Assembly: GCA_000165345.1 (NCBI GenBank)
Contig: CM000436.1
Coordinates: 1,248,001 to 1,312,000 of the forward strand
Direction of reading: 5' to 3'
DNA: 64,000 bases
A program made the position numbers and the translations under genes. Shown here one piece after another: positions 1 to 64,000 of the stretch (positions are counted from its first letter, which is position 1; each line of letters begins with the position of its first letter). A model generated the notes under the pieces. The model was not told the origin of the DNA, did no database searches, and was given only the letters and a program-made list of their open reading frames with translations.

Positions 1-1075
1 CTATGTGGAAGAAAAAAAACAAACTAAAAATATAAAATTCAAAAAATAGGCAGAATCAATATAAATAATTTTTAAAATATCACATATTATTGCGTATTTA
101 TGATAACTAGTAGAAGTTCTAGCTGTTTTCTCACCCATTTAGCCTAAATACATTCTTCTGAATATTTTGTTAGGAAAAGTAAAAATTCCAAAATTACAGA
201 ATAAAACAGCTGAATTACTTAAAGTTTTTAAAATATTTTAACTAGTCTCAGATGACATGTATTTTAAATATCAGATATTGAAAACATGGTTTTCTAATAT
301 CAGCTAACCATAAAACAAATTCTGATTAAAAAACCAATATTAAATCAATTAACTTTTAAAAACAATCAAATTTTTGATTAGAGAAATACTACTTCATTAA
401 AAACTTCACCGAAAAATTGTGTAATTGATTAATTACTTAAAACGTGTAGGTCATATACCATTATTAATTGAAAGACAACATAAAAATAAACCAATGTATA
501 AATTGTGTATATTTGCCTATATTAAACATATATATATATTTATATATATGTAGATATGCTAACTTACTTAAATGCTGAAATTGACTTTATGACCTACTGA
601 ATCCATATATTTAAAATACTAGTTTCCGCTTTAAATAAAATAACCAGGTATCTAATAATGAGCCTTATTCACAGGCTTTTATAAACAATAAATGGATATT
701 AAGCTAAAATTATTGAAATTTAATGATTCTAGCCACACAAATAATAATTTAAACTCTGGTCTTGAATAAATATTACCACATCCTTCTAATAACCATTACA
801 ATTTTTAATATTTAAACATCGGAAATTAACAATAACATAACTTATGCTAAAATAAATCATCATTGTTAATCGTTCACATATCTTTATTAAAGTAACTGGT
901 ATATCCAATTAATATCGAAACAAAAAAAAATATGTATATTTTCGCGTATACATATACAGACGATATACATAACCAAATATCAATTCGTACAAAACTCTGG
1001 ATCATCCCTATATAAGCTATTATTCTATCCGGAACCCAATGAATAAAGTCCATATCAATTTCATTATAACCTTAA

Positions 1076-2005
1076 TTATTGTAATGTTCTTCTACGTCTA
1101 CGGTGTCTCATTCTTGTAGAACGACCACGAGTAGAAGTTACGCCTCTACCTGATTGATGAGTACGAAAATGGGAACGTGAAGTTGTATGAGCTGATGGAA
1201 GCCTTGTTTGAGATTGCGAAAATTCAGATTGGAGTGAGGACGAAGTAGATGGAGTTTGAGGAGAAAATGGATGTGAACTGCTATGTTGGCGAGATGAAGC
1301 AATTCTCGCACTTCTCCTTGCTTTGGTATGTTTCTCCTTTATTAATAAGTAGTTATTGTAAACAGAAGCTAGGGAAGCTTCTAACTCAGTAAGCAATTCT
1401 TGCCTAGAAATAATATCAGAATAAGCATCAGAAAAAGCCCTTACTTCGTCTTCATCAGTACCGGGTGAATTCCTCTGTTTTTCCTCTAAATCAATCAGGG
1501 ATGCTTCTAAAGATTTAAGACTTTGCTTAACTGTTTTCCATTTTTTATAGCATATTTTGGCTTGACTACTAACAAAGGCAAGTATTTGCTCAGAAGAAAC
1601 ATCTTCCCTAGAAACTCCGTTATTCTCGAATTCAGTAAGAACCAATTCCATTAACTGAGCTTCAGTTAAATGCTCTGGTTTGTGAAAAGCTGAAATATCC
1701 TCCAATGAAAATTTAAGGAAATCAAGTGTACTAAAACAAGATGTTTCACAGTCTTCTAATCGAAGCCTACGTGAAGGTCGATGTCCAGAAGAACTAGAAT
1801 CATGTTCATCGCTTGATAGTTTTCTCTTTCTCTCATTGGGTGGCGATTGGCCAGATCCTGATGTAGAACCTGCTGCAGAATTTATTTGAGCATAACTGAA
1901 GACATAATAGTTTAAGCTCTGTATATCTGTATTCAATGTAGGGCAAATAGAAATATTAGCAAGGGCAACAACAGATAGTATTAATAATGAAATGATTGAG
2001 TTCAT
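1076..2005 (-). CDS. Hypothetical secreted Ser/Arg-rich protein. The true ATG is at 2005; the track ORF starts at an upstream GTG.
   Basis: ORF 1076..2017. The first real ATG gives MNSIISLLILSVVALANISIC, a classic N-terminal signal peptide. The rest is low-complexity Ser-rich with an Arg-rich C-terminal tail. I recognise no domain. Confidence 0.45.
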   Translation of the reverse strand: MNSIISLLILSVVALANISICPTLNTDIQSLNYYVFSYAQINSAAGSTSGSGQSPPNERKRKLSSDEHDSSSSGHRPSRRLRLEDCETSCFSTLDFLKFSLEDISAFHKPEHLTEAQLMELVLTEFENNGVSREDVSSEQILAFVSSQAKICYKKWKTVKQSLKSLEASLIDLEEKQRNSPGTDEDEVRAFSDAYSDIISRQELLTELEASLASVYNNYLLIKEKHTKARRSARIASSRQHSSSHPFSPQTPSTSSSLQSEFSQSQTRLPSAHTTSRSHFRTHQSGRGVTSTRGRSTRMRHRRRRRTLQ

Positions 2006-3092
2006 TAACTCAAACACGATACTTTTGCCTTTAACAAAAGATCATTTCTCAAAAGGGGTGAAGTAATACATAAAAGATTTTTCTGACCTCTGGCCCCAAA
2101 TAACAACTGCCTTGCCTTTAACACTTAAAAGATCTTCCAGGGTGACAAATTGATTAAGTACTTCTTACTTTTATTTTAAATATTACTCTTCGTGACAATT
2201 ACTTTCAAAAGTATCGTCTCTTTTTTGGCTCCAAATTTGGAGCCAAAAATTGTATTACCAATTAATTTAATAGTTATTGAAAGCTATTTAAACTTGTAAA
2301 TATATCAAATAAAAACTAAATTGTATTCAGTCAACTAAATTAACTATTTATTTGAAAAAAATACTATTAATTTGGCTCTAAATATGATAATTTAAAAATA
2401 AATATATATAATAAATATAAAAGTATAATTTAGCACTTAACTTTAGTTACTAAGAAGTAATATCAACAGCAATAATAATAATGACGATTATTATTATTAC
2501 TTTGAAATAGTCTGTATTTTAGTTTCAAGGAATTAATTGATTTCAAGAACCACTTTAATATTTCAATGTACAATTGCACTAAAATTTAATGTGTATCCTA
2601 AACTTCTTTTTTAATCTTTATTATAGTAGTAACTTTGATTAAATGTTTGCTACTGTGCATGATTACGAAATTTATTGGCTTTGTTCATAACTGTATTTTA
2701 TAGTTTGTTTTCTTACGACTACATGCACTTCAATCAAATTATAGGATCCTATTCCCCTAGGATTTGTCATATAAGCGCCTCCAAAACTGCTAAATCTAAA
2801 CAACTATATTTTTGATGGGTAAAATAACTATAAATTAGCTTCGTAGATTTGAATAATGGAAAAAAACTTAAAAACAAGCAATATTTATATGTATATGTTC
2901 CAATTTTTTAAAAAAATGGCGTAGTAGTATAATCCAAAACTGAAAATATGAATTAGATGGAGTTGCAAAAACCCGCAATATCAATGTAGCATGAGAAAAC
3001 AACTCATTTTTAAACCAACCCGCAATTATAAAAATACCTTACCTTTCTTAATTTGTAAAAACACCTTCTGGCGCCCAAAGTTGCCACATAGT

Positions 3093-3100
3093 TGGCGCCA
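3093..3100. promoter_or_regulatory. Palindromic E2F-like box TGGCGCCA, with a second TGGCGCCC box at 3069..3076
   Basis: Two GGCGCC boxes 24 bp apart, about 160-190 bp upstream of the 3256 ATG. The same TGGCGCCA or TTGGCGCCAA core recurs at 23462, 24462, 28374, 48995 (ATTGGCGCCAAT), 51686, 53688 and 55622, and as TGGCGCCC at 31669. All occurrences are intergenic. Confidence 0.4.
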
Positions 3101-3255
3101 TGTCAAAGTTAAAGTTACATGCAATAAATTCGTTGATTGCATGCGAATAAGCAATATTGGTGGCAGTAAAATTATTAAGAGTGAAATAAGGAGGAAGGAA
3201 GTTATTTACTTGATTAATAGTGCCTTTTAAAATTTTGCATAAAGGTAGAAAATAG

Positions 3256-6200
3256 ATGTCAATAAAACTTCCGGTTATAGAAATTCCGAATGAATTTCTA
3301 GAAAATTCATTTGAAAAGCCAGAGCAAGCAATAGTAGCAGAAGATTCCAAATTAACTTCAAATAGTAAGAAACATGTACTAAAAGTTAATCCAGATTTAT
3401 GGTTTGAGGAGATTCTTGATAAGAATAATAGTACAACATTTGAGAAGGAGATAACATGCAGAAACCTAAATCTTCTAAAAACAGCTTCAATATTTATTGG
3501 GAAACAAAAATTAAAGCTAAAGCGCGCAAGGTCAATAGAAACTAGCTCAAAATCACAAGATTTATTCAGTATTCCAGATGGAGCAAATGAGTTGGAAACC
3601 CCTCCAGTAAGTTGGGATGTAAGTGAGGACCATCCTTTAAAGTCTAGTTTGACTCCTGGACCACCAAGTAGATCATGTTTAAGTAATAATTGGTATCAAA
3701 GATTGAATTGGGTTTGGAGAGATGGATATTCAATAGTGAATTCAAAAAGTGATAATGCAATGGAAGACCCCAAATATATTGAGCATGATTTATCTTTTAT
3801 TCAAGAAATAGGTAAATTCTACGCAGCAGCTAGAGCTTCAGCAGTTGCTTTAATACATTGTCAGCCAACATTTAATTTTGGAGTTGCCAAAGCTTTTTAC
3901 GAGGTAACAAAGGCTTCAAATGAAAATTTGTGGAGTATTTACTGCCCACTATTTACAGATGACCGTGTTTTCATTTTTGATAGTATTGTTTTTACTGTTA
4001 TACTTGGAAGCAAGAGGAATGGAATTTCCAAAGAAGTAGCAAAAAGATTATATAATAATGAGTTCAAGTCTAAAAAAGCCTTTTGTGACATTTTAATTCA
4101 AATTGGTGCAAAAGCATTATTTGCACTTCCAATCTGCGCAATTGTCAAATACATGGGATATAGCGTCCTTTGTGAACCATTGGTTCCTTTTAATCCAAAG
4201 CCTAAAGACGTATTAAAAGATTTACTACAATCTGCATCAATACCACAAAATATGATATCAACTCTTGAAGATAAATACGAAAAGAATGATGAGCTATATG
4301 TGGTTAATTCAAAAAGCAAGAAAGATGTTAATATTTTGTTCGACTCGCTATTAACATATAATCCAGAGCTAGCAAATCAATTAGATTTTGTTGCAAAGCA
4401 ATTAAACATTCAAGGCTGGCCATTTCCTATGGAAACAACAGATTTGTATGAACATTATGGGATCAAATATGTATTCAAAATCTGGCAACATAGATCAGAT
4501 GGATTATATATTACAAGACATTGTGGTGAACTGCTTCCTGTATATATTGATGAAAATCAAGAAATACAACCATTAAGAAGGTTACGTGAAGAATTTTTAA
4601 TAACATATACCTCTTCTTCATTACCTTCAACAGTTTCTGTGCCATTATTTTTGAATTCAAATACAGGTGATCCGACAAATGATTATATTAATAAAGGATT
4701 TGATTCACAATTTGGAGCAAGAAGGGTTAGAGAAGGCTCAAATTCAAGGCTAAATGTGTTGTATAATGCGAGCCAAGCTATGAGAATTAGATTATTAAAA
4801 GATCTTTTACCAACTATAAATGAATTATATGTTGGATTTCATGATCCATGGGAAATTACGGAGCTCCTACATAATTATGGTATTAATTTAAATTATGGAT
4901 TAGGTAGTCTTGCTCAAGGAAAAGTCATTGAGCCAATACGTAATACAGCTATTAGAGAAATTATTGCAAGAACTATTAAAAGATTATGGGAAGAGGAAAT
5001 GCATATATCATTTAGAGATCAAACATTAATCAATGAGGAGACTATTCAGATTATATTAATTGATTATTTTAACAAAATAATGTGCAATACAGATGAATCA
5101 AATATTTACTGGAATTCTAAAATTATACCATCAGCAATAAAAAGATTTCAACTAAATACAAATAAGAATATTATCAGCAAATCAAATGTACAACTGACTA
5201 CATTATTCTATTCATTACAATTTCATATTGGAGTACAATTTAATACTAAAGTAGTTAATACTGATGGTACATTAAGATTACCACTTAAAATTGATGATTT
5301 ATGTGATTTTACTGGAATTAATATTGGGGTTGATTATTTATTCCCACAAGTTAAATATTTAAAGTATACATTAGCAAGAACACAAAGGCTTAAACGTGAT
5401 TCATTTATGGAATCAATAAAAAACTCTAATTCAAAAAAAATGCCAATTTTAACTTTATTTAGTAATCAAACTAATGCATATTTAGTTAATCAAAATAAAG
5501 ATGATAATTTTACTAAAGGTATGAATGGTCAAGTATGGGCATGGAATGAAACAGGAATAATACGTGGTTATTTTCCAAAAGTTAAGATAGTAGTACCAAG
5601 AACATTAAAAAGTATTAATATATCTAAAACAATATTATGTAGATATATATGGAGGCTTCGTATACCAACTTGGAATCGTATATTTATTACATCATCAAAA
5701 GAATCAAAAGATAGTAAATTAGAAGACAAATTATTTACATCATCAAGTATTTTATGTAATCCAATATACATTAATACAGTAACTATGGGAAATATAAGTC
5801 CATTAAGAGCAAGCTTGGAAGGATTTGCTACACCATGTCATCCAATGTGTAAACCAATTTATGCGAAAGATAATAAAGTAATGAATAAAATTGAAAATAA
5901 TATTACATGTCAATTTCATTACGATTGTTATAAAGCATTATACTTTTTACTTATTGCAAAGCGTTTAATTGGTGAAAGTATTGAAAGAATTTTATTTTTA
6001 ATCTTAAATAATGGATTTTTGGCTCTACAACATAATAAATTGGATGAATGTTTGAGTATATGTCAATTAGCATTTTCATGTACCCCAGAAATTCCAAAGT
6101 ATCAAGTATTAATTATTGCATTAAAAATTCAGTGTTTAATAAAATATAATAAATTAGAAGAAGCAACCACGGAATTTAATTTTATGAGAAAATTAATACT

Positions 6201-8259
6201 TCAATTATATGGCAATCATAGAAATTGTTTAATATTAGTAAAATTACAATTATGTTTTTCTCTATTATATTTTGTGAATGGTAATTTTCAAGAATGTTAT
6301 ACTAATTCAAAAAATGTTGAAAAGATATTGACACCATTATTAAGTGAGGTTTCTGAAGATGATTCAATACATTGGATGATTATTATTGCTTTAAGATTTA
6401 TTGCTTTATCATCATTACAATTAGGAAATTATGCTCAATGTATTGTTGTAGGTGAAAGAATGTTAAGATCAACAATCAAAAGAAATACAAAACAAGTATA
6501 TTTGGAATCTATTTGTAGATACATTATTGGTGAAGCAACAATTAGATGCGGTAGATACGATAATGCATTAAAAATATTAGTAAATTCTATACCAGAATTA
6601 GATAGTTTCATGGGCCCAAGTCATAAATTTACTATAAAATTATTAATGATGGCAACAAGATGTAAGATTATTTTGGGTTGTAGAGATTTAATGTTTCCAC
6701 CATTAAATTTACAAGATAGAGAAACAGAAGTTGACAATGATTATCAATTCCAAATTGTATATGATTTATTTTGTATTGAACAAAATGCTTCAAATATTAA
6801 TGAAGATGATATATTTCTTAATAATAACAGAAATAAATATTATTATTATGATGAGAAATTTATGGCCAAATCAAGAAATTGGACAAAATTCCCTATTTTA
6901 TTAAAATATGATGATTTATTAATTATGGAAAAATCTATTTTTGATACAAAAACTGCAAAACACAGAGAAGATGCATTACTAATGTGTAGATCATTAATTA
7001 ATCGAATTATGGCAAATATAAGAGGTACAGGAAGTATATTAAATACAAATCATGAATATAATGAAAATGATCGACAAATATGGTATAATCGTTTAATGTG
7101 GGTATTAAAACATGAAATTATTATATCATTATTATCTCTTTCACAAATTGATAATGTTCGTTTATTATCTTCTATTAGATCTATAGCTGTTAGTTCAAGT
7201 GCATCACCATTTGTTAAAGATTTAACATTTGGAAGAAGAATTAAACCAAAAAATGATGATAATTATTGTTATTCAAATCAAAATCCTGGAAATAAATTAA
7301 ATATTGATAATTTATCACAAAGAATAATTAATAAAAGAATTACTGATTTTACTGATTATGGTTATATTGATTATTGTAATATTAATACAAATATACAAGA
7401 AAATATTATAAGTAAGAATATTATAGAAAATGGTATAGGAAGATCAACCGATTATCTAGGTGCTTCAGTAGTTATGAGTCCAAGACAAATGGGCCATATT
7501 TCACAAGAAAAAGAAAATTTTTGGGAATTATTAACATGTGAACCAACTATGACTATTATTGATATATGTGGGCATGTATATAAATTATTAGTAGAAAAAA
7601 AAATTTCTAGTGCTTATGAATGGTGTATTGAAATTATCAGAAATGTATCAGCTGGAAAATCTGATACTTATGAAATTAATATTGTATTAAATTTAATGCG
7701 TATATTATTATCTAAATTTCATAAGAAATATCTTATTGCTTCATTATATCCAGATTTATTAACATCTTCAGAAGATAATGAATATGAGAAGAGTAAAAAT
7801 AAATATGGATTAAACATATTTCAAAATTATTACAATAATCATCATTTTGATAATTATATTGAAGGAAATTATATTAATGGTATACAAAATAATGAACAAA
7901 ATATTAATTATAGAAATAATGTATTAAGTAAAAATTATAATAGAGATGAAAATGCTTCAAAATATGGAAATAATAAAAATATTATTAATAAAAATTACGG
8001 ATCATTTCATAACATTAATAATCAAAATAATTTTGATAGAAATGATAATAATATGTCAAGTATTGATTATTCAATATTACCACAATATAGTACAGAAGTT
8101 GCTGCTAATATAATGTTACCAATGGAGGAAGGAATTAAAGTTATCGATATTAATAATGATATACGTTGGAAAGATCCATATAGAAATTATAAATATTTTG
8201 ATTCACAATTACAAAAAAGTGCACTATTGTATTTGCCAAAAGAAGTATATGAAAAGTAA
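3256..8259 (+). CDS. Large 1667-aa protein, possibly CLU (clustered mitochondria) family-like, with a central Clu-like segment, C-terminal TPR-like helical repeats and an Asn-rich low-complexity tail.
   Basis: Uninterrupted 5-kb ORF starting at a real ATG. The segment HRSDGLYITRHCGELLPVYIDEN resembles the Clu-domain DGR.Y.LDL.R.FP core. Residues about 880-1100 form paired amphipathic helices (TPR-like). The C-terminus is N/Y-rich low complexity. Family assignment is tentative. Confidence 0.4.
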   Translation: MSIKLPVIEIPNEFLENSFEKPEQAIVAEDSKLTSNSKKHVLKVNPDLWFEEILDKNNSTTFEKEITCRNLNLLKTASIFIGKQKLKLKRARSIETSSKSQDLFSIPDGANELETPPVSWDVSEDHPLKSSLTPGPPSRSCLSNNWYQRLNWVWRDGYSIVNSKSDNAMEDPKYIEHDLSFIQEIGKFYAAARASAVALIHCQPTFNFGVAKAFYEVTKASNENLWSIYCPLFTDDRVFIFDSIVFTVILGSKRNGISKEVAKRLYNNEFKSKKAFCDILIQIGAKALFALPICAIVKYMGYSVLCEPLVPFNPKPKDVLKDLLQSASIPQNMISTLEDKYEKNDELYVVNSKSKKDVNILFDSLLTYNPELANQLDFVAKQLNIQGWPFPMETTDLYEHYGIKYVFKIWQHRSDGLYITRHCGELLPVYIDENQEIQPLRRLREEFLITYTSSSLPSTVSVPLFLNSNTGDPTNDYINKGFDSQFGARRVREGSNSRLNVLYNASQAMRIRLLKDLLPTINELYVGFHDPWEITELLHNYGINLNYGLGSLAQGKVIEPIRNTAIREIIARTIKRLWEEEMHISFRDQTLINEETIQIILIDYFNKIMCNTDESNIYWNSKIIPSAIKRFQLNTNKNIISKSNVQLTTLFYSLQFHIGVQFNTKVVNTDGTLRLPLKIDDLCDFTGINIGVDYLFPQVKYLKYTLARTQRLKRDSFMESIKNSNSKKMPILTLFSNQTNAYLVNQNKDDNFTKGMNGQVWAWNETGIIRGYFPKVKIVVPRTLKSINISKTILCRYIWRLRIPTWNRIFITSSKESKDSKLEDKLFTSSSILCNPIYINTVTMGNISPLRASLEGFATPCHPMCKPIYAKDNKVMNKIENNITCQFHYDCYKALYFLLIAKRLIGESIERILFLILNNGFLALQHNKLDECLSICQLAFSCTPEIPKYQVLIIALKIQCLIKYNKLEEATTEFNFMRKLILQLYGNHRNCLILVKLQLCFSLLYFVNGNFQECYTNSKNVEKILTPLLSEVSEDDSIHWMIIIALRFIALSSLQLGNYAQCIVVGERMLRSTIKRNTKQVYLESICRYIIGEATIRCGRYDNALKILVNSIPELDSFMGPSHKFTIKLLMMATRCKIILGCRDLMFPPLNLQDRETEVDNDYQFQIVYDLFCIEQNASNINEDDIFLNNNRNKYYYYDEKFMAKSRNWTKFPILLKYDDLLIMEKSIFDTKTAKHREDALLMCRSLINRIMANIRGTGSILNTNHEYNENDRQIWYNRLMWVLKHEIIISLLSLSQIDNVRLLSSIRSIAVSSSASPFVKDLTFGRRIKPKNDDNYCYSNQNPGNKLNIDNLSQRIINKRITDFTDYGYIDYCNINTNIQENIISKNIIENGIGRSTDYLGASVVMSPRQMGHISQEKENFWELLTCEPTMTIIDICGHVYKLLVEKKISSAYEWCIEIIRNVSAGKSDTYEINIVLNLMRILLSKFHKKYLIASLYPDLLTSSEDNEYEKSKNKYGLNIFQNYYNNHHFDNYIEGNYINGIQNNEQNINYRNNVLSKNYNRDENASKYGNNKNIINKNYGSFHNINNQNNFDRNDNNMSSIDYSILPQYSTEVAANIMLPMEEGIKVIDINNDIRWKDPYRNYKYFDSQLQKSALLYLPKEVYEK

Positions 8260-8292
8260 TCAAATTATAGTAAGCACACCCGTGTATTAGTT

Positions 8293-8364
8293 GGCCCTGT
8301 AGTGTAATGGTTATCACCCAGGATTCTGATTCCTGTGATCTGGGTTCGATTCCCAGCAGGGCCT
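8293..8364 (+). tRNA. tRNA-Gln (anticodon CUG)
   Basis: 72-nt cloverleaf. Acceptor GGCCCTG pairs with CAGGGCC. The D arm is AGTGTAATGGTTATCAC. The anticodon stem CAGGA/TCCTG carries loop TTCTGAT, giving anticodon CTG. The T arm is TGGGTTCGATTCCCA and the discriminator is T. A T-run follows at 8367-8370. Confidence 0.85.
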
Positions 8365-8714
8365 CTTTTACTCGTGCTTTTCTCCACTAAGCGCGCTCTT
8401 TTGTTTTATTTATATTTCAATATTACTTTCAAGTTATATTATAAATATAAGTGTGAAAATATTAAATGGAGAAAAATATTTTGAAAAATAAAGAAATACC
8501 ACCAAGTTTTACAACAACTAATGGCAATAGAAATATTCTTTAAAATTTAAAAAAATTTGTTAGTAAGTAACCAAATAGAATTCATTGCAATAAATATTTG
8601 TATGTACCATGTATGCATGGGAAAAAAAAAATGTATATAAATATAATTTATTATAAGGTATTTAATAGGATATATATGAAATAAATAAAGTAGTAATAAT
8701 TGAAATATAGAGTA

Positions 8715-9095
8715 TTATTTGTTGTATTGTTTTGTTTTCGTTTTCTTGAGCTGTTTGATCAATTCATCCTTTTCTTGAATTAGTTTGTCTTTCCTCTGTA
8801 TTTCTTCCTTAGCGGTTTTGAAAAGACAATAAATGTTATTAGTAAGAATCTGTAGTTCATTCTCAAGTCCATGCATTCTTCTCAAGTAAATTTCGCAAGA
8901 AGAACATCTAAATTCTAATTTGGGATCAGAAGGATCAGAGGTCGGGGTTAATGGATTTAGTTGATATTCAGAGTCCGTTAAGTTTGATGAAGTGGGAGAG
9001 ACTGGCGAGGTCGAAGCCTGGTTAAGCTCCCAAATAGCAAATTGGCTAGTATCAAAACTTGACGAGTCTTTTGCAAACTCTGAATTAGATTGCAT
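8715..9095 (-). CDS. Hypothetical small protein with a C-terminal coiled coil. The true ATG is at 9095; the track start at 9110 is TTG.
   Basis: ORF 8715..9110. The first ATG gives MQSNSEF... The N-terminal half is Ser/Thr/Pro-rich. The C-terminal half contains CSSCEIYLRRMHGLENELQ followed by a K/E-rich heptad region. Confidence 0.35.
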   Translation of the reverse strand: MQSNSEFAKDSSSFDTSQFAIWELNQASTSPVSPTSSNLTDSEYQLNPLTPTSDPSDPKLEFRCSSCEIYLRRMHGLENELQILTNNIYCLFKTAKEEIQRKDKLIQEKDELIKQLKKTKTKQYNK

Positions 9096-9187
9096 GTACA
9101 AAACTTTCAAATATATAAATAAGAGAATTTATCTATTCACTAATTAATTAATATAAAGCATCGCTATATTATATTAACATTAATAAG

Positions 9188-9200
9188 TTTTGGCGGGAAA
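9188..9200. promoter_or_regulatory. E2F-type site TTTTGGCGGGAAA
   Basis: Exact match to the canonical E2F element TTTGGCGGGAA, about 90 bp upstream of the ATG of the 8715..9095 gene. Confidence 0.4.
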
Positions 9201-9248
9201 TACTGCCATTTGTAATGTTTGACAAGGTATACATGTAATTAAAATGAT

Positions 9249-10385
9249 TTAAGGAGAAAGAACTTTTTGAATGAGAGTTTGCTTAAGAATATCAATATTG
9301 ATATTAATGAGAGATGTATTTTTGACATGCTCATTTCTTATAACGCATGCAAGAACAATATTATGGTCGATTGATTGAATATGAAGAAGATGTCCAGAAT
9401 CAAGGTTAATGGAGCATGAGATCCCAGATGAGCTTCTTGACAAAGAACAATTTGGTGCGTATATTTCGTTAATTTCAGAAATGACATTGAGGATATCAGC
9501 GCATAGTTCGAATCCAATAGGATCGAAAAGAGATGAGTCGCTGGCAACAAATGTTCTGGAATAAATATCCATAAGGAAAGCCTTTTCCAAAGAAGAAGAA
9601 ATGACTAGAACATCTAGAAGTTTCTCAAGTATTTGAGTAAATGGTGAGATTTTCTGTGTGACTTTGCTGAAAGCTTCTAAAAGAGAATCATTATATATAG
9701 AGGTAAAGTGGTATCTAATGTCAATTTCAAAGCCGTGTTGGAAAATAAAGCTTGAGATTTTTTCATGGATATCTCTTTGAGATTCCAAGTGGGCTCCATC
9801 CAATGAAAATGTCTCATTGTCAGTTTTATGAAGGAAAACTTCAAAAGTGATTCCAGGTTTAACTTGGATAGCATTTTGGAAAAGTCTTTTAGCCCTTAAA
9901 ATTTCCGTATTATAGGGATAATTTTGGGAATCAATAACAAAAACTAATGATGAAACTTTACTGAAGATATCTTCCCCCAATAGGGAATCTTGGATCTGAC
10001 CAGTCCCAGGTAAATCAATGATTCCAAAACAAGGAAGAATTTTTGACTCATTCTTAATCAAAGTAATACTTCCTGATTGGGTTGGATATAAAGAAACTGT
10101 CTCGTGTGGAGAAACTTTATCATACAATACTTTAATTATGGAAGTCTTCCCACTACTCCCCAATCCACATAGCATAATTAATGGTATATCATTTTCTAAT
10201 ATAATCTTTCTATCAGCTTCTTCAGGAAAGATTTTGTAAATTGAGGATTCTACCAAGTTGGAATTATTTTTTTCCAATAATTGACTTCCCAAAAGTAGAT
10301 GGTTAGAGTTTCCTGTAGTTAAGGCAGTCTTGTCACTTTCTACATTTAAATTAAGATCATTATTTCTTAATGTATCTGAAATCAT
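9249..10385 (-). CDS. Rag-family small GTPase, RagC/D (Gtr2)-like. The true ATG is at 10385.
   Basis: G1 motif GLGSSGKTS lies in PLIMLCGLGSSGKTSIIKVLYDKVSPHETVSLYPT, close to RagC [34 protein letters not shown]. G3 is DLPGTGQ. G4 is LHKTD, the HKxD form typical of Rag GTPases. The C-terminal roughly 150 aa are roadblock-like. The track ORF 9249..10418 starts at TTG. Confidence 0.55.
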   Translation of the reverse strand: MISDTLRNNDLNLNVESDKTALTTGNSNHLLLGSQLLEKNNSNLVESSIYKIFPEEADRKIILENDIPLIMLCGLGSSGKTSIIKVLYDKVSPHETVSLYPTQSGSITLIKNESKILPCFGIIDLPGTGQIQDSLLGEDIFSKVSSLVFVIDSQNYPYNTEILRAKRLFQNAIQVKPGITFEVFLHKTDNETFSLDGAHLESQRDIHEKISSFIFQHGFEIDIRYHFTSIYNDSLLEAFSKVTQKISPFTQILEKLLDVLVISSSLEKAFLMDIYSRTFVASDSSLFDPIGFELCADILNVISEINEIYAPNCSLSRSSSGISCSINLDSGHLLHIQSIDHNIVLACVIRNEHVKNTSLININIDILKQTLIQKVLSP

Positions 10386-10743
10386 TCTTTTTCTGATAAA
10401 CTTTAAATGAAAATCCAATACTCTAGTTATATAAATTAAAAAGACTAGTTTTCTCCTTTTTCAAACCTAATTCAATACGTTCTCTTTAAGGACTTCACCC
10501 CACACAAATTCATAGAAAACTTTGTTATTTCACTATTCTTAATTAAAACCTCTATATCAAAGGAACCAAAGGAGAATTAAAAATACCATTAGTTCAGTTC
10601 AATAGTTATTTGCCATACCAAACACTTTCCTAATACTATTTGCAACTTAACCTTTCAACCCCCTCTTCTATACATACCACTCATGCAAATTATCTCTCGG
10701 TATTCTATTATTATTTATGCTATTATATTGATTTATTTCTATT

Positions 10744-10772
10744 GGGCGGGCAATTTTGGCGGGCAATTTTGG
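10744..10772. promoter_or_regulatory. Tandem E2F-like GC boxes (GGGCGGGCAATTTTGGCGGGCAATTTTGG) in a divergent promoter region
   Basis: Two direct copies of GGCGGGCAATTTT. Each TTTTGGCGGGC matches the E2F consensus TTTSGCGC(G). The site sits between the RagC-like gene (minus, ATG 10385) and the acidic-tail gene (plus, ATG 11015). Confidence 0.4.
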
Positions 10773-11014
10773 AAATAAAGAAAAAATAGAGGCAGTAAAA
10801 AGAGAAAAGTCATAAATTGACCAAGTAGGCATTCGGAGAAAAGCGAAAGAAGAATTCAAGTCAGATTAGTTTTTCTTTGATTCTGCTTATATAATTAAGT
10901 TTATTGGTCTGCTCATCAATCTGATAGCAGTTATAGATTAGTTATTAGTAACTAATAGCTATAAGTTAATTCAATATTACGTAATTAGTTATTTAGAGGA
11001 GGAATCAAGATAAA

Positions 11015-11908
11015 ATGGAGGACCATTCAGAACAGAGTGTTTTACATTCTCCCAAAAAAATGAGAAAGACGGGAATTAATGAAGTTAATAAGGTGACAGG
11101 AGGAACCGTTTGTGATGAACACGAATTTATAGGAACTAATAATCAGAGTGTGACGATAGTGAATATATTGAGACAAGGTATACAAAGTAAGGACAAAAAT
11201 ATGTTGGAGAACGCTCTTTCTCATAATGATATTAAAATAATTAGAGGTTCAGTAAGCCAAATTTCTGATGGGAATTGTCTGGAGCTCTTTGAGGAGATTA
11301 TGAATAGAATAGAAGATAATCCAATGAAGCTTTTAGAGCTTTCTAACTGGATTTCAGTTCTGCTTGAAGGTATAGCAAGACAGGTCGTAGCTTTTAAAGG
11401 GGATACTGATAGAATTTTACTTATTTTGAACCAAATGGAAAGGTTGAATGAAATTATTTCCATGAGGCTAAGTTATAACCAAGATTTGATAAGTCTCCAA
11501 TCTACTTTGGATATATTTCAGCATATTATTGAGGAAAACAAACTTATCACGGAAATGTGTAATAAGATATCCTCTGAGTCTAATAACGCTTTAATCACTT
11601 ACCAATTTGAGGCGGATCAAGAAAATGATGAAAATGATAGCTTTGACAATTATGAAGATGAAGATGAGGATGACATCGATATTGACCATGAGGACGAAAA
11701 TGAAGATGACGATGATGAAGATGAAGATGATGATAATGACGAAGTTGACGATAATGGCAATGAAGATGAAGATGATGAGGATTACAACAGCAAGATACGC
11801 AAAGTCCGCAAAACAAAAGGTGTAAAGGATGAAAGTGATGAAAATGATAGCGATAGCGAAGAGAATGATGATGACAATGAGTATGAAGAGAGATCAAACT
11901 CCGAATAG
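11015..11908 (+). CDS. Hypothetical protein with a helical N-terminal domain and a roughly 100-aa poly-Asp/Glu tail; likely nuclear or nucleolar.
   Basis: ATG-initiated 297-aa ORF. Residues about 200-297 are almost pure D/E (EDEDEDDIDIDHEDENEDDDDEDEDDD...). The antisense ORFs 11595..11897 and 11607..11825 are artefacts of this GAT/GAA repeat. Confidence 0.5.
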   Translation: MEDHSEQSVLHSPKKMRKTGINEVNKVTGGTVCDEHEFIGTNNQSVTIVNILRQGIQSKDKNMLENALSHNDIKIIRGSVSQISDGNCLELFEEIMNRIEDNPMKLLELSNWISVLLEGIARQVVAFKGDTDRILLILNQMERLNEIISMRLSYNQDLISLQSTLDIFQHIIEENKLITEMCNKISSESNNALITYQFEADQENDENDSFDNYEDEDEDDIDIDHEDENEDDDDEDEDDDNDEVDDNGNEDEDDEDYNSKIRKVRKTKGVKDESDENDSDSEENDDDNEYEERSNSE

Positions 11909-12491
11909 GAAAATCGAAAATAGAACTAAAACTGATTTTTTCAGGTTCTATTCCAGAATCCTCTACTAATATCTTATCAATAATTTGATTTCAATTGTCC
12001 CCAATTAGTTTATTTTCTTCTTTTTAGCCTAAAAGTCCTAAATAAGCAAATATAATATATATTTAGTATTGGAAGTCCTGATCAATTTTTAATGATGTTT
12101 TGTCTTAGCTTAAATTGCAATAAAAAAGATTTATATTGGATTTTTGTAAGATTTTATTCATTATATATTATAAGTTTAAAAGAAGAAAGAAGGGAAATTA
12201 CGAAGTAAAGAGGAAAAAAAAAATATGTCCCTAACCAAAAGTATGGAAATGGAAAAGGAGATATTAGAGAGGGAAAAGTTAAGGGAGAAAAAAAAGGAAA
12301 GGGTTTTCTTTATCAATTATTAAAATTTTGTATGCAAATAAATTAATTAATTACTAAAATTAGGCCTTTGGAATTTAATTTATGCTCGGATTAAAGTAAA
12401 AAAAAAAAGGCCGGTAAAATAGAATTAAAGCTCTGAAAATCTAAAAATTAAGAAACAAATAAAGAGAAAAAGTCATTAACTAAAAGATATA

Positions 12492-13007
12492 ATGTGTTAT
12501 CTTGGTTCTTCAACTCATGGAAGATGTTGTTGCTGCATTCCTTTGGGAATTTCTGGAACAATAACATCTCTCATCTTGTTGGCATCAGGAATCTTCACAA
12601 CATGCCAATTTTCACAAACTCCAAATCAGGAAATTGGTGGTTTAACTTCATCAGCTTTGTTTACAGGTGTCACACTTTTATCATTCTTATGCTTTTATTG
12701 TGGTCCAGGAGGAGCAGGATTCGCATATTTTGCAACACAATTTAGTGCAATTGTTGTAACTTTTCAGTTAATATACCAGTGGTGTCTTTGGAGCTATAGT
12801 TTTCTACAAGTTGGACACTTCCTAATAGGATTTAAAATGGCATTTATTATTACTATGATTTGGATTGTAACACTAATAGTAAATATTATTTCTATCACTA
12901 TTTTTAGATCCACTTGGGAAATCAAGATTCAAGGAGGAAGTACATGGAATTTAAAGAATGCTCAAGAAGTAAGACTTAAGAATTTGGAAAACGCTGTAGG
13001 ATTATAA
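12492..13007 (+). CDS. Hypothetical small tetraspan membrane protein
   Basis: 171-aa ATG-initiated ORF with four hydrophobic segments of about 20 aa and a Cys-rich N-terminus (GRCCCCIP). There is a GPGGAGFAYF motif between TM2 and TM3. No domain recognised. Confidence 0.35.
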   Translation: MCYLGSSTHGRCCCCIPLGISGTITSLILLASGIFTTCQFSQTPNQEIGGLTSSALFTGVTLLSFLCFYCGPGGAGFAYFATQFSAIVVTFQLIYQWCLWSYSFLQVGHFLIGFKMAFIITMIWIVTLIVNIISITIFRSTWEIKIQGGSTWNLKNAQEVRLKNLENAVGL

Positions 13008-13158
13008 TTAGATCATTGAATATTAGCTATGAGATAAACTAGATAACTTATGTAATAAATGCTAGATATTACAAATTTGATATTATTTAAAAAACTACCT
13101 CGAAATAGTTTTCATTACTATTTACTTTTCTATATTAATATTTCATAATACTTAATTC

Positions 13159-13635
13159 CTAATACAAGCCACCTCCTCCCCAGGCATCTGTAAGCTGCAG
13201 CTCTCTAAGTGTATCGCTACTAATTTGTACCGAGTGATTTTTTCCTGGCTCCCAAACATGAGCTTTAGATGAGCTGTTTGTTAACACATACTTGTATTCG
13301 ATATTCTCAATCTTACTATTTGGAACAATCTTAACATTTGCAGTCCAAAAACTTCCTTCAGTCCATTTCATTGTTAATCCATTGTCAACATTCCAGTTAC
13401 CCAGTTCAGCTATATTCCCAACTACTTTAAGTTCTTGTCCAAATTTTGTTTCAAATTTCACACCAAACTTTACAATAACGCTAACATTCATCTTCTCGCG
13501 TCGTATTGCCTCCTCCAATGCTTCCTCATATATTCTTAATTTGCGATCATGTAATTTTTTCTCATATAACTTTCTTATCCTAAGCCTATTTTCATCCAGG
13601 GTCTCCTCTGTATTTTCTTTCCTACTTGGCTCCAT
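13159..13635 (-). CDS. CBM20 (family 20 starch-binding domain) protein with an N-terminal coiled coil
   Basis: The C-terminal roughly 100 aa match the CBM20 pattern: VKFGVKFETKFGQELKVVGNIAELGNWN...MKWTEGSFWTANVKI...IEYKYVL...VWEPGKNH. This follows the consensus F.v....GQ.l.vvG....LGnW......W.......eYKyv......WE.g.N. Confidence 0.6.
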   Translation of the reverse strand: MEPSRKENTEETLDENRLRIRKLYEKKLHDRKLRIYEEALEEAIRREKMNVSVIVKFGVKFETKFGQELKVVGNIAELGNWNVDNGLTMKWTEGSFWTANVKIVPNSKIENIEYKYVLTNSSSKAHVWEPGKNHSVQISSDTLRELQLTDAWGGGGLY

Positions 13636-13993
13636 TTTGAGATCAAACTTTTTCTTCTTTTATAAAGAGACCTTCAGACTTAATAATATTTGTTCAGAGC
13701 CGTTTTGTTAACCAAATTAATTAACTAGGTCAAAATTAACCTCTGGTGTGTTTGCTTTGCTAACCCCCCCTCCTTTTCCTTTCTGCACTATATCTTGCTA
13801 TATAATATTACAATTGCTTGTTTAAATCTACTACTTCCTTGTCAAACCTTCTCAAATTTTCTTTTATTCAGTTTTTCTATACTATTTTTAAGTAAAACGA
13901 ATTTATAACGTTTCCGTAATTATATTGCTCTTTTTACTATTTCTTTTATACTATTTTATTTTCTGCCCTTAATCCCCAAATTAATTTCCCACG

Positions 13994-14009
13994 TGCATTT
14001 CCCGCCTAA
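13994..14009. promoter_or_regulatory. 16-mer GCATTTCCCGCCTAAA (E2F-core TTTCCCGCC). It is preceded by CACGTG at 13989 and repeated exactly at 18926..18941.
   Basis: An identical 16-mer sits in two unrelated intergenic regions. The CCCGCCTAA core occurs a third time at 31649..31657. Confidence 0.4.
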
Positions 14010-14114
14010 AGTAAATAGTGATCTAAATTAACTTCTTAATTAAATATAAAATAGAAACAAAAAACGTCAAGTCCCGAACCTAAATTACTTTAACAATCAA
14101 TTTGAGTAAATGAT

Positions 14115-14155
<41 letters not shown>

Positions 14156-15160
14156 CCGTAGAAAACCGGAAAAACGAATTAAACTGTATGAGACCCCATT
14201 TTAGTTGTGTTGTAAAACTATTTATTGTTGGGATAATACCAAAATAAAAAGTTTCGGTAAAGACTCATTCTCAATGAATTTTACCAAAAATTGGAGGCAA
14301 AATTATGCATGCAAAAATCACAAAAAATTTTTTTATTTTCAAAAAGTTTATATTTAAATAACTATTAAAAATAAAAATATGCATGCACATTCTTTTAATC
14401 TCTACATGCAAAACTACTTTATTATTTCATGAATCACATTTAATGTTGATTCAACATCTATTTGAATGCGCGCACATATATTTCATCAGTTAATATTAAA
14501 TAGGGTATTATATTAATTAGTACGGAAGTGATACAATTTTTCCCAAAAAAAAAAAATGAATGAAATTTTTCTCGTTTAATTTGTTTTATATTTATTAGAA
14601 ACTATTTTCTTGCACTTTTACAGTTAAATAATCATATTAATTTACATTTTTTCTCACCATTGATTCAATTGCCCATGTACTAATTCTTGTAAATCTAATA
14701 TTTGATCGTTGCCGCCAATTTACATAACGTCTCGTCTCCAGGATTGTGTGTACTATTGAGAAAAAAAAAGCTAATATTATAGAATACATGTAAAAAGCAA
14801 AGGAGTAAATATAAAATAGGGAGAGAGTGGTTAAATATATAATATATATTTATATACATATAGATATATATCTATATATACCAATAAATAATTTTGAGAA
14901 AAATAAAAAGGTAAAGGTTGCATGATTGGACAAGAATAAGAAATTGAGAAGAGTTTAAAGTCATTAAGGGGCAGACACTTTAAGAATTTGAATTTTAAGA
15001 ACACAAGATTATAGGCAGATCAATAGAGTTAGTACAGTAATTTAGTACAGATTAGCTGGAAAATTTGATAGATCTTGTAAGAAAACAATTAATAGAGCAT
15101 TGATATCAACAATTATTATCATTTTAGCTGATCTAATAAATTTAGAAAAAAATAATAAAG

Positions 15161-16135
15161 ATGCAACAGCCACAACAACCAAATGATATGTTCCATACAT
15201 CAGTAGGAGATGGAGTAACAGCAACTTGGGTAGATCCCGCACAAATGGGACAGGTAAATAATAATTGCTTCCCAAATCAAGCGCATCCATCATCAGGATA
15301 TTATCGATTGGAAGTAGACCAAGCTCCACTCATTACAGTTCCTGTAGTACAGGAGATTCAAAGAAGAGATAAAATTATTGAGGTACCTCAAACAATTATT
15401 AAAGATAAGATCTTACCAAAGATTTATCATCAGGAAGTTATTCATGAAGTTCCAAAGCTTGAAGTTGAGGTACAAGAGAAGGAGGTTGAGGTTCCAAATG
15501 TAACTGTAGTAGAAAAGGTGGTTGATTTAGAACATATTGTTGGATTCAATCCAAAGTACGTACCAACCTGGGAAGTTAGGGAAGTACCAAAACTCGTTCC
15601 AAAATTTGTTGGTGAACAAAAAGTCCTTTATATTGAAATTTCTCAAATTCAATATGTTGATAAAGTAACTGAAAAAGAGGTTGTCGTAGATGTTGTTGAT
15701 AAGGTAGTTCCAAAAGTTGTCGAAATTGAAGAGCCAATAGAAGTTATCCGATATAAATGGAAGGAAGTTTATGATGATATACCAGTTGTTAAATATGTAC
15801 CCAAGTTTGATGTTGAGGTTGTATGCCCTGCTCCAGTTATTGTGCCTTATGTGCAGCCAGAAATTAAGGATCTACCACCAGTTAAAGTTACAGTTGGCCC
15901 AGATGGTAGAGAAACCAATATGGCTCAGGATTACAATATACCAAATAATGTAGTTTCTTCACCAAATTCTATCCCAAATATGAATGCTAACTTAGCTCAA
16001 ATTAATGATATCAATAGCTCTCCCTTCCCATTACCAGAAGGAAGCCAACCAGTTGAGCCAAGAATGCCACAATTCATGAAAGGAAATATGCCAGTAAATG
16101 TTAGAGTAATGCCCCCACATCCAAATAATCAATAG
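15161..16135 (+). CDS. Alveolin-repeat inner membrane complex (IMC) protein
   Basis: The central roughly 230 aa are built from EV/VP/EK repeats: EVPQTIIKDKILPKIYHQEVIHEVPKLEVEVQEKEVEVPNVTVVEKVVD...VPKFVGEQKV...VVDKVVPKVVEIEEPIEV. These resemble the EKIVEVP-type alveolin repeat of alveolate IMC proteins. Both termini are Q/N/P-rich. Confidence 0.65.
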   Translation: MQQPQQPNDMFHTSVGDGVTATWVDPAQMGQVNNNCFPNQAHPSSGYYRLEVDQAPLITVPVVQEIQRRDKIIEVPQTIIKDKILPKIYHQEVIHEVPKLEVEVQEKEVEVPNVTVVEKVVDLEHIVGFNPKYVPTWEVREVPKLVPKFVGEQKVLYIEISQIQYVDKVTEKEVVVDVVDKVVPKVVEIEEPIEVIRYKWKEVYDDIPVVKYVPKFDVEVVCPAPVIVPYVQPEIKDLPPVKVTVGPDGRETNMAQDYNIPNNVVSSPNSIPNMNANLAQINDINSSPFPLPEGSQPVEPRMPQFMKGNMPVNVRVMPPHPNNQ

Positions 16136-16418
16136 AGTTGAATTATTTAAGAATGTTTTCATTGTGAATAAAAGTATGGTATTGTAGCTAAGAAACATTA
16201 TTTGTATTTTTTTTCAATGAAAGCACTTTTATTAAATATATCGTTGCTAACAATTGATCTTATTATATCATTTTGCTATCCAAAAAATAGCAAAGGCAAA
16301 AAATCATAGTAATGGAAAAAATAATGATTTAGTATCACCAATCAAATTTTTTTTCAATAAATATCAAATATATTTCCTTAAATAACTAATAATACTAATA
16401 ATCAATAATTGCTTATTT

Positions 16419-16739
16419 TTATTCTTGCAGTTTTTCTGATATTTTTGTTTCAAAATACTTTATCCATGTTTCTGGAACTTGCGAATACAAAAATCCCTCG
16501 ATAGTTTCGTAGAAATTTGAATCTTCCTTTTCTAAAATCCGGAAACCATTTTGGCTTATTTCTAAACTTACAATCTTTTTTTCATTAAATTTGCTAAAAT
16601 TATCCTTATTCTGCTGAAGTCCCAACGTAGCCTTTGCAATTATTTTATCTTTATAACTATTATCAATTTCTGACAAGGTCAATATATCCCCAAAATTGTT
16701 CTCAATATGTTTAACTATTTCTTCTAAAGCTGCAACCAT
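16419..16739 (-). CDS. Hypothetical 106-aa protein
   Basis: Compact, non-repetitive ORF (MVAALEEIVKHIENNFGDILTLSEID...). No family recognised. The start coordinate is taken from the ORF track. Confidence 0.35.
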   Translation of the reverse strand: MVAALEEIVKHIENNFGDILTLSEIDNSYKDKIIAKATLGLQQNKDNFSKFNEKKIVSLEISQNGFRILEKEDSNFYETIEGFLYSQVPETWIKYFETKISEKLQE

Positions 16740-17227
16740 TTGCCATAAGAAATTTTATCCCTTAATAAAAGTACTTACAAGGCTTTGATTTAACTTTCAA
16801 AATTGTTAATTTCTCTATTACTTTATTTGACTCGTTCCCCACAAAGATGTAATGTAAAATATAGCATAAACTCTTAGCCCGCTCAGTTATTTTTTATACT
16901 TTAACCATTTTTATAAATTAACTATGAAATTGAAAACTTATCAAAGGCAGATATTTTATTCAAACCTTCTGTGATATTGTCTTTTATATTTTATTCTATA
17001 ATTTTTTTTGGCTTATTTAATTAAAATATTAGAACAATAGAATATATTTTTTTCTTATTAATCTCGCAGTTAATTCCTTCCAGCAATTATTCTTCTTCTA
17101 TTCTCTTCTTTATACCTTGATTTATTTCAATTTTAGAATGATTATTTACAAGATAAAAACCTGTGCACTAAAAACTTATCTTTTTTTTTGCTTGTCATTT
17201 ACTAGCAATTTATAATCATCCTTAAAT

Positions 17228-17235
17228 GCATGCAC
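17228..17235. promoter_or_regulatory. TGCATGCA palindromic octamer, the apicomplexan upstream element
   Basis: Perfect octamers lie at 14306, 14380, 17228, 17336, 18884 and 21814, all intergenic. Two of them sit upstream of the DHHC gene. Confidence 0.35.
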
Positions 17236-17550
17236 CAATATTTCAACCGCCCTAGAATAATTACCCCATTTTTTTTATTTGCATGTGGATTTATGCCGGT
17301 ACTAGTCAAATTGGCACTGACGTGTCAACAAAAATTGCATGCAAAAAAAATTTGGGGAGAGGGGAGATGAATAAAAAGCAGTGCTAAAACATTAAAATTA
17401 TAAAAAAAAAATTGACTTTGAAATAGAAGTGTAATTGAAAACATATTATTGGGCAAAGTTGGTCAATTATAAAATCTTGGAAGAAACAAAAGAAAGGAAT
17501 TCTTCTTGAATTAATTAATTTGAATTTGAATTTATAATGAAAGTTTGAAT

Positions 17551-18636
17551 ATGGAAGAAAAAATTTCAATTACAAAATATTTACCATTCATTGTAAGTAA
17601 TAATATCCCAATCATACATTTTGAAATAATAATATCAAAAACTAATTCTGCTCTACTTAGTTTGTTTTATTCTTAACGGCAATACTTTACTTTATATACT
17701 TTGCAGTAAGTTTTTTCGTTAAAAACAAACCAAATATTTACAACTAATTAATACCTAACCAGTTCCACTTATTACCATTACTTCAAATTGGAATTTCCAA
17801 AGCATTTAGAGTTGAATCAAAATTTCAAGAAGGTAAGTTAAAGGGTACCAAAATATTTATATGGTACTAAGAAATCGTACATTATAATTCAATAACTTTA
17901 GGTGTTAGAGATTTTATCATTATAAACTTTTTGTTTGCACTATACAAAATCTCATTATTCAAATCTTTCTTTACAGATGCAGGTAGAGTTCCTGTAACTG
18001 AAGAATGGAGAAATACTCCAGATCCAAAATTAATATTTGAAAGAAAAGATGATGGAAGATTAAGATTCTGCAAATATGAATTAGTATATAAACCAGACAG
18101 AGCTCATTATTGTCGCCAGTTAAATAGAAATGTACTAAGAATGGATCATTATTGCCCATGGTTTGGAAATTGTATTGGATATTTCAACTATAAATTCTTC
18201 TTTCTTGCTCTTCTTTATGGATGTGCCTCACTTACGTACATGATGTTTAGTCAAATTAACACTTTGAGCAATATTTGGAGTGATAAAAATGTAACCTTTG
18301 GCCACTTATATCTTGTTTCGCTGGGAATCTGTTTCAGCGCAGTGCTACTCATTATAGTAGTTCCCTTCTTCTTATTTCACGCATATATTACCTCAAGAAA
18401 TGAAACAACAATCGAATTTTGCGAAAAAAGAAGTAAAGAAAAGGTAAGTTTTTACTTCATTTTAATAATCAACCTTTATTGTGCATTATAATTAGGGATT
18501 TACATATGATCAAGGAATATATAAAAATATCCAAAGTGTATTTGGCGAAAATCCGTTTTTATGGCTTGTTCCAGTCGGTTTGCCACCATCAGATGGGCTT
18601 TTCTTCCCAATAAAAAAAATTGAAAAGGAAGTATAA
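17551..18636 (+). CDS. DHHC-family palmitoyltransferase (DHYC variant). Four-exon model: 17551..17592, 17763..17832, 17977..18443, 18496..18636.
   Basis: Track ORF 17931..18491 contains the DHHC-CRD: CKYELVYKPDRAHYCRQLNRNVLRMDHYCPWFGNCIG, with two transmembrane segments after it. GTAAGT donors lie at 17593, 17833 and 18444. Acceptors are CAG at 17760-62, ACAG at 17973-76 and TTAG at 18492-95. The reading frame is preserved across all three junctions and terminates at TAA 18634-36. Only one TM precedes the CRD, so a further 5-prime exon may be missing. Confidence 0.6.
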
Positions 18637-19168
18637 TTTTTAAATCAAATCCCAACCACTTAGTAATGAAACATCTATTTGTAATAATTATTTAAATTCA
18701 AAGCTAATTGCTAAAACCTTTTTTATCTACGTCATCCGTAACAAAACTTCTATTTTTTTAAACATAGATTATTCAGTCTAAGAAGAGACTGACACAGTGT
18801 ATGATTTATTATTGAATACCAATAAAAAATTTGTATTTCATATATATTCGACATCTCACAATCAATTTTGAATTTTTGTTTTTTGCATGCAATACTTTCA
18901 CCCCACAGACTCGAATCTACCGCTAGCATTTCCCGCCTAAACAAGCAATGGGGTGTAAAATTACTTGAATCCCTCATCCACACAAATAAATTGCGCAAAT
19001 AAAGAATAATTGATATATAAGGAATTTGTTTGAAGGAGCTAATTTGAGGGGATTTTTTTTAATTGAAATATCGATAAAACTCAAAGCTTAAAGAAGTAAT
19101 TAAGACATAAATCATAGAAAAGAGTAAAATATTAGTATTCACTGTTTAGATTAGAGGAAATTAAAAAA

Positions 19169-19627
19169 ATGAGCGAACAATCTAATGTACAAGCAGTGCA
19201 ACCAGAACAACAAACACAACAGATTGCAGGAGCACAAGCTCAGATTGGAATGAATGCAGGAGTAGCATCTGCAGGTGTACCGTACAGTTCCGGTATGGGC
19301 CAAAATATGGTATTCCAATCTATGGCAGGAGGAAGTGGTTATTTCTTCCCTCCAAATGGTTCAGCCCCAATGAGTATGGGAAGTGGAGCATTTGCAAGTG
19401 TCGGAATGCCAGGAATGTATGAACTCGACCCAAATATGCTTTCAGGTGGCTATTCTGCTCCTTATGGCTCCGCTATGGGAAGTAGCTTCTATCTTCCAAA
19501 TCAATATGGAGGTTCAGGAGTTATGACAATGCCATATACTTATGATCCTTATGGCTTGATCAACCCAGGAATTATTCCTCCAGTTGCAACAAAGATAGCT
19601 AAGAAGAAGAGATCAGGATGCTGCTAA
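19169..19627 (+). CDS. Hypothetical Gly/Ser/Met/Tyr-rich low-complexity protein ending in polybasic KKKRSGCC
   Basis: 152-aa ATG ORF. The N-terminus is Gln/Ala-rich, the body is G/S/M/Y-rich, and the C-terminus is ...IAKKKRSGCC-stop. This resembles a Rab-type double-Cys lipidation tail, but there is no GTPase domain. Confidence 0.4.
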   Translation: MSEQSNVQAVQPEQQTQQIAGAQAQIGMNAGVASAGVPYSSGMGQNMVFQSMAGGSGYFFPPNGSAPMSMGSGAFASVGMPGMYELDPNMLSGGYSAPYGSAMGSSFYLPNQYGGSGVMTMPYTYDPYGLINPGIIPPVATKIAKKKRSGCC

Positions 19628-19739
19628 ACAGTTTTCATTGAATCACAATCGGCCTATAAGATATAGTATAGTTAATCTACTGTATTACGTAATTACTCTG
19701 TTTTGTAAATCTTTTTTTTATAAAGTTGTATTGCGACCG

Positions 19740-20226
19740 CTACTGTAAAAGTAACCTTCTTGCTGCTTGTCTGACTCTTACATCAAATGAAGGTGTCAAT
19801 ATTGGCTGATTTGCCTCTTGGAAAGGATTCATTAGGATTTTTACGTACAAATCTCTAACCTCATTAAAAAATTGTCTTATATTCTCACTGCTCTTGCCAT
19901 GATGTAGAAGTAGAAACTTTGTGTGTCCTGGTGTTACAAATGCCGAAATCTGGGTATCTCCAAGCTTATAAATTGTTCTCATATACCTGAAATAAAAGTT
20001 TAATCAAACAAATTTTTCTATTTTCTCAAATCTAATAAACTTACAATGCTGAATTTCTCCAAGTATTCTCATCCAATGCATCCAATGAAGCATGAATCAA
20101 TAACTCGTCGGCGCAACCATTCGATCCTATTTTCCCTGTGTTATTAGACAAATCTACTTCATATAGGGGAGAGTCATTTCTTCCCACTATTGTAAATATC
20201 AAACAATCCTGATTTGTATGTATCAT
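19740..20226 (-). CDS. TRAPPC2: Sedlin / TRAPPC2 (Trs20) TRAPP complex subunit. Two exons, 20045..20226 and 19740..19986, with intron 19987..20044.
   Basis: Track ORFs 20041..20226 (CLIFTIVGRNDSPLYEVDLS...ADELLIHASLDALDENTWRNSA) and 19740..19982 (ISAFVTPGHTKFLLLHHGKSSENIRQFFNEVRDLYVKILMNPF) align with human sedlin. The matching human segments are FYFVIVGHHDNPVFEMEF...HAALDLVDENMW and VSAFVTAGHMRFIMLHD...FFTDVYDLYIKFSMNPF. They join in frame through a 58-nt GTAAGT..TTTCAG intron, giving a 142-aa product. Confidence 0.75.
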
Positions 20227-20389
20227 AACTACAAATTGATTGCCTAACCATCAATTAATTAATTAGTTAATATTTCAAATAGCCCGCCAAAATTGACAGA
20301 AATATTTAGACTTGAAAATAAAAAAAAATCAAGATTCAAATAAAAAGTTTTAAAAAATCATTTATTCAGATGTCTATAGGCCTTACCAA

Positions 20390-21688
20390 TTAACTTTGGA
20401 AATATTCTTCACTGAAAATATCCATTTCAACAGAATGTTTGGACCTTTCAGGGTGCCAAACAATATAACCATTTCTGTGGGGTCCTTTTTTGAGGTTGTC
20501 AAAGTATTCACCTAAATTAATTTGTAAACTTGTTCTTTTATTAAAAATTTTACACCGTTGAAACTTACCTTCTCTAATGCAAATCCTCTTCCTAGTAATG
20601 GGGTCCTTATAAGTAGCAACGCATTCTCGATCTTGACCGTACTCCTGAGGCAGTCTATTATAAGAGGAGCTATCAAATGCAACGTTTAATGTAGGATCAA
20701 CCCTTGTTTTGGAATAGATTTCCTCTATGATTATATTTAAGATATTTTTGTATTATTTAAATGAAGTTAACTTTTTTATAATTACTTGAAGCTTACCATA
20801 TGTGAGGCACTCTGGGTCTATATCGGATCTAAACCAATAACAATTAGCATTTACATCATAAAAGTATGCCAAATGGTTTGCATCTGAAGCTTTATAGTGG
20901 ATTCTCTTTCTATTATTGTTTCTTAGATGATACTTATACACTTTTCTATCAAGGTCTGGAAGAATTTAATTGTTATTAGTTGTTAAAAATAATAACTTAC
21001 ACTCTAATTCATCTATAACAGGGTATATTCCCATTCTTTCTGCTTCAATAGGAGATTCAACTTTTCTAATTACTAGAATATAATTATTTATTGTTTTTTA
21101 AAAACTAGTTTGAATAAACATACATTCGTGATTAATTTCAGCCTCTGTACTATTAGAATGCATCTTCTCATATTCCAACATCTTCTTCACAATCATTTTG
21201 TTTACATTGTCTTTCCTGGATTTATGTCCTTGTTTAGGTGGCTTTATAAATTCTTTATAAGCCTCTTGATTTCTAGTTGGTGTTAATAAAGTTAAATTAT
21301 TAGACTCTTTGGCAACCTATTTTAAACGAGTTGCCAAGCTATTATTAATTTACCTTCTTCTCGTCTTTTCTATTTCGCTAAACTCCTCTTTCTGTCTCTG
21401 AAATTCCTTATAATGACTAGGATCTAAATCCCTCTTATTATGATACTCTTCAACTTTGTATATATTTTCCTTTAAAGATGGAGAGTCATACCCAATAATT
21501 GCCTTTTCTGGTAAATAATAAGGATAATTTGTGAGATCAGAGAAATTTGGATAATTATTAGTGTTTATTTGGCTAAGAACATCCTTAGCTGAGCCATAAA
21601 TCTGAGATTTTACGCCATTTAAATGAACTAGTAATACTATAAATAACAAACTTAAAGACTCAACCATAAACTTTCTGAACTTGAGCAT
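20390..21688 (-). CDS. Hypothetical secreted protein with signal peptide and no recognised domain. Six-exon model: 21354..21688, 21124..21272, 21001..21072, 20797..20955, 20569..20724, 20390..20511.
   Basis: Exon 1 is track ORF 21350..21688; its ATG is followed by the signal peptide MLKFRKFMVESLSLLFIVLLVHLNG. Five in-frame introns of 45-81 nt have GTAAAT/GTATGT/GTAAGT/GTAAGC donors and YAG acceptors. Exon 4 overlaps track ORF 20753..20941 in the same frame. The predicted product is about 327 aa and ends ...GYIVWHPERSKHSVEMDIFSEEYFQS. Confidence 0.45.
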
Positions 21689-21912
21689 TTTTTAAGACTT
21701 ACTAATTTCTTAATCGCAGCTTAATTTTCCTTAATCGACCAAGGTTTAGGCTTAATGTGGACTAATTTTACAAAAATCCGAGCATCCTGCATTGTCTGGT
21801 ATTGATAGTCAAATGCATGCAAACTTGGAAATCAGCAATTTTTGCGAACTAAAAAATTACCAGGAATTTAAAGTTGTTCATAGAAAAAAGTTTAAAGTTA
21901 TTATAATTATAA

Positions 21913-22833
21913 ATGAAGGAAACACAAGATGAATCAAAAATGTGGTCTGGAACGCGTAATAATGATTTTGAAATATCACCAGAAATAAAAGAACAAAGTC
22001 AAACTTTGAGCCAGCAAAAACATTCAAAAAGAGTTAAGAACTGTCTGACTTACTTGTTAGTTGCAGCTTTTACAACTATTGCTCTGATTTTAATCTTTGT
22101 AATTTTTGACAAAAATGGAAGAAATCCTATCCAGGTTTATTTCCAAGGTGTTTTCCCCTCAAAATCTGGTGAAAGAGAGATATTCAATCCAAGCTTACAG
22201 AAAGTAGCTGATGGGCACAGCTTTATGGAGAAGAGTGTGACTTCTGAATACGATAATGGTTCTGAAAAGAGTAATAAAATTGCTCATACTTATGATTCTG
22301 GGCATTATCAATCAGTATTAGAATTATATATGAATAGGCTCTTTGTTACTCCTTTGAATAAGATGAGTTTAACAGTCCCAATTAATGATCAAGTACTTAG
22401 AAGTTATCAAGTTGAAGCCATTGATTATTCAATAGATGATGAAATGATTTTGTATCTTTCTTTAGAACACCAACTTAAAATAAATAATGAAACTATGGTT
22501 TTATATGATAAATCCATGAATGTTATTAGCCATTTTCCAACTTATGAAGATGAAGAAGGTACCGAAAAGAAGAATATCAAACAAGGATCAAATAACCAGA
22601 AAAGTAGTAATACAGAAAATAAGCTCAGAAACAATGAGAATAAAAGACATTTACAGCAATTACAACAGCATGAATACTATAACTATACATCTACATCGGA
22701 ATGGAATCATAAGCCAGAAGTTGTTAATAATATTATTCCAACATATTATCCTAGGAATCCTTATGTTCCACCATATGGAAATCCTTATTATTTTGCCCCA
22801 AATATACTAGTTCCTTATGTATATATTTATTAA
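21913..22833 (+). CDS. Hypothetical type-II (signal-anchor) membrane protein
   Basis: 306-aa ATG ORF. A single TM lies at residues about 45-65 (LTYLLVAAFTTIALILIFVIF) after a charged N-terminus. The luminal part is N/Q-rich, and the C-terminus is P/Y-rich (NPYVPPYGNPYYFAPNILVPYVYIY). Confidence 0.4.
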   Translation: MKETQDESKMWSGTRNNDFEISPEIKEQSQTLSQQKHSKRVKNCLTYLLVAAFTTIALILIFVIFDKNGRNPIQVYFQGVFPSKSGEREIFNPSLQKVADGHSFMEKSVTSEYDNGSEKSNKIAHTYDSGHYQSVLELYMNRLFVTPLNKMSLTVPINDQVLRSYQVEAIDYSIDDEMILYLSLEHQLKINNETMVLYDKSMNVISHFPTYEDEEGTEKKNIKQGSNNQKSSNTENKLRNNENKRHLQQLQQHEYYNYTSTSEWNHKPEVVNNIIPTYYPRNPYVPPYGNPYYFAPNILVPYVYIY

Positions 22834-22906
22834 GAGTATTACCAATACAATAAAATGAGAATTAATTAGATTTCTTTTCATTTAGGCACGATTTATCTCA
22901 ATAATC

Positions 22907-23431
22907 TTAATAACTTCTGATAGCTTTATTAACCATAAGCTCAATTTTGGATAAAATATCATCATTTAATAGCTGAAGCTGACCAGCTGGAGCTAATATA
23001 TGTAAAACTATGAGAATATCATTAGCTACTAATTCCTTTCCAGACTGAATAAATTTTTCGCTCCAATCTACTACAAAGTCTAAAGTTGATTTACCCCTTA
23101 AAGAGAAAGTCTCCTTATTTATTACCATAATAAAAATTACACCAAGCTGCTCAGAGATTCTCCAGAGAGAGCTAAACCTCCTATATAAGGTATCCTGAAA
23201 ATGGCAAATGCCTTCATATCTTATGGGGTTAAACATTGAGATCTGACGAATTATGGAATTTAATACATTTTGCCTGAAGTCCTCAGAGTCTAAATCAGTT
23301 TCATAAATGTTACTCAGTGAAATCTGCTTTGGAACCCAAGATTTACGTTCATATATACTTTCAAAAATCCGGATACCAAGATCAGAAAATACATCACTGT
23401 TATTCAAAGGGAGCACATAGAAACACTTCAT
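22907..23431 (-). CDS. Hypothetical 174-aa protein, possibly longin/roadblock-like
   Basis: ATG-initiated compact globular ORF. Any longin-like fold is only a weak guess based on alternating hydrophobic patterns. Confidence 0.35.
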   Translation of the reverse strand: MKCFYVLPLNNSDVFSDLGIRIFESIYERKSWVPKQISLSNIYETDLDSEDFRQNVLNSIIRQISMFNPIRYEGICHFQDTLYRRFSSLWRISEQLGVIFIMVINKETFSLRGKSTLDFVVDWSEKFIQSGKELVANDILIVLHILAPAGQLQLLNDDILSKIELMVNKAIRSY

Positions 23432-23720
23432 TTATTATAAATAATTTGTGTAATCTAAATGTGGCGCCAATAATAGAGCAAAGATTAATAATTCACTGTA
23501 AATTCGGAATATAAAGTTGGAAAATATCATTTATAATATTCTATTTTGAATACTTTAGGACATTTTGAGAGTAACTTGAGAAGATATTGGTTGTGAATAA
23601 GTGTTTTAACATCCAACAGTTTCTTGAAGTGGATTTGTTTAGTTGAATTCCAAGTTTGGAACAAAGAATTTGTGGTATTCTAGAAACATAACCTCGAGGT
23701 ATTGTAAACTGGACCAAGTG

Positions 23721-24212
23721 TTATGGATCTTGAAGAATTGTTTTGTTCTTTTTTTCATAATCTTCTTTGTATTGGTTAATCCTATCAACCAAATCTTTGA
23801 CATTAGATGAAAAATCCTTTAGATTCTCTGCTAGAATGTCATTTTCCCTCTCTTTATTCTTTCTGTTTTCAATTTCTACGTACTTACTGATTTCATCTCG
23901 TCTAACATTATCCGCCTTGTTTAGAAGCCGGTAATAAGCCTCGCTCTTCATTGAAATAATTCTTAATAAATTAGCCCTAATCTTCTCTAGAATTTGGATC
24001 CTCTCTCTCAAAGATTCATCATTAAAACTTTTAGGATCAGAATTGAACTCATTCTCTATTGCTTTTCTCTTGCCAATATGCTCATCGATTAAGCTTTTTA
24101 AATCGATTCTGTCTTGAACAATTTTTGCTCTGATCCTTTTCTCCAAAACCGGCGAAATATCCGTATCTAAGACGCACTTTCTGCCAGATTTCCTCCTATT
24201 ATTAGAATACAT
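23721..24212 (-). CDS. Hypothetical coiled-coil protein
   Basis: 163-aa ATG ORF that is K/E/R-rich with heptad periodicity throughout (RIQILEKIRANLLRIISMKSEAYYRLLNKADNVRRDEISKYVEIENRKNKERE). Confidence 0.35.
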   Translation of the reverse strand: MYSNNRRKSGRKCVLDTDISPVLEKRIRAKIVQDRIDLKSLIDEHIGKRKAIENEFNSDPKSFNDESLRERIQILEKIRANLLRIISMKSEAYYRLLNKADNVRRDEISKYVEIENRKNKERENDILAENLKDFSSNVKDLVDRINQYKEDYEKKNKTILQDP

Positions 24213-24672
24213 TGTGCCAAGTTAGTATTTAAGGCGATAAACTGTATTCTTATAGATCTAGTTCAATCGGCTTTCTTAAAGTCATATGTTTGCTTCTAAT
24301 TCTGTCCTGAATTAATTATTGGTTCTACCTCTTCTCCGGGAATTATCTGCCAACCTAAGCTGTTTAAATTTAATAAGTAAAAGTTCTAGATAGTTTCTGA
24401 ATTTCCTCCCTATTTTCTCTGCTTTGTTCTTAACTAATAATAAAATAATGTTAAGACTAGATGGCGCCAAAATGTTAATTAGGCAAATTAATAAAGGCAT
24501 GAAAATAAAGTAAATGTGTATTTATGAGCAGTTTGGTATTTTCTCAATATTGAATTAGGAGGTTAGAATTTAAAATCCTGCCAAATCAACTTCATATCCT
24601 GAATTATATATTTCCTGGCTTTTTAATGTATTTAACTTCTAATTCTAAATTAAATTTCAAACTCCCACAAGC

Positions 24673-25827
24673 ATGAGTGCATTAAGGCTTGATAGTTTTG
24701 AGTTTGAAGAAAATGAAGAGCAAAGAAAGGGCAGTTTTGATGGTTCTAATTCTCTACATACTGATTGGTCACTTTCTTCGGATGGCGTATCTTTACTGCA
24801 TAAAAGTACGGGTGTGCATATTACGCATGAAGGTACAAAAGGTCTTGAGTCAGACTATGGTCTTGGAGATATTTACGTATCATTTGGGGATTTTGAGGTT
24901 AATCCAACTCCGTTAGGTCATGGAAGAAGTTCGGTAGTATTTAGTGCAATCCATAAATTATCAGGTAAAATTGTGGCTATAAAAGATATTTATGTAGGAG
25001 ATATTTTGCATCAATCTCAGCTCTCTGCAGAAATACATTCCTGGAGGTTAACTAGCTACTGCCCTTTATTAGTACAATTTCTTGGTGCTTTTATTAAACC
25101 TAACAAAAGTGTAGTATGTTTAGTTATGGAATACATGGAGTTTGGTACTTTAAGTGACATACTTTATAAAAATTTGAATAGAAATCTTCAAAGTAATGAG
25201 ACCCCAGAAGGAGTCAATGAAAACTTTCTGAAATTTATCTCAATACAAATGGTAGATGGACTTGCATATCTTCATCAGAATAACAGAATACACAGGGATG
25301 TAAAATTAAATAACATTCTTATTAATCAGGATGGAGCAGTAAAAATCAGTGATTTTGGAATTTCAAAGCTCATTGACCAAAATACTACTAAAGACCATAA
25401 TAAAAATGTATCCACTTTTGTTGGAACCCAGATATACATGAGTCCTGAAAGATTACAAGGTAAATCATACTCTTTTTCTAGTGATATCTGGAGCCTTGGA
25501 ATTTGTATTTATGAACTAGCTGTGGGAACTCACCCCTTCAAAAACCTTAGTCTGTTCGACATGGTTTATATTTTATGTGAAGATAATACAGAAAATGGAG
25601 AGCCACTACCATTTCTGGAGAAAATAATAAAAAGATGCCCTTTGCCAGAACACTTACACAAAAACCCAGACTTTTATGCCTTTCTCAAGGGATGCCTAGA
25701 GCTAGACCCTTTAAAACGTCTCACTGCACTCCAACTCCAAGGCCTCAAATGGCTAAATTTTGGTACCTGCAATCGCTATGAATTCTTAGCTTGGTTACAA
25801 CAAATTCAAAAAATAGATAGCAATTAG
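24673..25827 (+). CDS. Dual-specificity MAP kinase kinase (MEK/STE7)-like protein kinase
   Basis: The Gly loop is LGHGRSSVV and the catalytic lysine sits in KIVAIKDI. The catalytic loop is [11 protein letters not shown], followed by DFG. The activation segment [43 protein letters not shown] tracks MEK1 [41 protein letters not shown]. Confidence 0.7.
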   Translation: [384 protein letters not shown]

Positions 25828-25848
25828 GAATGCGTCCAACGTTGCGGG

Positions 25849-25921
25849 GGGCTCGTGGTGCAGTGGTAGCTACGTGTGCTTTGCATGCACAAGGTCCCGG
25901 GTTCAATTCCCGGCGGGTCCA
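25849..25921 (+). tRNA. tRNA-Ala (anticodon UGC)
   Basis: The acceptor GGGCTCG/CGGGTCC carries a G3:U70 pair, the alanine identity element. The anticodon stem TGTGC/GCACA has loop TTTGCAT, giving anticodon TGC. The T arm is CCGGGTTCAATTCCCGG and the discriminator is A. A T6 terminator follows immediately. Confidence 0.85.
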
Positions 25922-26242
25922 CTTTTTTGTGAATCAACGTTTTTCATAAACTGAGATGGCGCTAGAATCAAAATATTTATACCATAGAAATTAATTCAAA
26001 TTAATTTTTGACAATAAGCTTTAGAATTAGCAATTTTGATTCTATCATATGACAATTCACTGAAACGATAATTGTTTTATTTTACAAATTTTCCTATTCT
26101 TCATTCTCCCACAATTTAATTTGTTATATTAGTTTGTATGTAAAGTTATATTTACATGACTTGCAATAAAAGATATTCAGTCTAAAAGAAAGCCATTGTA
26201 TCTTTTTATTTAATCAGATTATATATAGAATTTATTAATGCT

Positions 26243-27010
26243 ATGGATTCGAAAAAAATAAAGAAACTAAACAAGAAAAAAGCAAAAGGAACTCTTGTAA
26301 ACACCTCTATTTATGTCCAAGGGCTTCCAAAAGATATAACTTTTGAAGAGATGAAATATTTTTTTGGTAGGGGAGGTATCATAAAAATTGACCCAACAAC
26401 TTTGTCTCCAAAGATTAAATTATACAATGATGAGCTTACCAAAGAATTTTCTGGAAATGCTTTAGTTGTTTATAAATATGAACAAAGTATTGAATTAGCT
26501 CTCAAGTACCTAAATGAAACCGAAATTAGACCTGGATTTAAAGTCAAAATTGAAAAGGCAATATTCAACAAGTCATCCAAATCAAATATTGCTCCATTAT
26601 CTGAAACTGAAATTAATAAAAAAAGAAAGCAACTAAAAGCAGCAGAAATGGAAGAGGAAAGACTTTTATCTTGGAGTAACGAACAACATTCACTAAATAG
26701 CAACATTGCTTCCAGAATAGTTGTTCTTAGACCAATGTATTCTAGAAAAGAAGCTGAAATGTACCCTGAGGGGGATGACTTCTACAGTGAACTAGAAATA
26801 GAAGTTCAGGAAGAGGTAACCAAATATTGTGAGGTAGTAAGTGTTACATGTATTCCTAGACATCCACAGGGAATTGTTTGTGTCAAATTAAAATCCCAAC
26901 ATGATGCTGAAATTGTTATCGATATTTTTAATCAAAGATACTTTGATGGCAGACAAATTGAAGTTCACATGTACGACGGAAGCACCGACTTCAAGGCATC
27001 TTGTATTTAG
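26243..27010 (+). CDS. Tat-SF1 / CUS2-like U2 snRNP-associated splicing factor, with an RRM plus a C-terminal UHM-type RRM
   Basis: IYVQGLPKDITFEEMKYFFGRGGIIKIDPTT...KIKLYNDE...GNALVVYKYEQSIELALKYLNETEIRPGFKVKIEKAIF parallels HTATSF1 VYVSGLPPDITVDEFIQLMSKFGII...KVKLYKDN...GDGLCCYLKRESVELALKLLDEDEIRGYKLHVEVAKF. The second domain is VVLRPMY...HPQGIVCVKLKSQHDAEIVIDIFNQRYFDGRQIEVHMYDGSTDF. Confidence 0.7.
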   Translation: MDSKKIKKLNKKKAKGTLVNTSIYVQGLPKDITFEEMKYFFGRGGIIKIDPTTLSPKIKLYNDELTKEFSGNALVVYKYEQSIELALKYLNETEIRPGFKVKIEKAIFNKSSKSNIAPLSETEINKKRKQLKAAEMEEERLLSWSNEQHSLNSNIASRIVVLRPMYSRKEAEMYPEGDDFYSELEIEVQEEVTKYCEVVSVTCIPRHPQGIVCVKLKSQHDAEIVIDIFNQRYFDGRQIEVHMYDGSTDFKASCI

Positions 27011-27272
27011 CCTCCATACATTGTTGATTATTATAGTATTCATAATAGCTTTTTCATACCTAGCTTATCGCCATAAATAATTATTTAATGATATCTAAAT
27101 CACTTCCTACATATAGTAATATAAGAAATTATAGTTTTCGTTCATCAATCTTAAATAAGGAAAAACAATTTAGGAAATGTCAACACAGAAACCAAGAGCC
27201 CGCCAAAAGCTACCAAGTGAGGAATTTTAGAGGTTGATTAACCTAAAGAAAAAAAATTTTAATAATAAAGAA

Positions 27273-28154
27273 ATGGAAATGAAGGGATTGCTGAAGGTGT
27301 GTGTTTATATTGTACTTTCTCTAGAACTTGTTGAGAAGTTATACTTGATCTCTGCAGGAAATATTTTAAAAACGAGACATGAAGAACCTGTTGTTAGAAG
27401 TACAGATACTCACTGGGATGACGAACATAGGTTAGAAAAGCCAACTATATCGGATCAAAGTATTGACGCAATTGATTTAGATCATATTTTTGATATTGAG
27501 GAGTCTGATAGCTCTCCTGAAGATATTAAAAAGGGTAACTTCTTACTTGAATGGCTTAGAGAAATGAAGACTTTCATACCGTCAAACCACTTTGTGTTCG
27601 ATCTCAATTCTAAAGCCGATGAGTACTTCTATTTTGAACTAGATGAAGCCAATCCATACATCCTACTTGGTTACTATTGTACTGACGACACCCAAGGTAG
27701 AATCCATGTCACAATCAATAACCCAGAATCAAAACGAATTTATAGTAGACACGGCTGTGAAGGAGTATACAATAATAAACCTCCAGAAGATGGTTCAGAT
27801 GATGGGAAAATGGACCACCGTATTAAGGGAACTTATACTGTCATTCTTTCTAATCACCGTTGGCATGATACTATTCGTATATCTCTACTTGTAGGTAATG
27901 ACTCAAAAAAAAATAAAGCTGTCGACAAAAAAAATGTAGATAAACTGACTTCAAAGCTAGAAAATGTTGATAATATCTTAAGTATAATAAATACAGAAAA
28001 CCAATATAATTGGGCTGCCACAAAAACCAACTTAAATATGATTTATAATGCAGACAGTCAACTTGTCTTTTATACTGCCATTCAAATCATTTCTGTAATT
28101 CTTGCCTCAGCTATCCAAATTTACTATCTTAAAACTATCCTAACCGGTAAATAA
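27273..28154 (+). CDS. p24 / emp24 / gp25L family cargo receptor (GOLD domain). The true ATG is at 27273; the track start at 27234 is TTG.
   Basis: A signal peptide (MEMKGLLKVCVYIVLSLELV) is followed by a beta-rich luminal domain, a K/E-rich coiled-coil segment, and a single C-terminal TM with a short tail (QLVFYTAIQIISVILASAIQIYYLKTILTGK). The QIYYLK motif plus short tail is the p24-family signature. Confidence 0.55.
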   Translation: MEMKGLLKVCVYIVLSLELVEKLYLISAGNILKTRHEEPVVRSTDTHWDDEHRLEKPTISDQSIDAIDLDHIFDIEESDSSPEDIKKGNFLLEWLREMKTFIPSNHFVFDLNSKADEYFYFELDEANPYILLGYYCTDDTQGRIHVTINNPESKRIYSRHGCEGVYNNKPPEDGSDDGKMDHRIKGTYTVILSNHRWHDTIRISLLVGNDSKKNKAVDKKNVDKLTSKLENVDNILSIINTENQYNWAATKTNLNMIYNADSQLVFYTAIQIISVILASAIQIYYLKTILTGK

Positions 28155-28495
28155 ACAACAAAACTTGAAGAAGAATTTGTCTATCCAAATTAGAAATAAA
28201 TTCTCTAATATATTTCAATTCTACCCCAAACCTAAACATGTTTAACTATAAATTACACACTAACTAATAGGTCTGAATTCAATTATTTTCATACTTTGCC
28301 TTAGTTTTATCTCTCTTACAAGCTTTTGGATCTTTTTTTTTGCAATATTTGATACCTAATAATTGCCTGGCCGTGGCGCCAAAATGTCAGTTATTTGTGA
28401 GTAATGCTCAAAAAACGCGGTAATGTCCAAAATGCTAAAAAATTATGGAATGAATTAACAGATTAATTTATCTATATAGAATATTACTGAGGATT

Positions 28496-31400
28496 ATGTT
28501 GTTGAGAATGGCCAAACAAAATAGTTCTGTATGCAGCATTCCTCAGAATAAGGTTAAGTCTGCCATTTATAAAGGAGTTATTAGAGTCGCAAATCCTTTG
28601 GAAAGCTTTGTCACTGTAGATGATCAAGTAAATGGCCCGTTTGATATTTATATTTTTGGGCAAAAAGGTACAAAAGATGCAATTCATGGAGATACTGTAT
28701 TAGTGAAAGTTTCTGAGACTTTCCAAGGGAGGCTTACTAGGAGATTTAAAGAAAAGGCAAATAAAAAATCGCTACAGAGTAACCAGGAGGAACAGAAATA
28801 TGTTGCCTATACCTCCAATTCTAAAGAATTTAATGACCAATTTGAACATTTTAATAGTTTGGAAGATTCTAATTCTATAGATAATTGCAAAAAAGACAAT
28901 TTGGATAGCTCCCAGAAAAGCAAATATACGACAACAAATATAAATCGAGGTCTAAATAAAGAAAACATTAATACTGAAAATCATCCTGAACTATTAGCTG
29001 AGTCTAGCTCTCAATCAAAACATCCAATTCCAAAGTATGTTGGAACTATAATTAAAGTTGTTGAATCAGTTACAAAAAAGAGCCCAATAGTAGGTTTTAT
29101 CCGCCCTTTATCATACCTTGAAAGACTTGAGAAAGAGGCTAAAATGAAGAAGAATTCCAAAAAATCTGGAAAAAAACCTTCTTCTAAGTCTACTGAAGAA
29201 TTAAAAATTCAAAATTGCCTCAAAGTAATAGGTATCAATGACAATGAAGCGAAACTCAGAACTTTGGTATTTTCAAATTGTGCTGATATTAAAAAAAACA
29301 AACTTTGTTTCGTTCCTATTAAAAGAGTTTACCCAATAATGAGGTTAAATCTAAACAGAAATACTAAAGAATTCTTTGTCAAAAATAATATCATTCAAAA
29401 TCACAAAATACCTTGTAACTTGCTTTTTGGTGCTTCAATTAAAATATGTTCAAAAAGTGTAAACAAGAAATTGCAGATATCCAAGTTTTATGGATCTTGT
29501 AATAAATTTGAAACTATTTTTTCAAGCTTATTAGACTGCTATGATCTGGGTTCTCATGAGAAAATATATGATAAATATCAAAATACCCGAATTAATGTTT
29601 CAAAATCTTCTCAAGAATGGATGAAACAAAACAATCGAAGAGAGTTTGATTCAAAGGAATATAAAATCTTTACTATTGATCCACCAACTGCTAAAGATTT
29701 AGATGATGCAATACATATTAAATATGATAGTGAATTAATGATTTATGAAGTTGGAGTCCATATTGCCGATGTATATTACTATATGTTAAGACATAAAGAA
29801 TTACTTTCAAGTACAACAAAAGAGCTTTGTACAAGTGTATACCTTCCCCATACTAATTTTCCAATGCTTCCACGTGTATTTTCTAGTAATTTATGCTCTC
29901 TTCTTCCAAACCAAAAAAGGCCAACATTATCTGTAATTATCAAGGTTAACCAAAAAGGAGAAGTCATAGGAGAGCCAGAATTTGTTCATGGAATTATAAC
30001 ATCTACTGGAAAGTTTTCTTATGATGATGTTGATCAATTATTTGAAATTGTTGACCAAATTGATAAAAAAAACAAAAAGTCTAAATTGGACACGTTAAAA
30101 TATTGCCAAGACAGTAGAATTTCCCAAATTATGAAAAGGTCTACAGTAAAAGAAAATAATAGAATAAATATTGTACATGATTTATTGCTTTTAAGGACTT
30201 TAACTAGCATTATTCAAAACTCCAAAGATAGAAGTGACTCAATCAAGTTATTCAATGTTGATCCTTGTTTTAACTTTAAGAGTGAATTTCCTACCAATAT
30301 TACTGAACCATTTAATTTAGTTAAAAGTAATGATTCATTTAGCTCTATGAAATATAGCTCAATTATTCCAAATATAGAGTTAAAATTTGATATCCAAAGT
30401 CCAATACCAAATTCCTTGGAAAAAATTTCTCCAAAGAGAATCACAGTTTGTTATAATCACTCTATATCTCATTCTTTAATAGAAGAATTAATGCTACTAG
30501 CTAATAGAGTAACTGCTGAGTTCACTGTTAAGAACAGACCAGAATCAGGTTGTATTATCAGAATACATGATGAAATTGCAAATACAAAACTATATCAGTT
30601 GATTACTTATTTAAGAAAACATGGACTTAAGCATATATTTGAGGATAACATCAATAGAGAAAATATTGTTAATGGCCTATATAAACTTTATAAGGATTAT
30701 GGACCTCTTTATTACTGTACTGTAAGTGAAATGCTTCGAGATATTTTTAGTAGAGCCAGATATATGGTTTATAATAAAGATGCGCGAGATTCAAACATCC
30801 CAACTAATCACTTTGCTCTAAATATGAACTTATATACACATTTTACTTCTCCAATACGTAGAGCTGCTGATATCCTAGTACATCAAATGGTATATGATAT
30901 TTTGGATAATATGGAAAAGAGACCCGACAAGAAAAACAAACAAAATTCAAAGAATAATAATAATCAACTTATCTTCTCGGAAAATGATCATGTTATTATT
31001 TGCGATAACTCAAACATAAAATCAAATGCAAACAAAAATATGCAGAGAGACTCAAATAATATCTTTTTTTCCCAACTAATTTCAAAAATTCATGTCACTA
31101 TTCCAAGTATTGCTTGTATTCACAAGATCAATGCTAGTAATCTAAAGGTTCATTCTGTATTGCTTTATCCCACAGACTTCTATCAATTATTCCTTATTAG
31201 CTCAGATTCTTTTGCTAAAAACAATTCTCTGGTTTCCTTATTAAAATTGAATCCATCATTACCTATCAATATTAAATCTAAAGACAATAAAATCGAACTT
31301 TATTGGAAATTCAATCAGGATCGCTTAAAAGATACATTAAAAAAGCTAAAAACTTCAAAAAAATTGAATATCCTATCATACTTGGATATGATTAATAATC

Positions 31401-31591
31401 GAATGAATAATCAATTTCAACACAAATTAACTTTTAACCAAGAAAATAAACTAATTGTGCAAACTATTGGAATATGGTCATACCTCCCAGTTAATCTTAT
31501 CCCCACTACAACCCTACCTCCTAAGTTCATTGTTGTCCCAATGAATCCGCTAAGTCATTACTTTTATGAACAAATCTCAAATTTTAACTAG
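28496..31591 (+). CDS. RNB-domain 3-prime to 5-prime exoribonuclease (RNase II / Dis3 / Dis3L2 / Ssd1 family)
   Basis: 1031-aa ATG ORF. The RNB catalytic motif IFTIDPPTAKDLDDAIHIKY...VGVHIADVYYYM matches DPxxAxDxDDA. It is followed by LCSLLPNQKRPTLSV and later RNB-region motifs. Confidence 0.75.
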   Translation: MLLRMAKQNSSVCSIPQNKVKSAIYKGVIRVANPLESFVTVDDQVNGPFDIYIFGQKGTKDAIHGDTVLVKVSETFQGRLTRRFKEKANKKSLQSNQEEQKYVAYTSNSKEFNDQFEHFNSLEDSNSIDNCKKDNLDSSQKSKYTTTNINRGLNKENINTENHPELLAESSSQSKHPIPKYVGTIIKVVESVTKKSPIVGFIRPLSYLERLEKEAKMKKNSKKSGKKPSSKSTEELKIQNCLKVIGINDNEAKLRTLVFSNCADIKKNKLCFVPIKRVYPIMRLNLNRNTKEFFVKNNIIQNHKIPCNLLFGASIKICSKSVNKKLQISKFYGSCNKFETIFSSLLDCYDLGSHEKIYDKYQNTRINVSKSSQEWMKQNNRREFDSKEYKIFTIDPPTAKDLDDAIHIKYDSELMIYEVGVHIADVYYYMLRHKELLSSTTKELCTSVYLPHTNFPMLPRVFSSNLCSLLPNQKRPTLSVIIKVNQKGEVIGEPEFVHGIITSTGKFSYDDVDQLFEIVDQIDKKNKKSKLDTLKYCQDSRISQIMKRSTVKENNRINIVHDLLLLRTLTSIIQNSKDRSDSIKLFNVDPCFNFKSEFPTNITEPFNLVKSNDSFSSMKYSSIIPNIELKFDIQSPIPNSLEKISPKRITVCYNHSISHSLIEELMLLANRVTAEFTVKNRPESGCIIRIHDEIANTKLYQLITYLRKHGLKHIFEDNINRENIVNGLYKLYKDYGPLYYCTVSEMLRDIFSRARYMVYNKDARDSNIPTNHFALNMNLYTHFTSPIRRAADILVHQMVYDILDNMEKRPDKKNKQNSKNNNNQLIFSENDHVIICDNSNIKSNANKNMQRDSNNIFFSQLISKIHVTIPSIACIHKINASNLKVHSVLLYPTDFYQLFLISSDSFAKNNSLVSLLKLNPSLPINIKSKDNKIELYWKFNQDRLKDTLKKLKTSKKLNILSYLDMINNRMNNQFQHKLTFNQENKLIVQTIGIWSYLPVNLIPTTTLPPKFIVVPMNPLSHYFYEQISNFN

Positions 31592-31865
31592 TACTAAATT
31601 GAATCTTCATATATTACAAATCTGTCCGCATTTTACATTTTGCAAAATCCCCGCCTAACCCACTACAGTGGCGCCCTAGTTTTAAGCGCCAGGCATGTAA
31701 AAGAAGTTCGTATTGACGTAAATAAAGTTGGGAAGGATTTGAAAATAGACAATAAAAAAAAAAAAGTATATATAGTTATATAATACGTTGTGCAAACCTT
31801 TGATAATATTTCATTATATATAGGGAGAACTAGCTTTATAGAGAATTTTTGAAAGTTATATTGAA

Positions 31866-32928
31866 ATGACTGTGAATCCCGCATTTATTCCAAAGGAATT
31901 AACAGATGTTTATGCACCTGGAAATTATGACTCAAATTGCAGTATTTTAGCATGCAACTTCCCTACAGGAACAAGCGTAGAAGAATGCTCAAATTTCATG
32001 TCATGGATTGGTCCAGTAGTTTTTGTAGAGGAAGGCCCCTCTCTGCAAAGGGAGGCTAATTTTATTGTAGTTTATTCCAAGCCAGAGTTTGCTGTCAAGG
32101 CTACGCAGGAAGAATTAGTATTTAATGAGGGTTGCAGGGTCCATTGCAGATTTGTGGATGCGAAACCTACAGTATGGGGAAATATCACAAACTTTTTCCA
32201 GGGAATAGACCAACAATATGGAGCGTCAGACCAAATTTCTAACTTTATCAACGATACTGCAGGTATGTTTTCTTTATTCGAAAATGCCTATTTAGGATTA
32301 GTGCTGGTTTTAGTGCTCGAATTAGTGTTCAAATTGAAATTGGGAGTGGTAAGTCTAAATATAAAATGCCTCCATTAATGGCTCAGTAAATCTTAATATT
32401 AAGTATGAGATCCTTGCTATTCCAAGACCAAACCATTCTCTGTAATCTCTATTATGATTACTGAATTTGTGAATGTGATTTGTTCCATCCATAGCAAATA
32501 ATAAGACCTTTAAAGTTCAGATATTTGGGGCCGATTTTCTTCTGATGAATATTATTGTCTGAAGAAAGTTCCTATATTGGACAAAGTCTCTTACTATTTA
32601 GTGATCTCAATCTTGGAATGTTTAAATAAAATTCCTCAAATACTGGCCTTCTTAATTACAAATCCTAATTCGAGGCTAAAACCCTTATATATCCTGAATT
32701 AAAGCATTTCCCACATTTCTTTTATTTAACTTTAACTAACCTCTTTCTTTTATTAAATTATAAATAGCACCTGCATTTTATTCTACTAGTAATCAAGTCA
32801 ATGAGGGAATCCAAAATATCCTTTCTTCTGACGTTTCAAACCAAATGGCTCAAGGATTTTCTAATTTCTCCAACCAAATCAAAGAATCTGTCGCATATGC
32901 AACTAATTCTTTATATTCTCCAATGTAA
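31866..32928 (+). CDS. Hypothetical protein with a Nup35/Nup53-type RRM-like domain. Tentative two-exon model: 31866..32262 and 32768..32928.
   Basis: Exon 1 is track ORF 31866..32378 up to DTAG, followed by a GTATGT donor at 32263. SNCSILACNFPTGTSVEECSNFMSWIGPVVFVEEG...NFIVVYSKPEFAVKATQEELVFNEGCRVHCRFVD is patterned like the Nup53 RRM. The corresponding Nup53 segments are [25 protein letters not shown]...NWMHIRYQSKLQARKAL...GESIMIGVKPC. The unspliced read-through tail (LVLVLVLELVFKLKLG...) looks non-native. The proposed 505-nt intron is long for this genome, and the 54-aa second exon is unverified. Confidence 0.35.
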
Positions 32929-32975
32929 AGAAATGTGAACTCTTTACTTGACTAAATTCTCCTTATTTGTCCAAA

Positions 32976-33999
32976 TTAAGGATAGCTTTTGCTTTTGTAA
33001 AAGTCAAAAATTAATAATATCAATGCAGCTATGATGTTGAAGCACATCAAATAGAACTGATAACTGAAAATAATAGTAATATATGTTTGTTAACTTCTTG
33101 ATAATATATTTTTCTATTAATTCAAACTTACCCTCTGGCTCCATATGCTTCTTCCATCTTTTCTAAGTAAATCTTTGACTCATCCAGATAGTCAACTGCA
33201 TCATTTGCATCTGCTAATATTGTTGAACAAATCTCTGATTGCTCCTGTATTTTTGATGAGAAAAAGCTCATCAGAGATGAAATCTCGTGTAACTGGTTTT
33301 GAGACTCTCTTAAAGCATCCAAGTCAGAAGTAAAATGATTAAGCAATTCTTGAGCGGCTTTCTCCATTTCTGGGGTTAATTCATCCATTCCTGGATCAAG
33401 ATCCTGATCATGATCTAGACTTCCATCATATGAATTATAGCTTTTCTGATCCAAGCTAGAATAATCTATTCCAGCTAATTCTGAGCTAAGATTACTTTTT
33501 CTTTCCCTAGTTTTAAACTTTTGACTCTTAATATACTGAGCTTCGAGCCTCTTAGCCATTCTGGATTGTGCTTGAGATGCTAGCTCTCCTAACAAAGTAT
33601 AAATATTAGAAATTATCATTCTTCTATAAGGATACCTATTTTCATCTTCTTTATTGCTTTCTTCTTGAGTGTTCAATTCTTCTTCTAACTTTAACATTTT
33701 GCTCTGGCAAAACTGAACCTTTTCTGACAAGGAAGAACATTTTTTTTCTTCATTATGTTCACTTTTTTTAGATATAATAGAATCCAAGTCCATTATATCC
33801 CCTTCATCAAGTTCTTTCTTCAATACAATTATATCACTACACTAATTTACTATTTAAACAAAAATCTCTAAAATCACTAATTTTAACTTACTATTTCGTT
33901 CACATCCTTCATAAATTGTGAAATGCTAATATCAATCATCTCAAATTCCAGAGGGTTTGCCCCACTCAATCTTCTGAATTCCTGAGTTCGATCAAACAT
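32976..33999 (-). CDS. Syntaxin 5 / Sed5-like Qa-SNARE. Three-exon model: 33892..33999, 33132..33841, 32976..33063.
   Basis: Exon 1 (ATG at 33999) encodes MFDRTQEFRRLSGANPLEFEMIDISISQFMKDVNEI. The DRTxEF motif is the Sly1/SM-protein-binding N-peptide of syntaxin 5. A GTAAGT..TTAG intron spans 33842..33891. Exon 2 is track ORF 33128..33823, extended 18 nt upstream to 33841. It ends in a SNARE motif, LHEISSLMSFFSSKIQEQSEICSTILADANDAVDYLDESKIYLEKMEEA, with the glutamine layer in IQEQSE. The GTAAGT donor at 33131 coincides with the apparent stop. Exon 3 supplies the tail anchor YQFYLMCFNIIAALILLIFDFYKSKSYP-stop. The product is about 301 aa. Confidence 0.7.
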
Positions 34000-34380
34000 G
34001 TTTGCTGCTTTAGCTCTAAAAAAAAATAGCTGCTAGAGTATCAATGAATAACTATTTATTTCAAAAAGATTAAAATAATTTCAGTTAAAAATCATTAATG
34101 TGCTGGATTGTTATTCAAACATTCATTATTTCTTCAAATTTATTCACACTTTTTTTCCAAAAAAAAAATTTTATTTTTTTTTTTATTAATTATTCGATAC
34201 CACTATGCCGGTATATAATAATATTCGATACCTAATATTTTAAATTTTTTTTTTTAATATGCATTGCATAAAAAAGTAAAAAAGATGAAATCGATTAATT
34301 TAATAATTAAGTTAAGTTTGTTTGGAAGTAATTCCCTATAATAGTAATTAAAAATAAGAATTAATTAACATAAGCAAAAA

Positions 34381-35745
34381 ATGAGAAGAAGCTCATTTAG
34401 TAGATCCCCTTCTCCGGAAGTGAGAAGTCCAATGGATTCACTTAAAAAAGAGTCAATTTCTGAAATCACATCTCTAACTAAAGCAGATCAAGAAAACAAG
34501 ATTTTAATTGTTGAAACAAAAGAACAGAAAAATTCATTAATTAACGAACCCGTATTAGCATCTAGCCAAGATAACTTGGAATGCAAAGACGAAATAAAGC
34601 AAGAAATTATGAAAAAGGATAATAAAATAGAACAGAATATTGATTTTGAGGAAATTGATGATATCTTTGCGTCAGATACTGAAGAATCTAAATCAAAATA
34701 TATTAAACCATCAGGGAACCCAGGTTACAATAAAAGATTAGAATGTGACGATGATGATGGATATTACGTGAGCTATATTGGAGAAATTATTGGAAACAGG
34801 TACAAAGTCTCCAGTAATAGCACTGGTAAAGGTATGTTTAGCAGTGTTGTTAAATGTGTTGATATGGAAACTCAAAATGAAGTAGCTATCAAGATTATTA
34901 GAATTAACGATATGATGAGAAGTACTGGAGAGAAAGAGTATTCATTTGTTAAAAAGTTTAAAGGGGCTCCAAATATTGTCCAGGTTCAAGGAACATTTAT
35001 GCATCAAAACCACCTTTGTATAGTCTTTGAGTGGTTACATGGATCCTTGAAAAATTGTATCCACCATTTTTCCAAACATAACATTAGAAAAACACAAGAT
35101 TTGGCCTTCCAAATATTCCAGGGATTGAAAATAATTCACGAGAAAGGCTTGGTACATGCGGACCTTAAGCCAGAAAATATCTTAATAGACTCTGAAAGGA
35201 AAACCATAAGAATTAGTGATTTTGGAAGTATGCACTTTACAACAGATGCCTCCCCTGCATGTTACTTAGTTAGTAGATTCTATAGAGCTCCAGAAATTAT
35301 TTTGGGATGTATATCTTATGGACAGCCTATTGACATCTGGAGTATTGGTTGTGTACTTTATGAGTGTTTTACTGGAGATATTATGTTCAAAGGAAGAACA
35401 AATAATGATATGATCAAGCTAATTATGGAGTACAGAGGAAACTTTCCAAAAAGGCTTCTTAACCAAGGAGTATTCACAAAATCCCATTTTTCTGAGTGTT
35501 TGACGCAATTCAAATGGATCAACACACAAGGAATGTTACAAATTATTAAGAATTATACTGCAAACAAAAATATATACAATAATTTAATGGATTCAGTCAA
35601 ATCCTCTAATATCGTTTACTCTGAAACTGAGCAAACTCTTATTCGGAGACTCTCCAATCTTATTGAGAAATGTCTTATTATTGACCCTAAAAAGAGAATC
35701 TCTGCAAAGGAAGCTCTGGAACATTCCTTTTTTCAACTCAAGTAG
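34381..35745 (+). CDS. PRP4-type CMGC protein kinase (pre-mRNA processing kinase PRP4/PRPF4B-like)
   Basis: The kinase core has HADLKPENILI and DFG. The activation and P+1 region ACYLVSRFYRAPEIILGCISYGQPIDIWSIGCVLYECFTGDIMFKGRTNNDMIKLIMEYRGNFPKR closely follows PRP4K YLVSRFYRAPEIILG...[39 protein letters not shown]. Confidence 0.7.
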   Translation: MRRSSFSRSPSPEVRSPMDSLKKESISEITSLTKADQENKILIVETKEQKNSLINEPVLASSQDNLECKDEIKQEIMKKDNKIEQNIDFEEIDDIFASDTEESKSKYIKPSGNPGYNKRLECDDDDGYYVSYIGEIIGNRYKVSSNSTGKGMFSSVVKCVDMETQNEVAIKIIRINDMMRSTGEKEYSFVKKFKGAPNIVQVQGTFMHQNHLCIVFEWLHGSLKNCIHHFSKHNIRKTQDLAFQIFQGLKIIHEKGLVHADLKPENILIDSERKTIRISDFGSMHFTTDASPACYLVSRFYRAPEIILGCISYGQPIDIWSIGCVLYECFTGDIMFKGRTNNDMIKLIMEYRGNFPKRLLNQGVFTKSHFSECLTQFKWINTQGMLQIIKNYTANKNIYNNLMDSVKSSNIVYSETEQTLIRRLSNLIEKCLIIDPKKRISAKEALEHSFFQLK

Positions 35746-38700
35746 TTAATTACAAAAATTTATATTTTCATTTCTAGTATTTTCTTTTCTTCTACCTCTG
35801 TTTCCAATCTTATTCAATTCAATAACCTTAGATTCTTCTTTACTCCTAACACTCTCTTCAAATTCTAAACACATTCTTCTGATATTTTCATCATTAATTT
35901 TCAATATAAAGTTCGTATCCAACTTGGGTTCGTTTAAGTTCTTAAATGATTGATTTTGGTCAAGATCGTAAAAACCATCTGAAAATTCAGAATCCTTTAG
36001 AATCATCCTAAAAATGTTCCATTCCAAACTTTGAATATCCTGATCCTTAAGATCCACTTTTAAGTAGCAATAAATATGAGACAGAATTCTTTTCAAGTCT
36101 AGTTTTTTAATATGTTTTGGGAATCTTAAATAAAGCAAATAGAGTGACAAAAGACCATATATATTCGAATAAGATACTAGTTCAGAATCGTCTTTACTCT
36201 CTCCCAAATACTCAGTTCCTTGTCTTAGAAGTAAGATGCCAAAAATAAGAAGTTTGTTTGCATTTTTTGAATACCCAGAACTCCAAGCTGTAATTCCAAC
36301 TCTTTCGCAAATCCTCTCCAATAAACCGTAAAGAGAGATTGTAAAGTTCTTAAGATGTTGAGAACTTAAAGTAATATAAGTTGAAAACAAATATATCAAC
36401 ATTTGTTTATCTCCAGAAGATTTTACCAAATCTTTTATGTTAATTAACAAGTCAACTGAAAATATTTCTGAAATTGAGATTTGGTCCTGTGTAAGAACTT
36501 TTCTTGGACTTAAAGAAATGAAATTCTGAGGTTCCACTAAAACATCAAACTCATCCAAAGTACCTGTCATATAAGTTAAATAAAGTAATGAAATTAGAAT
36601 TTCAATCGAAAATTGAGTTTCTTTAGTACTTTCTCTTAAACAAAGTAGAATCCTTGCAACTCCTCTAAGTGAAATGGAGGAAAGTCTGTGGGTAGAAATG
36701 GCTGAACCACATGCAAGTTCCCAAATGCTATGCAAACCTTTGAGAATTTCAGAATTCAACTCTAAAGTTCCTTTTTTTTTCATTTGTCTAATCATAATAA
36801 TATCTACAATTGATGATACGTATACCTCACAAAGTACTGAAACATAGAGAATAACTGATTGATTTGTACTGTTAGATTCATTAGATACATCTTGAGAGAG
36901 CTCATGCAAAGCATTTTCCAGACCTTGGATGAAAAAAAGTAAATTATCATTTTCACCATCACTCAAGTATTCATAAGGTGAAGATCTTTCCTGGATAATA
37001 GTAATTAGTGCAGTAGATCTGGCAAGTAAGATCTGGGGGATTCCCTGGTCTTGTGAGTGTCTCACAAAGAACTTGGTTGATTGCTTTAAGATATCCTCTG
37101 TCCAATAAGTTGAATCTTTAATTTCTGCGTGTGTTAGAATAGACATTGCTGCTTCAAGGATAAATAAAATCCTCATCCATCTACTTTCAACTATCTCTTT
37201 TAGAAGCTGATATGCAGAAAATGACTCATCTGACTCTTTAATTTCCATTTGAGAATCCAGACAATCAATTAAATCCTTCATCTTATACATATTCAACTCA
37301 GCCTTTGATCCTTGTCCATTTTCTTCAACAGGGTTCAAAATCTCCTCAATTATTGTCTGAATTGCTTCTAAGAATTCATTATTATCTAGACAGTCATCCA
37401 ATAGCTTTAAGGAAGCCCAAATTACTGATCTATGTAAAAAGTAAGCCACCCACTCACCTCCCTCAGATGATCTTATTATTGACTCAAGTGGAATTAGTTC
37501 TGATTCTAAAAGTTCTACAGAATCATCAAAAGGAGTGAACTTAAGACAGTTCAAAGCAAGGGTTTTAATTGTTCTTCTGACTTCAGGATCGGTCTTATCT
37601 ATACAATTCATTATCAAAAGTATTTGACGAATCAAAAAAGAATTGTTTGAACTTTTTGAAATGGATAAAATCAAATTTTCAATGCTAAATTTTTCGTCAT
37701 TCTCCAAATCTAATTCTTTCCTGTAGCACTCAACCATTACTCTAATAGAAAGTATATTGCTGGGTTTTAATTCAGAAATTAAAATTGGAAGGTCCGTATT
37801 GTTGGATTTTTCTTCATTTTCTTCTTTAAATAAAGATAGGAAGAAGTCTTGAATACTTTGTTGGTTTTGTCTCAATATTTTAGGAATTAGTAATTCTGTA
37901 ATAGCTTCCAAATTAGCAGCAGTTATATCCAAAGAATTGTCCGTAGAAATTGAATCAATCATTTTGTCCAAAAATGATATAAATGCACTGGAATTGAAAG
38001 TACCTGCTCCAAAGATTCTTCCTATAAACTCAAGAATAAAATGTAAACATGAATTCCTTACAGAAGGTTCTCTATCATTAAGTCCAAAGTGACAAATAAT
38101 TACTATGTGAGACCAAGAAATAGTTCCTGGGATCATCTTTGCAAAATCTTCCAAGTTTCTAAGTAAAATTTTATAAAATGCTTTTCTGACTTTGTTATTT
38201 TCATCCAACATCCTGGAAAGAAGATTATTAACTTCAACATCATTCAAAAATCTTAATTGAAGGCAACTTAAAGACTTCAGCCTCTCAGTTTGGCTTTGAG
38301 AATTCATAATCATTTTCATTAAATAATCCTTGCCATTAGAAATCAACCCCAAAGTTGAAATTGCTATACTCTTAACCATCATTGACTTATCTTTCAAAAC
38401 TATTTGATATAATACCTGACAAATATAGCTCACCTCCAATCCAAACTTTGTCATATCTTCAGTTCCTAACAATTTTATCATTAAATTTATACCCTCAAGT
38501 GCATTCACTCGGACTCCCAAGTCTTTAGCTAATATTCCTTGTAGCAATAAATCCTCTAATATTGTCTTTGAGAAACCACTAAAAGGGTGGCAACTCTCTT
38601 TCTCTATGTTAAATCCAAACTCAAGTAATAAACTAAAAGTAGAGTAAATATTTTGCTCTCTCAAATTGAAGTCTTTGAGAGCAAAAGCCAAAGTATTGAT

Positions 38701-38805
38701 CAAAATTTCCCTCGAGTCATCTCCATTTAAAACCTTTCCCAACTCAGAAATTGCCTCAGATTTGTCAAGAATCCCCTTCTGGAACTCCTTTAGTATTTTT
38801 TCCAT
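35746..38805 (-). CDS. Large HEAT/ARM-repeat protein, possibly a condensin non-SMC (Cnd3/NCAPG-like) subunit. The true ATG is probably at 38805; the track start at 38907 is GTG.
   Basis: About 1020 aa of repeating helical hairpins. GLNDREPSVRNSCLHFILEFIG recalls a condensin Cnd3-type HEAT motif, but the assignment is weak. The stop codon directly abuts the PRP4K stop on the opposite strand. Confidence 0.35.
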   Translation of the reverse strand: MEKILKEFQKGILDKSEAISELGKVLNGDDSREILINTLAFALKDFNLREQNIYSTFSLLLEFGFNIEKESCHPFSGFSKTILEDLLLQGILAKDLGVRVNALEGINLMIKLLGTEDMTKFGLEVSYICQVLYQIVLKDKSMMVKSIAISTLGLISNGKDYLMKMIMNSQSQTERLKSLSCLQLRFLNDVEVNNLLSRMLDENNKVRKAFYKILLRNLEDFAKMIPGTISWSHIVIICHFGLNDREPSVRNSCLHFILEFIGRIFGAGTFNSSAFISFLDKMIDSISTDNSLDITAANLEAITELLIPKILRQNQQSIQDFFLSLFKEENEEKSNNTDLPILISELKPSNILSIRVMVECYRKELDLENDEKFSIENLILSISKSSNNSFLIRQILLIMNCIDKTDPEVRRTIKTLALNCLKFTPFDDSVELLESELIPLESIIRSSEGGEWVAYFLHRSVIWASLKLLDDCLDNNEFLEAIQTIIEEILNPVEENGQGSKAELNMYKMKDLIDCLDSQMEIKESDESFSAYQLLKEIVESRWMRILFILEAAMSILTHAEIKDSTYWTEDILKQSTKFFVRHSQDQGIPQILLARSTALITIIQERSSPYEYLSDGENDNLLFFIQGLENALHELSQDVSNESNSTNQSVILYVSVLCEVYVSSIVDIIMIRQMKKKGTLELNSEILKGLHSIWELACGSAISTHRLSSISLRGVARILLCLRESTKETQFSIEILISLLYLTYMTGTLDEFDVLVEPQNFISLSPRKVLTQDQISISEIFSVDLLINIKDLVKSSGDKQMLIYLFSTYITLSSQHLKNFTISLYGLLERICERVGITAWSSGYSKNANKLLIFGILLLRQGTEYLGESKDDSELVSYSNIYGLLSLYLLYLRFPKHIKKLDLKRILSHIYCYLKVDLKDQDIQSLEWNIFRMILKDSEFSDGFYDLDQNQSFKNLNEPKLDTNFILKINDENIRRMCLEFEESVRSKEESKVIELNKIGNRGRRKENTRNENINFCN

Positions 38806-39181
38806 CTCAATTGGATCAGACTTTCTTGCTTTCTTAGTAATTATTCGCTTCCAAGTGAAGTTTGGGTTCGAGCTAATGCCAATAGATGAACATGCAGTTC
38901 TTCCCACTTAAGTTGATCGACTTACCCAAAAAACTGTCAAATAAATAAATTCTTAATTTTCAATTTTCCCTACTATTTGATACTCAAGACTCATTCTTTA
39001 TATCAATTGATTTCTTTTTTTTTTTTTTATTTGTTTCATTAACATGTTTTATACTAGTACCATTAATACCGGTATAAAGACAATACGCATGCAAACAAAA
39101 ATCATTGTGGTTAAGTTTGGAAAGAAAAAATGAAAAGAAATAAACAAGTTGTAACAGAAAAGTTCTAAAAAAGTATCTTTC

Positions 39182-42100
39182 TTAAAGCATTATTAATTCT
39201 TCAGTTATGCATTTGCACTCTGAAAGCTTGTTTTCGCAGTTAGTGCAAATAGGTAGTTGAGGGGAATTCTCATCCAGAATATGGTTATCAAATAGTTTGG
39301 GAATATTACATTTAGTATGAAAACTGAGATCCATTATCACTTTTGAAAGCATTCTTCTGGTGGAATTGCTAGAAAAATGCTTTTCTCCCAAAGTGTATGG
39401 AGTTGTGAAAATTGAATAAGGTACTTTTGCATTGAAGTAGTATAGATTTGTAGATCTTTCAAATGAATGAAATTCAGTATTTTCAATAAGGATGATGAAA
39501 TCCCTATAGTCGAGCTCTCCAGAATTTATGAATGCTCTCTTTAATTTATTGTTAACCCTCTCACACATTCTTAAATCTGAATCGTGAGATCCCATAGAAT
39601 GCACTCTAACAAATACCTTTGATCCCATAGAAGTGAGTAAAAGTACTTTGAATTCAAAACAGTGTTCAAATCCTCTTTTTCTCTCTTCAATTTGATATAC
39701 CTGAAGAATAAGTCCCAAAATACGTATTGGCCACCCTCCCTTACAGTTAATGATATTCTCTGGGTCATTTTCAAATGTTAAAACTGGCCTTTTTACAAAA
39801 TCAATTACTCTAGTAAGGATAATATCATCATTAACTCTTTTCTTTGCAGTTAAAGAAGTTTTTGGAGATGGAACTAATTTGGAGAATGAACATCCTAGGC
39901 TTCTTATTGTACTATTTTTAATAACTTTCATCCAAGAAAGTCGAATTACAGTCCCTGGTTTAATGCTCGTAATTTCGTCAATATCCATACCTGAAGGAAG
40001 AGTTAATATAGAGCAGTTATTAATTAATTCAAACATATCTATTTTTTGTTGATTTCTTTCCTTAAGATTCATAAACTTCCAGTAATCTAAAACAAGTAGT
40101 TTTGATTCTAAAGATATTTTCCTTCTCTTAGTATTTTCAATAGGAGAATCTTGTGAATCTGATTCTGGCTGTTGTAAACTTTTTTCATACATTTCATAGA
40201 TTTCATTATTTATTGAAATATCCATTTCATTTTGGTCTCTTGTAATAAAAATTCTTTTATTATCATCTTGTAAAGTTTCTATCATCTCTTTATAGCAAAT
40301 TGGAAATATGTGAATAACTATTACCTGGACCAAAAAAGATAAACCTCCTCCTTTATCCATGCTACTATGCCTTTTCTCGTTATCATTTGGTTCCCTTGAA
40401 ATAATGGAGATTTCTGAGCTATTTAAAAGTTTTGAAATCCTAAAAAGAAGTGGTTTTAAATGGAATCCAAGTTTAAATCCAGATAATTTTCTTATCGGTC
40501 TAACCAAATTGATTCCATAAATCATTAATGGAAAATCCTGAGTTGAAGCTTCTATTTCCAATGGATGTCCATGTTCTATATTAGAATTTAACCAGTTACC
40601 ACCACACAAAAAAATATTTCTAGGCATATTCTGAATCAAAGATTTAATTAAAGTAATGTTTGTGAGTATCTTTACTATATACCATCCATCTGTACATAAC
40701 ATGATTCTATTTGTATTGGAATCATTAAATTCATCTAATCCGACTTTGTCAGTATAACTTAATATTCTTAAATTTAAAGGTGCAGATACAGTGAAATCTC
40801 CCTCGCATATTTTTATTAGAGAAGATCTCTTTGCATCAAAAAATTCAATGATTGCTCTTTTGCAAATTCTTCTAAGAATTCTTTGTATTGAAGGATACTT
40901 TATTTGTGCTAAATTTGAAAAAAGTAATTCTCTAGTCTTGTCAATTGAATTAAATCCATTAAATTCTTTAATAAATGCTTTAATAGTAGTTTTAATTTTC
41001 CTTGACCAGTTTAAACATTCTTCATATAGAATTAGCATATACTGAACTTCGAGCCACCTCTGTCTGTACCGAGACATATTACTTGGAAATATTGGGAATT
41101 GAATAAAGAAATTCTCAATCTCGTCACAAATCATCCTAAAATCTACTTCAATATACTTTCCTTTAGAATCATCTGTTTCTTTAGTATCTTTTAAGAGAAA
41201 AGTGTACTTCTTCAAAGTTTCTAACGAATGATCAATCAAAATTAATGTTGGTGGAATTACCTTTCTCGATTTTAAACATGCTAATGAGTATTGAATACTA
41301 TCATATCTTTTGAAAAACTTGGGTATAACTAATTCTTCCCTAGTTAGCTTTCTATTCTTTTTATTTAAAGTATTTTCATAATTATTTCTTTGTAATAAAT
41401 TGGGATACATATTACTTTTTGTTTTTCCCAAAACATTGCATCCGATTCCTAATTTTGCATCATCCTTTAATGATTGTTTTATCGTTTCTTTGACTGAAGT
41501 TATACTAGCATTTTCTATTTCACTTTCAAACCCTCCTACCAGTTTCTTTGCTTTGTTTAGGCTTTCCTCATCTATCGATACCTTTTTTCCACTACCAGTG
41601 GAAAATGAAATGGACATGTTACCTCCAATTGGTGATCCTCCTGAAGGGGACCCTCCTACTAGTTTCTTGGCTCTATTTAAACTTTCCTCATCTATCGATA
41701 CGCTTTTTCCACTGGCTGTGGAAAACGAAATAGGAATGTTACGACCAATTGGTGATCCTCCTGAAGGAGAACCTCCTACTATTTGCTTAGCCCTACTCAA
41801 GCTCTCTTCAGTGATTGATACCTTTTTTCCGCTCCCAGTGGAAAATGAAATGGACATGTTACCTCCAATTGGTGATCCTCCTGTAGGGGACCCTCCTACT
41901 AGTTTCTTGGCTCTATTTAAACTTTCCTCATCTATCGATACACTTTTTCCACTGGCTGTGGAAAACGAAATAGGCATGTTACGACCAATTGGTGATCCTC
42001 CTGAAGGAGAACCTCCTACTATTTGCTTAGCCCTACTCAAGCTCTCCTCATCTATCGATACCTGTTTTCCGCTCCCAGTGGAAAATGAAATGGGAAAGTT

Positions 42101-43510
42101 ACCTCCAATTGGTGATCCTCCTACTATTTGCTTAGCTCTATTCAAGCTCTCTTCAGTGATTGATACCTTTTTTCCACTACCAGTGGAAAATGAAATGGGC
42201 ATGCTACTTCCAATTAGTGATCCTCCTAAAGGTGAACCTCCTACTATTTGCTTAGCCCTACTCAAGCTCTCTTCAGTGATTGATACCTTTTTTCCGCTCC
42301 CAGCGGAAAATGAAATGGGCAAGTTACCTCCAATTGGTGATCCTCCTAAAGGTGAACCTCCTACTATATGCTTACCTCTGTTAAAGTTTTCTTCATCTAT
42401 TGATACTTTTTTCCCACTCCCAGTGGAAAATGAAATGGGTAAATTAGTTCCAGTCTTGGACCTTCCAACTATGTTATTTTTTAACTTTTCAGTTGCAGTA
42501 AACCTGTCCAAATTAATTGAAGCATTTTCAGCAATCCCAAAAGAATGTGAAAAACAAAAGTTGTTTTCTGATTCAAATTGGCTTTCTTTTTCCTGTTGAA
42601 AATGATCGACTAACTCAATATTATCGCTTTTATTTTCTATAATATTTTTTGTACAAAAATTATTAGAAAATGGTAGATTTTTATCCTCAATAAAGTAATT
42701 TTCTTTGTCTAAACAATTACTTGAGTCCATAAAATTATCTTTTTCCTTACATTCATTTTTTGAAACCATCCCATCAATTTTGAATGAAATTAAATTTTGA
42801 ACATCAAATTCATTGAATTGTTTTTCTCCCATTTCTTTATCAAATCCAAAAGTATTATTAAAACTATTTGACTTTATTGATATTCCTCGATCAATAATTA
42901 TATCAGTTTCACTCTCCATAAAATCTTCAAGTTTATTACCATTGAATAGGACTTGATCTTTATTTGTATAATAAATTTCTGATATATTACGAGATTTTTC
43001 TGTCCCTCTAATTTCTCTTTGAAGAAAGTTAGTGTTATCATTCATTGATTTATCAGATTTATCAGAAACTCTTGTTTTTAAATCTGCTTTATTATTACTT
43101 TTGAAACTTGAACTCCCAACAAAACTCATTATATTTTGTAGAAACTCCTCGTTAGTTTGCTCAATCTTATTTAAAATGTTATTAGTATTTTTATTCTTAA
43201 TTTTGCTTTCAAACATCTTAGATGTAGCATGAGCTTCTGTTCCTAAATCAGTTTTCTTATTACCAATTAATAATTCACCTAGAGTTGGTTTTGAAATAGT
43301 ATTGGAAAATAAATTGTGATTTTTTGAAGCAGCTTCACAGTTCTCTAAAACTTTGGAAGAATTCAATAAATCTGACTCAAAGAATTTCTTGATTTCATCA
43401 TCTTCATTAAGAAGAATTTCCTGGTTTACACCATCTGTATTCGAACCAATATTTCCTTGAAACAACTCATCCAATAGGCATTGTCCAAGCTCATCCTCAT
43501 CCTTAGACAT
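39182..43510 (-). CDS. BRCA2: BRCA2 orthologue with eight tandem BRC (RAD51-binding) repeats and a C-terminal helical/OB-fold DNA-binding domain
   Basis: Eight repeats of about 40 aa carry the BRC core FS(T/A)(G/A)SGK(K/S)VSI(D/T)EESL(S/N)(R/K)AK; compare human BRC4 [23 protein letters not shown]. The C-terminal region TDGWYIVKILTNITLIKSLIQN...KLGF...VIVIHIFPICYKE parallels human BRCA2 OB1 [22 protein letters not shown]...KLGF...VDVIIQRAYPIQW. The start is a real ATG. Confidence 0.8.
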   Translation of the reverse strand: MSKDEDELGQCLLDELFQGNIGSNTDGVNQEILLNEDDEIKKFFESDLLNSSKVLENCEAASKNHNLFSNTISKPTLGELLIGNKKTDLGTEAHATSKMFESKIKNKNTNNILNKIEQTNEEFLQNIMSFVGSSSFKSNNKADLKTRVSDKSDKSMNDNTNFLQREIRGTEKSRNISEIYYTNKDQVLFNGNKLEDFMESETDIIIDRGISIKSNSFNNTFGFDKEMGEKQFNEFDVQNLISFKIDGMVSKNECKEKDNFMDSSNCLDKENYFIEDKNLPFSNNFCTKNIIENKSDNIELVDHFQQEKESQFESENNFCFSHSFGIAENASINLDRFTATEKLKNNIVGRSKTGTNLPISFSTGSGKKVSIDEENFNRGKHIVGGSPLGGSPIGGNLPISFSAGSGKKVSITEESLSRAKQIVGGSPLGGSLIGSSMPISFSTGSGKKVSITEESLNRAKQIVGGSPIGGNFPISFSTGSGKQVSIDEESLSRAKQIVGGSPSGGSPIGRNMPISFSTASGKSVSIDEESLNRAKKLVGGSPTGGSPIGGNMSISFSTGSGKKVSITEESLSRAKQIVGGSPSGGSPIGRNIPISFSTASGKSVSIDEESLNRAKKLVGGSPSGGSPIGGNMSISFSTGSGKKVSIDEESLNKAKKLVGGFESEIENASITSVKETIKQSLKDDAKLGIGCNVLGKTKSNMYPNLLQRNNYENTLNKKNRKLTREELVIPKFFKRYDSIQYSLACLKSRKVIPPTLILIDHSLETLKKYTFLLKDTKETDDSKGKYIEVDFRMICDEIENFFIQFPIFPSNMSRYRQRWLEVQYMLILYEECLNWSRKIKTTIKAFIKEFNGFNSIDKTRELLFSNLAQIKYPSIQRILRRICKRAIIEFFDAKRSSLIKICEGDFTVSAPLNLRILSYTDKVGLDEFNDSNTNRIMLCTDGWYIVKILTNITLIKSLIQNMPRNIFLCGGNWLNSNIEHGHPLEIEASTQDFPLMIYGINLVRPIRKLSGFKLGFHLKPLLFRISKLLNSSEISIISREPNDNEKRHSSMDKGGGLSFLVQVIVIHIFPICYKEMIETLQDDNKRIFITRDQNEMDISINNEIYEMYEKSLQQPESDSQDSPIENTKRRKISLESKLLVLDYWKFMNLKERNQQKIDMFELINNCSILTLPSGMDIDEITSIKPGTVIRLSWMKVIKNSTIRSLGCSFSKLVPSPKTSLTAKKRVNDDIILTRVIDFVKRPVLTFENDPENIINCKGGWPIRILGLILQVYQIEERKRGFEHCFEFKVLLLTSMGSKVFVRVHSMGSHDSDLRMCERVNNKLKRAFINSGELDYRDFIILIENTEFHSFERSTNLYYFNAKVPYSIFTTPYTLGEKHFSSNSTRRMLSKVIMDLSFHTKCNIPKLFDNHILDENSPQLPICTNCENKLSECKCITEELIML
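41525..42470. repeat. Tandem array of eight units of about 120 bp (a 240-bp higher-order period) encoding the BRC repeats of BRCA2
   Basis: Plus-strand blocks 41581..41820 and 41821..42060 are near-identical, with only a few substitutions. Units alternate between two subtypes. The antisense ORF 41400..42599 (399 aa) is an artefact of this array. Confidence 0.85.
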
Positions 43511-43825
43511 TACATAAATTCATCTACAAAATATATGACTTTGATTTGAACTAATATATGTGATAATATATTTTTATATTTCGGTTGCATGTGTAAACAT
43601 GTATTACAAAAATTCATTGTCCCTCTTAAAATTAAAACCTAAGTAGAATTAATATAGAAAACAATATTCCCGGTAAAGTAAAAAAGTCAATAAATTAAGT
43701 TCGAAACATTTAAACAAAACAAAATGATTAAATTAATTTAAACTGAACATTCAACTGAAACAAAATCCTATATAAATTAAGTATTATTTTTTAAATTTAT
43801 TAAATTTCATGAAAAATCCAAAAAG

Positions 43826-43897
43826 TGGACTGAACGGGAATCGAACCCGTGATCTTTTCGATGCGAACGAAACGTAGTACCACTATACTATCAGCCC
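43826..43897 (-). tRNA. tRNA-Ala (anticodon CGC)
   Basis: The reverse complement reads GGGCTGA TA GTAT AGTGGTA CTAC G TTTCG TTCGCAT CGAAA AGATC ACGGG TTCGATT CCCGT TCAGTCC A. G3:U70 is present, anticodon CGC sits in loop TTCGCAT, and a T5 terminator follows the 3-prime end. Track ORF 43800..43988 is spurious. Confidence 0.85.
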
Positions 43898-44040
43898 TGA
43901 ACACCGGAAGCGGTACCCAAAAAGAAGCAATGGAATCAAGTGCAATCAAATAATGAGTATCAAATTTAGGAAAAGAACAAGAGAACATTTAAACGAAAAA
44001 AAAACAACACAAAAATGTCTAATAGTTAGTGATTATAAAG

Positions 44041-44958
44041 CTAAAATACCAAATTAGAGTAGAAAAATTGTATCCGCATAATAAATGCAAAAATACCGAT
44101 AAAAATACCGACTATGCAACCCCATATGCATTGTGGAATAGTGTGATCTTCAACATACCATCTGGCCCATGGTACGGGGGCAGTAATTAATATAATGGAA
44201 AGTTTGAATAAGAAACCAGAAACAAAACCAAGAGCATTAATGTTTTCTAGTAATAGCCATATTAGAATAGAATATGAAGTTACGCAGTGGCTAGAAGGCA
44301 TTCCATAAGATGCACAAGCAGAATTTGGTGGTCTCGGGCTCTTGAAAATATTTTTAAGAAAAAATTCGCTCGAAGCTGAGGATGCAAGCATCATTATTAG
44401 AGCATATGCAGGTACAAAGCTGTCACCAATAAGGAGCCAAACAAATAATACAAGACCAATAATATAAGGTATGAAACTATAAAAAATCGCAAGAGCATTT
44501 TTTCTTGTTAATACTGGATGAATTGAAACTGAAAATAATCCAAAAGGATGAGTATATTGTCCAGATGAAACTTGAGAAGAAGTTAGAGAGTTCCTTCCTA
44601 TATTTGAAGAATAATCAGGATATACAATACCACATTCTAGATCATTCCATAATTCTGTTGAAGAACGCCAATATTTATCTAGTAGCTTCCCAGAACCCGG
44701 TGAAACAAATAAGTCATCGTTTTTAATCCTTGAAGTTTGAACGGAGCTAGACAACCCATTCCCATTATTAGAACCATTTACCCCATTAATAATGCTATTT
44801 GAGCAGCTGTTACTTGCACTGCCACTATTAATATTATTGCTACTAATCAATATACTTTCCGGATAGATTGATTTGCTCTGACGTATATTTCTTAATCCAG
44901 TAAATTGAGGATTATCAGTCAATGATTGCAAACTTGACGAAGCATTGCTTCCAAGCAT
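44041..44958 (-). CDS. PAP2-superfamily lipid phosphatase, likely dolichyl-diphosphatase (DOLPP1/Cwh8-like)
   Basis: The three phosphatase motifs are in order: KNIFKSPRP (KxxxxxxRP), YGMPSSHC (PSGH-like) and ARWYVEDHTIPQ (R-x5-H-x3-Q, the DOLPP1-type third motif ending in Q). They lie across hydrophobic helices. The N-terminal roughly 90 aa are Ser/Asn-rich low complexity. Confidence 0.55.
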   Translation of the reverse strand: MLGSNASSSLQSLTDNPQFTGLRNIRQSKSIYPESILISSNNINSGSASNSCSNSIINGVNGSNNGNGLSSSVQTSRIKNDDLFVSPGSGKLLDKYWRSSTELWNDLECGIVYPDYSSNIGRNSLTSSQVSSGQYTHPFGLFSVSIHPVLTRKNALAIFYSFIPYIIGLVLFVWLLIGDSFVPAYALIMMLASSASSEFFLKNIFKSPRPPNSACASYGMPSSHCVTSYSILIWLLLENINALGFVSGFLFKLSIILITAPVPWARWYVEDHTIPQCIWGCIVGIFIGIFAFIMRIQFFYSNLVF

Positions 44959-45390
44959 GTTAATAGCAATTCATATAGTCTCAGCACCGCCTACACTTGG
45001 TCAAAAATATTAAGTATTATTATACTTTAACTGAATACCAGCTTTTCAAGAATATTTAGTTTATCAACTTTACTTTGAAACTTTTGAATAGACGCCTCAA
45101 TTGTTATTCATGAAATAAAACTATCCAATAATCCAATCAAAATTTAGTGTTTTTACTACAATATCTCCACTAATTAACCAAAATTTTAAGTTTTCCTTTT
45201 GTCCTATTACATAATTTTAGTAAATCTACCAAAATATATTTATTATTGACCCGCCATTAGGCGGGCATTGTTTGGTTTGACTTGTGAATGAAATTAGAAC
45301 TGGGAGTATTAGTACACGTTTTTTTTGTGAAACGTCTAAAAATTACAATTGAGGGGAATATATTAAAATGAGTTATACAACACCGTATGA

Positions 45391-48300
45391 TTAATTTTTA
45401 TTTCTTTGTATATAATTCCTCAGTTCTTCGAGAGTTGTAATAAGATTCTCTCCAAGATCTGAAAGTTCCTCTCTAGAATCTGAACTAACTAACCTTATTA
45501 TTGGATCATATTTTATCCAATATTCTCTGAGTAAAAAAAACTCGTTTTCTGAAAATGAAAGCAATAGTTGCTGCAATACAGAATGTTGGAAAACTTTCAT
45601 TGCCAAAATAATTATTGCAAGGTTAGGAAGAATATCAATAGAAATAGAATTCTGTCTTTTCTTAGTAAGTCTAATGATTTGATCGTGTGTTTTGCACTCC
45701 CTGACTTCTGAATAGTTTGAGAAGAATTGAGCCAATAGAAAATGAAGAGATGTTGGCCAAATTAATTGTCTTGAGGGGAAAAAAATTGGAATAGATGAGT
45801 CAAAGAAAAATTCTACAAATTTTGGTCGCTTTACGTTGATGAAATAAAGACTCGGAAACATTTCCATTTGACAATATTGGCAAATCTTCCAGTTGTCTAT
45901 CTCTGTGTTTGTATACTCACACTTGGAGTACTCCATCCTGACATTATCTCTATACTTGCAAAATGAATTGCTGCAAACTCCTGATTCATTCAAAATTGTC
46001 CCACAACTTATTGAAAACATGTCCCATTGGCTCTTCAAAAATTCTTCTATATCTCTCTCCTCGCTTTCATTTATACTTTTCCATGAACTTTTGTTTATTA
46101 TATTATTTGAGCTCCCAATCGTTTTTCTCCCTAGAGATCGTTTTGAATTTGCTAGTACATCTATATTCATTTTAAGACCTCTGGAAGTAAGGTTTCTTGA
46201 TATTCCTATATTATTGGGAGTTATTTTTCTTTGAATCTCTCTAAAATCATTCATTATATTAGTTCCTTCCTCGATATTTGTGCTTCTATCTGATACTTTT
46301 AAGCTTTCTAAAGAAACATCTGGAACTTGAATTTGTGTTTGTGTTTGTACTAAACTATTCTCCTTGTTAATGGTTGAAACAGAAGGATAACATAAAACAT
46401 AATTCTGAGGAAGATTGTTTGTGTATAGTTGAGGAGTAAATGGTAAATTATTAACTAATAAGGGAATTTGAGTTGGAGAATATATATTTTGTTCTTTTAA
46501 ATCTCCCTTTAATAAATTATCCTTTTTTTTGTGTTTTTCTTTGCTCTTTTTACTCTTCTTCTTATGCTTACAATATTCTTTTGAGCTTTCTTTCTGATTA
46601 TACTCTTTTTTTATTATTAATCTTGGTCTCTCATTATTTCTTTTCAACCCTAATGTGAGAATTCCACTTTTTTTATTCTTAGCTAGTTGAATTCTATTAA
46701 AAGCATCCCTTGATTTGTCCTTAACTCTAAAATAATTTAGTTGTTTCTCATGATTGGGATGATTATGTTGACAGGATAATTTATTTGTTTCTCCTTTAAA
46801 ATGTACTTTATTAAGATTTGTCAAATTCCCAAATTCCACCTTTTGTTCTAAGCTTTGAACAGTTAAACTTTTCATCTGTAGTTCTAATTCCTTTTCCCTT
46901 AATTGAATCTCCCTTTCTCTCAATTCCAATTCTTTCTCTTTGATACTTTCTCCTAATTGTTTGCAATCTTTGGAAAAAATAGTTTGTGAAACTTCTCCGG
47001 TAACAATAATTTTTTTTATGTTCGAGCTTTGATTCTTTTCTTTATTAATATTATTCCCAATTAAATTCATACTTGACAAACATGATAATATTTCATTTCT
47101 AATTTCTTTTGTAGTTTCATTTTCTATTTTTGGAGAAAGTTTATTAAATTCAAGTGATTCCTTGGATTGATCTTCTGCCTCACTTTTAGTTCCTTTCCTA
47201 GATAACTTGAAGTTTATTTTACCCAGTTTTTTGAATATATTTGGATAAATATTTGAAACTAGCTGTGAATCTTTTGTATCAAGAAATGTCCCATCAGGAA
47301 AGCAAGAATAAATTGGAATTGAAATATTCCATTTATCATTCCTTTTTGGTAATGGACAAAATGCAGTACCTAAAATTGTACTGGGTTTTTTAAAGCTACA
47401 ATTTGAAGTATTTTTTTCATTTAAATTAACTCCTTCGAATGTTAAAGAAAAGTAATTACAATTATCATTGGTTTGATATATTTGCATGGAGAATTGGATT
47501 TTCTCAAAATCTTTTTGAATTTGATCAGTTGAACTATTACTACCCCAGTTAAGCTTAGATCCTTTAGATGAAAAAGTTTCTTTTGAAATTTGTGTGTTTT
47601 TGTTTGATTCAGATCCACTTTTGATATTTAATGTGATCCTGGGAACTATAGATTTTAATTCAATTTCATCACTGATAATGATTTCTTTTGTTTCAATATT
47701 AATAGAGGATATTTCAAATGAATAAAAAACCTTTTCATTCACCAAAGATGACTCCTTATCATCTGTAAATACTTTTTCTAAATTTTCCCAGCCTTCAAAT
47801 TTTCTAATCTCTTCCATGATTCTGTTGTTTTGATCCTTACTCCTATTATTTAACCTTAAATAGTTGTTTTGTTCGTTAAAGAAGTAGGGATTCAATGGAA
47901 TGTCATTTACTTCAGGTAGTCTTTGGATAGTTAACATTCCTTTTTTCAGTGAGCTAATTGTATTAATTACATCATTCCCTGAATTGTGCTTTTTCTCTTT
48001 TGATGTTTTTTCATTCTTATCCTTTGTGTAAATATCTTTTTTAAGTTTGAATCTTGACGATGAATTTGATGATGCTGATGAATCAATATATGAAGTAGAA
48101 CTAAATGAAGAACAGGATGAGGAAATACAAGATGAACAAGATGAAGAGGATGAAGAAGAACATGACGAACATGATGATGAATAAGGATTGCTACATGAGA
48201 TTGTAGCCGGGGAAAATAAGGAAGATGGAAGCGATGAAAAATTTGAGTATTCTATTGAAGAGGATGAATCTGAACTGTATGAGAGCGATGATAAGGATGA

Positions 48301-48714
48301 TGAAGAATTGTTTAAAGAAGTACAAACTGATTCTGTCTCATGATTTTTAGAGTGATTATAGTTATCTGGAACCACAAAGGATAGTCTAGAAGAACAAACT
48401 GATGATACTGGTTTATTTGTTGATGAATTTTTGCTGGAGCAGGTTTCCTCTAATCCTTTACTTAATTTCTCCATGTTATTAGACTTTTTCTTGGAGTTGC
48501 GTTCATTTTTACCTTTCTTGGGATTATTATGGTATGTTTTAACTTCAGTTTCAGGGAACCACTTTTTTAAAGTTTTGGCATGATAGGAGTTATCTGATTT
48601 ATCATTAATAAGTTCAGGGTAGTTTTTTTTATTCTTTTCGGAATTGTTCCCTTTTGATGACGAATCAGAACGCCACCAAATTGGAATTTCTTCCCTAGAC
48701 TTTCTTAAACTCAT
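45391..48714 (-). CDS. Large hypothetical Ser/Cys/Asn/Lys-rich low-complexity protein with a Cys-rich, zinc-finger-like conserved C-terminal domain
   Basis: 1107-aa ATG ORF with poly-Ser/Cys runs (SSCSSCSSSSSSSCSSCISSSCSS) and K/E coiled-coil stretches. The C-terminal roughly 250 aa are non-repetitive, with CSNSFCKYRDNVRMEYSKCEYTNTEIDNWKICQYCQ. Confidence 0.5.
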   Translation of the reverse strand: MSLRKSREEIPIWWRSDSSSKGNNSEKNKKNYPELINDKSDNSYHAKTLKKWFPETEVKTYHNNPKKGKNERNSKKKSNNMEKLSKGLEETCSSKNSSTNKPVSSVCSSRLSFVVPDNYNHSKNHETESVCTSLNNSSSSLSSLSYSSDSSSSIEYSNFSSLPSSLFSPATISCSNPYSSSCSSCSSSSSSSCSSCISSSCSSFSSTSYIDSSASSNSSSRFKLKKDIYTKDKNEKTSKEKKHNSGNDVINTISSLKKGMLTIQRLPEVNDIPLNPYFFNEQNNYLRLNNRSKDQNNRIMEEIRKFEGWENLEKVFTDDKESSLVNEKVFYSFEISSINIETKEIIISDEIELKSIVPRITLNIKSGSESNKNTQISKETFSSKGSKLNWGSNSSTDQIQKDFEKIQFSMQIYQTNDNCNYFSLTFEGVNLNEKNTSNCSFKKPSTILGTAFCPLPKRNDKWNISIPIYSCFPDGTFLDTKDSQLVSNIYPNIFKKLGKINFKLSRKGTKSEAEDQSKESLEFNKLSPKIENETTKEIRNEILSCLSSMNLIGNNINKEKNQSSNIKKIIVTGEVSQTIFSKDCKQLGESIKEKELELREREIQLREKELELQMKSLTVQSLEQKVEFGNLTNLNKVHFKGETNKLSCQHNHPNHEKQLNYFRVKDKSRDAFNRIQLAKNKKSGILTLGLKRNNERPRLIIKKEYNQKESSKEYCKHKKKSKKSKEKHKKKDNLLKGDLKEQNIYSPTQIPLLVNNLPFTPQLYTNNLPQNYVLCYPSVSTINKENSLVQTQTQIQVPDVSLESLKVSDRSTNIEEGTNIMNDFREIQRKITPNNIGISRNLTSRGLKMNIDVLANSKRSLGRKTIGSSNNIINKSSWKSINESEERDIEEFLKSQWDMFSISCGTILNESGVCSNSFCKYRDNVRMEYSKCEYTNTEIDNWKICQYCQMEMFPSLYFINVKRPKFVEFFFDSSIPIFFPSRQLIWPTSLHFLLAQFFSNYSEVRECKTHDQIIRLTKKRQNSISIDILPNLAIIILAMKVFQHSVLQQLLLSFSENEFFLLREYWIKYDPIIRLVSSDSREELSDLGENLITTLEELRNYIQRNKN

Positions 48715-49464
48715 ACATTAGAAGGTATTATATAAAAGATCTTTCTCAAAATTAAAATTTACTACTTTTTTCCACTAACCAATCTCATTTATTGGCTTCA
48801 CACTTTTGCGTTACGTCTAAACTATACATTTGACTAAGTTAATTTAAAAACATTAGTATGCCTTAAATATTTCGGGTATATGAAATCTATCATCTTAATT
48901 CCAAATCCTTTTCTGGCTTTTATTTCCCATTTTTTTAGCTTTTTTTCTCCATACAATTTTACATGCAAATAATCACTAAATAATCATTTTCAATATTGGC
49001 GCCAATATGTTCGATACCATATAATTATTAATAGTGGTAATAATTGCATCAAATTTAAAAAAATGGAGTGGAAGGCATAATAATAAGTTTAAAGAATTAG
49101 AGCTTAGCTATATTACCTTTTGATTTAAAGAAATTTGTTCACAAATCTTGGAATTTAGTGATCATAATTATATTCTAAGTATGTTTTTGGTAAAATGGAA
49201 CATTTTTTTTAAGATAAATTAAGTTACTAAATTGAAAGAAACACACCAATAATATTTGTCTTAAAGAATCAGTATTTGAGGCTCACCTCAATTCTTGACT
49301 TTTAAACATTCTTGAAATACTTAATTTAATGCATGAAAAATACCGCCATTGATACCTTGTGTCTCCTGATCAAGTGAAAATAACCAAATAATGGGAAAGT
49401 AATAAAAGAAAAGTTATTGGATCTAAGTTTGAATTAAAATAATTAAGGCTTGAGAAATCTTATA

Positions 49465-50496
49465 ATGGTGGATTTATTTAGGGCTGCGCTACTATTTCCT
49501 TTATTTTTAATAATTATTTGTATATCTCTCCCTTTTACTGAATGCGAGAGAATACATGAGCTCACAAAACTCAAACAAGAGAGCCCAAATAGTTTGATTA
49601 ATTTCAACTTTACAGGATATCAACACTTCGTCTTGATGGATGGAAGAGACTATGACTTGGTTATCCTTTATACAGGAACGAAAAAGTCCTGTCCATCATG
49701 TGTGACCTCTAGTAATAATTTCGAGGTTGCAGCTAAAAATTACTACAAACAATTAAAGCCAAATCAGAAAATATTTTTTGGATATTTATATGTGGATAAA
49801 GTAGAGAATGTGGTTGGAATTCATAAGCTTAGGTTCCTTCCAGCAATAATTTATATTGAATCTACAAAGCAATTTATAACTTCATCTCTTTCATTTAGTA
49901 GAGAAAGCCAGTGGAGAATTCCAGAACAAAAAGATATTTCTAGCGTTGCTATGATAAAATTTTTGAATTCTAGAACTGGAAATAATTTTGAGATAATCTT
50001 AAGCTTTGAAGAAAAAGTTAAGAGAATCTCAATGCTCATATTTTTATTAATTGTATCCATTTTATGCATATACAATATTATTATGCTAGCAAGAAATAAA
50101 CCTTTCATCATAATGATACTAGCAATAATTGCATGTTCAATCTCAATGTCTGGAATAGTTTACAGCATTCAACATGGAAAGTATCAATCAAGAGACTTCT
50201 TTGTTCAAAACCCGAGAGTACAGAATCTACATGAGGGTATGCTAATGTCTATACTTATGACATTATCTTCATTATTCCTATTTCTTACTCCTTTTGTTAT
50301 TCACGGAAAAATCTTTATTTTCAAGCGTAAGATCCCAGGCTGGTCAGCACTCATATTGCTTATTTCCTTCATTTTTTCGGTACTTTGTATTTATTTCGGC
50401 TACAAGATGAAAGTCTCATGGTATGCACCTACTTTCTATCCTCCTCCGGGATATCTCAAGGGACCCTTACTAGTAGATAGAGGCAACTCCTTCTAA
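49465..50496 (+). CDS. OST3/OST6 (TUSC3/MagT1) family oligosaccharyltransferase subunit. The true ATG is at 49465; the track start at 49450 is TTG.
   Basis: A signal peptide is followed by a luminal thioredoxin-like domain with CxxC (KKSCPSCVTSSNNFEVAAKNYY), then four C-terminal transmembrane helices. This is the OST3/6 architecture. Confidence 0.55.
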   Translation: MVDLFRAALLFPLFLIIICISLPFTECERIHELTKLKQESPNSLINFNFTGYQHFVLMDGRDYDLVILYTGTKKSCPSCVTSSNNFEVAAKNYYKQLKPNQKIFFGYLYVDKVENVVGIHKLRFLPAIIYIESTKQFITSSLSFSRESQWRIPEQKDISSVAMIKFLNSRTGNNFEIILSFEEKVKRISMLIFLLIVSILCIYNIIMLARNKPFIIMILAIIACSISMSGIVYSIQHGKYQSRDFFVQNPRVQNLHEGMLMSILMTLSSLFLFLTPFVIHGKIFIFKRKIPGWSALILLISFIFSVLCIYFGYKMKVSWYAPTFYPPPGYLKGPLLVDRGNSF

Positions 50497-50788
50497 TAAA
50501 TATAGCTTCACCTGTATAGTAAAATAAGTGTCGATAACAAACTAAATATCTCGTTCAAAATAGACAAAAAAAATTATATAAGATAAAATTAAGCAGTAAC
50601 TATACTACCATAACTAGCCCCAAAGAGCAACATATACTATTTGTGGCGTCTAGTAACGCCTGTCATAAAACATAAGGCCTGATGATCACCCTGTTAAAAA
50701 GCAACCTCCAGTCCAAATTCCCTAACGGTTGAAATGATTAACGCGAACGCCTTAGCCTCTCCTGTTGCGATGGTAAAATCTGGGTAAT

Positions 50789-51115
<327 letters not shown>

Positions 51116-51742
51116 TTAATATTAAATTTAAGTTGTTGAATGGAGTTCGAAGTAGACTGCGCTCAACTGAAACTCGTCCAGGCTCTTGCCTGCTTATCCT
51201 AAGGGAGATTTTCGGCACCCTTCCACACTTTCATGTGGACTAAGGTTCAAATATGGACGTCATTCTCCTGTCTATAGAAAGAGCTATTGTGGACAAAGCC
51301 ACTTTTGGATTTTACTAAATGAGGGGTTGCCGCTCAAATGCGGGAGGTCTTAATACATTTAACTTATTAATAAAGATACAAGTGTGGGTAAATTATATTA
51401 GGATATCATTACAATTCTAGATTGATAAAAATCGACTTTCTTTTTTTTCCCTGGTAACTTTTCACTGAGCTGTGTTACATTAATATATTTTACTGTCCAG
51501 CCATTAGTCCATTCAACAGCGTTTGTCTCCAAGTTTTGAATTAATACTCGTGATATCTATTTACATATATTTTAGAGATGAAGCTATTCTTTGTTCTTTT
51601 TATTTATTGATCTCCCTGCTTTTTTTTCCTGATTTTACTTAGGTTCCTTACTTTAGGGAAGATTGTTAAGTATTCTATCAAATATTTGGCGCCATCAATA
51701 AGAGAAGTGAACATAATTTGAGATGTAAATCAGAATGGACAA

Positions 51743-52492
51743 ATGGCAGAACATTTAGCTCGGATCTTAGGCACTGAAGAGGATCGTGTAAACTGTCCGT
51801 TCTACTGGAAAATTGGGGCGTGCCGTCATGGAGATCAGTGCAGTAGGAATCATTATAAGCCCACTAGTAGTCCAACAGTGATTATTAGGCATATTTACGA
51901 GAATAGTCCAGTAGCTTTGGCAATAGCTGAAGGCCAAGAGGTTAGTGATAAGCTTGCAGATGAAGAATCTGACAAGGTTGAGGTTTTTTATGAGGAAATG
52001 TTTAAGGAATTATCAAAATATGGTGAGATTTTAGAATTATTGATTTGCGATAATATTGGCGATCATATGATTGGGAACGTATACATTCGTTTTTCAACAG
52101 AAGAATATGCAAAAACTGCATTGGCCAATCTGAGAGGAAAGATGTATGCTGGTAAACCTATCAATATCGAGCTTTCACCTGTTAGCGATTTTAAGGAGGC
52201 TCGTTGCAGACAGTATATAGATGGTTGTTGCAATAGAGGAGGATATTGCAACTTTATGCATATAAAGCACGTACCAAGATGCGTAAAGGATAAGATATTT
52301 GATCAAATGTATTCTGAACATCCAGAATATCTTCACAGGAAAACAAATTCATGTGGGAAGTCTAGTGCTAGAGATGACGGAAAAGGCTCAGAATCATCAA
52401 GACCTCGAAAATTCCAAAGACAATCATCAGAAGAAAGGAGGCTAATGATAGAATCATGGAATAAACGTAGGGAAAACAACTCTTGGTATTGA
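51743..52492 (+). CDS. U2AF1: U2AF small subunit (U2AF35): C3H1 zinc finger, UHM-RRM, C3H1 zinc finger
   Basis: [37 protein letters not shown] is close to human [37 protein letters not shown]. ...[25 protein letters not shown]...[31 protein letters not shown] matches through the second zinc finger. The C-terminal tail is RS/RE-rich. Confidence 0.93.
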   Translation: [249 protein letters not shown]

Positions 52493-52541
52493 TTATATTA
52501 AATTTAATTATATTCCTAATATACTTCTATTTTTCTGTTTC

Positions 52542-53552
52542 TTATTGATTACATAAATTGCATATTTGAGCATTAAGACAATTATTATGTACATACATTT
52601 TACATAAGGAGCATACTCTATTTCCACTTTTGTACAGGGCACAATTACAAACTCCGCATATTAAATCCTTTTCATCTTCTTTGCATTCATAGCAAATTCT
52701 TGTTCCATATTTTGAATCTAAGTAGTCGAAACCTTCTGGAAGGGATTCAGACAAAATTTCTCCATTTTCCACTGGGAAATTGATTAGTTTGTGACACTTA
52801 GAACATACTTTACAATCGTCACAGAGCCAGAAGTTTCTCGGAACTTTATGAAGCTTTGGATTTAAACATGATGTATGGAAGCAGCGGCTGCAAATATCGC
52901 AGAAAACCTGAATACTTGGTCTATCACTTCTCTTACATACAGTACAACTGATGCATTCAGAGCAAGCCCAAGGGAAGCTATTTTTAATATATTCAGACAT
53001 TTTTGGTGAACAACACCAAGTGTGGAAAGACTTATGACAAACATTACATCTAAGAATATTCTCATAGTTTTCTTTGTCAGAACACTCCTCGGCACAGCAC
53101 TGAGTGGCTGTAGATTCATCCAATTCATTTCCAGACCCTTGTTTATCAACATCCTCAAGTAATGCAGTTTGTTCACTATCTTCTGAACACTCAGAATTTT
53201 TTGAAACCACAATATCTGACATTTTCTCAGAATTCAGCTCTCGAATTCTCTTCTTTTCTTTCTCATATCTTATGTTGAATTCTTCTCTCTCCCTTGCTAC
53301 TATTCTTTCAATGCGCTTATATTTCTGAGTACTGGATCTCAAGCCAATTCTTGCCTCATTACTATCAGCAAGAAGCTTCAGTAGTTCGTGGATCTGAGAT
53401 GAAGGCAAGATCTTTTCAAACATAGATTTGAGCTCATGATCTCCAGTGTAGTAAAAATTCTTATTTCCCTTTGTACATGTGCAATAAGTTAATTTTGTGT
53501 ACCTACATCTAATGTGATATTTATTTCGGAATATTTCCAAGTTATCCTGCAT
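52542..53552 (-). CDS. PHD-finger protein with two or three C4HC3 fingers. The true ATG is at 53552; the track start at 53564 is TTG.
   Basis: The C-terminal half has tandem Cys/His clusters with PHD spacing: CNVCHKSFHTWCCSPK...WACSECISCTVCKRSD...VFCDICSRCFHTSCLNP...WLCDDCKVCSKCHK. The N-terminal half is a coiled coil. Confidence 0.6.
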   Translation of the reverse strand: MQDNLEIFRNKYHIRCRYTKLTYCTCTKGNKNFYYTGDHELKSMFEKILPSSQIHELLKLLADSNEARIGLRSSTQKYKRIERIVAREREEFNIRYEKEKKRIRELNSEKMSDIVVSKNSECSEDSEQTALLEDVDKQGSGNELDESTATQCCAEECSDKENYENILRCNVCHKSFHTWCCSPKMSEYIKNSFPWACSECISCTVCKRSDRPSIQVFCDICSRCFHTSCLNPKLHKVPRNFWLCDDCKVCSKCHKLINFPVENGEILSESLPEGFDYLDSKYGTRICYECKEDEKDLICGVCNCALYKSGNRVCSLCKMYVHNNCLNAQICNLCNQ

Positions 53553-53778
53553 TTTCAAAAACAATAATTACCTAAAATATAATATGAGAATCAAAATAAT
53601 ATATCACATTTAAGTAATATATTATTTACTTAGCTATTTCTTCCTTACATTGCCTCGATTTAATACTTTGGAATAAAAGGTGGGGCATTGGCGCCAAGCT
53701 GTTATTGCTTCCATTCAAAGACTTAAGGGGAAAAACTAAAGGAGAAAGGAAGAAAAAGCCCAAAAGGTTTAGTTTCGA

Positions 53779-55425
53779 ATGATAGATGCATTTTTTGTAT
53801 TTAACAAAACTGGGCTAGTTCTCTGGTCATATAGAAGCGAAGATGCAGGGCCAGAGGAGATCTTAGAACAGGTTCTACAAGGCTTAGTAGAGCATATTTT
53901 CTTGGAAGAAAGGTTAACACAAAAATACTATGATCAGGGAGCTTATAGAGTAAACTGGAGCACAATCAATGAACATCAGATTATCTTGGCTATTGTTTAT
54001 CAAAATGCATATTCGGCTGTTTCTTCAGGCACATATTTTGAGACACTGCTCACAATGGCAAGAAAGAAAATAATAAAGATAATTACGGAAAATCTGGACT
54101 CTGTCGAGGACGATACCTACTTTGAGGGTTTCAGTGACCAATTTGTTGAGATGATAGATTTTTGTGATTCAAATTTGATGAAAAAAGGGGGAAGTAAGGC
54201 TGACCTTAGTTCTTTTGACAGCTCAGATGAAAAAAACTCTTATTCTAAGAGTAAAAGTTACGATGACAAAAATAAAGATTCCGAAGATACCAATTCTCAG
54301 ACTTCCAAATTTAAGAAAGCAAGTAGGCAATGGGGCAATCAAAAAGTTACAAAGAAGAATATGGAAATGCTTGATTACTCAAAGAGGAGTGGTAACTCGG
54401 AAGAGAGCCAATCCAAACTCAGTTTCTACGAAAGAAATGAAGATGAGGTTAGTGATGATGAGATTGAGGAAATCAATCAAGAGAAGAAAGCTGTATCATA
54501 CTGGAGTAATTTTCTTTCAAGCCAATTTGGAATTTTAAATAATAATACTACTTTAACAGCAGAAATGGTTGAGAAGCCGCTTCAGAAACTTAAGAGCCAA
54601 CTAGTTGAGAAGAATGTGGCATCTGAAATAGCTCAAGATATTATTGACTCAGTATCAAATGCTTTGGTTGGGGTAAAGACTCAAGGGGGCTTTTCTAAGC
54701 TAGACACAATTTTACTAAACAGTTTAAGAGATGCAATTACCAAAATCCTCTCACCTAAGAAGCCTACTGATGTTCTCTCTGATGCTTTAAAGGCAAAGCA
54801 ACATAGTCAAGTCTACTCTATTGTTTTCCTTGGAGTGAATGGAGTGGGAAAATCTACAAACTTGGCTAAAGTTTGCTATTTGCTCAAGAACAAAGGAAAT
54901 TTAAATGTATTGATTGTTGCATGCGACACATTTAGGGCAGGAGCAATCGAACAGCTAAAAACCCATGCAAATTGTTTGGGGGTTCAACTTTATGAGAAAG
55001 GATATGGTAAAGATGCGGCCATGGTCGCCAAAGATGCGATTTCTTATGCTAAAGATAAAGGATTTGACGTCGTTCTAATTGATACTGCGGGGAGAATGCA
55101 AGACAATGTTCCTTTGATGAAATCACTGGCCAAACTAGTGCAAGTTAATAATCCAAACCTAGTTTTATTTGTTGGGGAAGCTCTTGTTGGGAATGATGCT
55201 GTTCATCAACTTCAAGTTTTTAACAAATACCTTGTTGAATTTGGGGACAGGCCCATTGACGGAATTATTCTCACAAAATTTGACACTGTGGATGATAAAG
55301 TTGGCGCTGCTTTATCAATGGTTTACACAACTGGACAGCCAGTTGTTTTTGTTGGAACTGGCCAAAAATACTTTAATCTTAAGACATTATCAGTTCCTTC
55401 AGTTGTAAATGCCCTTCTTAAATAA
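53779..55425 (+). CDS. SRPRA: Signal recognition particle receptor alpha subunit (SR-alpha)
   Basis: An N-terminal SRX longin-like domain (MIDAFFVFNKTGLVLWSY) precedes an acidic linker. The C-terminal SRP54-type NG GTPase domain carries VFLGVNGVGKSTNLAK (G1), VLIDTAGRMQDN (G3) and ILTKFDTVDDKVGAALS (G4/G5). Confidence 0.9.
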   Translation: MIDAFFVFNKTGLVLWSYRSEDAGPEEILEQVLQGLVEHIFLEERLTQKYYDQGAYRVNWSTINEHQIILAIVYQNAYSAVSSGTYFETLLTMARKKIIKIITENLDSVEDDTYFEGFSDQFVEMIDFCDSNLMKKGGSKADLSSFDSSDEKNSYSKSKSYDDKNKDSEDTNSQTSKFKKASRQWGNQKVTKKNMEMLDYSKRSGNSEESQSKLSFYERNEDEVSDDEIEEINQEKKAVSYWSNFLSSQFGILNNNTTLTAEMVEKPLQKLKSQLVEKNVASEIAQDIIDSVSNALVGVKTQGGFSKLDTILLNSLRDAITKILSPKKPTDVLSDALKAKQHSQVYSIVFLGVNGVGKSTNLAKVCYLLKNKGNLNVLIVACDTFRAGAIEQLKTHANCLGVQLYEKGYGKDAAMVAKDAISYAKDKGFDVVLIDTAGRMQDNVPLMKSLAKLVQVNNPNLVLFVGEALVGNDAVHQLQVFNKYLVEFGDRPIDGIILTKFDTVDDKVGAALSMVYTTGQPVVFVGTGQKYFNLKTLSVPSVVNALLK

Positions 55426-55778
55426 TTTCTCCCGCAAACTATTAAAGTTTTATTTATAGATTTAACTCTCCCTTTATCGATTTATCACACATTTTTCTAT
55501 TCGAAAATTTTACAATATAAGACTAAATTTTGGCTAGTTACTGAACATTTTAAACCTTCAAATTCCATTTTTTTCTTCTTTATTTCCTCGTCATAGATTT
55601 GCATGTATAAATAAAAGTTAGATGGCGCCACATAAATTTTGCATTCATTTGTGTGTTTTAAAGGTGATTTAGCGAAATAAATAGTATTAAAACGTAAAAT
55701 AAATCAGAGGATGTAAGAGAATATTGATGCATGACGCTATTATAAAACGTAGAAGAACAATTAAGTTTCAATATTAAA

Positions 55779-57281
55779 ATGGAGTCGAATGGAGTAAATT
55801 TAAATAATAAAGAATGGACCAAAAAAAGGTGGATGCCCTGGATTACGATGGTTTTTACATCGTTTTTCACAGTAAGTGGGGGATCTTATGGTTCTGAGGT
55901 AGTTCTTCCAGTAATTGGATTGCGAAACTTTACTTTAATTCAGATATGTATTTGTATTTTTTACGCAATACCCCTGATTTTGATCTATGAAATGCTAAAC
56001 AAATCATTTCCACCAAATTCAGGCCCAAAAAGCTGGTGTGAAAGTATTTTTGACCCATTTTTAGCTGTATTTCTGGATGTACTTTACATTTTTATGGAAA
56101 TAGGTATGCTTTCTTCCTACGTAGGTGTAGCATCAGCATATATACACTCTTTTTCAAGGTCTTTAAAATATGGTGCATTTTCTACTAGTGGCCAGTTATC
56201 TATCTCAGTAATTGTTTTCCTATTAATAATTGCAGTTTCTTTACTTCTTACATACTTTGATGACTATATTATTTGGATGTTTAGTGTTGTGGTTGCGCCT
56301 TTAATAATAATGGTAATTTTTACTTTTTATTCAATCCCAATAAATTCATGGAGAGCAATTCCAGATTTACCTGAGAGAAGCCAATTAGACTGGATCACTG
56401 GACTTCAATATGTGATGTGGTTAAATTGTGGCTATGAGAGGTCTTTCTCTCCTAATTCGAAAGCTTCAAAGGGTCAATTAACAAATGATAGGGACTTTAA
56501 GTTTTGCTTGATTGCAAACGCAATTCTCGTTTCTATTCTATATATACTTCCTCTTTGGTGCGGATGTTGTATTCTGAATCACTTTAACAGAGATGGAAGA
56601 TCGTTTCAGCTTGGTAATTTCTTCACTTTTTCAGGATTCTTGGTAGGAGGAAATTTTTTGTCGAGCATGATTACTATTTCTGCTTGCTTCTCATCTATTG
56701 GGTGCATTACTTCAGATGTGGGATTAGTTTCGCAATTTCTTATCGCACAATGGTACAGAATCAAAAATATTAAAAATTATAGATCATCATTTCTTCAAGA
56801 AACTCTCGTTTCTCTGGGAATTGTCATGTTTTGTTCTTTTTTAACATTATTGATTAACCAGGAGCATTTTGCTGCAGGCGCATCAACTCTTTATGGATTC
56901 ATTACCTTAATTACTGTAATTGCATATCTCAAATTTCTTTGGACTATTGACTCAAAAGAGACTTTTCCAGACTCAGAATTCCCTCTTATTAATAATGAAA
57001 ATATTACTAAGCCTTCACATATTCTATTACTAAACTCACTATACTACAGTAAGCTACCTCTCAGAATTAAGCAAATTATACATTCGACGCTTGCAATCCC
57101 AGCTATATTTTTCACCCTCGTTATATTTTTTACTACCTCTTCCATACTATATTTGACTATTATTTTACTAGCACTCTTTGCCACCCCTATATTTGTTCCA
57201 AAATATAACAAAGATAATAATATTAAAAACATAAAAATCGAATCATCAAAAAAGTTCCCAGGATTTTTGAACCTACTATAG
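55779..57281 (+). CDS. Polytopic membrane transporter (about 11-12 TM), possibly an APC-superfamily amino-acid/polyamine permease
   Basis: 500-aa ATG ORF of regularly spaced hydrophobic helices. TM1 has a VSGGSYGSE glycine-rich unwound-helix motif like APC permeases. There is no soluble domain. Confidence 0.4.
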   Translation: MESNGVNLNNKEWTKKRWMPWITMVFTSFFTVSGGSYGSEVVLPVIGLRNFTLIQICICIFYAIPLILIYEMLNKSFPPNSGPKSWCESIFDPFLAVFLDVLYIFMEIGMLSSYVGVASAYIHSFSRSLKYGAFSTSGQLSISVIVFLLIIAVSLLLTYFDDYIIWMFSVVVAPLIIMVIFTFYSIPINSWRAIPDLPERSQLDWITGLQYVMWLNCGYERSFSPNSKASKGQLTNDRDFKFCLIANAILVSILYILPLWCGCCILNHFNRDGRSFQLGNFFTFSGFLVGGNFLSSMITISACFSSIGCITSDVGLVSQFLIAQWYRIKNIKNYRSSFLQETLVSLGIVMFCSFLTLLINQEHFAAGASTLYGFITLITVIAYLKFLWTIDSKETFPDSEFPLINNENITKPSHILLLNSLYYSKLPLRIKQIIHSTLAIPAIFFTLVIFFTTSSILYLTIILLALFATPIFVPKYNKDNNIKNIKIESSKKFPGFLNLL

Positions 57282-57439
57282 ATAAAATAATGCCTAATTT
57301 TTTATTTTATTTTTCACCTTATATTTTCTCATGTATTGTGAATTATTAATTCCCGCCAAAAGTTTTAAAAATATAGTAATTCTTGACATGCCAAAAATAA
57401 ATTGAATGTTGGCTCTTTAAATTAGAAAAAGAATAAATA

Positions 57440-58501
57440 ATGGAAATAGTTGGTAAAAAAAGACGGAGAGAATTAGGTATTGATTGGTCATTAGTTGATA
57501 TTTCGAGATTTTTACTTCGAATTTCCTATATAGGAACTAACTATTTTGTAAGTTGAAAAATCAATTACCGAAATGGTGATTCTAGACTACTCCGATTATT
57601 TTTCTTTAAAAAATGGTAATTATGGAGGTCTTTATTAATGATATTTTAACTAATTTTTTTCCAGGGAATAGCATTTCAAAAAGACGATAAAATACCTACA
57701 ATAGAGGGAGAGATCTACAAGGCACTGCTTCAGCTAAGACTCATTAAAGATATTGATTCATGCGACTTAGTTCGATGCGGAAGGACAGATAGAGGAGTTC
57801 ACTCTGCTGGAAATTACATTTCAGTTAACTTGAGGACAAGAGCGAAGAACTTGGAACCTTATAATTATATGGAAATGTTGAATGGTGTGCTACCATGGGA
57901 CATTAGAGTTATTGGTTACTGCGAGGTTAGACCTGACTTCAGTGCTCGTTTTGATTGTGAATATAGACTTTATAAATATTTCTTTCCTTTAAACCATGAA
58001 AGAACAAAGATATCCAAGTTTCCAAAAATCCCACCAGAGCAAGTCCCGCTAATGAACGTTGCTGCAAAACAGTTCTTAGGAACCCATGATTATAGAAGGT
58101 TCTGTAAGATGGACTTGAAGAATCGAAAAAATCAAACTTATATTCGTACTATTTATGAATTTGATATCAATTTTGTAGATGAGAACAGGACATTTGCTGT
58201 TGCAACAATCAAAGGATCTGCTTTTTTATGGCATCAAGTCAGGCTAATGATGGGTATTCTTTTTGAAATTGGACAACAGAAATTTAACCCAGAAGTTATT
58301 ACACAAATGTTAACAGATGTGGAGCAGAAGAACATTGCAGAACTTTCTTTCCAAATGGCCACTGAACTTGGTTTGGTACTATGGGACTGTGTGTTTAAAG
58401 AATATGATATCCAATGCAATACAAATTCATTGAAAACATTTCTAGATGAATCAGAGTCTTTAAAACTCAAAGCATCACTATACAGTTTTATTGGGTCGTA
58501 G
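57440..58501 (+). CDS. TruA-family tRNA pseudouridine synthase (Pus3/Deg1-like). Two exons, 57440..57547 and 57665..58501.
   Basis: Exon 1 encodes MEIVGKKRRRELGIDWSLVDISRFLLRISYIGTNYF and is followed by GTAAGT. The 117-nt intron ends TTTTTTTCCAG. Exon 2 reads in frame into track ORF 57830..58501, which itself begins at an internal TTG. The catalytic motif is VRCGRTDRGVHSAGNYISV (GRTDxGVH). No in-frame stop lies between 57650 and 58501. Confidence 0.7.
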
Positions 58502-58913
58502 TTTTAAGTATTTTTTTTAAAATAAATTTCTTTTTTTTTAATTTTTTGATTAATATTCTTGTGGGTATCTTTCTACAAGGGTAACGTGTGCGTGAAAACG
58601 AATAAATAAATCAAATGAAAGTCCCAAAGCGAGTTCAAATATCAAATATTCACAAAAACAGGATTTTAGTAAGTGTCTGTTGATGTTTAAGAACAATTCT
58701 GAACAAGTAAACTTTCTATATTAAGCTAAAGATTTTAATAGATAGATTGTGTGCGTGTGTACAAATATAAAATTGGACACACAAAAATTAACATAATATA
58801 AATAAAACTTGGAATGAAAGAAACTAAAAGAAGAGATTTAGATGAGAAGGTTAAGAGAGAATTAGTTTTAGGTACCCAGAAAGCAAAACTTTCGTTTCTA
58901 TGTGGTGTATAAT

Positions 58914-61900
58914 ATGTTTATTAAAAAGTTCATTTTAATATTTCTTATTTTAATATTTTTAATATGTCAGACCCAGGGAATTAGTAATGATTTAAGTTCA
59001 TTAACATCAAATTTAGTCTCAAAATACATGACGAAGGAAGAGTTTTTGGGCGAATGTAAAAGAGAATTGCCGAAATTTAGATCAAATCTTACAGAAACGC
59101 AAGTTTATTTTTTGTGTTTAAAGGCACTTAAGTCTTCATTAGATAAAATATACAATAGCCCAGTGGGGAAGCTTTTAAATTCAGATTCAGTTCCCGAAGA
59201 TGTTGTTGAACACAAAACAGAGAATGATAATGTTGAGGGATATCGTAAACTACTTGACGATGTTTCAAATATTTTCTCTAGTGATGTTTATTTTGATGAA
59301 GATCTATTGGAAGCAGACAATGGTTTATTTTCAAATTCAATACAAACATTACTAGAGATTGATAAGAAGGAATTAAAGAGAAAGGAATTCATGGAAAAGA
59401 AGATAAAAGAAATTCAAAATACTGAAGAAAGACTTAGAGAAGAGTACAGAGAAAAGTTAAAAAAAAAATATCCTGAAGCTTACCATCCTTTAGCTCTAGA
59501 AATCTTTTCAACAATTTCAAAAGAAGATATTGAAACTTGGATGAATCTTCCTTTGAAGCTGAAGCTACCTGTTATTAATTACTACTTCTTGTTAGTTGCT
59601 ACAATGGGACAATCTTCTGAAAAAGAAGACAGACATAAAATATTTACAAAAGCAATTATATCTACAATAATAAGCAAAAATGAAATAAAGATTCCTAAGT
59701 ATATGACTTTACAAGATATAAGGTACGAGATTTGTAAGTTTGGAATGATTCATAAGTCAGGGTGTAAAATAGTTCCTTTCTCTACTTTGCTTTCTTTGCC
59801 TAGACACTCTTTTGAAATTTGGAAATCCTTTGGTTTAGTTCTTCAATTTGAGTTTTTGATCGCTATGACTTATAGTATAGAACACGAAATGAATTTTGAT
59901 AATTGTGACAAAGAAATATTTAAGATCACAAATGAAAAAAAGCTTAGAAAAGAAGAAGAAAGTAAAATTCGAGTTTATCTCTCGCATTTATTTCCAGAGG
60001 AAGATTCACTTCCATTGAAACATTTTAAAAGTGTCTTAAAATATCTTCTAGATATAGCAGTGAATGATGAACCATCCAAGTTAGACGATCAAAGTCAGTC
60101 ATATTCAGTAGTTAGTTCAAATTTTGCTCAAGAGAAGAATGATCAAACTTCTTCAATTCAAGTAAAACAATCAGAAAGTATTAATTTGGAGCTGGCCAAA
60201 GAAACAAAAATAGAAAATGAAGTTAAAGATAAAATTGAACATCAAGAGAAAAAGGTTACTGGCTTTTTTGATGAAGTAAAGGATGTTTCTACAATAGATA
60301 GTGAAAAAGTTGAGATTGATAAAAATGAATATAGTTCTAGAGAATACCCCACTCTAAATAATGACACTGATAATATTATAGAAGTTGCAAAGTTAGAAGA
60401 AATAAGGAAAATAAAAGATAACGGTATTAAAGAGAGCACTGCAGATAATAAGAATGAGGAAGAGTTTAATTTGATATCCTTAGTAAATTCTGAAACCAAA
60501 GTAAGAAACGCAAAAATTACTATGGAATCAGAAAAAAGTAATGGCTTAAAGAAGATTGATGTAGAAGGGCTTAATAGCCTCCCTCCTAATGAGTATAATC
60601 CATATTCAAATGTCGGCATTGGATCTGGCTTGATGAATAAAGAAGATGATGACTCATTTCCGGAAGAGGAAGAAAATCCTGAATTGGGAGATGAGTCTAA
60701 TGATGATTTAGAAGAAGGACAAGAAAACATTGAGAGTCATGAAGGTGATAACATGGAAAATGAGGATAATGGTGAAAATACCAATGCCGAAGAGTTGGGA
60801 GATGAGGGAAAGAAGGACGACTTGGATACTAGACAAGATGAATTGGATGGAGACTCTGGAAATGGAGAAGATCTTGGCCATAACGGAGAGGGAGAAGATG
60901 AAAATGATGATAAAGATGATACAGATGGTAGTGACCAGGATGGAAACAATGAAGAAGATACTCCAGATGGTGGGGACATAGGAGGTACAGATCAAGAAGA
61001 TTCTGATTCTGGAGGAGAGGCAAAAGGAACAGATTACGACGGAGAAGAAGGTAAGGAATTAGATTCCGATTCTGGAGATGGAGAAGGCGGAGGTGGAGAA
61101 GACAATGATGAAGTAGATGACGAAGAATCTAATTCAGGGGATGGTGATCATGGCGGAGATGATGGAGGAGATAATGATGAAGGAGAAGACGGGGAATCTA
61201 ATTCTGGAGATGGGGAAGAAAGTGGAAGCGGAGAAAACAATGGTGAAAGAGAGGAAGAAGAATCTACTTCAGGAGATGGAGGTTTTGGAGGAGATGTTGG
61301 AGGAGATGGTGGAGGAGATGGTGGAGGAGATGATGGAGGAGATGGTGGAGGAGATAATGATGGAGGAGATGAAGAATCTAGTTCTGGAGATGGGGGAGGA
61401 GGAGAAGATAATGATGAAGGAGAGGACAAAGAATCTAGTTCAGGGGATGGTGATCATGGCGGAGATGATGGAGGTGATAATGATGAAAGAGAAGACGGAG
61501 AATCTAATACTGGAGATAGAGAAGGAGGGGAAGAAGGCGACTCAGATTCCGGAGGATACGGAGGAGATAAGGATGAAGAAGGTGGAGATCTAGATTCTGA
61601 TTCAGGAGATGGTGGAAATGATGGAGGAGATAAAGATGGAGAGGGTGGGGACTTAGATTCTGATTTGGAAGATGGCGGAGATGATATAGGTGGGGGAGGT
61701 GGAGGCGAAGGAGAAGAAGGCGATTTAGATTCTGGAGGAGATGGTGGTGATTATATGGGCGACAGCAATAAAGATTCAGATTTAGGAGATAGGGCCGAAG
61801 TTGGTGGAGGTGGAGACGAAGGAGAAGATGGTGGTTTAGATTCTGGAGGGGGTGGGTTGGACAATTTTGAAGGTAACACAGGAGATTCATACTCTGAAAG

Positions 61901-64000
61901 TAATGATGCTTTTGGAATAGGAGGTGGAGATTACAGAAGAGATAGTGACGAGGACTCAGATCTTGGCTCAGCAGAAGAAGTTGGAAGTTCTAAAACGAAA
62001 GGTAAGGGCGAAGGAGACGATTTTGATAGAGACCTAGATTCTAATTCCATGGAAGCCGGTGGAATTAGTGGAAATTTTGGAGGGGGAAATACAAATCAAA
62101 ATGATTTAGAGTACTCCACAGGGAATTCAGGATCTGGAGGTTTAGGAAATAATGAATTTGAGGGGGATCCTTTATCCGGAAGTGGAGATAAAGGCGGATT
62201 TGATGATTCTTACTCTTCCTCAGTGGGCAACAATGATAAAGGGGGAGGATTTGGAAAAGAAGTACCTAGTTTCGATATTGAAACAGGAGATAATTTAAAT
62301 TCAGGAGACTCTAATTCATTTGGAAATTCTAGCTTCAAAGGTTTAAACAATGTGGATAATGATGACTTTGAAGCAGGTTCAGAAAAAGGTATTGATTTAC
62401 CTATAGAAGACAAAATTAGAAACGATATTGATGATTTAGATTCAACTTTCAATGGCCTAAACACACCTATTGATAGCTTTGATAATTCTGGAATAGGCTC
62501 AAAAGAAAATTTAGAATTGGATGGTATTTTAGCTAGCAACCAAAAATTTAACGATAATGATGATATGGAAATTGCGGAAGGATTGCCTACAGTAGATCAA
62601 CCTAGCTTGGGAATTGAAGAAGGCAATGAGATAGGAGGGCCTACTATAGTTAGCGAGCTAGATTTTGGTAATGGGGAAGAAGTAAAGGATTTAGACAAAA
62701 GTCTCGAAGAATTAAAAGACAGTCTTGGAGGTTCAACTGTAGATAACACAGGAGTTGACGACTTATTTGGAAATGGAATTAATAAGTCGAACAACCTTGG
62801 AATAAATGAAAATGAAATTCTTGGAGGCGAAGATTTTGGAAATGAAGTCCAATTCGGTCAAGGGGATACTAATGATGAAGTTGAAAACCTATTAAATGAG
62901 ATCCAAGAAGGAAATAATTTGAATATTGAAAATAACTACGACGAGTTAAATAATATTCAAGGAACCGAAGCAATAGATATTCAACCAAATAATACTGACA
63001 ATTTCCTTGATTCATTATTAATATCTGGCAATACAGGGGATGTTGAAATTGAATTAAATCCTATGAGTGGTGATAATAAAGATATTAATTCTGAATTGGA
63101 ATTACTTAATAACGTAGGAAATCCTAGTTTTGATATTGACAAGAACCCAAGTCTTTTTGAGATGGATAATAACGCGTATGGAAGGATAAATGAGGCAGAA
63201 ATAGATAAAGATCTGGATGAAGCTGCTAGTAATTTACAAATTCCTAATAATGAAATTAATTTTGGCCCAAATGATAGCTTTGAAATTCAAAATAAAAATT
63301 TGGAAACAGAATTGGAGGAATTAACAAAGTTGGGTGATCCAGGTACTGAAGTTCCAGGAATTAATTCGGATTTTCCCGATAATTCAGTTTTGCCGGAAAC
63401 AGTGGGTTTAAATGATGAATTCAAGGTATTGGAGGATTTGAGTGCTGATGGACCATTAGAAGAGGATGAATTCGAATTTTTAGAGAGAATGCTGAATGAA
63501 AAAGGAGCTAATAGAGAATTTGAGTTTGCTAGTACAGTGGATTCAGAGGAATTTACAGATGAAGAGGAGCTTGACGCATTAAATTTACCTAATGGCCAAC
63601 TTAATGTTGGATATGGACTTAATTCACAAATTCCATTATCAACACAAAGCCAGACTCAAAGCGAAAAAGACGAACCTTCTGTTGTACCAAATGACCAATT
63701 AAGTCTTGTAATTAATAGTATTCCAGGAGCGGACGATAACTCAGCAATAGAAATAAATGAAGCTTTGATGAGAGATCCGGGTACTCTAGACTCAATTTAC
63801 GAAGATCTTAATGATATTATTAATGATTTAAATCAAAATACTTCTTTTCCTGTAGAGATTCCAGAAATTGATCAAATAGATACAATAAGAACAAATTCAG
63901 ATCAAGCTATTGATAATAATATAAGTAATATTTATTCAGATTTTATTGAAAATGACAGAGAATCGACAAATATCAATACAATTGATGGAAGTTTGGATAT
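58914..64000 (+). CDS. Partial (3-prime end beyond the window) very large secreted, extremely acidic Gly/Asp/Glu/Ser/Asn-rich repetitive protein, more than 1695 aa. It is absent from the supplied ORF track.
   Basis: An ATG at 58914 opens a frame with no stop through position 64000, translated by hand; an in-frame TAG lies at 58869. The N-terminus MFIKKFILIFLILIFLICQTQG is a signal peptide. Residues 1 to about 560 are a non-repetitive, helix-rich domain. From about 60650 onward come degenerate acidic repeats (GDGGGDGGGDDGGDGGGDNDGGDEESSSGDGGGGEDNDEGEDKESSSGDGDHGGDDGGDNDE...). A long D/E/N/G-rich region follows. Track ORFs 60242..60730, 60737..60979, 61148..61429, 61504..61890 and the plus-strand ORFs at 60730 and 61117 are off-frame or antisense artefacts of this gene. 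Confidence 0.7.
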   Translation, partial: MFIKKFILIFLILIFLICQTQGISNDLSSLTSNLVSKYMTKEEFLGECKRELPKFRSNLTETQVYFLCLKALKSSLDKIYNSPVGKLLNSDSVPEDVVEHKTENDNVEGYRKLLDDVSNIFSSDVYFDEDLLEADNGLFSNSIQTLLEIDKKELKRKEFMEKKIKEIQNTEERLREEYREKLKKKYPEAYHPLALEIFSTISKEDIETWMNLPLKLKLPVINYYFLLVATMGQSSEKEDRHKIFTKAIISTIISKNEIKIPKYMTLQDIRYEICKFGMIHKSGCKIVPFSTLLSLPRHSFEIWKSFGLVLQFEFLIAMTYSIEHEMNFDNCDKEIFKITNEKKLRKEEESKIRVYLSHLFPEEDSLPLKHFKSVLKYLLDIAVNDEPSKLDDQSQSYSVVSSNFAQEKNDQTSSIQVKQSESINLELAKETKIENEVKDKIEHQEKKVTGFFDEVKDVSTIDSEKVEIDKNEYSSREYPTLNNDTDNIIEVAKLEEIRKIKDNGIKESTADNKNEEEFNLISLVNSETKVRNAKITMESEKSNGLKKIDVEGLNSLPPNEYNPYSNVGIGSGLMNKEDDDSFPEEEENPELGDESNDDLEEGQENIESHEGDNMENEDNGENTNAEELGDEGKKDDLDTRQDELDGDSGNGEDLGHNGEGEDENDDKDDTDGSDQDGNNEEDTPDGGDIGGTDQEDSDSGGEAKGTDYDGEEGKELDSDSGDGEGGGGEDNDEVDDEESNSGDGDHGGDDGGDNDEGEDGESNSGDGEESGSGENNGEREEEESTSGDGGFGGDVGGDGGGDGGGDDGGDGGGDNDGGDEESSSGDGGGGEDNDEGEDKESSSGDGDHGGDDGGDNDEREDGESNTGDREGGEEGDSDSGGYGGDKDEEGGDLDSDSGDGGNDGGDKDGEGGDLDSDLEDGGDDIGGGGGGEGEEGDLDSGGDGGDYMGDSNKDSDLGDRAEVGGGGDEGEDGGLDSGGGGLDNFEGNTGDSYSESNDAFGIGGGDYRRDSDEDSDLGSAEEVGSSKTKGKGEGDDFDRDLDSNSMEAGGISGNFGGGNTNQNDLEYSTGNSGSGGLGNNEFEGDPLSGSGDKGGFDDSYSSSVGNNDKGGGFGKEVPSFDIETGDNLNSGDSNSFGNSSFKGLNNVDNDDFEAGSEKGIDLPIEDKIRNDIDDLDSTFNGLNTPIDSFDNSGIGSKENLELDGILASNQKFNDNDDMEIAEGLPTVDQPSLGIEEGNEIGGPTIVSELDFGNGEEVKDLDKSLEELKDSLGGSTVDNTGVDDLFGNGINKSNNLGINENEILGGEDFGNEVQFGQGDTNDEVENLLNEIQEGNNLNIENNYDELNNIQGTEAIDIQPNNTDNFLDSLLISGNTGDVEIELNPMSGDNKDINSELELLNNVGNPSFDIDKNPSLFEMDNNAYGRINEAEIDKDLDEAASNLQIPNNEINFGPNDSFEIQNKNLETELEELTKLGDPGTEVPGINSDFPDNSVLPETVGLNDEFKVLEDLSADGPLEEDEFEFLERMLNEKGANREFEFASTVDSEEFTDEEELDALNLPNGQLNVGYGLNSQIPLSTQSQTQSEKDEPSVVPNDQLSLVINSIPGADDNSAIEINEALMRDPGTLDSIYEDLNDIINDLNQNTSFPVEIPEIDQIDTIRTNSDQAIDNNISNIYSDFIENDRESTNINTIDGSLD

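Follow-up and report, generated by a model that had tools for sequence, protein, structure and literature searches.

The window analysed here, a stretch of 64,000 nucleotides from Cryptosporidium parvum chromosome 8, contains the protein-coding gene cgd8_5080 (CPATCC_0005350) on its minus strand between positions 21688 and 20390. Splicing the window sequence into six exons at five GT..AG introns yielded an open coding sequence of 993 nt for a protein of 330 amino acids (Table 1). A continuous spliced product of about 327 amino acids had originally been predicted for this locus from the sequence; the continuity was borne out, but the size had to be corrected to 330 amino acids. Both open reading frames used for that prediction (21350..21688 with 112 aa and 20753..20941 with 62 aa, both on the minus strand) are present, as are the peptides YHLRNNNRKRIHYKASD and GYIVWHPERS in the spliced product. 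The introns also showed the predicted properties, namely a size range of 45–81 nt (81, 51, 45, 72 and 57 nt), canonical donors (GTAAA, GTATG or GTAAG) and YAG acceptors (TAG or CAG), and no frame-breaking error was found at any of the boundaries. Using the nearest available acceptor for intron 1, the AG at 21317, would result in a 37-nt intron, a broken frame and immediate stops; the correct acceptor is the AG at 21273. The G+C contents of the introns ranged from 16 to 28% vs. 31 to 40% in the exons, which is consistent with the published value of 22% for C. parvum introns (PMC4637869). It is near certain that the transcript loses five short, AT-rich introns of the spliceosomal type and that this gives the 993-nt coding sequence for 330 amino acids. 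The original description of the gene as unusually intron-dense is fair, yet the density is not unprecedented in C. parvum, in which about 10.8% of the genes contain introns and those genes consist of 2–10 exons, with a mean of 2.6 (PMC4637869).

Table 1. Features of the cgd8_5080 locus, with positions counted from the first nucleotide of the window.
Feature	Position	Strand	Description
Divergent intergenic region cgd8_5080/cgd8_5090	21689..21912	.	224 bp
TGCATGCA palindrome	21814-21821		in the 224-bp intergenic region; conserved in 7/9 species
ATGCTCGG	21778-21785		in the 224-bp intergenic region
Exon 1	21354..21688	-	335 nt, ATG at 21688
Predicted signal peptide or signal anchor	21605-21688	-	codons 1-28, in exon 1
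Intron 1	21273..21353	-	81 nt, GTAAAT...CTAG, phase 2
Exon 2	21124..21272	-	149 nt; within charged Lys/Glu/Arg-rich region, predicted helix
Intron 2	21073..21123	-	51 nt, GTATGT...CTAG
Exon 3	21001..21072	-	72 nt
Intron 3	20956..21000	-	45 nt, GTAAGT...TTCTTCCAG
Exon 4	20797..20955	-	159 nt; conserved C-terminal domain begins here (residue 186 onward); Cys224, Cys235, motif RIHY...NHLAYFYD...NCYW
Intron 4	20725..20796	-	72 nt, GTAAGC...CATAG
Exon 5	20569..20724	-	156 nt; conservation highest of all blocks; EEIYxKTRVDPTxNVAFDSSSY..LPQEYG.D.ECVATYKDP..R.R.CI; Cys273, Cys287
Intron 5	20512..20568	-	57 nt, GTAAGT...TTTAG
Exon 6	20390..20511	-	122 nt incl. TAA stop at 20392-20390; GEYFDNLKKGP.RNG..VWHPERSKHS.EMD.FSE.YFQS

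The gene model is correct but not new, as it is already present in the current C. parvum annotation. It matched the evidence-based annotations of C. parvum IOWA-ATCC (QOY40276.1; CPATCC_0005350 / CPATCC_004385) and BGF (WRK34274.1; cpbgf_8005080) in 330 of 330 residues, and the comparative data presented below provide independent support for all six exons. The authors of the CpIA annotation report 100% RNA-seq support for its introns as a general statement on the whole annotation (PMC8744675). All entries for this gene are labelled just "uncharacterized" or "hypothetical protein"; the C. tyzzeri entry CTYZ_00000550 was counted together with the C. parvum entries as the same gene. The order of the genes in this region is DHHC palmitoyltransferase, cgd8_5060, Sedlin, cgd8_5080, cgd8_5090, cgd8_5100, cgd8_5110 and a kinase, and synteny around cgd8_5080 is maintained in eight loci. 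The identities of the neighbours to their C. hominis counterparts (0.951, 0.977, 0.990 and 0.993) equal the values published for cgd8_5110, cgd8_5100, cgd8_5090 and cgd8_5060.

The majority of the public models of cgd8_5080 are faulty: they stop after exon 1, retain an intron, skip an exon, shift an acceptor or are fused to Sedlin. The original Iowa II model of the 2004 annotation (XP_627388.1) comprises only the 112 amino acids from exon 1. The 325-aa models CPHLJ_8g5080 and CPCDC_8g5080 use an AG at 20942-20941 as acceptor of intron 3, 15 nt downstream of the correct one, which would remove the residues YLDRK, although these five are conserved as coding in all species. Intron 2 is retained in the C. 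meleagridis annotation P0001; in C. hominis, P0002 skips exon 3, and both P0002 and P0015 retain intron 5. Because of these faulty models, proteomic or expression look-ups based on them will under-detect the protein; our re-spliced alignment of eight orthologs corrects them.

In C. parvum itself, all coding pieces lie in a single minus-strand frame with stop codons between them and all five intron lengths are multiples of three, so the locus could resemble a single reading frame broken by stops. Together with the 112-aa reading frame of the original annotation, this would fit a pseudogene in decay or open reading frame fragments lined up by chance, with exon 1 as the sole gene, but the data from the other species reduce the probability of this explanation to almost nothing. 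In the alignments, each of the five junctions occupies the same position in C. hominis, C. meleagridis, C. ubiquitum, C. canis, C. felis, C. bovis, C. ryanae and C. muris; with C. parvum, nine Cryptosporidium species thus share all intron positions. Outside C. parvum, the exon pieces are spread over different frames. The introns of C. felis measure 71, 61, 62, 71 and 59 nt, none of the five being a multiple of three, those of C. bovis 214, 126, 128, 105 and 194 nt, and intron 2 of C. hominis comprises 50 nt, which changes the frame of exon 3 in this species. Because the intron lengths in the other species are mostly not multiples of three, the conserved protein arises there only by splicing. 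Intron 5 of C. parvum has no in-frame stop, and its retention would add 19 amino acids while keeping the frame; its lengths in C. felis and C. bovis and the presence of a stop within it in C. meleagridis indicate that it is nevertheless a genuine intron.

The re-spliced orthologs of eight species aligned gap-free at every junction with a mean column identity of 76%, and the spliced protein is 53–97% identical across them, with exons 4–6 conserved most. Compared to C. ubiquitum, the exons showed 81–89% identity vs. 65–72% in the introns. For C. hominis and C. meleagridis, the species closest to C. parvum, indels were seen in introns only; frame-shifting indels likewise fell exclusively within introns. 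The exons are under purifying selection relative to the introns, and a dN/dS value of 0.198 vs. C. hominis has been published for the gene, which is also contained in a proteomics-derived gene list (see below). The shifted frames, conserved junctions and protein conservation across species refute both the pseudogene and the chance chain of reading frames. The agreement of the junctions in eight other species is far beyond chance, and the five introns are ancient, genus-wide survivors in a genome stripped of most of its introns. Having been kept from gastric to intestinal Cryptosporidium species while about 90% of the genes are intronless, they offer a tidy case for studies on intron retention and loss.

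The downstream neighbour encoding Sedlin/TRAPPC2 is located on the same strand at a distance of 163 bp, and cgd8_5080 might run on into it as one fused gene or polycistronic unit. It is annotated in this way in C. ubiquitum, C. bovis, C. ryanae and the chipmunk genotype I; the models P0004, P0005, P0006 and P0022 unite both genes and carry PF04628, and C. parvum has been suggested to produce polycistronic transcripts (bioRxiv 10.1101/2025.01.17.633476). We consider this highly improbable, because a stop after the conserved C-terminal end ...YFQS is present at the same position in eight species, and the fused models get to Sedlin only by losing or rewriting the conserved last exon. Moreover, Sedlin retains its own ATG, the spacer of 102–408 bp contains a TTTGGCGGG-type box conserved in eight species, and two separate genes are annotated in C. 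parvum, C. hominis, C. meleagridis, C. canis and C. felis. The authors of the CpIA annotation also warn that overlapping RNA-seq reads falsely fuse adjacent genes on the same strand (PMC8744675). With the conserved stop before the spacer and a 330-aa product that lacks any Pfam match, we rejected a Sedlin fusion protein.

In the product of the separate six-exon gene, a hydrophobic segment at the N-terminus is followed by a charged, predicted helical middle part and by a Tyr-rich, highly conserved C-terminal domain (residues 186–330) with four cysteines. Its only hydrophobic segment covers residues 7–27 (the Kyte-Doolittle maximum occurs only at 6–30), is preceded by a short basic n-region and followed by a V-K-S↓Q cleavage-type site, and there is no transmembrane segment further on, which makes the original prediction of a secreted protein plausible. 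No KDEL/HDEL retention signal is present and the C-terminus is not hydrophobic. Cleavage of the signal peptide is likewise plausible on these grounds. Alternatively, the segment may act as an uncleaved signal anchor, creating a type II membrane protein instead of a soluble secreted one. Its h-region is indeed long (about 20 residues), residues 2–24 form a single helix in the AlphaFold2 model, no other part of which reaches a pLDDT of about 80, the UniRef name of the C. meleagridis ortholog is integral membrane protein, and the Tyr/Pro-rich product of the neighbouring gene cgd8_5090 has an internal transmembrane segment at residues 46–66. However, the hydrophobic segment begins as early as residue 7, right behind the basic n-region, the species of the intestinal clade share the cleavage-type site, a motif of small residues, in the form (V/A)-x-(S/P)↓Q, and the C. 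canis ortholog is named signal peptide-containing protein in UniRef. On balance, we regard a signal anchor as unlikely and treat the segment as a predicted cleavable signal peptide.

The resulting mature protein would consist of 302 residues with four Cys (1.3%). Its contents of 8.9% Tyr and 3.6% His, compared to 3.7% and 1.8%, respectively, in 8,869 residues of neighbouring open reading frames, agree with the Tyr/His richness noted before. The Tyr residues are located in the conserved, probably folded four-Cys domain and in a YPYY motif of the N-terminal part rather than in a stretch of low complexity. All four cysteines and 16 of the 27 Tyr residues are invariant in eight species, and the invariant cysteines probably form two disulfides. 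Residues 239–330 are near-invariant across the genus, even between C. parvum and the orthologs of C. bovis and C. ryanae.

The statement that the protein could not be assigned to a family was upheld by all searches. A Pfam scan of the 330-aa product returned no families at E<=10, that of the C. serpentis ortholog only sub-threshold noise (DUF7195, E = 0.026), and a PDB search with an eight-sequence profile no chains at E<=10. We then relied on an exhaustive search of 1.84 billion representatives with a profile built from database sequences, for which the hmmbuild check showed that Sedlin columns were kept out; the matches were Cryptosporidium proteins and a single other protein, P0010. When P0010 was included to make the profile more diverse, a word-indexed search revealed no further homologs. 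P0010 (419 aa), the only relative beyond the named Cryptosporidium species, derives from a 1,696-nt contig with 43% G+C in the Logan assembly of SRR28036161. It was matched to the family with E = 3.5e-4 in the exhaustive search and with an hhalign probability of 95% over 91 columns, and it shares all four cysteines, the motifs R.HY, CYW and DPT..VA.D and the same overall layout. It differs by an overall identity of only 22%, a long unrelated C-terminal extension and a reading frame that is uninterrupted on the contig, which could represent either cDNA or an intronless gene. Two AlphaFold2 models were unusable with mean pLDDT values of 35.9 (6 sequences) and 43.6 (13 sequences); with models this poor, matches from fold searches would be meaningless.

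Upstream of exon 1, the intergenic region shared with the divergently oriented gene cgd8_5090 presumably serves as a bidirectional promoter of both genes. Two elements of this region are listed in Table 1, and the ATGCTCG core recurs in eight of nine species, including C. muris. Females express cgd8_5090 at a level exceeding that of asexual stages by 5.6 log2-fold (Tandel et al. 2019), and its product was found in an oocyst-wall proteome.

A possible role of cgd8_5080 is indicated by one published gene list, the "oocyst_wall_LOPIT" set of 44 genes in the analysis code of PMC10233709, which includes both cgd8_5080 and cgd8_5090 and which, according to the methods of that paper, was drawn from C. 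parvum hyperLOPIT proteomic data. Because both neighbours belong to this "oocyst wall" set, our best guess for the cgd8_5080 product is a non-COWP component of the wall; the female-biased expression of cgd8_5090 and the detection of its product in a wall proteome speak for this as well. Several other entries of the set, e.g. cgd6_2090, are known COWP genes. Assigning the product to the oocyst wall or to material that co-fractionates with it is tentative, and we put its chances at slightly less than even. The gene is transcribed from the minus strand, probably via the 224-bp divergent promoter common to cgd8_5090, and the five introns are spliced out to give the 330-aa product. The latter would enter the ER by its predicted N-terminal signal sequence and travel along the secretory pathway to its destination while the oocyst forms, possibly along with the cgd8_5090 product. 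As a whole, this explanation, combining a six-exon gene, secretory entry and a non-COWP wall component, is the best available one, and we hold it with moderate confidence.

The gene cgd8_5080 is not listed in the female-vs-asexual differential expression sheet of Tandel et al. 2019, in which cgd8_5050 and cgd8_5090 are present and cgd8_5060 is followed directly by cgd8_5090, and the 2022 oocyst-wall proteome does not contain it either. Both absences may be due to the old 112-aa model with exon 1 only, which may have been the one used at the time; the missing expression entry therefore carries little weight. Our literature search found no paper naming the gene in its main text, and the COWP paper does not list it in its supplements.

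The same absences would also fit a product that enters the secretory pathway but acts as a conserved lumenal or sporozoite-organelle factor, e.g. in enzymatic catalysis, as a chaperone or as a receptor for cargo, and merely co-fractionates with the wall. The dN/dS value and the almost invariant C-terminal 90 residues, which would be unusual in a structural or exposed protein, point in this direction. Near-invariance of this kind is found more typically in enzymes or binding partners under constraint than in proteins that form the bulk of a wall, and an active or metal-binding site could be made up of the conserved His, Asp and Glu residues (WHPERSKHS, VDPT, FDSSSY). Conversely, there is neither an ER-retention motif nor homology to an enzyme family, the hyperLOPIT-derived set groups the gene with wall proteins, and housekeeping secretory factors are normally conserved past one genus, which is not the case here. 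We consider such a factor rather unlikely, though a serious competitor, and continue to prefer the non-COWP wall component. As a genus-restricted, strongly conserved non-COWP member of the hyperLOPIT-derived wall set, cgd8_5080 would be a sensible gene to tag or knock out in studies on the biology of transmission stages.

A more far-reaching idea, which we rate as improbable, is that cgd8_5080, perhaps together with cgd8_5090, founds a hitherto unrecognised, lineage-restricted class of non-COWP oocyst-wall proteins based on the conserved Tyr-rich four-cysteine domain. If true, this class would add to the chemistry of the wall, for example by Tyr-based or lipid-associated interactions, in an organism with walls reported to lack dityrosine, and the genus-wide introns might persist because splicing regulates the gene, with in-frame retention of intron 5 as one possibility.

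Arrays of Cys-rich repeats, with one Cys per 10–12 residues, are the defining feature of the COWPs, the oocyst wall proteins of Cryptosporidium (PMC12548878). The cgd8_5080 product differs from them in having only four Cys in 302 mature residues and showed no similarity to COWPs in any search; with no tandem Cys-rich repeats and no COWP among its homologs, membership in this family was rejected. It still resembles COWP1-9 in its predicted signal peptide, the lack of a transmembrane domain and the shared hyperLOPIT-derived "oocyst wall" gene set. Dityrosine has been reported to be lacking in C. parvum walls (PMC3760245), and the Tyr richness can therefore not simply be read as that of a cross-linking substrate. 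A coccidian homolog of the GAM56 type was sought among the 1.84 billion representatives, and none was obtained at E<=1e-3. The likeness to Eimeria GAM56/GAM82 and the Tyr-rich wall proteins of Toxoplasma is one of general character: these proteins are likewise secretory, rich in Tyr and associated with the wall in proteomic data.

Splicing of the six cgd8_5080 exons (see the table) gives a coding sequence of 993 nt and a product of 330 aa. The original prediction had built the gene on the open reading frames 21350..21688 (112 aa) and 20753..20941 (62 aa), which are both present in the minus-strand ORF listing, and both peptides quoted there were found in the spliced product; its six-exon splicing stands, while its size of about 327 aa is replaced by 330 aa. 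Three-frame translation places the protein-like pieces in one common minus-strand frame with stop codons between them. All five introns have GTAAA, GTATG or GTAAG as donors and TAG or CAG as acceptors, and their G+C content is 16–28%, compared to 31–40% in the exons and 31% in the entire window. Ending intron 1 at the nearest acceptor (AG 21317, 37 nt) breaks the frame, which is restored by the acceptor at 21273. The lengths of all five introns are divisible by three, and intron 5 also contains no in-frame stop, so its retention would add 19 aa in frame and be invisible to nonsense-mediated decay.

Features of cgd8_5080 and its neighbourhood (window positions)
Feature	Position	Strand	Remarks
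Exon 1	21688-21354	minus	
Intron 1	21273-21353	minus	81 nt
Exon 2	21272-21124	minus	
Intron 2	21073-21123	minus	51 nt
Exon 3	21072-21001	minus	
Intron 3	20956-21000	minus	45 nt
Exon 4	20955-20797	minus	
Intron 4	20725-20796	minus	72 nt
Exon 5	20724-20569	minus	
Intron 5	20512-20568	minus	57 nt
Exon 6	20511-20390	minus	last exon
cgd8_5060	19169..19627	plus	152-aa low-complexity ORF, Gly/Ser/Met/Pro/Gln-rich
cgd8_5070 (Sedlin/TRAPPC2)	19740..20226	minus	two exons, one 58-nt intron (GTAAGT...TTTCAG), 142 aa
TTTGGCGGG-type box	20283..20291		between cgd8_5080 stop and cgd8_5070 ATG
cgd8_5080/cgd8_5090 spacer	21689..21912		224 bp, divergent, common to both genes
ATGCTCG(G) element	21778-21785		in the 224-bp spacer
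TGCATGCA palindrome	21814-21821		in the 224-bp spacer
cgd8_5090	21913..22833	plus	306 aa, divergent neighbour

The orthologous loci of C. bovis, C. canis, C. hominis, C. meleagridis, C. ryanae, C. felis, C. ubiquitum and C. muris are all syntenic around the gene, and we re-derived their splice sites as those giving the best match to the spliced C. parvum protein. The five junctions fall at identical alignment positions in every species compared, including the gastric C. muris, as the proposed check of intron positions in relatives had called for, and the alignment of the eight re-spliced orthologs shows zero gaps at the junctions at a mean column identity of 76%. Intron lengths are 71, 61, 62, 71 and 59 nt in C. 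felis, 79, 50, 42, 67 and 60 nt in C. canis and 214, 126, 128, 105 and 194 nt in C. bovis; over the eight species, which are not independent, 23 of the 40 are divisible by three. Because the exons of these three species lie in differing reading frames, the conserved protein is obtainable by splicing alone. Identity to C. ubiquitum is 81–89% in exons and 65–72% in introns, and indels relative to the two species closest to C. parvum are confined to introns. The shared junctions, the frame-differing exons and the stronger conservation of exons than introns therefore rule out both a pseudogene and a chance ORF chain, and the retention of five introns throughout the genus is one result of lasting value. 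The annotated C. muris and C. andersoni proteins (P0008, P0012) end in ...NYILIT or ...NYILTS, and the conserved C-terminal peptide DIFSQEYLRA of C. serpentis (P0011) lies in another frame of the C. muris DNA (around positions 1270–1440 of the gene region extracted); this discrepancy could stem from an additional intron, a frameshift or a fault in the assembly.

The window matches C. hominis with 97.9% DNA identity across 6.7 kb, and four flanking proteins show identities of 0.951, 0.977, 0.990 and 0.993. Because the same values are published for cgd8_5110, 5100, 5090 and 5060 (supplement of PMC4637869), the Sedlin gene is cgd8_5070 (product 100% identical between both species in the same table) and the studied gene is cgd8_5080. 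An exact-sequence look-up retrieved the 330-aa product as QOY40276.1 (CPATCC_004385 / CPATCC_0005350, C. parvum IOWA-ATCC) and WRK34274.1 (cpbgf_8005080), and a 330-aa C. tyzzeri protein belongs to the same sequence cluster. The introns of the IOWA-ATCC annotation are 100% RNA-seq supported according to its authors (PMC8744675). The 2004 Iowa II model (XP_627388.1) comprises only exon 1. In the 325-aa variant (CPHLJ_8g5080, CPCDC_8g5080), splicing to an AG acceptor 15 nt further into exon 4 drops YLDRK; because all species keep these five residues as conserved coding sequence, we prefer the 330-aa form. Thus, splicing, synteny and the deposited protein bear out the original prediction in both observation and interpretation. 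Because current C. parvum annotations already carry this exact model, and a published hyperLOPIT-derived list assigns the product to a proteomic class, the gene is known rather than new.

A protein search matched Cryptosporidium proteins only, and the public ortholog models among them are mutually inconsistent. Four of them are fused to Sedlin (P0004, C. ubiquitum; P0005, C. bovis; P0006, C. ryanae; P0022, chipmunk genotype I), and among P0001, P0002, P0003, P0007 and P0015, intron 2 or intron 5 is retained, exon 3 skipped, exon 4 mis-spliced, or a differing intron 4 donor used. The IOWA-ATCC authors caution that overlapping reads can falsely fuse neighbouring same-strand genes (PMC8744675). 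Fusion is rejected here, since the fused models get to Sedlin only at the cost of the conserved last exon, and in eight species a stop codon directly follows the conserved ...YFQS end. The spacer of 102–408 bp contains the same or a near-identical TTTGGCGGG-type box in 8/8 species, which argues for a promoter of Sedlin's own; the box resembles the E2F-like motif that often precedes Cryptosporidium genes. cgd8_5080 and Sedlin are two genes, and the corrected ortholog set (alignment A2) is a further useful outcome.

About 10.8% of C. parvum genes contain introns in the 2015 re-annotation, with 2–10 exons (mean 2.6) and introns averaging about 99 nt and 22% G+C (PMC4637869). Six exons in 1.3 kb therefore belong to the upper tail of the known range, so the gene is unusually intron-dense as predicted, but not without precedent. 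Its neighbourhood is not intron-free either, as the intron of Sedlin illustrates, and the genomic span of the DHHC palmitoyltransferase gene cgd8_5050 exceeds what its CDS needs. Adjoining the latter is cgd8_5060, whose ORF has no Pfam match and ends in a basic stretch with Cys-Cys (...KIAKKKRSGCC) that may be a lipidation motif.

The only hydrophobic window of the cgd8_5080 protein (residues 7–27) follows a basic n-region and precedes V-K-S|Q; beyond it, there is no later TM segment, KDEL/HDEL or hydrophobic C-terminus. Tyr makes up 8.9% and His 3.6% of the predicted mature protein (neighbouring ORFs: 3.7% and 1.8%), which also has four Cys and two N-x-S/T sites. Every one of these Cys, and 16 of the 27 Tyr, is unchanged across eight species. 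Residues 90–175 are charged and predicted helical, residues 186–330 (exons 4–6) form the conserved core, and residues 239–330 are almost invariant. AlphaFold2 models reached mean pLDDT values of only 36 and 44, too low to support a comparison of folds. The description as an unknown family holds, as no Pfam family or PDB chain matches at E<=10, and just five proteins were matched when 1.84 billion representatives were searched exhaustively with a HMMER profile. Four of these, C. muris included, are Cryptosporidium or Cryptosporidium-like. The remaining one, P0010 (419 aa, Logan assembly of SRR28036161), is the sole relative found beyond named Cryptosporidium species; it keeps the four Cys and several core motifs (hhalign probability 95%), its ORF is uninterrupted on a contig of 1,696 nt with 43% G+C, and a second search seeded with it produced no further relatives.

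Several members of a 44-gene set named oocyst_wall_LOPIT, e.g. cgd6_2090, are Cryptosporidium oocyst wall protein (COWP) genes. The set also lists cgd8_5080-RA and cgd8_5090-RA (analysis code of PMC10233709, with gene sets based on hyperLOPIT spatial proteomics of C. parvum), and hyperLOPIT found wall candidates besides COWPs (PMC12548878). The cgd8_5090 protein, which has no Pfam match, has an internal segment near residues 46–66 that is either a TM helix or a signal anchor, and a Tyr/Pro-rich C-terminus (12 Tyr and 9 Pro among the last 60 residues); it was detected in a published enriched oocyst-wall proteome, and expression of its gene in females exceeds that in asexual stages by 5.6 log2-fold. 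In the spacer shared with cgd8_5080, the TGCATGCA palindrome is conserved in 7/9 species and the ATGCTCG(G) element in 8/9, including C. muris, making both candidate shared promoter elements. A literature search found no mention of cgd8_5080 in the main text of any paper, and it is listed neither in the female-vs-asexual differential expression sheet (Tandel et al. 2019) nor in the 2022 oocyst-wall proteome; the exon-1-only model of that time may explain its absence from both lists. Conservation this extreme would be in keeping with an enzyme or a dedicated binding partner. We regard some other lumenal or organellar role as less likely than an association with the wall. We conclude that cgd8_5080 very likely encodes a secretory-pathway protein and, when the wall gene set and the cgd8_5090 evidence are weighed against the contrary points, tentatively and with slightly less than an even chance, an oocyst-wall-associated one; its standing as an uncharacterised, lineage-restricted wall candidate is the third outcome of value. 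Counted against a simple wall reading were both list absences, the extreme conservation and two further points: Cryptosporidium walls are reported to lack dityrosine (PMC3760245), and COWPs are Cys-rich, whereas the cgd8_5080 protein is not.

Follow-up and report, generated by a model that had tools for sequence, protein, structure and literature searches.

What does cgd8_5170, on the minus strand of Cryptosporidium parvum chromosome 8, encode once its exons are joined, and which member of the Qa-SNARE family is the product? The gene lies in the 64,000-nt stretch analyzed here (the window; GC content 31%), and all positions below are those of the window. Its upstream neighbor is a divergent protein kinase (34381-35745, Pfam Pkinase), and a small convergent gene lies on the other side. 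The open reading frame found with the bacterial code, 33128..33823, gives 231 aa from a TTG start. It contains neither the N-terminal peptide nor the membrane anchor, as the first-pass annotation of this DNA had correctly pointed out when it proposed that the locus is a syntaxin 5 gene, recognizable after the splicing of three exons. The features of the gene, as we model it, are as follows.

33892..33999, minus strand: exon 1, 108 nt (36 codons), start codon at 33999-33997; N-peptide, then the start of helix Ha
33999-33976, minus strand: N-peptide MFDRTQEF, encoded in exon 1
33842..33891, minus strand: intron 1, 50 nt, GTAAGT...TAG, phase 0, 18% GC
33132..33841, minus strand: exon 2, 710 nt; remainder of the Habc-like three-helix region, linker and SNARE motif
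residues ~147-192, minus strand, within exon 2: disordered linker
33134..33373, minus strand: SNARE-motif helix, residues 193-272, helix pLDDT 77-90
33241-33239, minus strand: 0-layer glutamine Q237, inside the invariant KIQEQSE
33064..33131, minus strand: intron 2, 68 nt, GTAAGT...CAG after a T-rich tract, phase 2, about 18% GC
32976..33063, minus strand: exon 3, 88 nt including the TAA (32978-32976); completes codon 273 and encodes YQFYLMCFNIIAALILLIFDFYKSKSYP
32997..33062, minus strand: tail-anchor transmembrane segment, residues ~274-295, with the family-invariant LL..D motif

The three joined exons amount to 906 nt and translate to 301 aa and a stop. When read through, intron 1 contains six in-frame stops and intron 2 contains two. 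The TAA at 33130-33128, which appears to end the main exon, sits within the GTAAGT donor of intron 2 (33131-33126), and inspection of the minus-strand sequence confirmed this earlier claim. The coordinates first proposed for the spliced gene (three exons, the ATG at 33999, exon 1 of 108 nt, intron 2 of 68 nt, exon 3 of 88 nt) were right throughout.

To place this structure in a comparative setting, we examined the orthologous loci of C. muris, C. bovis, C. ubiquitum, C. serpentis, C. ryanae, C. canis and the chipmunk genotype I. All seven are syntenic, with the kinase on one side, and the three-exon layout was found in each of them, with intron phases of 0 and 2 throughout. The N-peptide exon measures 96-111 nt across species and ends at a GTAAGT or GTGAGT donor, and the “stop” of the main exon lies in or beside a GT donor (GTAAGT, GTAAGA, GTATGT or GTACGT). 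The terminal exon is exactly 88 nt in 8/8 Cryptosporidium species, and in these eight it encodes a peptide of the pattern ..(Y/F)Q.Y.....F....A..ILL.(F/Y)D(F/Y)(Y/F)(K/R)S..YP, followed by the stop. In the seven other species intron 1 is 46-106 nt and intron 2 is 50-148 nt long; most of these lengths are not multiples of three, and most of the introns contain in-frame stops. Substitutions in exon 3, counted in the proposed frame and summed over 28 species pairs, fall at codon positions 1, 2 and 3 in the ratio 193:174:452. This excess at the third position is a signature of purifying selection on coding sequence. The C. meleagridis UKMEL1 protein POM83515.1 (P0085, 296 aa) is exactly the three-exon splice product. 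The comparative evidence from these genomes is strong, and places the predicted three-exon architecture far beyond chance.

Other splice-site combinations were enumerated and set aside: a product consistent across species was obtained only with GTAAGT-type donors at homologous positions. Metagenome contigs were scanned twice, for the exon 2/3 junction and for the exon-2 sequence next to it, with no match in either scan; the organism is seemingly absent from those contigs, and the scans are uninformative on splicing.

Most deposited models end at the intron 2 donor, as they would if intron 2 were normally retained, the main product were an anchor-less 273-aa protein and the downstream 88 nt were untranslated. 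The length, phase and amino-acid sequence of exon 3 are, however, kept from C. parvum to C. muris across an intron of 50-148 nt, and the exon carries the third-position substitution excess of a coding sequence. Its tail also aligns to the tail anchors of homologs from other phyla. Moreover, it is established in SNARE biology that a Qa-SNARE without an anchor cannot drive fusion. We consider normal retention of intron 2 very unlikely, and take the spliced 301-aa protein as the product in what follows.

The deposited models of this gene differ at both ends. Those of C. parvum Iowa II (XP_627396) and Iowa-ATCC (CPATCC_004396) are single-exon models of 221 aa that start at an internal methionine, and in newer assemblies of C. 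parvum and C. hominis the model has two exons and 273 aa, ends ...GARG and lacks an anchor. The C. parvum entry P0079 (CPHLJ_8g5170 / CPCDC_8g5170) matches translated exons 1 and 2 with 100% identity, and exon 1 with its junction is also present in P0001, P0079, P0008, P0085 and other deposited models. The recovered C. parvum and C. hominis models are named “hypothetical protein” or “t-SNARE domain protein”. All of them lack the anchor, and the older C. parvum models additionally lack the Sly1-binding peptide. Among the deposited models examined, intron 2 is annotated solely in C. meleagridis P0085. The models of C. muris, C. serpentis and C. bovis stop at the intron 2 donor, and those of C. 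ubiquitum, C. canis and C. ryanae have spurious C-termini; the 3′-end error is repeated in at least six other Cryptosporidium annotations. The spurious ends differ in origin: C. ubiquitum P0004 (L003) is spliced into the antisense of the last exon of the neighboring gene, C. ryanae P0009 (L005) reads through a 140-nt intron 2 that is by chance free of in-frame stops, and C. canis P0007 (L006) has an unrelated tail.

A collection of 15 billion proteins contains no exact copy of the full-length spliced product from C. parvum, C. muris, C. bovis or C. ubiquitum. In main texts of the literature we found nothing on cgd8_5170, nor on “Cryptosporidium parvum” together with “syntaxin 5”; the gene appears in a divergence table of PMC4637869, with an identity of 0.986 and a dN/dS of 0.16. 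The same study reports that reannotation of C. parvum raised the fraction of intron-bearing genes from 4.3% to 10.8%, with a mean intron length of 99 nt and an intron GC content of 22%, and it documents missed introns as a weak point in the annotation of this species (PMC4637869). As a correction to the annotation the new model is sound and useful yet ordinary, with no surprising biology, and its structure already exists in one record from a sister species. It has practical consequences nonetheless. The 221-aa and 273-aa models would encode an anchor-less protein, unable to act as a fusogenic t-SNARE. With the current models, screens for transmembrane segments or tail anchors would miss the protein, and an epitope tag meant for the C-terminus would be put at the wrong codon.

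The convergent neighbor also looks truncated when viewed as a single open reading frame: its frame at 31866..32378 on the plus strand (170 aa) runs into an odd GLVLVLVLELVFKLKLG tail. If the neighbor (31866-32928, plus strand) is spliced between a GTATGT donor at 32263 and an acceptor that ends at 32767, a 505-nt intron, long for the C. parvum genome, is removed, and the product has 185 aa and ends ...IKESVAYATNSLYSPM before its stop. This length equals that of the annotated neighbors in C. muris and C. serpentis. The spliced neighbor product has no Pfam match. The syntaxin gene and this neighbor end 47 nt apart in C. parvum (32928-32976), and in C. muris (L001 3484-3498) the distance between the two stop codons is only 11 nt. 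With gene ends so close, the 3′ UTRs must overlap or be extremely short, and it is because the convergent genes end so close together that the 90 nt past the syntaxin stop are as conserved as coding sequence.

The spliced protein is well supported as a Qa-SNARE: its N-peptide is followed by an Habc bundle, a linker, a SNARE motif that has the 0-layer glutamine and, last, a tail anchor. The three-helix Habc bundle that characterizes Qa-SNAREs is present. The tail is the sole hydrophobic segment (Kyte-Doolittle 19-residue mean of 2.32 over residues 276-294, and no more than 0.75 elsewhere), in agreement with the original proposal that exon 3 encodes a hydrophobic tail anchor. It ends 7 residues before the C-terminus and is present only when intron 2 is spliced. 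In the AF2 model of an ortholog, a helix at residues 267-293 has a pLDDT of 88-94.

By itself, the spliced protein has no match among the SNARE and syntaxin models of Pfam or in the PDB. A Cryptosporidium-only profile and scans of each of its 8 member proteins likewise found nothing significant in Pfam or PDB (phmmer/hmmsearch). A wider family profile matched the SNARE motifs of syntaxin 17, 1A, 13, 7 and Sso1 in the PDB with E-values from 1e-4 to 7e-3. The alignment extends over nearly the full length of syntaxin-1A, and in these alignments the invariant Q237 falls on the 0-layer glutamine. This bears out the earlier identification of IQEQSE as the glutamine layer of a Qa-SNARE lying ahead of the anchor, Q237 being about 37 residues before it. 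The PDB matches include no SNARE-domain chain from Stx18/Ufe1 or Stx5/Sed5; thus, they establish the Qa class alone. Across 20 aligned family members, F8, E236 and Q237 are invariant, and so are the L, L and D of the tail anchor (20/20 sequences). The aspartate, Asp293 (codon 33006-33008), lies near the luminal end of the anchor in the motif LL..D[FWY], and its invariance extends to the Pfam-defined syntaxin 18 proteins among the 20. A conserved charge within a tail anchor is unusual.

To find relatives of the protein, we searched 1.84 billion representative proteins exhaustively with a HMMER profile. The search returned 69 hits, of which the full-length non-Cryptosporidium ones have the whole architecture of the window protein. 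They share an N-terminal D(R/V/L)T..F peptide, an HR.GVVS.LY motif in Hc, a SNARE core of the form ..DLD.I..TQ.K..E.S.L...FA.KV.EQ.E and a tail of the form ...SYRFYVV.WF....LL..D(F/W/Y). Vitrella brassicaformis, Cardiosporidium, Besnoitia, Neospora and Cystoisospora are among the sources of these relatives, together with many unnamed marine sequences. Pfam SNARE was matched by 32 of the 66 non-Cryptosporidium hits. The only subfamily-specific domain was Syntaxin-18_N, found in 7/66, and Syntaxin-5_N was found in 0/66. Four relatives reach the Syntaxin-18_N gathering score of 30.6 bits (P0025, 58.4; P0038, 43.9; P0072, 35.4; P0067, 30.7), and these four Pfam-defined Stx18 proteins end in a classical tail of the ...LLFLDW(F/Y)S type. 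The exon-3 tail aligns column for column with the anchors of Vitrella, Cardiosporidium and the Pfam-defined Stx18 proteins.

The hits also contain a large Ala-rich environmental group of about 280 aa (P0014-P0017, P0020, P0023, P0028 and others), encoded on Logan, JGI and ENA contigs of 1-15 kb. These proteins have MDRTA(D/E)F N-termini and ...SYRFYVVCWF..LL.FD(F/Y)IDAR.S.I tails, and classical syntaxin 18 is further from the Cryptosporidium protein than they are. Other alveolates are their probable source.

We then compared the two candidate subfamilies directly. For syntaxin 5, a human STX5 sequence (99% identical to a database entry) served as bait and retrieved 120 vertebrate proteins, nearly all with PF11416 and/or PF05739 and most with both. 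The comparison is not fully symmetric, as the Stx18 HMM was built from the four Pfam-defined proteins, themselves drawn from the Cryptosporidium-profile hits, and the Stx5 set was vertebrate only; on these terms the window protein scored 73.5 bits with the Stx18 HMM (E 2e-15, scaled to 1.84e9 sequences) and -1.4 bits with the Stx5 HMM, and 9/9 Cryptosporidium orthologs scored 66-76 bits with the Stx18 HMM. In the reverse direction, a Cryptosporidium HMM gave Stx18 proteins 37-78 bits and vertebrate Stx5 proteins 1-15 bits. Profile-profile alignment with hhalign gave a probability of 99.3% against Stx18 (E 2e-20, 266 columns that stretch from helix Ha through the complete tail anchor) and of 1.3% against Stx5, over 50 columns that consist of the DRTQEF N-peptide and part of Ha. 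Pfam Syntaxin-18_N (PF10496) was detected by hmmscan in 0/8 Cryptosporidium proteins, and residues 23-100 align to the N-domain columns of Stx18 in the 99.3% hhalign match. As the Pfam Syntaxin-18_N and SNARE models both miss the Cryptosporidium proteins, the link to Stx18 lies at the level of profiles. Syntaxin 5 is one of the best-conserved SNAREs, and the lack of any Pfam match would be unusual for it.

The N-peptide, on which the syntaxin 5 name had rested, calls for separate comment. The first-pass annotation took MFDRTQEF to be specific to syntaxin 5, and this did not hold: DRTxEF-type peptides also occur in the Pfam-defined Stx18 proteins P0025 (MADRTKDF) and P0038 (VDRTAEF), and a Sly1-binding N-terminal region is common to Stx18/Ufe1 (PMC6721632). 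The motif thus does not discriminate between syntaxin 5 and syntaxin 18, and syntaxin 5 should not be called from a DRTxEF peptide alone. Were the spliced product a syntaxin 5/Sed5 ortholog, the cis-Golgi Qa-SNARE of anterograde ER-to-Golgi fusion, one would expect what is seen in its first residues, where MFDRTQEF matches the vertebrate DRTQEF and hhalign aligns 50 columns at the Stx5 N-terminus, and also its form as a tail-anchored Qa-SNARE of 301 aa. The remainder speaks against this identity: Syntaxin-5_N (PF11416) and Pfam SNARE are not matched, both HMM directions and hhalign disfavor Stx5, the 69 hits of the exhaustive search include no Stx5 protein, and the DRTxxF peptide is shared with, and documented for, Stx18/Ufe1. 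We regard a syntaxin 5 identity as exceedingly improbable, and the earlier name is withdrawn.

Our preferred reading is that cgd8_5170 is a three-exon gene whose 301-aa product is likely the Cryptosporidium ortholog of syntaxin 18/Ufe1/SYP81, the ER Qa-SNARE, an assignment drawn from sequence comparison. It could be asked whether the protein is instead a lineage-specific alveolate (myzozoan) Qa-SNARE paralog, derived from Stx18 and serving another compartment or other partners, and so not its functional equivalent. Vitrella P0013, Cardiosporidium P0019, the coccidian P0021/P0024/P0037 and environmental sequences do group by a SYRFYVV.WF...LL..D[FY]I tail, most members of this group have no Pfam Syntaxin-18_N match, and Apicomplexa are reported to lack most subunits of the Dsl1/NRZ complex, with a lone Dsl1/ZW10 homolog in C. 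parvum (PMC3785458). The similarity nevertheless grades continuously into the Pfam-defined Stx18 proteins, and P0023, a member of the SYRFY group, has a sub-threshold Syntaxin-18_N match and scores 91 bits with the Stx18 HMM. The 69 hits contain no second, more canonical Stx18-like protein from Cryptosporidium. Toxoplasma, for its part, is reported to have a single TgStx18, which is essential and localized to the ER, and a TgStx5 at the cis-Golgi (PMC8406237). A functionally distinct paralog thus appears unlikely.

Two further readings, which jointly we judge very improbable, would modify the preferred one. A strongly diverged alveolate Stx18 lineage, marked by the SYRFY...LL..D[FY] anchor with its intramembrane aspartate and by the lack of a recognizable Syntaxin-18_N, may run Golgi-to-ER fusion without Dsl1/NRZ; if true, tethering or regulation would have to work by another mechanism there. 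The other reading is that retention of intron 2 is regulated and could give rise to an anchor-less inhibitory isoform.

With cgd8_5170 taken as a syntaxin 18, a role can be proposed by analogy with the family. The tail anchor would be inserted post-translationally into the ER membrane, and the N-terminal DRTxEF peptide, with its invariant F8, would dock the SM protein Sly1. The SNARE motif would pair with Sec20 (Qb), a Use1-like Qc and Sec22 (R) (PMC6721632, PMC8406237), and assembly of this complex would fuse Golgi-derived COPI vesicles with the ER. Together, the corrected model and the Stx18 assignment point to cgd8_5170 as the likely Qa-SNARE of retrograde fusion at the ER in a parasite whose trafficking system is very reduced.

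In comparison with known systems, syntaxin 5/Sed5p (Qa.II) resembles the window protein in being a tail-anchored Qa-SNARE, in its length and in its N-terminal DRTxEF peptide that binds Sly1, but similarity to it is not detectable past the N-peptide, and the window protein lacks Syntaxin-5_N. Syntaxin 18/Ufe1p/SYP81 (Qa.I), including TgStx18, has the same D-x-T-x-x-F N-peptide, Habc region, linker, Q-SNARE motif and an anchor ending LL..D[WFY]. It differs in the tail, which is YQFY.M.F..IAA.ILL.FDFYKS..YP in Cryptosporidium and ...SFSLLFLDW in the classical proteins, and in that the Cryptosporidium proteins alone receive no reported score from the Syntaxin-18_N or SNARE models. In other systems syntaxin 18 has the Dsl1/NRZ tether as a partner, which is reported to be largely missing in Apicomplexa (PMC3785458). 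Finally, C. meleagridis POM83515.1 is an ortholog with 94% identity and the same three-exon product, including the anchor; its Habc region is shorter by 5 residues, and it bears the name “putative integral membrane protein” rather than that of a SNARE or syntaxin.

What the first reader, a model, noticed from the sequence alone, without database searches (positions are those of the whole stretch)
39182..43510. BRCA2 orthologue with eight BRC repeats carried on a near-identical 240-bp higher-order tandem array
The 1442-aa minus-strand ORF has eight BRC motifs (ISFSTGSGKKVSIDEESLSRAKQIV...) and a C-terminal region matching the human BRCA2 OB1/tower segment (TDGWY.VK ... KLGF ... V.VI..R.YP). At the DNA level, units alternate A/B subtypes. 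The 240-bp blocks 41581..41820 and 41821..42060 are almost identical. This implies very recent duplication or ongoing concerted evolution, such as gene conversion or unequal crossing-over, inside the RAD51-loading module itself. Repeat number is therefore likely polymorphic between isolates.
Basis: partly seen in the sequence, partly recalled or inferred. Interest (0 to 1): 0.6.

Follow-up and report, generated by a model that had tools for sequence, protein, structure and literature searches.

The report
Cryptosporidium BRCA2 with reshuffling BRC-repeat array
This is the Cryptosporidium parvum version of the DNA-repair protein BRCA2, whose eight RAD51-binding repeats lie head to tail and have been duplicated, deleted and patched differently in each Cryptosporidium species; the gene and this kind of repeat turnover were already known elsewhere, so it is a tidy but modest finding.

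Summary
The 1442-aa minus-strand ORF (39182..43510) is exactly the C. parvum Iowa II protein EAK89641.1. It has eight Pfam BRC repeats (E 2e-63) and a BRCA2 OB1 domain above Pfam's cut-off. The repeats form a 120-nt head-to-tail array (one 105-nt unit). The two claimed 240-nt blocks are 230/240 identical.

The array as a whole is not near-identical. It holds at least five old unit types with synonymous differences up to 0.7. Only units 4-5 and 6-7 form a recent dimer duplicate, and unit 6 is a chimera of unit-2 and unit-4 sequence.

Species comparison supports ongoing unequal crossing-over and gene conversion:
- Copy number is 8, 8, 6, 5, 6, 8, 3 and 2 in eight species.
- First and last units are orthologous; internal units are reshuffled or homogenised within each species.
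- The higher-order period is 240 nt in C. parvum and 357 nt in C. hominis.

Two claims fail or remain open. Polymorphism between isolates was not seen: three C. parvum DNA loci have identical arrays, and all C. parvum and C. hominis protein records agree within species. A tower domain was not shown.

C. parvum BRCA2 with 6-8 repeats was noted in 2008. Tandem BRC arrays with turnover are known in Trypanosoma brucei and Drosophila yakuba. New member of a known kind.

The parts
39182..43510 (-). BRCA2 orthologue coding sequence (1442 aa plus stop), single exon. Identical to C. parvum Iowa II EAK89641.1.
   Evidence: ORF list. Exact-sequence look-up. Pfam BRC and OB1.
42440..43510 (-). N-terminal region (aa 1-357). 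Fast-evolving, with no recognised domain.
   Evidence: No Pfam hit. Nucleotide identity to the chipmunk genotype is 75%, against 88% for the C-terminal part.
41531..42439 (-). BRC array of eight head-to-tail units. Each unit is a 28-aa BRC core (P-I-S-F-S-T-G/A-S-G-K...VGG) plus a 12-aa Gly/Ser/Pro linker. Unit 3 has a 7-aa linker. Unit 8 is a core only.
42320..42439 (-). Unit 1 (type F, 'first'). Orthologous to unit 1 of C. hominis (94%), C. tyzzeri and C. meleagridis.
42095..42319 (-). Units 2 and 3 (type T, 'ITEES' signature). Unit 3 lacks 15 nt of linker and corresponds to C. hominis unit 5 and C. tyzzeri unit 4.
41855..42094 (-). Dimer copy 1: unit 4 (type A) plus unit 5 (type B).
   Evidence: 230/240 identical to dimer copy 2. 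Unit 4 is 98-99% identical to C. hominis unit 6 and C. tyzzeri unit 5.
41615..41854 (-). Dimer copy 2: unit 6 (T/A chimera) plus unit 7 (type B). It has no counterpart at this position in C. hominis or C. tyzzeri.
41807..41838 (-). Tract in unit 6 (unit nt 17-48) carrying all six diagnostic bases of unit 2. Downstream, unit nt 87-119 carries all six diagnostic bases of unit 4. This marks a conversion or crossover junction.
   Evidence: Informative-site pattern 4222222444444, permutation p = 0.007.
41531..41614 (-). Unit 8 (type L, 'last'). Conserved 98-99% with the last unit of C. hominis and C. tyzzeri. It sits at the edge of the array and escapes homogenisation.
40286..40879 (-). aa 878-1075. 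This is the only stretch with detectable similarity to the vertebrate BRCA2 DNA-binding domain (end of helical domain, OB1, first strand of OB2). The Pfam OB1 match is aa 897-1017 (40460..40822).
   Evidence: Pfam. hhalign probability 87%, E 4e-6. Domain map of the fish BRCA2.
39185..41500 (-). C-terminal conserved region (aa 671-1442). Conserved across the genus (39-96% identity) but almost unrecognisable outside it. It probably holds the rest of the DNA-binding domain.
   Evidence: Alignments A1 and A2. The profile search of 1.84 billion representatives found only Cryptosporidium proteins plus one OB1 protein.

Best explanation
The ORF is the Cryptosporidium parvum orthologue of BRCA2, the mediator that loads RAD51 onto single-stranded DNA.

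Protein level. Eight 28-aa BRC cores are joined by flexible 12-aa Gly/Ser/Pro linkers. Each core is inferred to bind one RAD51 (or DMC1) monomer by mimicking the RAD51 oligomerisation motif, through the F of FSTG/ASGK and a downstream hydrophobic pair [IL]V. The C-terminal OB-fold region is inferred to bind single-stranded DNA. One molecule could then deliver a short run of RAD51 monomers to nucleate a filament.

DNA level. The repeats lie head to tail with a fixed 120-nt period, so they offer homology for out-of-register recombination. The array evolves by unequal crossing-over (or replication slippage) plus short gene-conversion tracts.
- In the C. parvum lineage this duplicated an A-B dimer (units 4-5 to 6-7) and produced a chimeric unit 6.
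- Other species had their own events. C. hominis has a 3-unit period. C. meleagridis and C. ubiquitum have homogenised monomers. The chipmunk genotype has an identical monomer pair. C. muris has 159-nt units.
- The edge units stay orthologous.
- Purifying selection keeps the cores intact while units are shuffled.

Shown here: family membership through BRC and OB1, array anatomy, the lineage-specific duplication, the chimera, species differences, and selection on the cores.
Inferred: RAD51 and DNA binding, and the exact recombination mechanism.
For: Identity:
- Pfam BRC has 8 stretches, E 2.1e-63. Pfam OB1 scores 27.8 bits against a cut-off of 25.6.
- OB1 matches 10 of 10 Cryptosporidium orthologues, best E 7e-15.
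- hhalign against fish BRCA2 gives probability 87% and E 4e-6 over aa 878-1075.
- The only non-Cryptosporidium hit of the C-terminal profile among 1.84 billion representatives is itself an OB1 protein scoring 105 bits.
- The array consensus aligns to human BRC4 of structure 1N0W: ISFSTGSGKKVSIDEESLNKAKKLV against [24 protein letters not shown].

Selection: core pN/pS is 0.21 and linker pN/pS is 0.85.

Recent dimer:
- The dimers are 230/240 identical.
- pS between units 5 and 7 is 0.05, against 0.59-0.71 between A and B types.
- Two codons are shared only by the duplicate partners among 41 units.

Chimera: permutation p = 0.007.

Turnover:
- Copy numbers are 8/8/6/5/6/8/3/2.
- Unit order is F T T A B T/A B L in C. 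parvum, F T T B T A B L in C. hominis and F/B A B T A L in C. tyzzeri.
- Flanking sequence is 95.5-98% identical among these three.
- Nearest neighbours of internal units are paralogues in C. meleagridis, the chipmunk genotype and C. ubiquitum.
- The higher-order period is 240 nt in C. parvum and 357 nt in C. hominis.

Not an artefact: the array is identical in independent assemblies.

Precedent: T. brucei and D. yakuba BRC arrays.
Against: - No Pfam or hhalign signal was found for most of the helical domain, the rest of OB2, the tower, OB3 or TR2.
- Both AlphaFold2 models were unusable, with pLDDT about 36. The architecture of the DNA-binding domain beyond OB1 is therefore unverified.
- The second RAD51-contact module of human BRC4 (LFDE) reads [IL]VGG here. 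Six of eight units have G where the FxxA motif has A.
- No direct binding data exist.
- No copy-number variation was seen within C. parvum or C. hominis, so 'ongoing' turnover is inferred from between-species differences only.
- An alternative history could produce the same array: an ancestral (T-A-B)x2 array followed by a deletion that fused T and A.
Confidence: 0.85

Rival explanations
1. The dimer near-identity and the copy number are assembly artefacts, from collapse or expansion of a tandem repeat.
For: Tandem arrays are a classic source of misassembly. One related gene model (C. tyzzeri, 1167 aa) is indeed cut short by an assembly gap, though downstream of the array.
Against: - The exact 1442-aa protein occurs under four C. 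parvum accessions. A fifth assembly has the same array.
- The DNA of L006 is identical over 6329 nt. L007 differs by 2 SNPs, both outside the array.
- The two dimers differ at 10 positions and the array is only about 0.9 kb, so reads can place them.
Confidence: 0.03
2. The similarity of units 4-5 to units 6-7 reflects selection for the same amino-acid sequence, not recent common descent.
For: The cores are under purifying selection, with pN/pS 0.21.
Against: - Synonymous sites are also nearly identical. pS is 0.05 for units 5 vs 7, against 0.45 on average and 0.6-0.7 between types.
- The partners share rare codons that are absent from orthologous units in sister species.
Confidence: 0.03
3. 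There was no C. parvum-specific duplication. The ancestor had F T (T A B)(T A B) L. C. parvum lost one unit by a crossover that fused T and A into unit 6. C. hominis lost one A. The codons shared within C. parvum arose by later gene conversion.
For: - C. hominis has T A B as units 5-7, and its best higher-order period is 357 nt.
- Unit 6 is exactly the T/A hybrid that such a deletion would make.
Against: - This history needs extra conversion events to explain CGT in units 4 and 6 and AGY in units 5 and 7.
- Units 3 and 4 of C. parvum match C. hominis 5-6 and C. tyzzeri 4-5, after which neither sister species has a second dimer.
- This is a variant of the same mechanism, not a different kind of explanation.
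Confidence: 0.12
4. The protein is not a true BRCA2. It is a lineage-specific protein that merely carries BRC-like repeats, and the array folds as a beta-propeller-like repeat domain.
For: - phmmer gives weak hits (E 3e-4 to 1e-2) to designed 6-bladed 'Pizza' propellers with 42-aa blades.
- Most of the C-terminal 770 aa has no detectable similarity outside the genus.
Against: - The Pizza hits score 21 bits, against 209 bits for Pfam BRC. They show low alignment accuracy and arise from the matching periodicity of two repeat proteins.
- OB1 passes Pfam's curated cut-off in all ten orthologues.
- The reciprocal hit is an OB1 protein.
Confidence: 0.02

Closest known systems
Trypanosoma brucei BRCA2 (Hartley & McCulloch 2008, PMC2408642; Trenaman et al. 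2013, PMC3553974)
   Same: - BRC repeats form a strict head-to-tail array whose unit is longer than the BRC motif (44 aa there, 40 aa here).
- The last unit diverges from the others.
- Copy number differs from close relatives.
- The differences are explained by array expansion and contraction.
- Both are parasitic protists.
   Different: - In T. brucei, 14 of 15 units are virtually identical at nucleotide level (under 1 change per unit), and copy number varies between strains and alleles.
- Here the units are of at least five old types (60-98% identical). Only one dimer pair is recent, and no within-species variation was seen.
- That paper states that, apart from T. congolense, multi-BRC proteins have unevenly spaced, degenerate repeats. 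The C. parvum array is a further exception. The paper counted its repeats but did not describe the array.
Drosophila yakuba dmbrca2 BRC array (Bennett, Mercer & Noor 2010, PMC2882388)
   Same: BRC array expansion and contraction by unequal crossing-over, with convergent copy numbers in related species. C. parvum and C. hominis likewise both have 8 units, reached by different routes.
   Different: [quoted passage not shown] None were found here. I read only the abstract of that paper.
Human/vertebrate BRCA2 (structures 1N0W for BRC4-RAD51, 1MIU/1MJE for the DNA-binding domain)
   Same: - Eight BRC repeats.
- FxTxSGK hairpin motif.
- OB1 with the TDGWY and KLGFH motifs.
- First OB2 strand (V.V....[YF]P).
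   Different: - Vertebrate repeats are dispersed over about 1000 aa, anciently diverged and individually orthologous across species.
- The vertebrate helical domain, tower, OB3 and TR2 are all recognisable by Pfam but are not recognisable here.
- The LFDE module is replaced by [IL]VGG.
Higher-order tandem repeats in coding minisatellites generally
   Same: Identity at a lag of two units exceeds identity at a lag of one. Edge units escape homogenisation. Chimeric units mark crossover or conversion junctions.
   Different: There are only two copies of the higher-order unit, and the period is species-specific (240 against 357 nt).

Membership tests
BRCA2 (eukaryotic RAD51 mediator) | One or more BRC repeats matching PF00634 | tested here: met
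   8 stretches, E 2.1e-63, 209.5 bits against a cut-off of 20.3. The consensus aligns to human BRC4 of 1N0W.
BRCA2 (eukaryotic RAD51 mediator) | OB1 of the DSS1/DNA-binding domain (PF09103) | tested here: met
   27.8-28.9 bits against a cut-off of 25.6. Matches 10 of 10 orthologues, best E 7e-15. hhalign probability 87%, E 4e-6. The reciprocal hit P0022 is an OB1 protein.
BRCA2 (eukaryotic RAD51 mediator) | Helical domain (PF09169) upstream of OB1 | tested here: inconclusive
   No Pfam hit. hhalign aligns only the last ~20 residues of the helical domain. The first AF2 model shows helices at aa ~790-890 of the protein with pLDDT 55-80, but the model as a whole is poor.
BRCA2 (eukaryotic RAD51 mediator) | OB2 with tower insertion, and OB3 (PF21318, PF09121, PF09104) | tested here: inconclusive
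   Only the first OB2 strand aligns. Pieces covering aa 1050-1442 give hhalign probability below 1%. AF2 models have pLDDT about 36, so no fold search was run.
BRCA2 (eukaryotic RAD51 mediator) | C-terminal TR2 RAD51-filament-binding motif (PF22687) | tested here: not met
   No Pfam hit at E <= 1. This feature is vertebrate-type and is not required of protist BRCA2.
BRCA2 (eukaryotic RAD51 mediator) | Physical binding of RAD51/DMC1, DSS1 and single-stranded DNA | not testable with these tools
   Needs biochemistry or a confident complex model.
Homogenised tandem BRC array (T. brucei type) | Head-to-tail units of constant length, including the linker | tested here: met
   Spacing is 120,120,105,120,120,120,120 nt.
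Homogenised tandem BRC array (T. brucei type) | Units virtually identical at nucleotide level | tested here: not met
   Pairwise identity is 60-98%. Only units 5 vs 7 (98%) and 2 vs 6 (95% over 105 nt) are close. pS between types is up to 0.71.
Homogenised tandem BRC array (T. brucei type) | Copy number differs between close relatives | tested here: met
   Between 2 and 8 units across eight Cryptosporidium species. Unit order differs even between C. parvum, C. hominis and C. tyzzeri.
Homogenised tandem BRC array (T. brucei type) | Copy number polymorphic between strains | tested here: inconclusive
   No variation among 3 C. parvum DNA loci, 5 C. parvum accessions and the C. hominis records. 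The sample is small and possibly dominated by related laboratory lines.
Higher-order repeat | Similarity at a multi-unit lag exceeds similarity at a one-unit lag | tested here: met
   TRF gives 86% at period 240 against 76% at period 120. The dimers are 95.8% identical, against 76-82% for the adjacent units inside them. Only two full copies exist.

The most novel reading that the evidence does not exclude
The BRC array could be a fast-evolving, possibly adaptive dial of recombination capacity in Cryptosporidium. Intestinal species carry 5-8 units, while the gastric C. muris and C. andersoni and the bovine C. ryanae carry 2-3. Each species rebuilds its array by the same homologous recombination that the protein promotes. 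If the array also varies among C. parvum or C. hominis subtype families, it would be both a 120-nt-step typing marker and a natural allelic series. Such a series would let one test how BRC number sets RAD51 loading, meiotic crossing-over and gene-editing efficiency in a parasite that appears, from my own knowledge, to rely on homologous recombination for double-strand-break repair.
Probability: 0.15. Interest if true: 0.5.

Novelty: new member of a known kind. Interest (0 to 1): 0.3.

Why it matters
BRCA2 is the central RAD51 loader. Why some organisms need many BRC repeats is still open. In T. brucei, repeat number affects repair efficiency and RAD51 focus dynamics.

Cryptosporidium offers a second protist genus with a regular, evolving BRC array. 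It also provides a graded natural series (2, 3, 5, 6, 8 units) across species that can now be manipulated genetically.

Practically, the C. parvum record is still named 'hypothetical protein / possible BCRT domain', and orthologues are mislabelled 'BRCT repeat containing'. The correct name is BRCA2. Two orthologue gene models are wrong: the C. ubiquitum model is a fusion and the C. tyzzeri model is truncated.

None of this overturns current understanding.

Tried and rejected
- AlphaFold2 on aa 671-1442 with 10 orthologues gave pLDDT 35.8. On aa 860-1100 with 12 sequences, including two fish BRCA2, it gave pLDDT 36.0. Both are unusable, so no fold search was run.
- Sequence and profile searches of the PDB found only BRC peptides for the array. 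1MJE scored E 0.68 for the DNA-binding domain.
- Word-indexed homologue searches with the C-terminal region, first as a single sequence and then as a profile, reached only Cryptosporidium.
- The exhaustive HMMER search added a single OB1 protein.
- The 'Pizza6' designed-propeller hits were rejected as a periodicity artefact. The DUF6429 hit (20.4 bits against a cut-off of 31.6) is sub-threshold.
- The 399-aa plus-strand ORF 41400..42599 was rejected as a gene. It is the stop-free antisense frame of the periodic array.
- A metagenome scan for the unit core found nothing.
- Literature searches for concerted evolution of BRC repeats and for the record's annotation phrase found nothing.
- I could not determine the cgd8 locus tag or the sequencing platforms of the assemblies with these tools.

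Full report
**1. What is at the coordinates**

The window is about 30% G+C with long intron-free ORFs.

An exact-sequence look-up shows that the protein is Cryptosporidium parvum Iowa II EAK89641.1. The same sequence is filed under three further C. parvum accessions. Its names there are 'hypothetical protein' and 'Large protein with central conserved domain, possible BCRT domain'.

Neighbouring genes:
- upstream of the BRCA2 start (higher window coordinates), a PAP2 phosphatase-like gene (44041..44958);
- downstream, a 1053-aa protein with a weak HEAT-repeat hit (35746..38907).

The same neighbours flank the orthologues in other species.

**2. The repeats**

Pfam finds eight BRC repeats (PF00634, E 2.1e-63). 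They start at aa 358, 398, 438, 473, 513, 553, 593 and 633.

Each unit is a 28-aa core (PISFSTGSGKKVSIDEESLSRAKQIVGG and variants) followed by a 12-aa Gly/Ser/Pro linker. Unit 3 has a 7-aa linker. Unit 8 runs into unique sequence after its core.

Tandem Repeats Finder places the array at 41530..42438. Period 120 gives 76% matches and period 240 gives 86%. It is by far the largest tandem repeat in the 64-kb window.

In unit register, unit 4 vs 6 is 112/120 and unit 5 vs 7 is 118/120.

The array as a whole is not near-identical. Pairwise unit identity ranges from 60 to 98%.

**3. Unit types and the history of the dimer**

I aligned all units of C. parvum, C. hominis, C. tyzzeri and C. meleagridis. 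Five types appear:
- F, the first unit;
- T, with the 'ITEES' signature;
- A, 'IDEESLSRAKQIV';
- B, 'SIDEESLNRAKKLV';
- L, the last unit.

Unit order by species:

| Species | Order |
|---|---|
| C. parvum | F T T A B (T/A) B L |
| C. hominis | F T T B T A B L |
| C. tyzzeri | (F/B) A B T A L |
| C. meleagridis | F B' B' B' L |

The types are old. The proportion of synonymous differences (pS) between A and B cores is 0.59-0.71.

By contrast, units 5 and 7 differ at pS 0.05. Codon 38 is CGT (Arg) only in C. parvum units 4 and 6. Codon 11 is AGT/AGC (Ser) only in units 5 and 7. Neither occurs in the other 37 units examined in six species.

The orthologous A and B units of C. hominis (units 6 and 7) and C. 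tyzzeri (units 5 and 3) lack these states. Downstream of the T-A pair that matches C. parvum units 3-4, neither sister species has a second dimer. The dimer similarity therefore arose in the C. parvum lineage, by duplication or by conversion.

Unit 6 is a chimera. Six consecutive diagnostic bases (unit nt 31-48) match unit 2, and the next six (nt 87-116) match unit 4. A permutation test of this clustering gives p = 0.007. This junction accounts for six of the ten differences between the two dimers.

**4. Turnover across the genus**

BRC copy number by species:

| Species | Units |
|---|---|
| C. parvum | 8 |
| C. hominis | 8 |
| C. tyzzeri | 6 |
| C. meleagridis | 5 |
| chipmunk genotype I | 6 |
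| C. ubiquitum | 8 |
| C. muris | 3 |
| C. andersoni | 2 |

C. ryanae has about two degenerate repeats by eye.

First and last units are orthologous across C. parvum, C. hominis and C. tyzzeri. The first units are 90-94% identical and the last units 98-99%. Internal units are reshuffled.

In C. meleagridis, the chipmunk genotype and C. ubiquitum, the nearest relative of every internal unit is a paralogue in the same species. This includes a 100% identical adjacent pair in the chipmunk genotype.

C. hominis shows its own paralogue-shared derived states:
- GAT at codon 38 of units 6 and 7;
- 'GNGK' in units 2, 4 and 6.

Its best higher-order period is 357 nt, not 240. C. muris has 159-nt units at 95% identity.

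C. parvum and C. hominis thus both have eight units but reached that number by different events. The unique flanks of the gene are 95.5-97.3% identical between C. parvum and C. hominis, and 97.1-98.1% between C. parvum and C. tyzzeri. Several array rearrangements have therefore occurred per few per cent of sequence divergence.

This is the pattern expected of unequal crossing-over (or slippage) plus gene conversion, with array edges escaping homogenisation.

**5. Is repeat number polymorphic? Is it an artefact?**

Two other C. parvum assemblies were compared with the window over 6329 nt:
- GCA_031892065.1 is identical;
- GCA_048859185.1 differs by two SNPs, both outside the array.

All five C. 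parvum accessions and all C. hominis records (three full-length 1446-aa sequences and one truncated model) have identical arrays within species.

This argues strongly against an assembly artefact. It gives no support to polymorphism between isolates.

Rearrangements occur at a rate of a few per 2-4% divergence. Isolates that differ by hundredths of a per cent would rarely differ in the array. 'Likely polymorphic' is therefore overstated, though not excluded for deeper lineages.

A metagenome scan for the unit core found nothing.

**6. Selection and likely function of the units**

Averaged over unit pairs, the cores have pN/pS = 0.21 and the linkers 0.85. The cores are constrained and the linkers are spacers.

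The array consensus aligns to human BRC4 in the RAD51 complex 1N0W:
- [25 protein letters not shown]
- [24 protein letters not shown]

The Phe of the FxxA module and the T-x-S-G-K hairpin are present in all eight units. The Ala position is Gly in six units and Ala in units 5 and 7. The LFDE module is [IL]VGG.

By analogy with established BRC-RAD51 structural biology, each unit probably binds one RAD51 or DMC1 monomer. This is inference and was not tested here.

**7. The C-terminal region**

Pfam OB1 (PF09103) matches aa 897-1017 at 27.8 bits against a cut-off of 25.6. It matches all ten Cryptosporidium orthologues, best E 7e-15.

A profile-profile comparison with the C-terminal 973 aa of a fish BRCA2 gives probability 87% and E 4e-6. 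In local mode only aa 878-1075 align. By the fish protein's Pfam map, that stretch is the end of the helical domain, OB1 and the first strand of OB2 just before the tower.

The remaining pieces (aa 671-895 and aa 1050-1442) give no signal.

A profile of the C-terminal region was searched against 1.84 billion representative proteins. It found only Cryptosporidium proteins and one other protein, at E 3.5e-4. That protein is itself a clear OB1 protein, scoring 105 bits.

Both AlphaFold2 attempts failed, with pLDDT about 36. I therefore cannot say whether OB2, a tower or OB3 are present.

**8. Comparison with what is known**

Hartley & McCulloch (2008, PMC2408642) listed C. parvum among apicomplexan BRCA2 proteins with six to eight BRC repeats. 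They described the T. brucei array: 15 units of 44 aa, 14 of them identical, a degenerate last unit, and strain and allele variation in number. They attributed this to array expansion and contraction.

They stated that elsewhere, apart from T. congolense, BRC repeats are unevenly spaced and degenerate. The Cryptosporidium arrays are an overlooked exception.

Bennett et al. (2010, PMC2882388) modelled unequal crossing-over and homoplasious copy numbers in the D. yakuba BRC array.

I found no paper describing the Cryptosporidium array's organisation or evolution. The library does not cover all journals.

**9. Verdict**

This is a correctly recognised BRCA2 orthologue. It carries a real, lineage-specific 240-nt dimer duplication inside a tandem BRC array that evolves by recombination among its own units.

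The gene is known, and the phenomenon is known in two other lineages. The genus-wide picture is new detail: different higher-order periods, convergent copy number and chimeric units. I rate it a new member of a known kind, with interest about 0.3.

Noticed in passing
window 43825..43897 (-); also 8293..8365 (+) and 25849..25922 (+): tRNA-Ala(CGC) lies in the 530-nt spacer between the BRCA2 start codon and the upstream PAP2 gene. tRNA-Gln(CTG) and tRNA-Ala(TGC) lie elsewhere in the window.
   Followed up: no
window 41400..42599 (+): A 399-aa ORF runs antisense through the BRC array. It translates to a periodic 'PPIGDPP...SSSIDTFFPLPVENEM' sequence and is most simply a stop-free frame created by the repeat, not a gene.
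   Followed up: partly
window 39185..39253 (-), aa 1420-1442: The extreme C-terminus carries a Cys cluster, PICTNCENKLSECKCITEELIML (C-x2-C-x7-C-x-C). It is conserved in the intestinal species and, as CATCGVVLTNCTC, in C. muris and C. andersoni. It is not a feature of vertebrate BRCA2. It could be a small metal-binding knuckle.
   Followed up: no
BRC array linkers, codons 29-40 of units 1, 2 and 4-7 (window 41615..42439): Synonymous differences are much lower in the linkers (pS 0.13) than in the cores (pS 0.45), although the linkers are less constrained at protein level (pN/pS 0.85 against 0.21). Possible causes are more frequent conversion or crossover in the linkers, or the narrow codon choice of a Gly/Ser/Pro tract. 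This is unexplained.
   Followed up: no
L005 (C. ubiquitum, GCA_001865345.1) and L003:5501 (C. tyzzeri, GCA_007210665.1): Two orthologue gene models are wrong. The C. ubiquitum 1726-aa model fuses the upstream PAP2 gene to BRCA2. The C. tyzzeri 1167-aa model ends at an 'N' with about 40 nt missing, and the rest of the gene continues in another frame. Several records call the protein 'BRCT repeat containing' or 'BCRT domain', which confuses BRC with BRCT.
   Followed up: yes
L008:1363..1789 (C. muris): The gastric species have a separate style of array. C. muris has 2.7 copies of a 159-nt unit at 95% identity, with an Asn/Asp-rich linker. Its sister C. andersoni has only two BRC motifs.
   Followed up: partly
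window 61093..61685 (+ strand composition): There is a cluster of Gly/Asp/Glu-rich tandem repeats with periods 12, 63, 69 and 171. It lies in a region of unusually high G+C (0.40) and GC skew (+0.54) for this window. It is probably an acidic low-complexity coding region.
   Followed up: no
window 39182..43510 protein, aa 394-621: phmmer gives weak hits (E 3e-4 to 1e-2) to computationally designed 'Pizza' six-bladed beta-propellers with 42-aa blades. I judged this a periodicity coincidence between two repeat proteins.
   Followed up: partly

Follow-up and report, generated by a model that had tools for sequence, protein, structure and literature searches.

The cgd8_5290 locus and its open reading frame

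The 64,000-nt stretch of DNA analyzed here (the window) ends inside a long reading frame on the plus strand. Translation in frame +1 from the ATG at position 58914 gives 1695 codons free of stops up to position 64000, a run whose probability of arising by chance, computed from base composition, is ≈1e-61 to 1e-68. The nearest upstream in-frame stop is a TAG at 58869, and 58914 is the first ATG past it. The original prediction that no stop interrupts this interval and that the frame outlasts the window held on re-inspection. Public chromosome CP029787.1 is identical to the window, and extension of the frame along it places the stop at window-equivalent position 65684, for a total of 2256 amino acids. 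The ORF list for 58914–64000 shows only ten short ORFs, all off-frame or antisense. By its own description, the lister leaves out ORFs that run off the source, so the absence of the long frame from the track is a tool artifact, in line with the earlier explanation that only stop-delimited ORFs are reported. The stretch from 58914 to the end of the window covers the first (5′) three-quarters of a genuine protein-coding gene with a single exon. Its mature product is a protein of ≈246 kDa in which 571 Asp and Glu residues face 203 Lys and Arg residues; over the first 2170 residues, the computed pI is ≈4 and the net charge −367. The 2256 residues include six cysteines, one of them inside the signal peptide.

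The gene is almost certainly Cryptosporidium parvum cgd8_5290 on chromosome 8 because it is flanked by cgd8_5280 upstream and cgd8_5300 downstream. The former encodes a pseudouridine synthase (Tandel et al. 2019), and the latter encodes the dense-granule protein DG8; the downstream gene product, with 816 residues (≈90 kDa), Ser25, and Gly403, agrees with the published DG8 = cgd8_5300 fragment S25-G403. A gene table in Tandel et al. 2019 lists cgd8_5290 between these two neighbors as "Uncharacterized Secreted Protein"; the table is described there as coming from CryptoDB, and its attribution to that paper is our own. One ortholog already carries the public label [quoted passage not shown]. The gene had been singled out as a striking uncharacterized one, which is accurate as regards function; it is not, however, an overlooked gene, being present in public annotations. 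In this respect the finding is an ordinary one: the missing ORF reflects the ORF lister, and the gene is already annotated with the same label. Within the collection of papers searched, no text names the locus tags of cgd8_5290 or its orthologs.

Orthologs are found in C. meleagridis (CmeUKMEL1_07845), C. ubiquitum (cubi_03755), C. bovis (FG379_002575), C. canis (KAJ1605540), the species of assembly GCA_014529505 (KAF7459457), and C. muris (CMU_011820 together with the adjacent gene). A profile of aa 23–401 built from three species matched six Cryptosporidium proteins at E values of 1e-68 to 1e-219 and, among 1.84 billion representative proteins, nothing outside Cryptosporidium. A word-indexed protein search gave two partial orthologs for the N terminus and no match for the C-terminal half or the C-terminal motif; it evidently misses long orthologs and is uninformative for long proteins. 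Gene order upstream, with the pseudouridine synthase gene, is the same in C. canis, the GCA_014529505 species, and C. muris, and a DG8-like gene lies downstream in C. muris, so that the synteny with DG8 is kept out to that species. By these comparisons, the position and architecture of the gene are conserved across Cryptosporidium. The orthologs share the N-terminal domain, the overall architecture, and the C-terminal motif with cgd8_5290 and differ in their low-complexity body, which is rich in Gly, Asp, and Glu in C. parvum, C. meleagridis, C. ubiquitum, and C. canis and is made of other acidic repeats in C. bovis and C. muris.

The signal peptide and an alternative first exon

Directly 5′ of the start codon lies a conserved 42-nt leader (58872–58913, plus strand) that contains an invariant, out-of-frame upstream ATG (ATGTGGTG). 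Among the three species compared, this leader is the sole well conserved block of an otherwise diverged intergenic region. The ATGTGGTG core occurs once in the window, and C. muris also has it shortly before its in-frame start. The leader may function as a 5′ UTR element or an upstream ORF.

The start codon and signal peptide (aa 1–22, MFIKKFILIFLILIFLICQTQG) occupy 58914–58979 on the plus strand. By inspection, the peptide combines an n-region of MFIKK with a hydrophobic core of 12 residues and has Thr at −3 and Gly at −1, bearing out the earlier description of a clean signal peptide. A hydrophobicity scan of the first 2170 residues showed no other hydrophobic segment; the remaining 86 were inspected only visually. 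An equivalent hydrophobic N-terminal peptide ending in Gly is present in C. canis, C. ubiquitum, C. bovis, and the GCA_014529505 species, and in C. muris, the signal peptide sits 16 codons upstream of the annotated start. From this N terminus, the cgd8_5290 protein is very probably secreted.

On the identical chromosome, the NCBI gene model implies a different N terminus, with a 54-nt first exon at 58615–58668 on the plus strand followed by a 302-nt intron at 58669–58970. The gene called on CP029787.1 and CM109968.1 covers positions 12837–19906 of segment L016, with a product of 2255 residues, a length matched exactly only by exons 12837–12890 and 13193–19906 of that segment with GT..AG borders; the donor (GTAAGT) and acceptor (CAG) are canonical. 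Use of this intron would remove the signal peptide, and the protein would not be secreted but would instead be a cytosolic or nuclear acidic protein starting with MKVPKRVQISNIHKNRIL-TQGISN. A nuclear location would fit a Lys/Arg-rich run resembling a nuclear localization signal (NLS) at aa 2065–2088 in C. parvum and C. meleagridis. However, C. canis and the GCA_014529505 species conserve neither the exon nor its donor, and in six species, C. muris among them, the would-be intronic codons still encode an in-frame, hydrophobic signal peptide that ends in Gly. Moreover, C. ubiquitum and C. bovis lack the basic run, which is not conserved in C. muris either, and the Tandel et al. 2019 table calls the protein "Secreted". 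We therefore regard the spliced, nonsecreted form as distinctly unlikely.

Domain architecture of the predicted protein

Following the signal peptide, residues 23–395 (58980–60098, plus strand) form a genus-specific, all-helical N-terminal domain. Cys48, Cys68, and Cys274 are invariant, and Cys284 is kept only in the intestinal species. In structure prediction with AF2, three sequences gave an unusable pLDDT of 43.5, and seven gave a moderate overall value of 61.9, with 75–92 over aa ≈187–382. A PDB sequence-profile search produced only a chance match (E 0.15), and the domain has no fold match. The original prediction of a helical domain at the N terminus was right in kind, but its length of ≈560 residues was too great, as the domain gives way to a Lys/Glu/Ser-rich linker (aa 396–485; 60099–60368, plus strand) and then to a second conserved patch (aa 486–570; 60369–60623, plus strand). 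The linker is poorly conserved (35% identity with C. ubiquitum, 19% with C. bovis) and falls on the disordered side of the charge–hydropathy plot. The patch, which holds DNIIEVAKL and SNGLKKIDVEGLNSLPPNEYNPYSNVG, is visible in alignments (89% identical in C. meleagridis, 62% in C. ubiquitum) and was recovered by tblastn in C. canis and the GCA_014529505 species.

Pfam searches added no homology for the N-terminal region or beyond: the 1695 in-window residues matched no family at E≤0.01, and at E≤1, aa 1–588 and aa 1089–2256 gave nothing relevant, the sole match being to Cucumo_2B by chance (E 0.18). No paralog of the N-terminal domain, the second patch, the mid motif, or the C terminus was found elsewhere in the window or in the retrieved loci.

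Residues 571–1010 (60624–61943, plus strand) make up a hyper-acidic Gly/Asp/Glu low-complexity core with a net charge of −155, in which G+D+E accounts for 60–77% of each 100-residue window. The core contains degenerate tandem repeats with periods of 12, 24, 36, 63, 69, and 171 nt, and its frequent k-mers include DGGD, SGDG, GDGGGD, and GGDDGGD. Units of the types GDGGGD, GDDGGDNDE, and ESSSGDG had been described, and we find GDGGGD, GDDGGD, and ES(N/S)SGDG. The tract itself is real, but it spans only ≈440 residues rather than the >1100 residues of nearly pure G/D/E/S/N first proposed; residues 1011–2256 contain 25–48% G+D+E and 16–31% hydrophobic residues. At the position of the core, the repeats are EENDAH in C. 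bovis and rich in Glu, Asn, and Lys in C. muris. Because these species have other acidic repeats in place of Gly/Asp, we read acidity, along with predicted disorder, as the conserved property and the Gly/Asp composition as lineage-specific.

The C-terminal half is moderately acidic and rich in Asp, Glu, Asn, and Leu; it occupies aa 1011–1695 in the window (61944–64000, plus strand) and runs on to aa 2256. Its net charge is ≈−0.18 to −0.20 per residue, which places it on the disordered side of the charge–hydropathy plot, as is the case for aa 396–2256 overall. These ≈1250 residues of milder acidic sequence are probably disordered. A hydrophobic-Phe-[Glu/Asp/Lys] motif occurs 12 times in comparison with 3.8 expected. 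Within this disordered half, aa 1516–1547 (63459–63554, plus strand) form a conserved island, EEDEFEFLERMLNEK...FASTVDSEEF, in which EEDE, LE, and STVDSEEF are invariant from C. parvum through C. bovis. Identity over aa 1501–1560 is 87% with C. meleagridis, 57% with C. ubiquitum, and 47% with C. bovis.

Beyond the window, on the public chromosome, the protein ends near an invariant motif of ≈30 residues, EKEWIxSFAPKLRPGRMxxRRDxF(S/T)xEEI (aa 2218–2246). In the form EWIM.F.PKL...DLF(S/T).EEI, it is present in C. parvum, C. meleagridis, C. ubiquitum, C. bovis, and C. muris. A furin-like cleavage site (RRR|D) considered within this motif was dropped, as C. muris reads RKRPD there.

The basic run in the C-terminal half also bears on whether the protein might be an effector exported to the host cell and imported into the host nucleus. 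In MEDLE2, a KDVSLI motif lies at aa 31–36, Leu35 is essential, and folded fusions block export (PMC8687662). A similar motif follows the signal peptide here (NDLSSL, aa 25–30), in the GCA_014529505 species (KDVGLL), and in C. ubiquitum (NDISSL), with Leu30 invariant; most of the protein is predicted to be disordered, and the NLS-like run RKKRKKRKKIKKK could serve for import. Yet a six-residue motif is weak evidence, and its Leu is offset by one relative to KDVSLI. The basic run is, as noted, poorly conserved in the genus, the conserved folded domain of ≈375 residues is of the kind that blocks MEDLE2 export, and a polyanion of 246 kDa is an unlikely translocon substrate. Taken together, we consider a MEDLE2-like route highly improbable.

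Expression and candidate role of cgd8_5290

The gene is transcribed, most strongly in sporozoites (log2 CPM ≈7.3), with lower values at 24 h (6.3) and 48 h (5.8). Among sorted samples, in-vivo females were highest at 6.9, followed by asexual stages (5.7) and in-vitro females (3.3); the in-vitro females differ from the asexual stages by a log2FC of −2.3 (5-fold lower). These levels are modest next to those of dense-granule genes, with DG8 at log2 CPM 9–10 and cgd8_5340 at ≈12.7.

Both composition and expression speak to the earlier suggestions of a mucin-like surface or glycocalyx glycoprotein and of an oocyst-wall matrix component. The protein is large, secreted, and repetitive, as are gp900 and gp40/15 of the invasive stages; giant surface glycoproteins are known in Cryptosporidium, and transcripts are present in the in-vivo female samples. 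Cryptosporidium mucins, however, are Thr/Ser/Pro-rich and heavily O-glycosylated, whereas cgd8_5290 from aa 486 on contains 10–13% Ser+Thr and 1–3% Pro, reaches 20% Ser+Thr only in the linker (aa 396–485), has no Thr/Ser/Pro runs, and has only 10 N-x-S/T sequons; the mucin-like option fails on these figures. A wall component is also unlikely: in contrast to the oocyst wall proteins (COWP), with their Cys-rich repeat arrays and female up-regulation, cgd8_5290 has only six cysteines, a lower transcript level in in-vitro females, and its peak in sporozoites. Overall, a surface or wall role of this type is very unlikely.

Further points of comparison are DG8, adjacent in conserved synteny, and other dense- and small-granule proteins of the host–parasite interface. 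Signal peptide plus high disorder were the selection criteria used for DG8 (PMC13241007), and cgd8_5290 is predicted to have both; like DG8, it is also acidic, genus-specific, and expressed in invasive stages. It differs in being 2.8 times larger, with a lower transcript level, and it does not appear in the DG8 or SG4 pull-down tables. Paralogy of the two was rejected, as BLASTP gave no sequence similarity (E = 1). Because the genome is compact, adjacency to DG8 says little about shared function.

Resemblances further afield are to the Plasmodium proteins Pf332 and GLURP, which are also secreted and have a structured N-terminal part followed by long, fast-evolving, acidic degenerate repeats. 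The profile search detected no sequence relationship to them, and cgd8_5290 differs in favoring Gly/Asp over Glu and in its conserved C-terminal motif. With the granins and calsequestrin it shares a signal peptide, a pI of ≈4, long disordered Asp/Glu-rich tracts, and multibasic sites, so that these proteins offer a plausible analogy for its mode of action. Granins and calsequestrin-type proteins are low-affinity, high-capacity Ca2+ binders, which raises the alternative that cgd8_5290 is a lumenal Ca2+ store buffer retained in the endoplasmic reticulum (ER), the acidocalcisome, or a granule. Its extreme acidity (−155 over the 440-residue core and −367 over the first 2170 residues), predicted disorder, signal peptide, and several multibasic sites are in keeping with such a role, but no Pfam match ties it to the calsequestrin or granin families, the composition of the acidic tract varies freely between species, and no K/HDEL-type retention signal ends the protein in any species examined (C-termini RLA, QKA, DLG, and NYL). 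We consider a retained store buffer unlikely; it overlaps the reading we prefer if its compartment is a secretory granule.

On balance, and with moderate confidence, we favor a secreted acidic granule-cargo protein as the best explanation of cgd8_5290 as a whole. Its likeliest role, by inference, is that of a polyanion acting at the host–parasite interface as soluble cargo of a sporozoite secretory organelle; that it is such cargo has roughly even chances. The protein would enter the secretory pathway with removal of its signal peptide, be stored as soluble cargo in an invasive-stage organelle (dense granule, small granule, or microneme), and be released at or after invasion into the host–parasite interface or parasitophorous vacuole. 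The folded N-terminal domain and the C-terminal motif could provide specific contacts for sorting or partner binding, and the polyanionic disordered body could act as a low-affinity, high-capacity binder of Ca2+, other cations, or basic partners and as a space-filling or condensing matrix. A secreted polyanion that might bind Ca2+ or other cations had been suggested from the start, and a secreted polyanion or cation binder is still the most sensible physical reading; cation binding is predicted from composition alone, and we hold a cation-binding or matrix role only tentatively.

More specifically, and by analogy with granins, the polyanionic body might condense with Ca2+ or basic cargo to pack a granule core and, after discharge, expand into a charged gel layer at the interface, with the C-terminal motif as a sorting or docking signal. 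This version is doubtful, but if true, that motif would be the first sorting motif for soluble cargo to be defined in Cryptosporidium granules. cgd8_5290 is a genus-restricted, sporozoite-expressed giant protein, very probably secreted, that adjoins the interface protein DG8 and bears a strictly conserved C-terminal motif; were it a component of the interface or of a granule matrix, it would add to a sparse parts list of the Cryptosporidium host–parasite interface.

The analysis also has practical value, as it points to apparent errors in several public models of this gene. Two C. parvum assemblies carry a model that splices out the signal peptide. Among the orthologs, several models are truncated, split, or lack the signal peptide, the last being the case for C. 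meleagridis and C. muris, and the C. muris gene is divided into two. The Gly/Asp repeat interrupts every short-read assembly, all of which end within it at ≈61160.

Complete reading frame and identity of the gene

Translation of the window from the ATG at position 58914 of the forward strand yields 1695 codons in frame +1 with no stop up to position 64000. Judged by the base composition of either this region or the window as a whole, a stop would be expected every 11–13 codons, and a stretch this long would arise by chance with a probability of ≈1e-61 to 1e-68. The stop-free frame of at least 5.1 kb noted originally is confirmed. An artefactual reading of the frame is excluded. The closest in-frame stop upstream is the TAG at 58869, and 58914 is the first ATG past it. 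Only ten short ORFs, all off-frame or antisense, appear in this region of the ORF track; because the lister, by its own description, omits ORFs running off the source, the absence of the gene is a tool artefact, as had been suspected.

Exact protein matches place the window on a 1.34-Mb chromosome carried by two NCBI assemblies. We extended the frame downstream in L016, a public locus on the identical chromosome (CP029787.1, no difference from the window across 20,222 bases compared), and reached a stop at window-equivalent 65684. The product is 2256 residues long and ends in ...EEAIKEARLA. Its mature chain of ≈246 kDa contains 571 Asp+Glu, 203 Lys+Arg, and 244 Gly; for residues 1–2170 the calculated pI is ≈4.05 and the net charge −367. 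A scan of residues 1–2170 identified the signal peptide (residues 1–22) as the sole hydrophobic stretch of membrane-segment length, and none was seen by eye in the last 86 residues. K/HDEL is absent from the C terminus; a role as a retained Ca2+ buffer was among those considered. The two long-read C. parvum assemblies differ at only three positions in the gene, all non-synonymous: D1626N (window 63789), D1715N (window-equivalent 64056), and N1776S (window-equivalent 64239).

GC content is 30%, and neighboring ORFs match Pfam families for SRP receptor alpha, a CLU/eIF3-p135 protein, an RNB-domain exonuclease, an amino-acid permease, and a pseudouridine synthase. A further neighbor is a 1442-residue BRCA2 homologue (39182–43510, reverse strand) carrying an OB1 domain in addition to eight BRC repeats. 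Taken with the GC content, this gene set suggests a compact eukaryote. The next gene downstream (L016 20117–21503, window-equivalent 65895 onward) encodes 816 residues, ≈90 kDa, with Ser25 and Gly403, in agreement with the size predicted for C. parvum DG8 (cgd8_5300) and with the recombinant S25-G403 fragment described in the same paper (PMC13241007); we therefore assign it as DG8. Together with the gene order in supplementary tables, in which cgd8_5280 "Pseudouridine synthase I TruA" is followed by cgd8_5290 "Uncharacterized Secreted Protein" and then cgd8_5300 (Tandel et al. 2019, PMC6877471), this match settles the studied gene as cgd8_5290 of C. parvum chromosome 8. The earlier observation was correct but ordinary: existing annotation already includes this gene, under a similar description. 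The 2019 annotation also places an identifier, cgd8_5293 ("Uncharacterized protein"), between cgd8_5290 and cgd8_5300 (PMC6877471). NCBI assemblies call no separate gene in that interval, and cgd8_5293 could represent the C-terminal half of cgd8_5290, formerly split off as its own gene.

Start codon and upstream leader

On the identical chromosome, the NCBI annotation gives a 2255-residue product starting 299 nt upstream. By length arithmetic, from which we reconstructed the exon structure, this size is reproduced exactly, and only, by a 54-nt first exon (58615–58668, forward strand), a 302-nt GT..AG intron, and an exon from 58971 (exon plus intron, 58615–58970; L016 12837–13192). Such a structure would remove the signal peptide and imply a non-secreted isoform. 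However, neither the upstream exon nor its donor is conserved in C. canis or the species of GCA_014529505, whereas in those two species, C. ubiquitum, and C. bovis the would-be intronic codons still encode, in frame, a hydrophobic peptide with a terminal Gly. C. muris likewise has an in-frame 16-codon signal peptide (MKLLSIKFVIYLALIL) upstream of, and omitted from, its annotated start. This pattern of conservation makes the signal-peptide isoform very probably the correct one and argues that the NCBI spliced model is wrong or represents a minor isoform.

Directly 5′ of the start codon, a leader of ≈40 nt (58872–58913; ≈9960–10000 in both L013 and L014 and 9940–9955 in L019, the compared loci, the last from C. 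muris) is conserved between species, unlike the remaining intergenic region. The core that does not vary, ATGTGGTG, supplies an upstream ATG in another frame, from which a short uORF runs into the main start; the leader may serve to control translation or to mark where transcription starts. Farther upstream, 58700–58790 contains an inverted-repeat-like pair, GTGTGCGTGTGT ... GACACAC, kept in C. canis and partly in a third species.

Domain layout and conservation

The conserved all-helical domain, with three invariant cysteines, spans residues 23–395, shorter than the ≈560 residues originally proposed, and is followed by a poorly conserved linker (396–485) and a second conserved patch (486–570). 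Also overstated was the description of more than 1100 residues as almost entirely G/D/E/S/N: the hyper-acidic Gly/Asp/Glu core of degenerate tandem units is confined to residues 571–1010 (60–77% G+D+E, net charge −155), and residues 1011–2256 form a milder Asp/Glu/Asn/Leu-rich region with 16–31% hydrophobic residues, on the disordered side of the charge-hydropathy plot. Within this region are a conserved island, EEDEFEFLE...STVDSEEF (1516–1547), a Lys/Arg-rich run (2065–2088), and an invariant C-terminal motif, EKEWIxSFAPKLRPGRMxxRRDxF(S/T)xEEI. Hydrophobic-Phe-[Glu/Asp/Lys] motifs occur there 12 times versus 3.8 expected, a count reached in 2 of 5000 shuffles. All short-read (Logan) contigs of the locus stop at approximately window 61160, inside the Gly/Asp repeat, and contigs of C. 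canis and GCA_014529505 likewise end within it. The array breaks assemblies and may vary in repeat number.

The product has no Pfam match and no PDB sequence match. An N-domain profile, run exhaustively with HMMER against 1.84 billion representative proteins, matched six of them, all from Cryptosporidium (C. canis, the GCA_014529505 species, C. meleagridis, C. ubiquitum, C. bovis, and C. muris), and gene order is kept in all three species whose loci were compared (C. canis, the GCA_014529505 species, and C. muris). At the C. muris locus (L019 10001–16631, DS989737.1), CMU_011820 (595 residues) is followed 11 nt on by a 1610-residue model that terminates in the family's C-terminal motif, so the two look like one orthologue split in annotation. 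The acidic body varies in composition, with EENDAH-type repeats in C. bovis and Glu/Asn/Lys-rich repeats in C. muris. Selection preserves the N-domain, the C-terminal motif, the short islands, and a low-complexity spacer that is acidic, but not its richness in glycine.

Expression and proposed role

The region is transcribed, with log2 CPM of 7.2–7.4 in sporozoites, 6.1–6.5 at 24 h, and 5.6–6.0 at 48 h, and, in sorted populations, 5.7 in asexual stages, 3.3 in in-vitro females, and 6.9 in in-vivo females (Tandel et al. 2019, PMC6877471). The sporozoite peak and low level in in-vitro females suit a protein made for invasive stages better than a component of the oocyst wall, a role that we considered together with that of a mucin.

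The product is likely secreted, and most likely serves as soluble cargo of a secretory organelle, discharged at the host-parasite interface. The N-terminal fold and the motif at the C terminus would confer specificity, while the disordered polyanionic body would bind cations or form a matrix. We also considered an exported effector like MEDLE2, prompted by the similarity of the N-terminal NDLSSL/KDVGLL to KDVSLI; the folded domain and huge size of the cgd8_5290 product argue against it. Searched paper texts contained no mention of the locus tags of cgd8_5290 or its orthologues. The cgd8_5290 product has no sequence similarity to DG8. A DG8-like gene also lies downstream of the C. muris orthologue, and two probably secreted, disordered proteins are thus kept adjacent across the genus.
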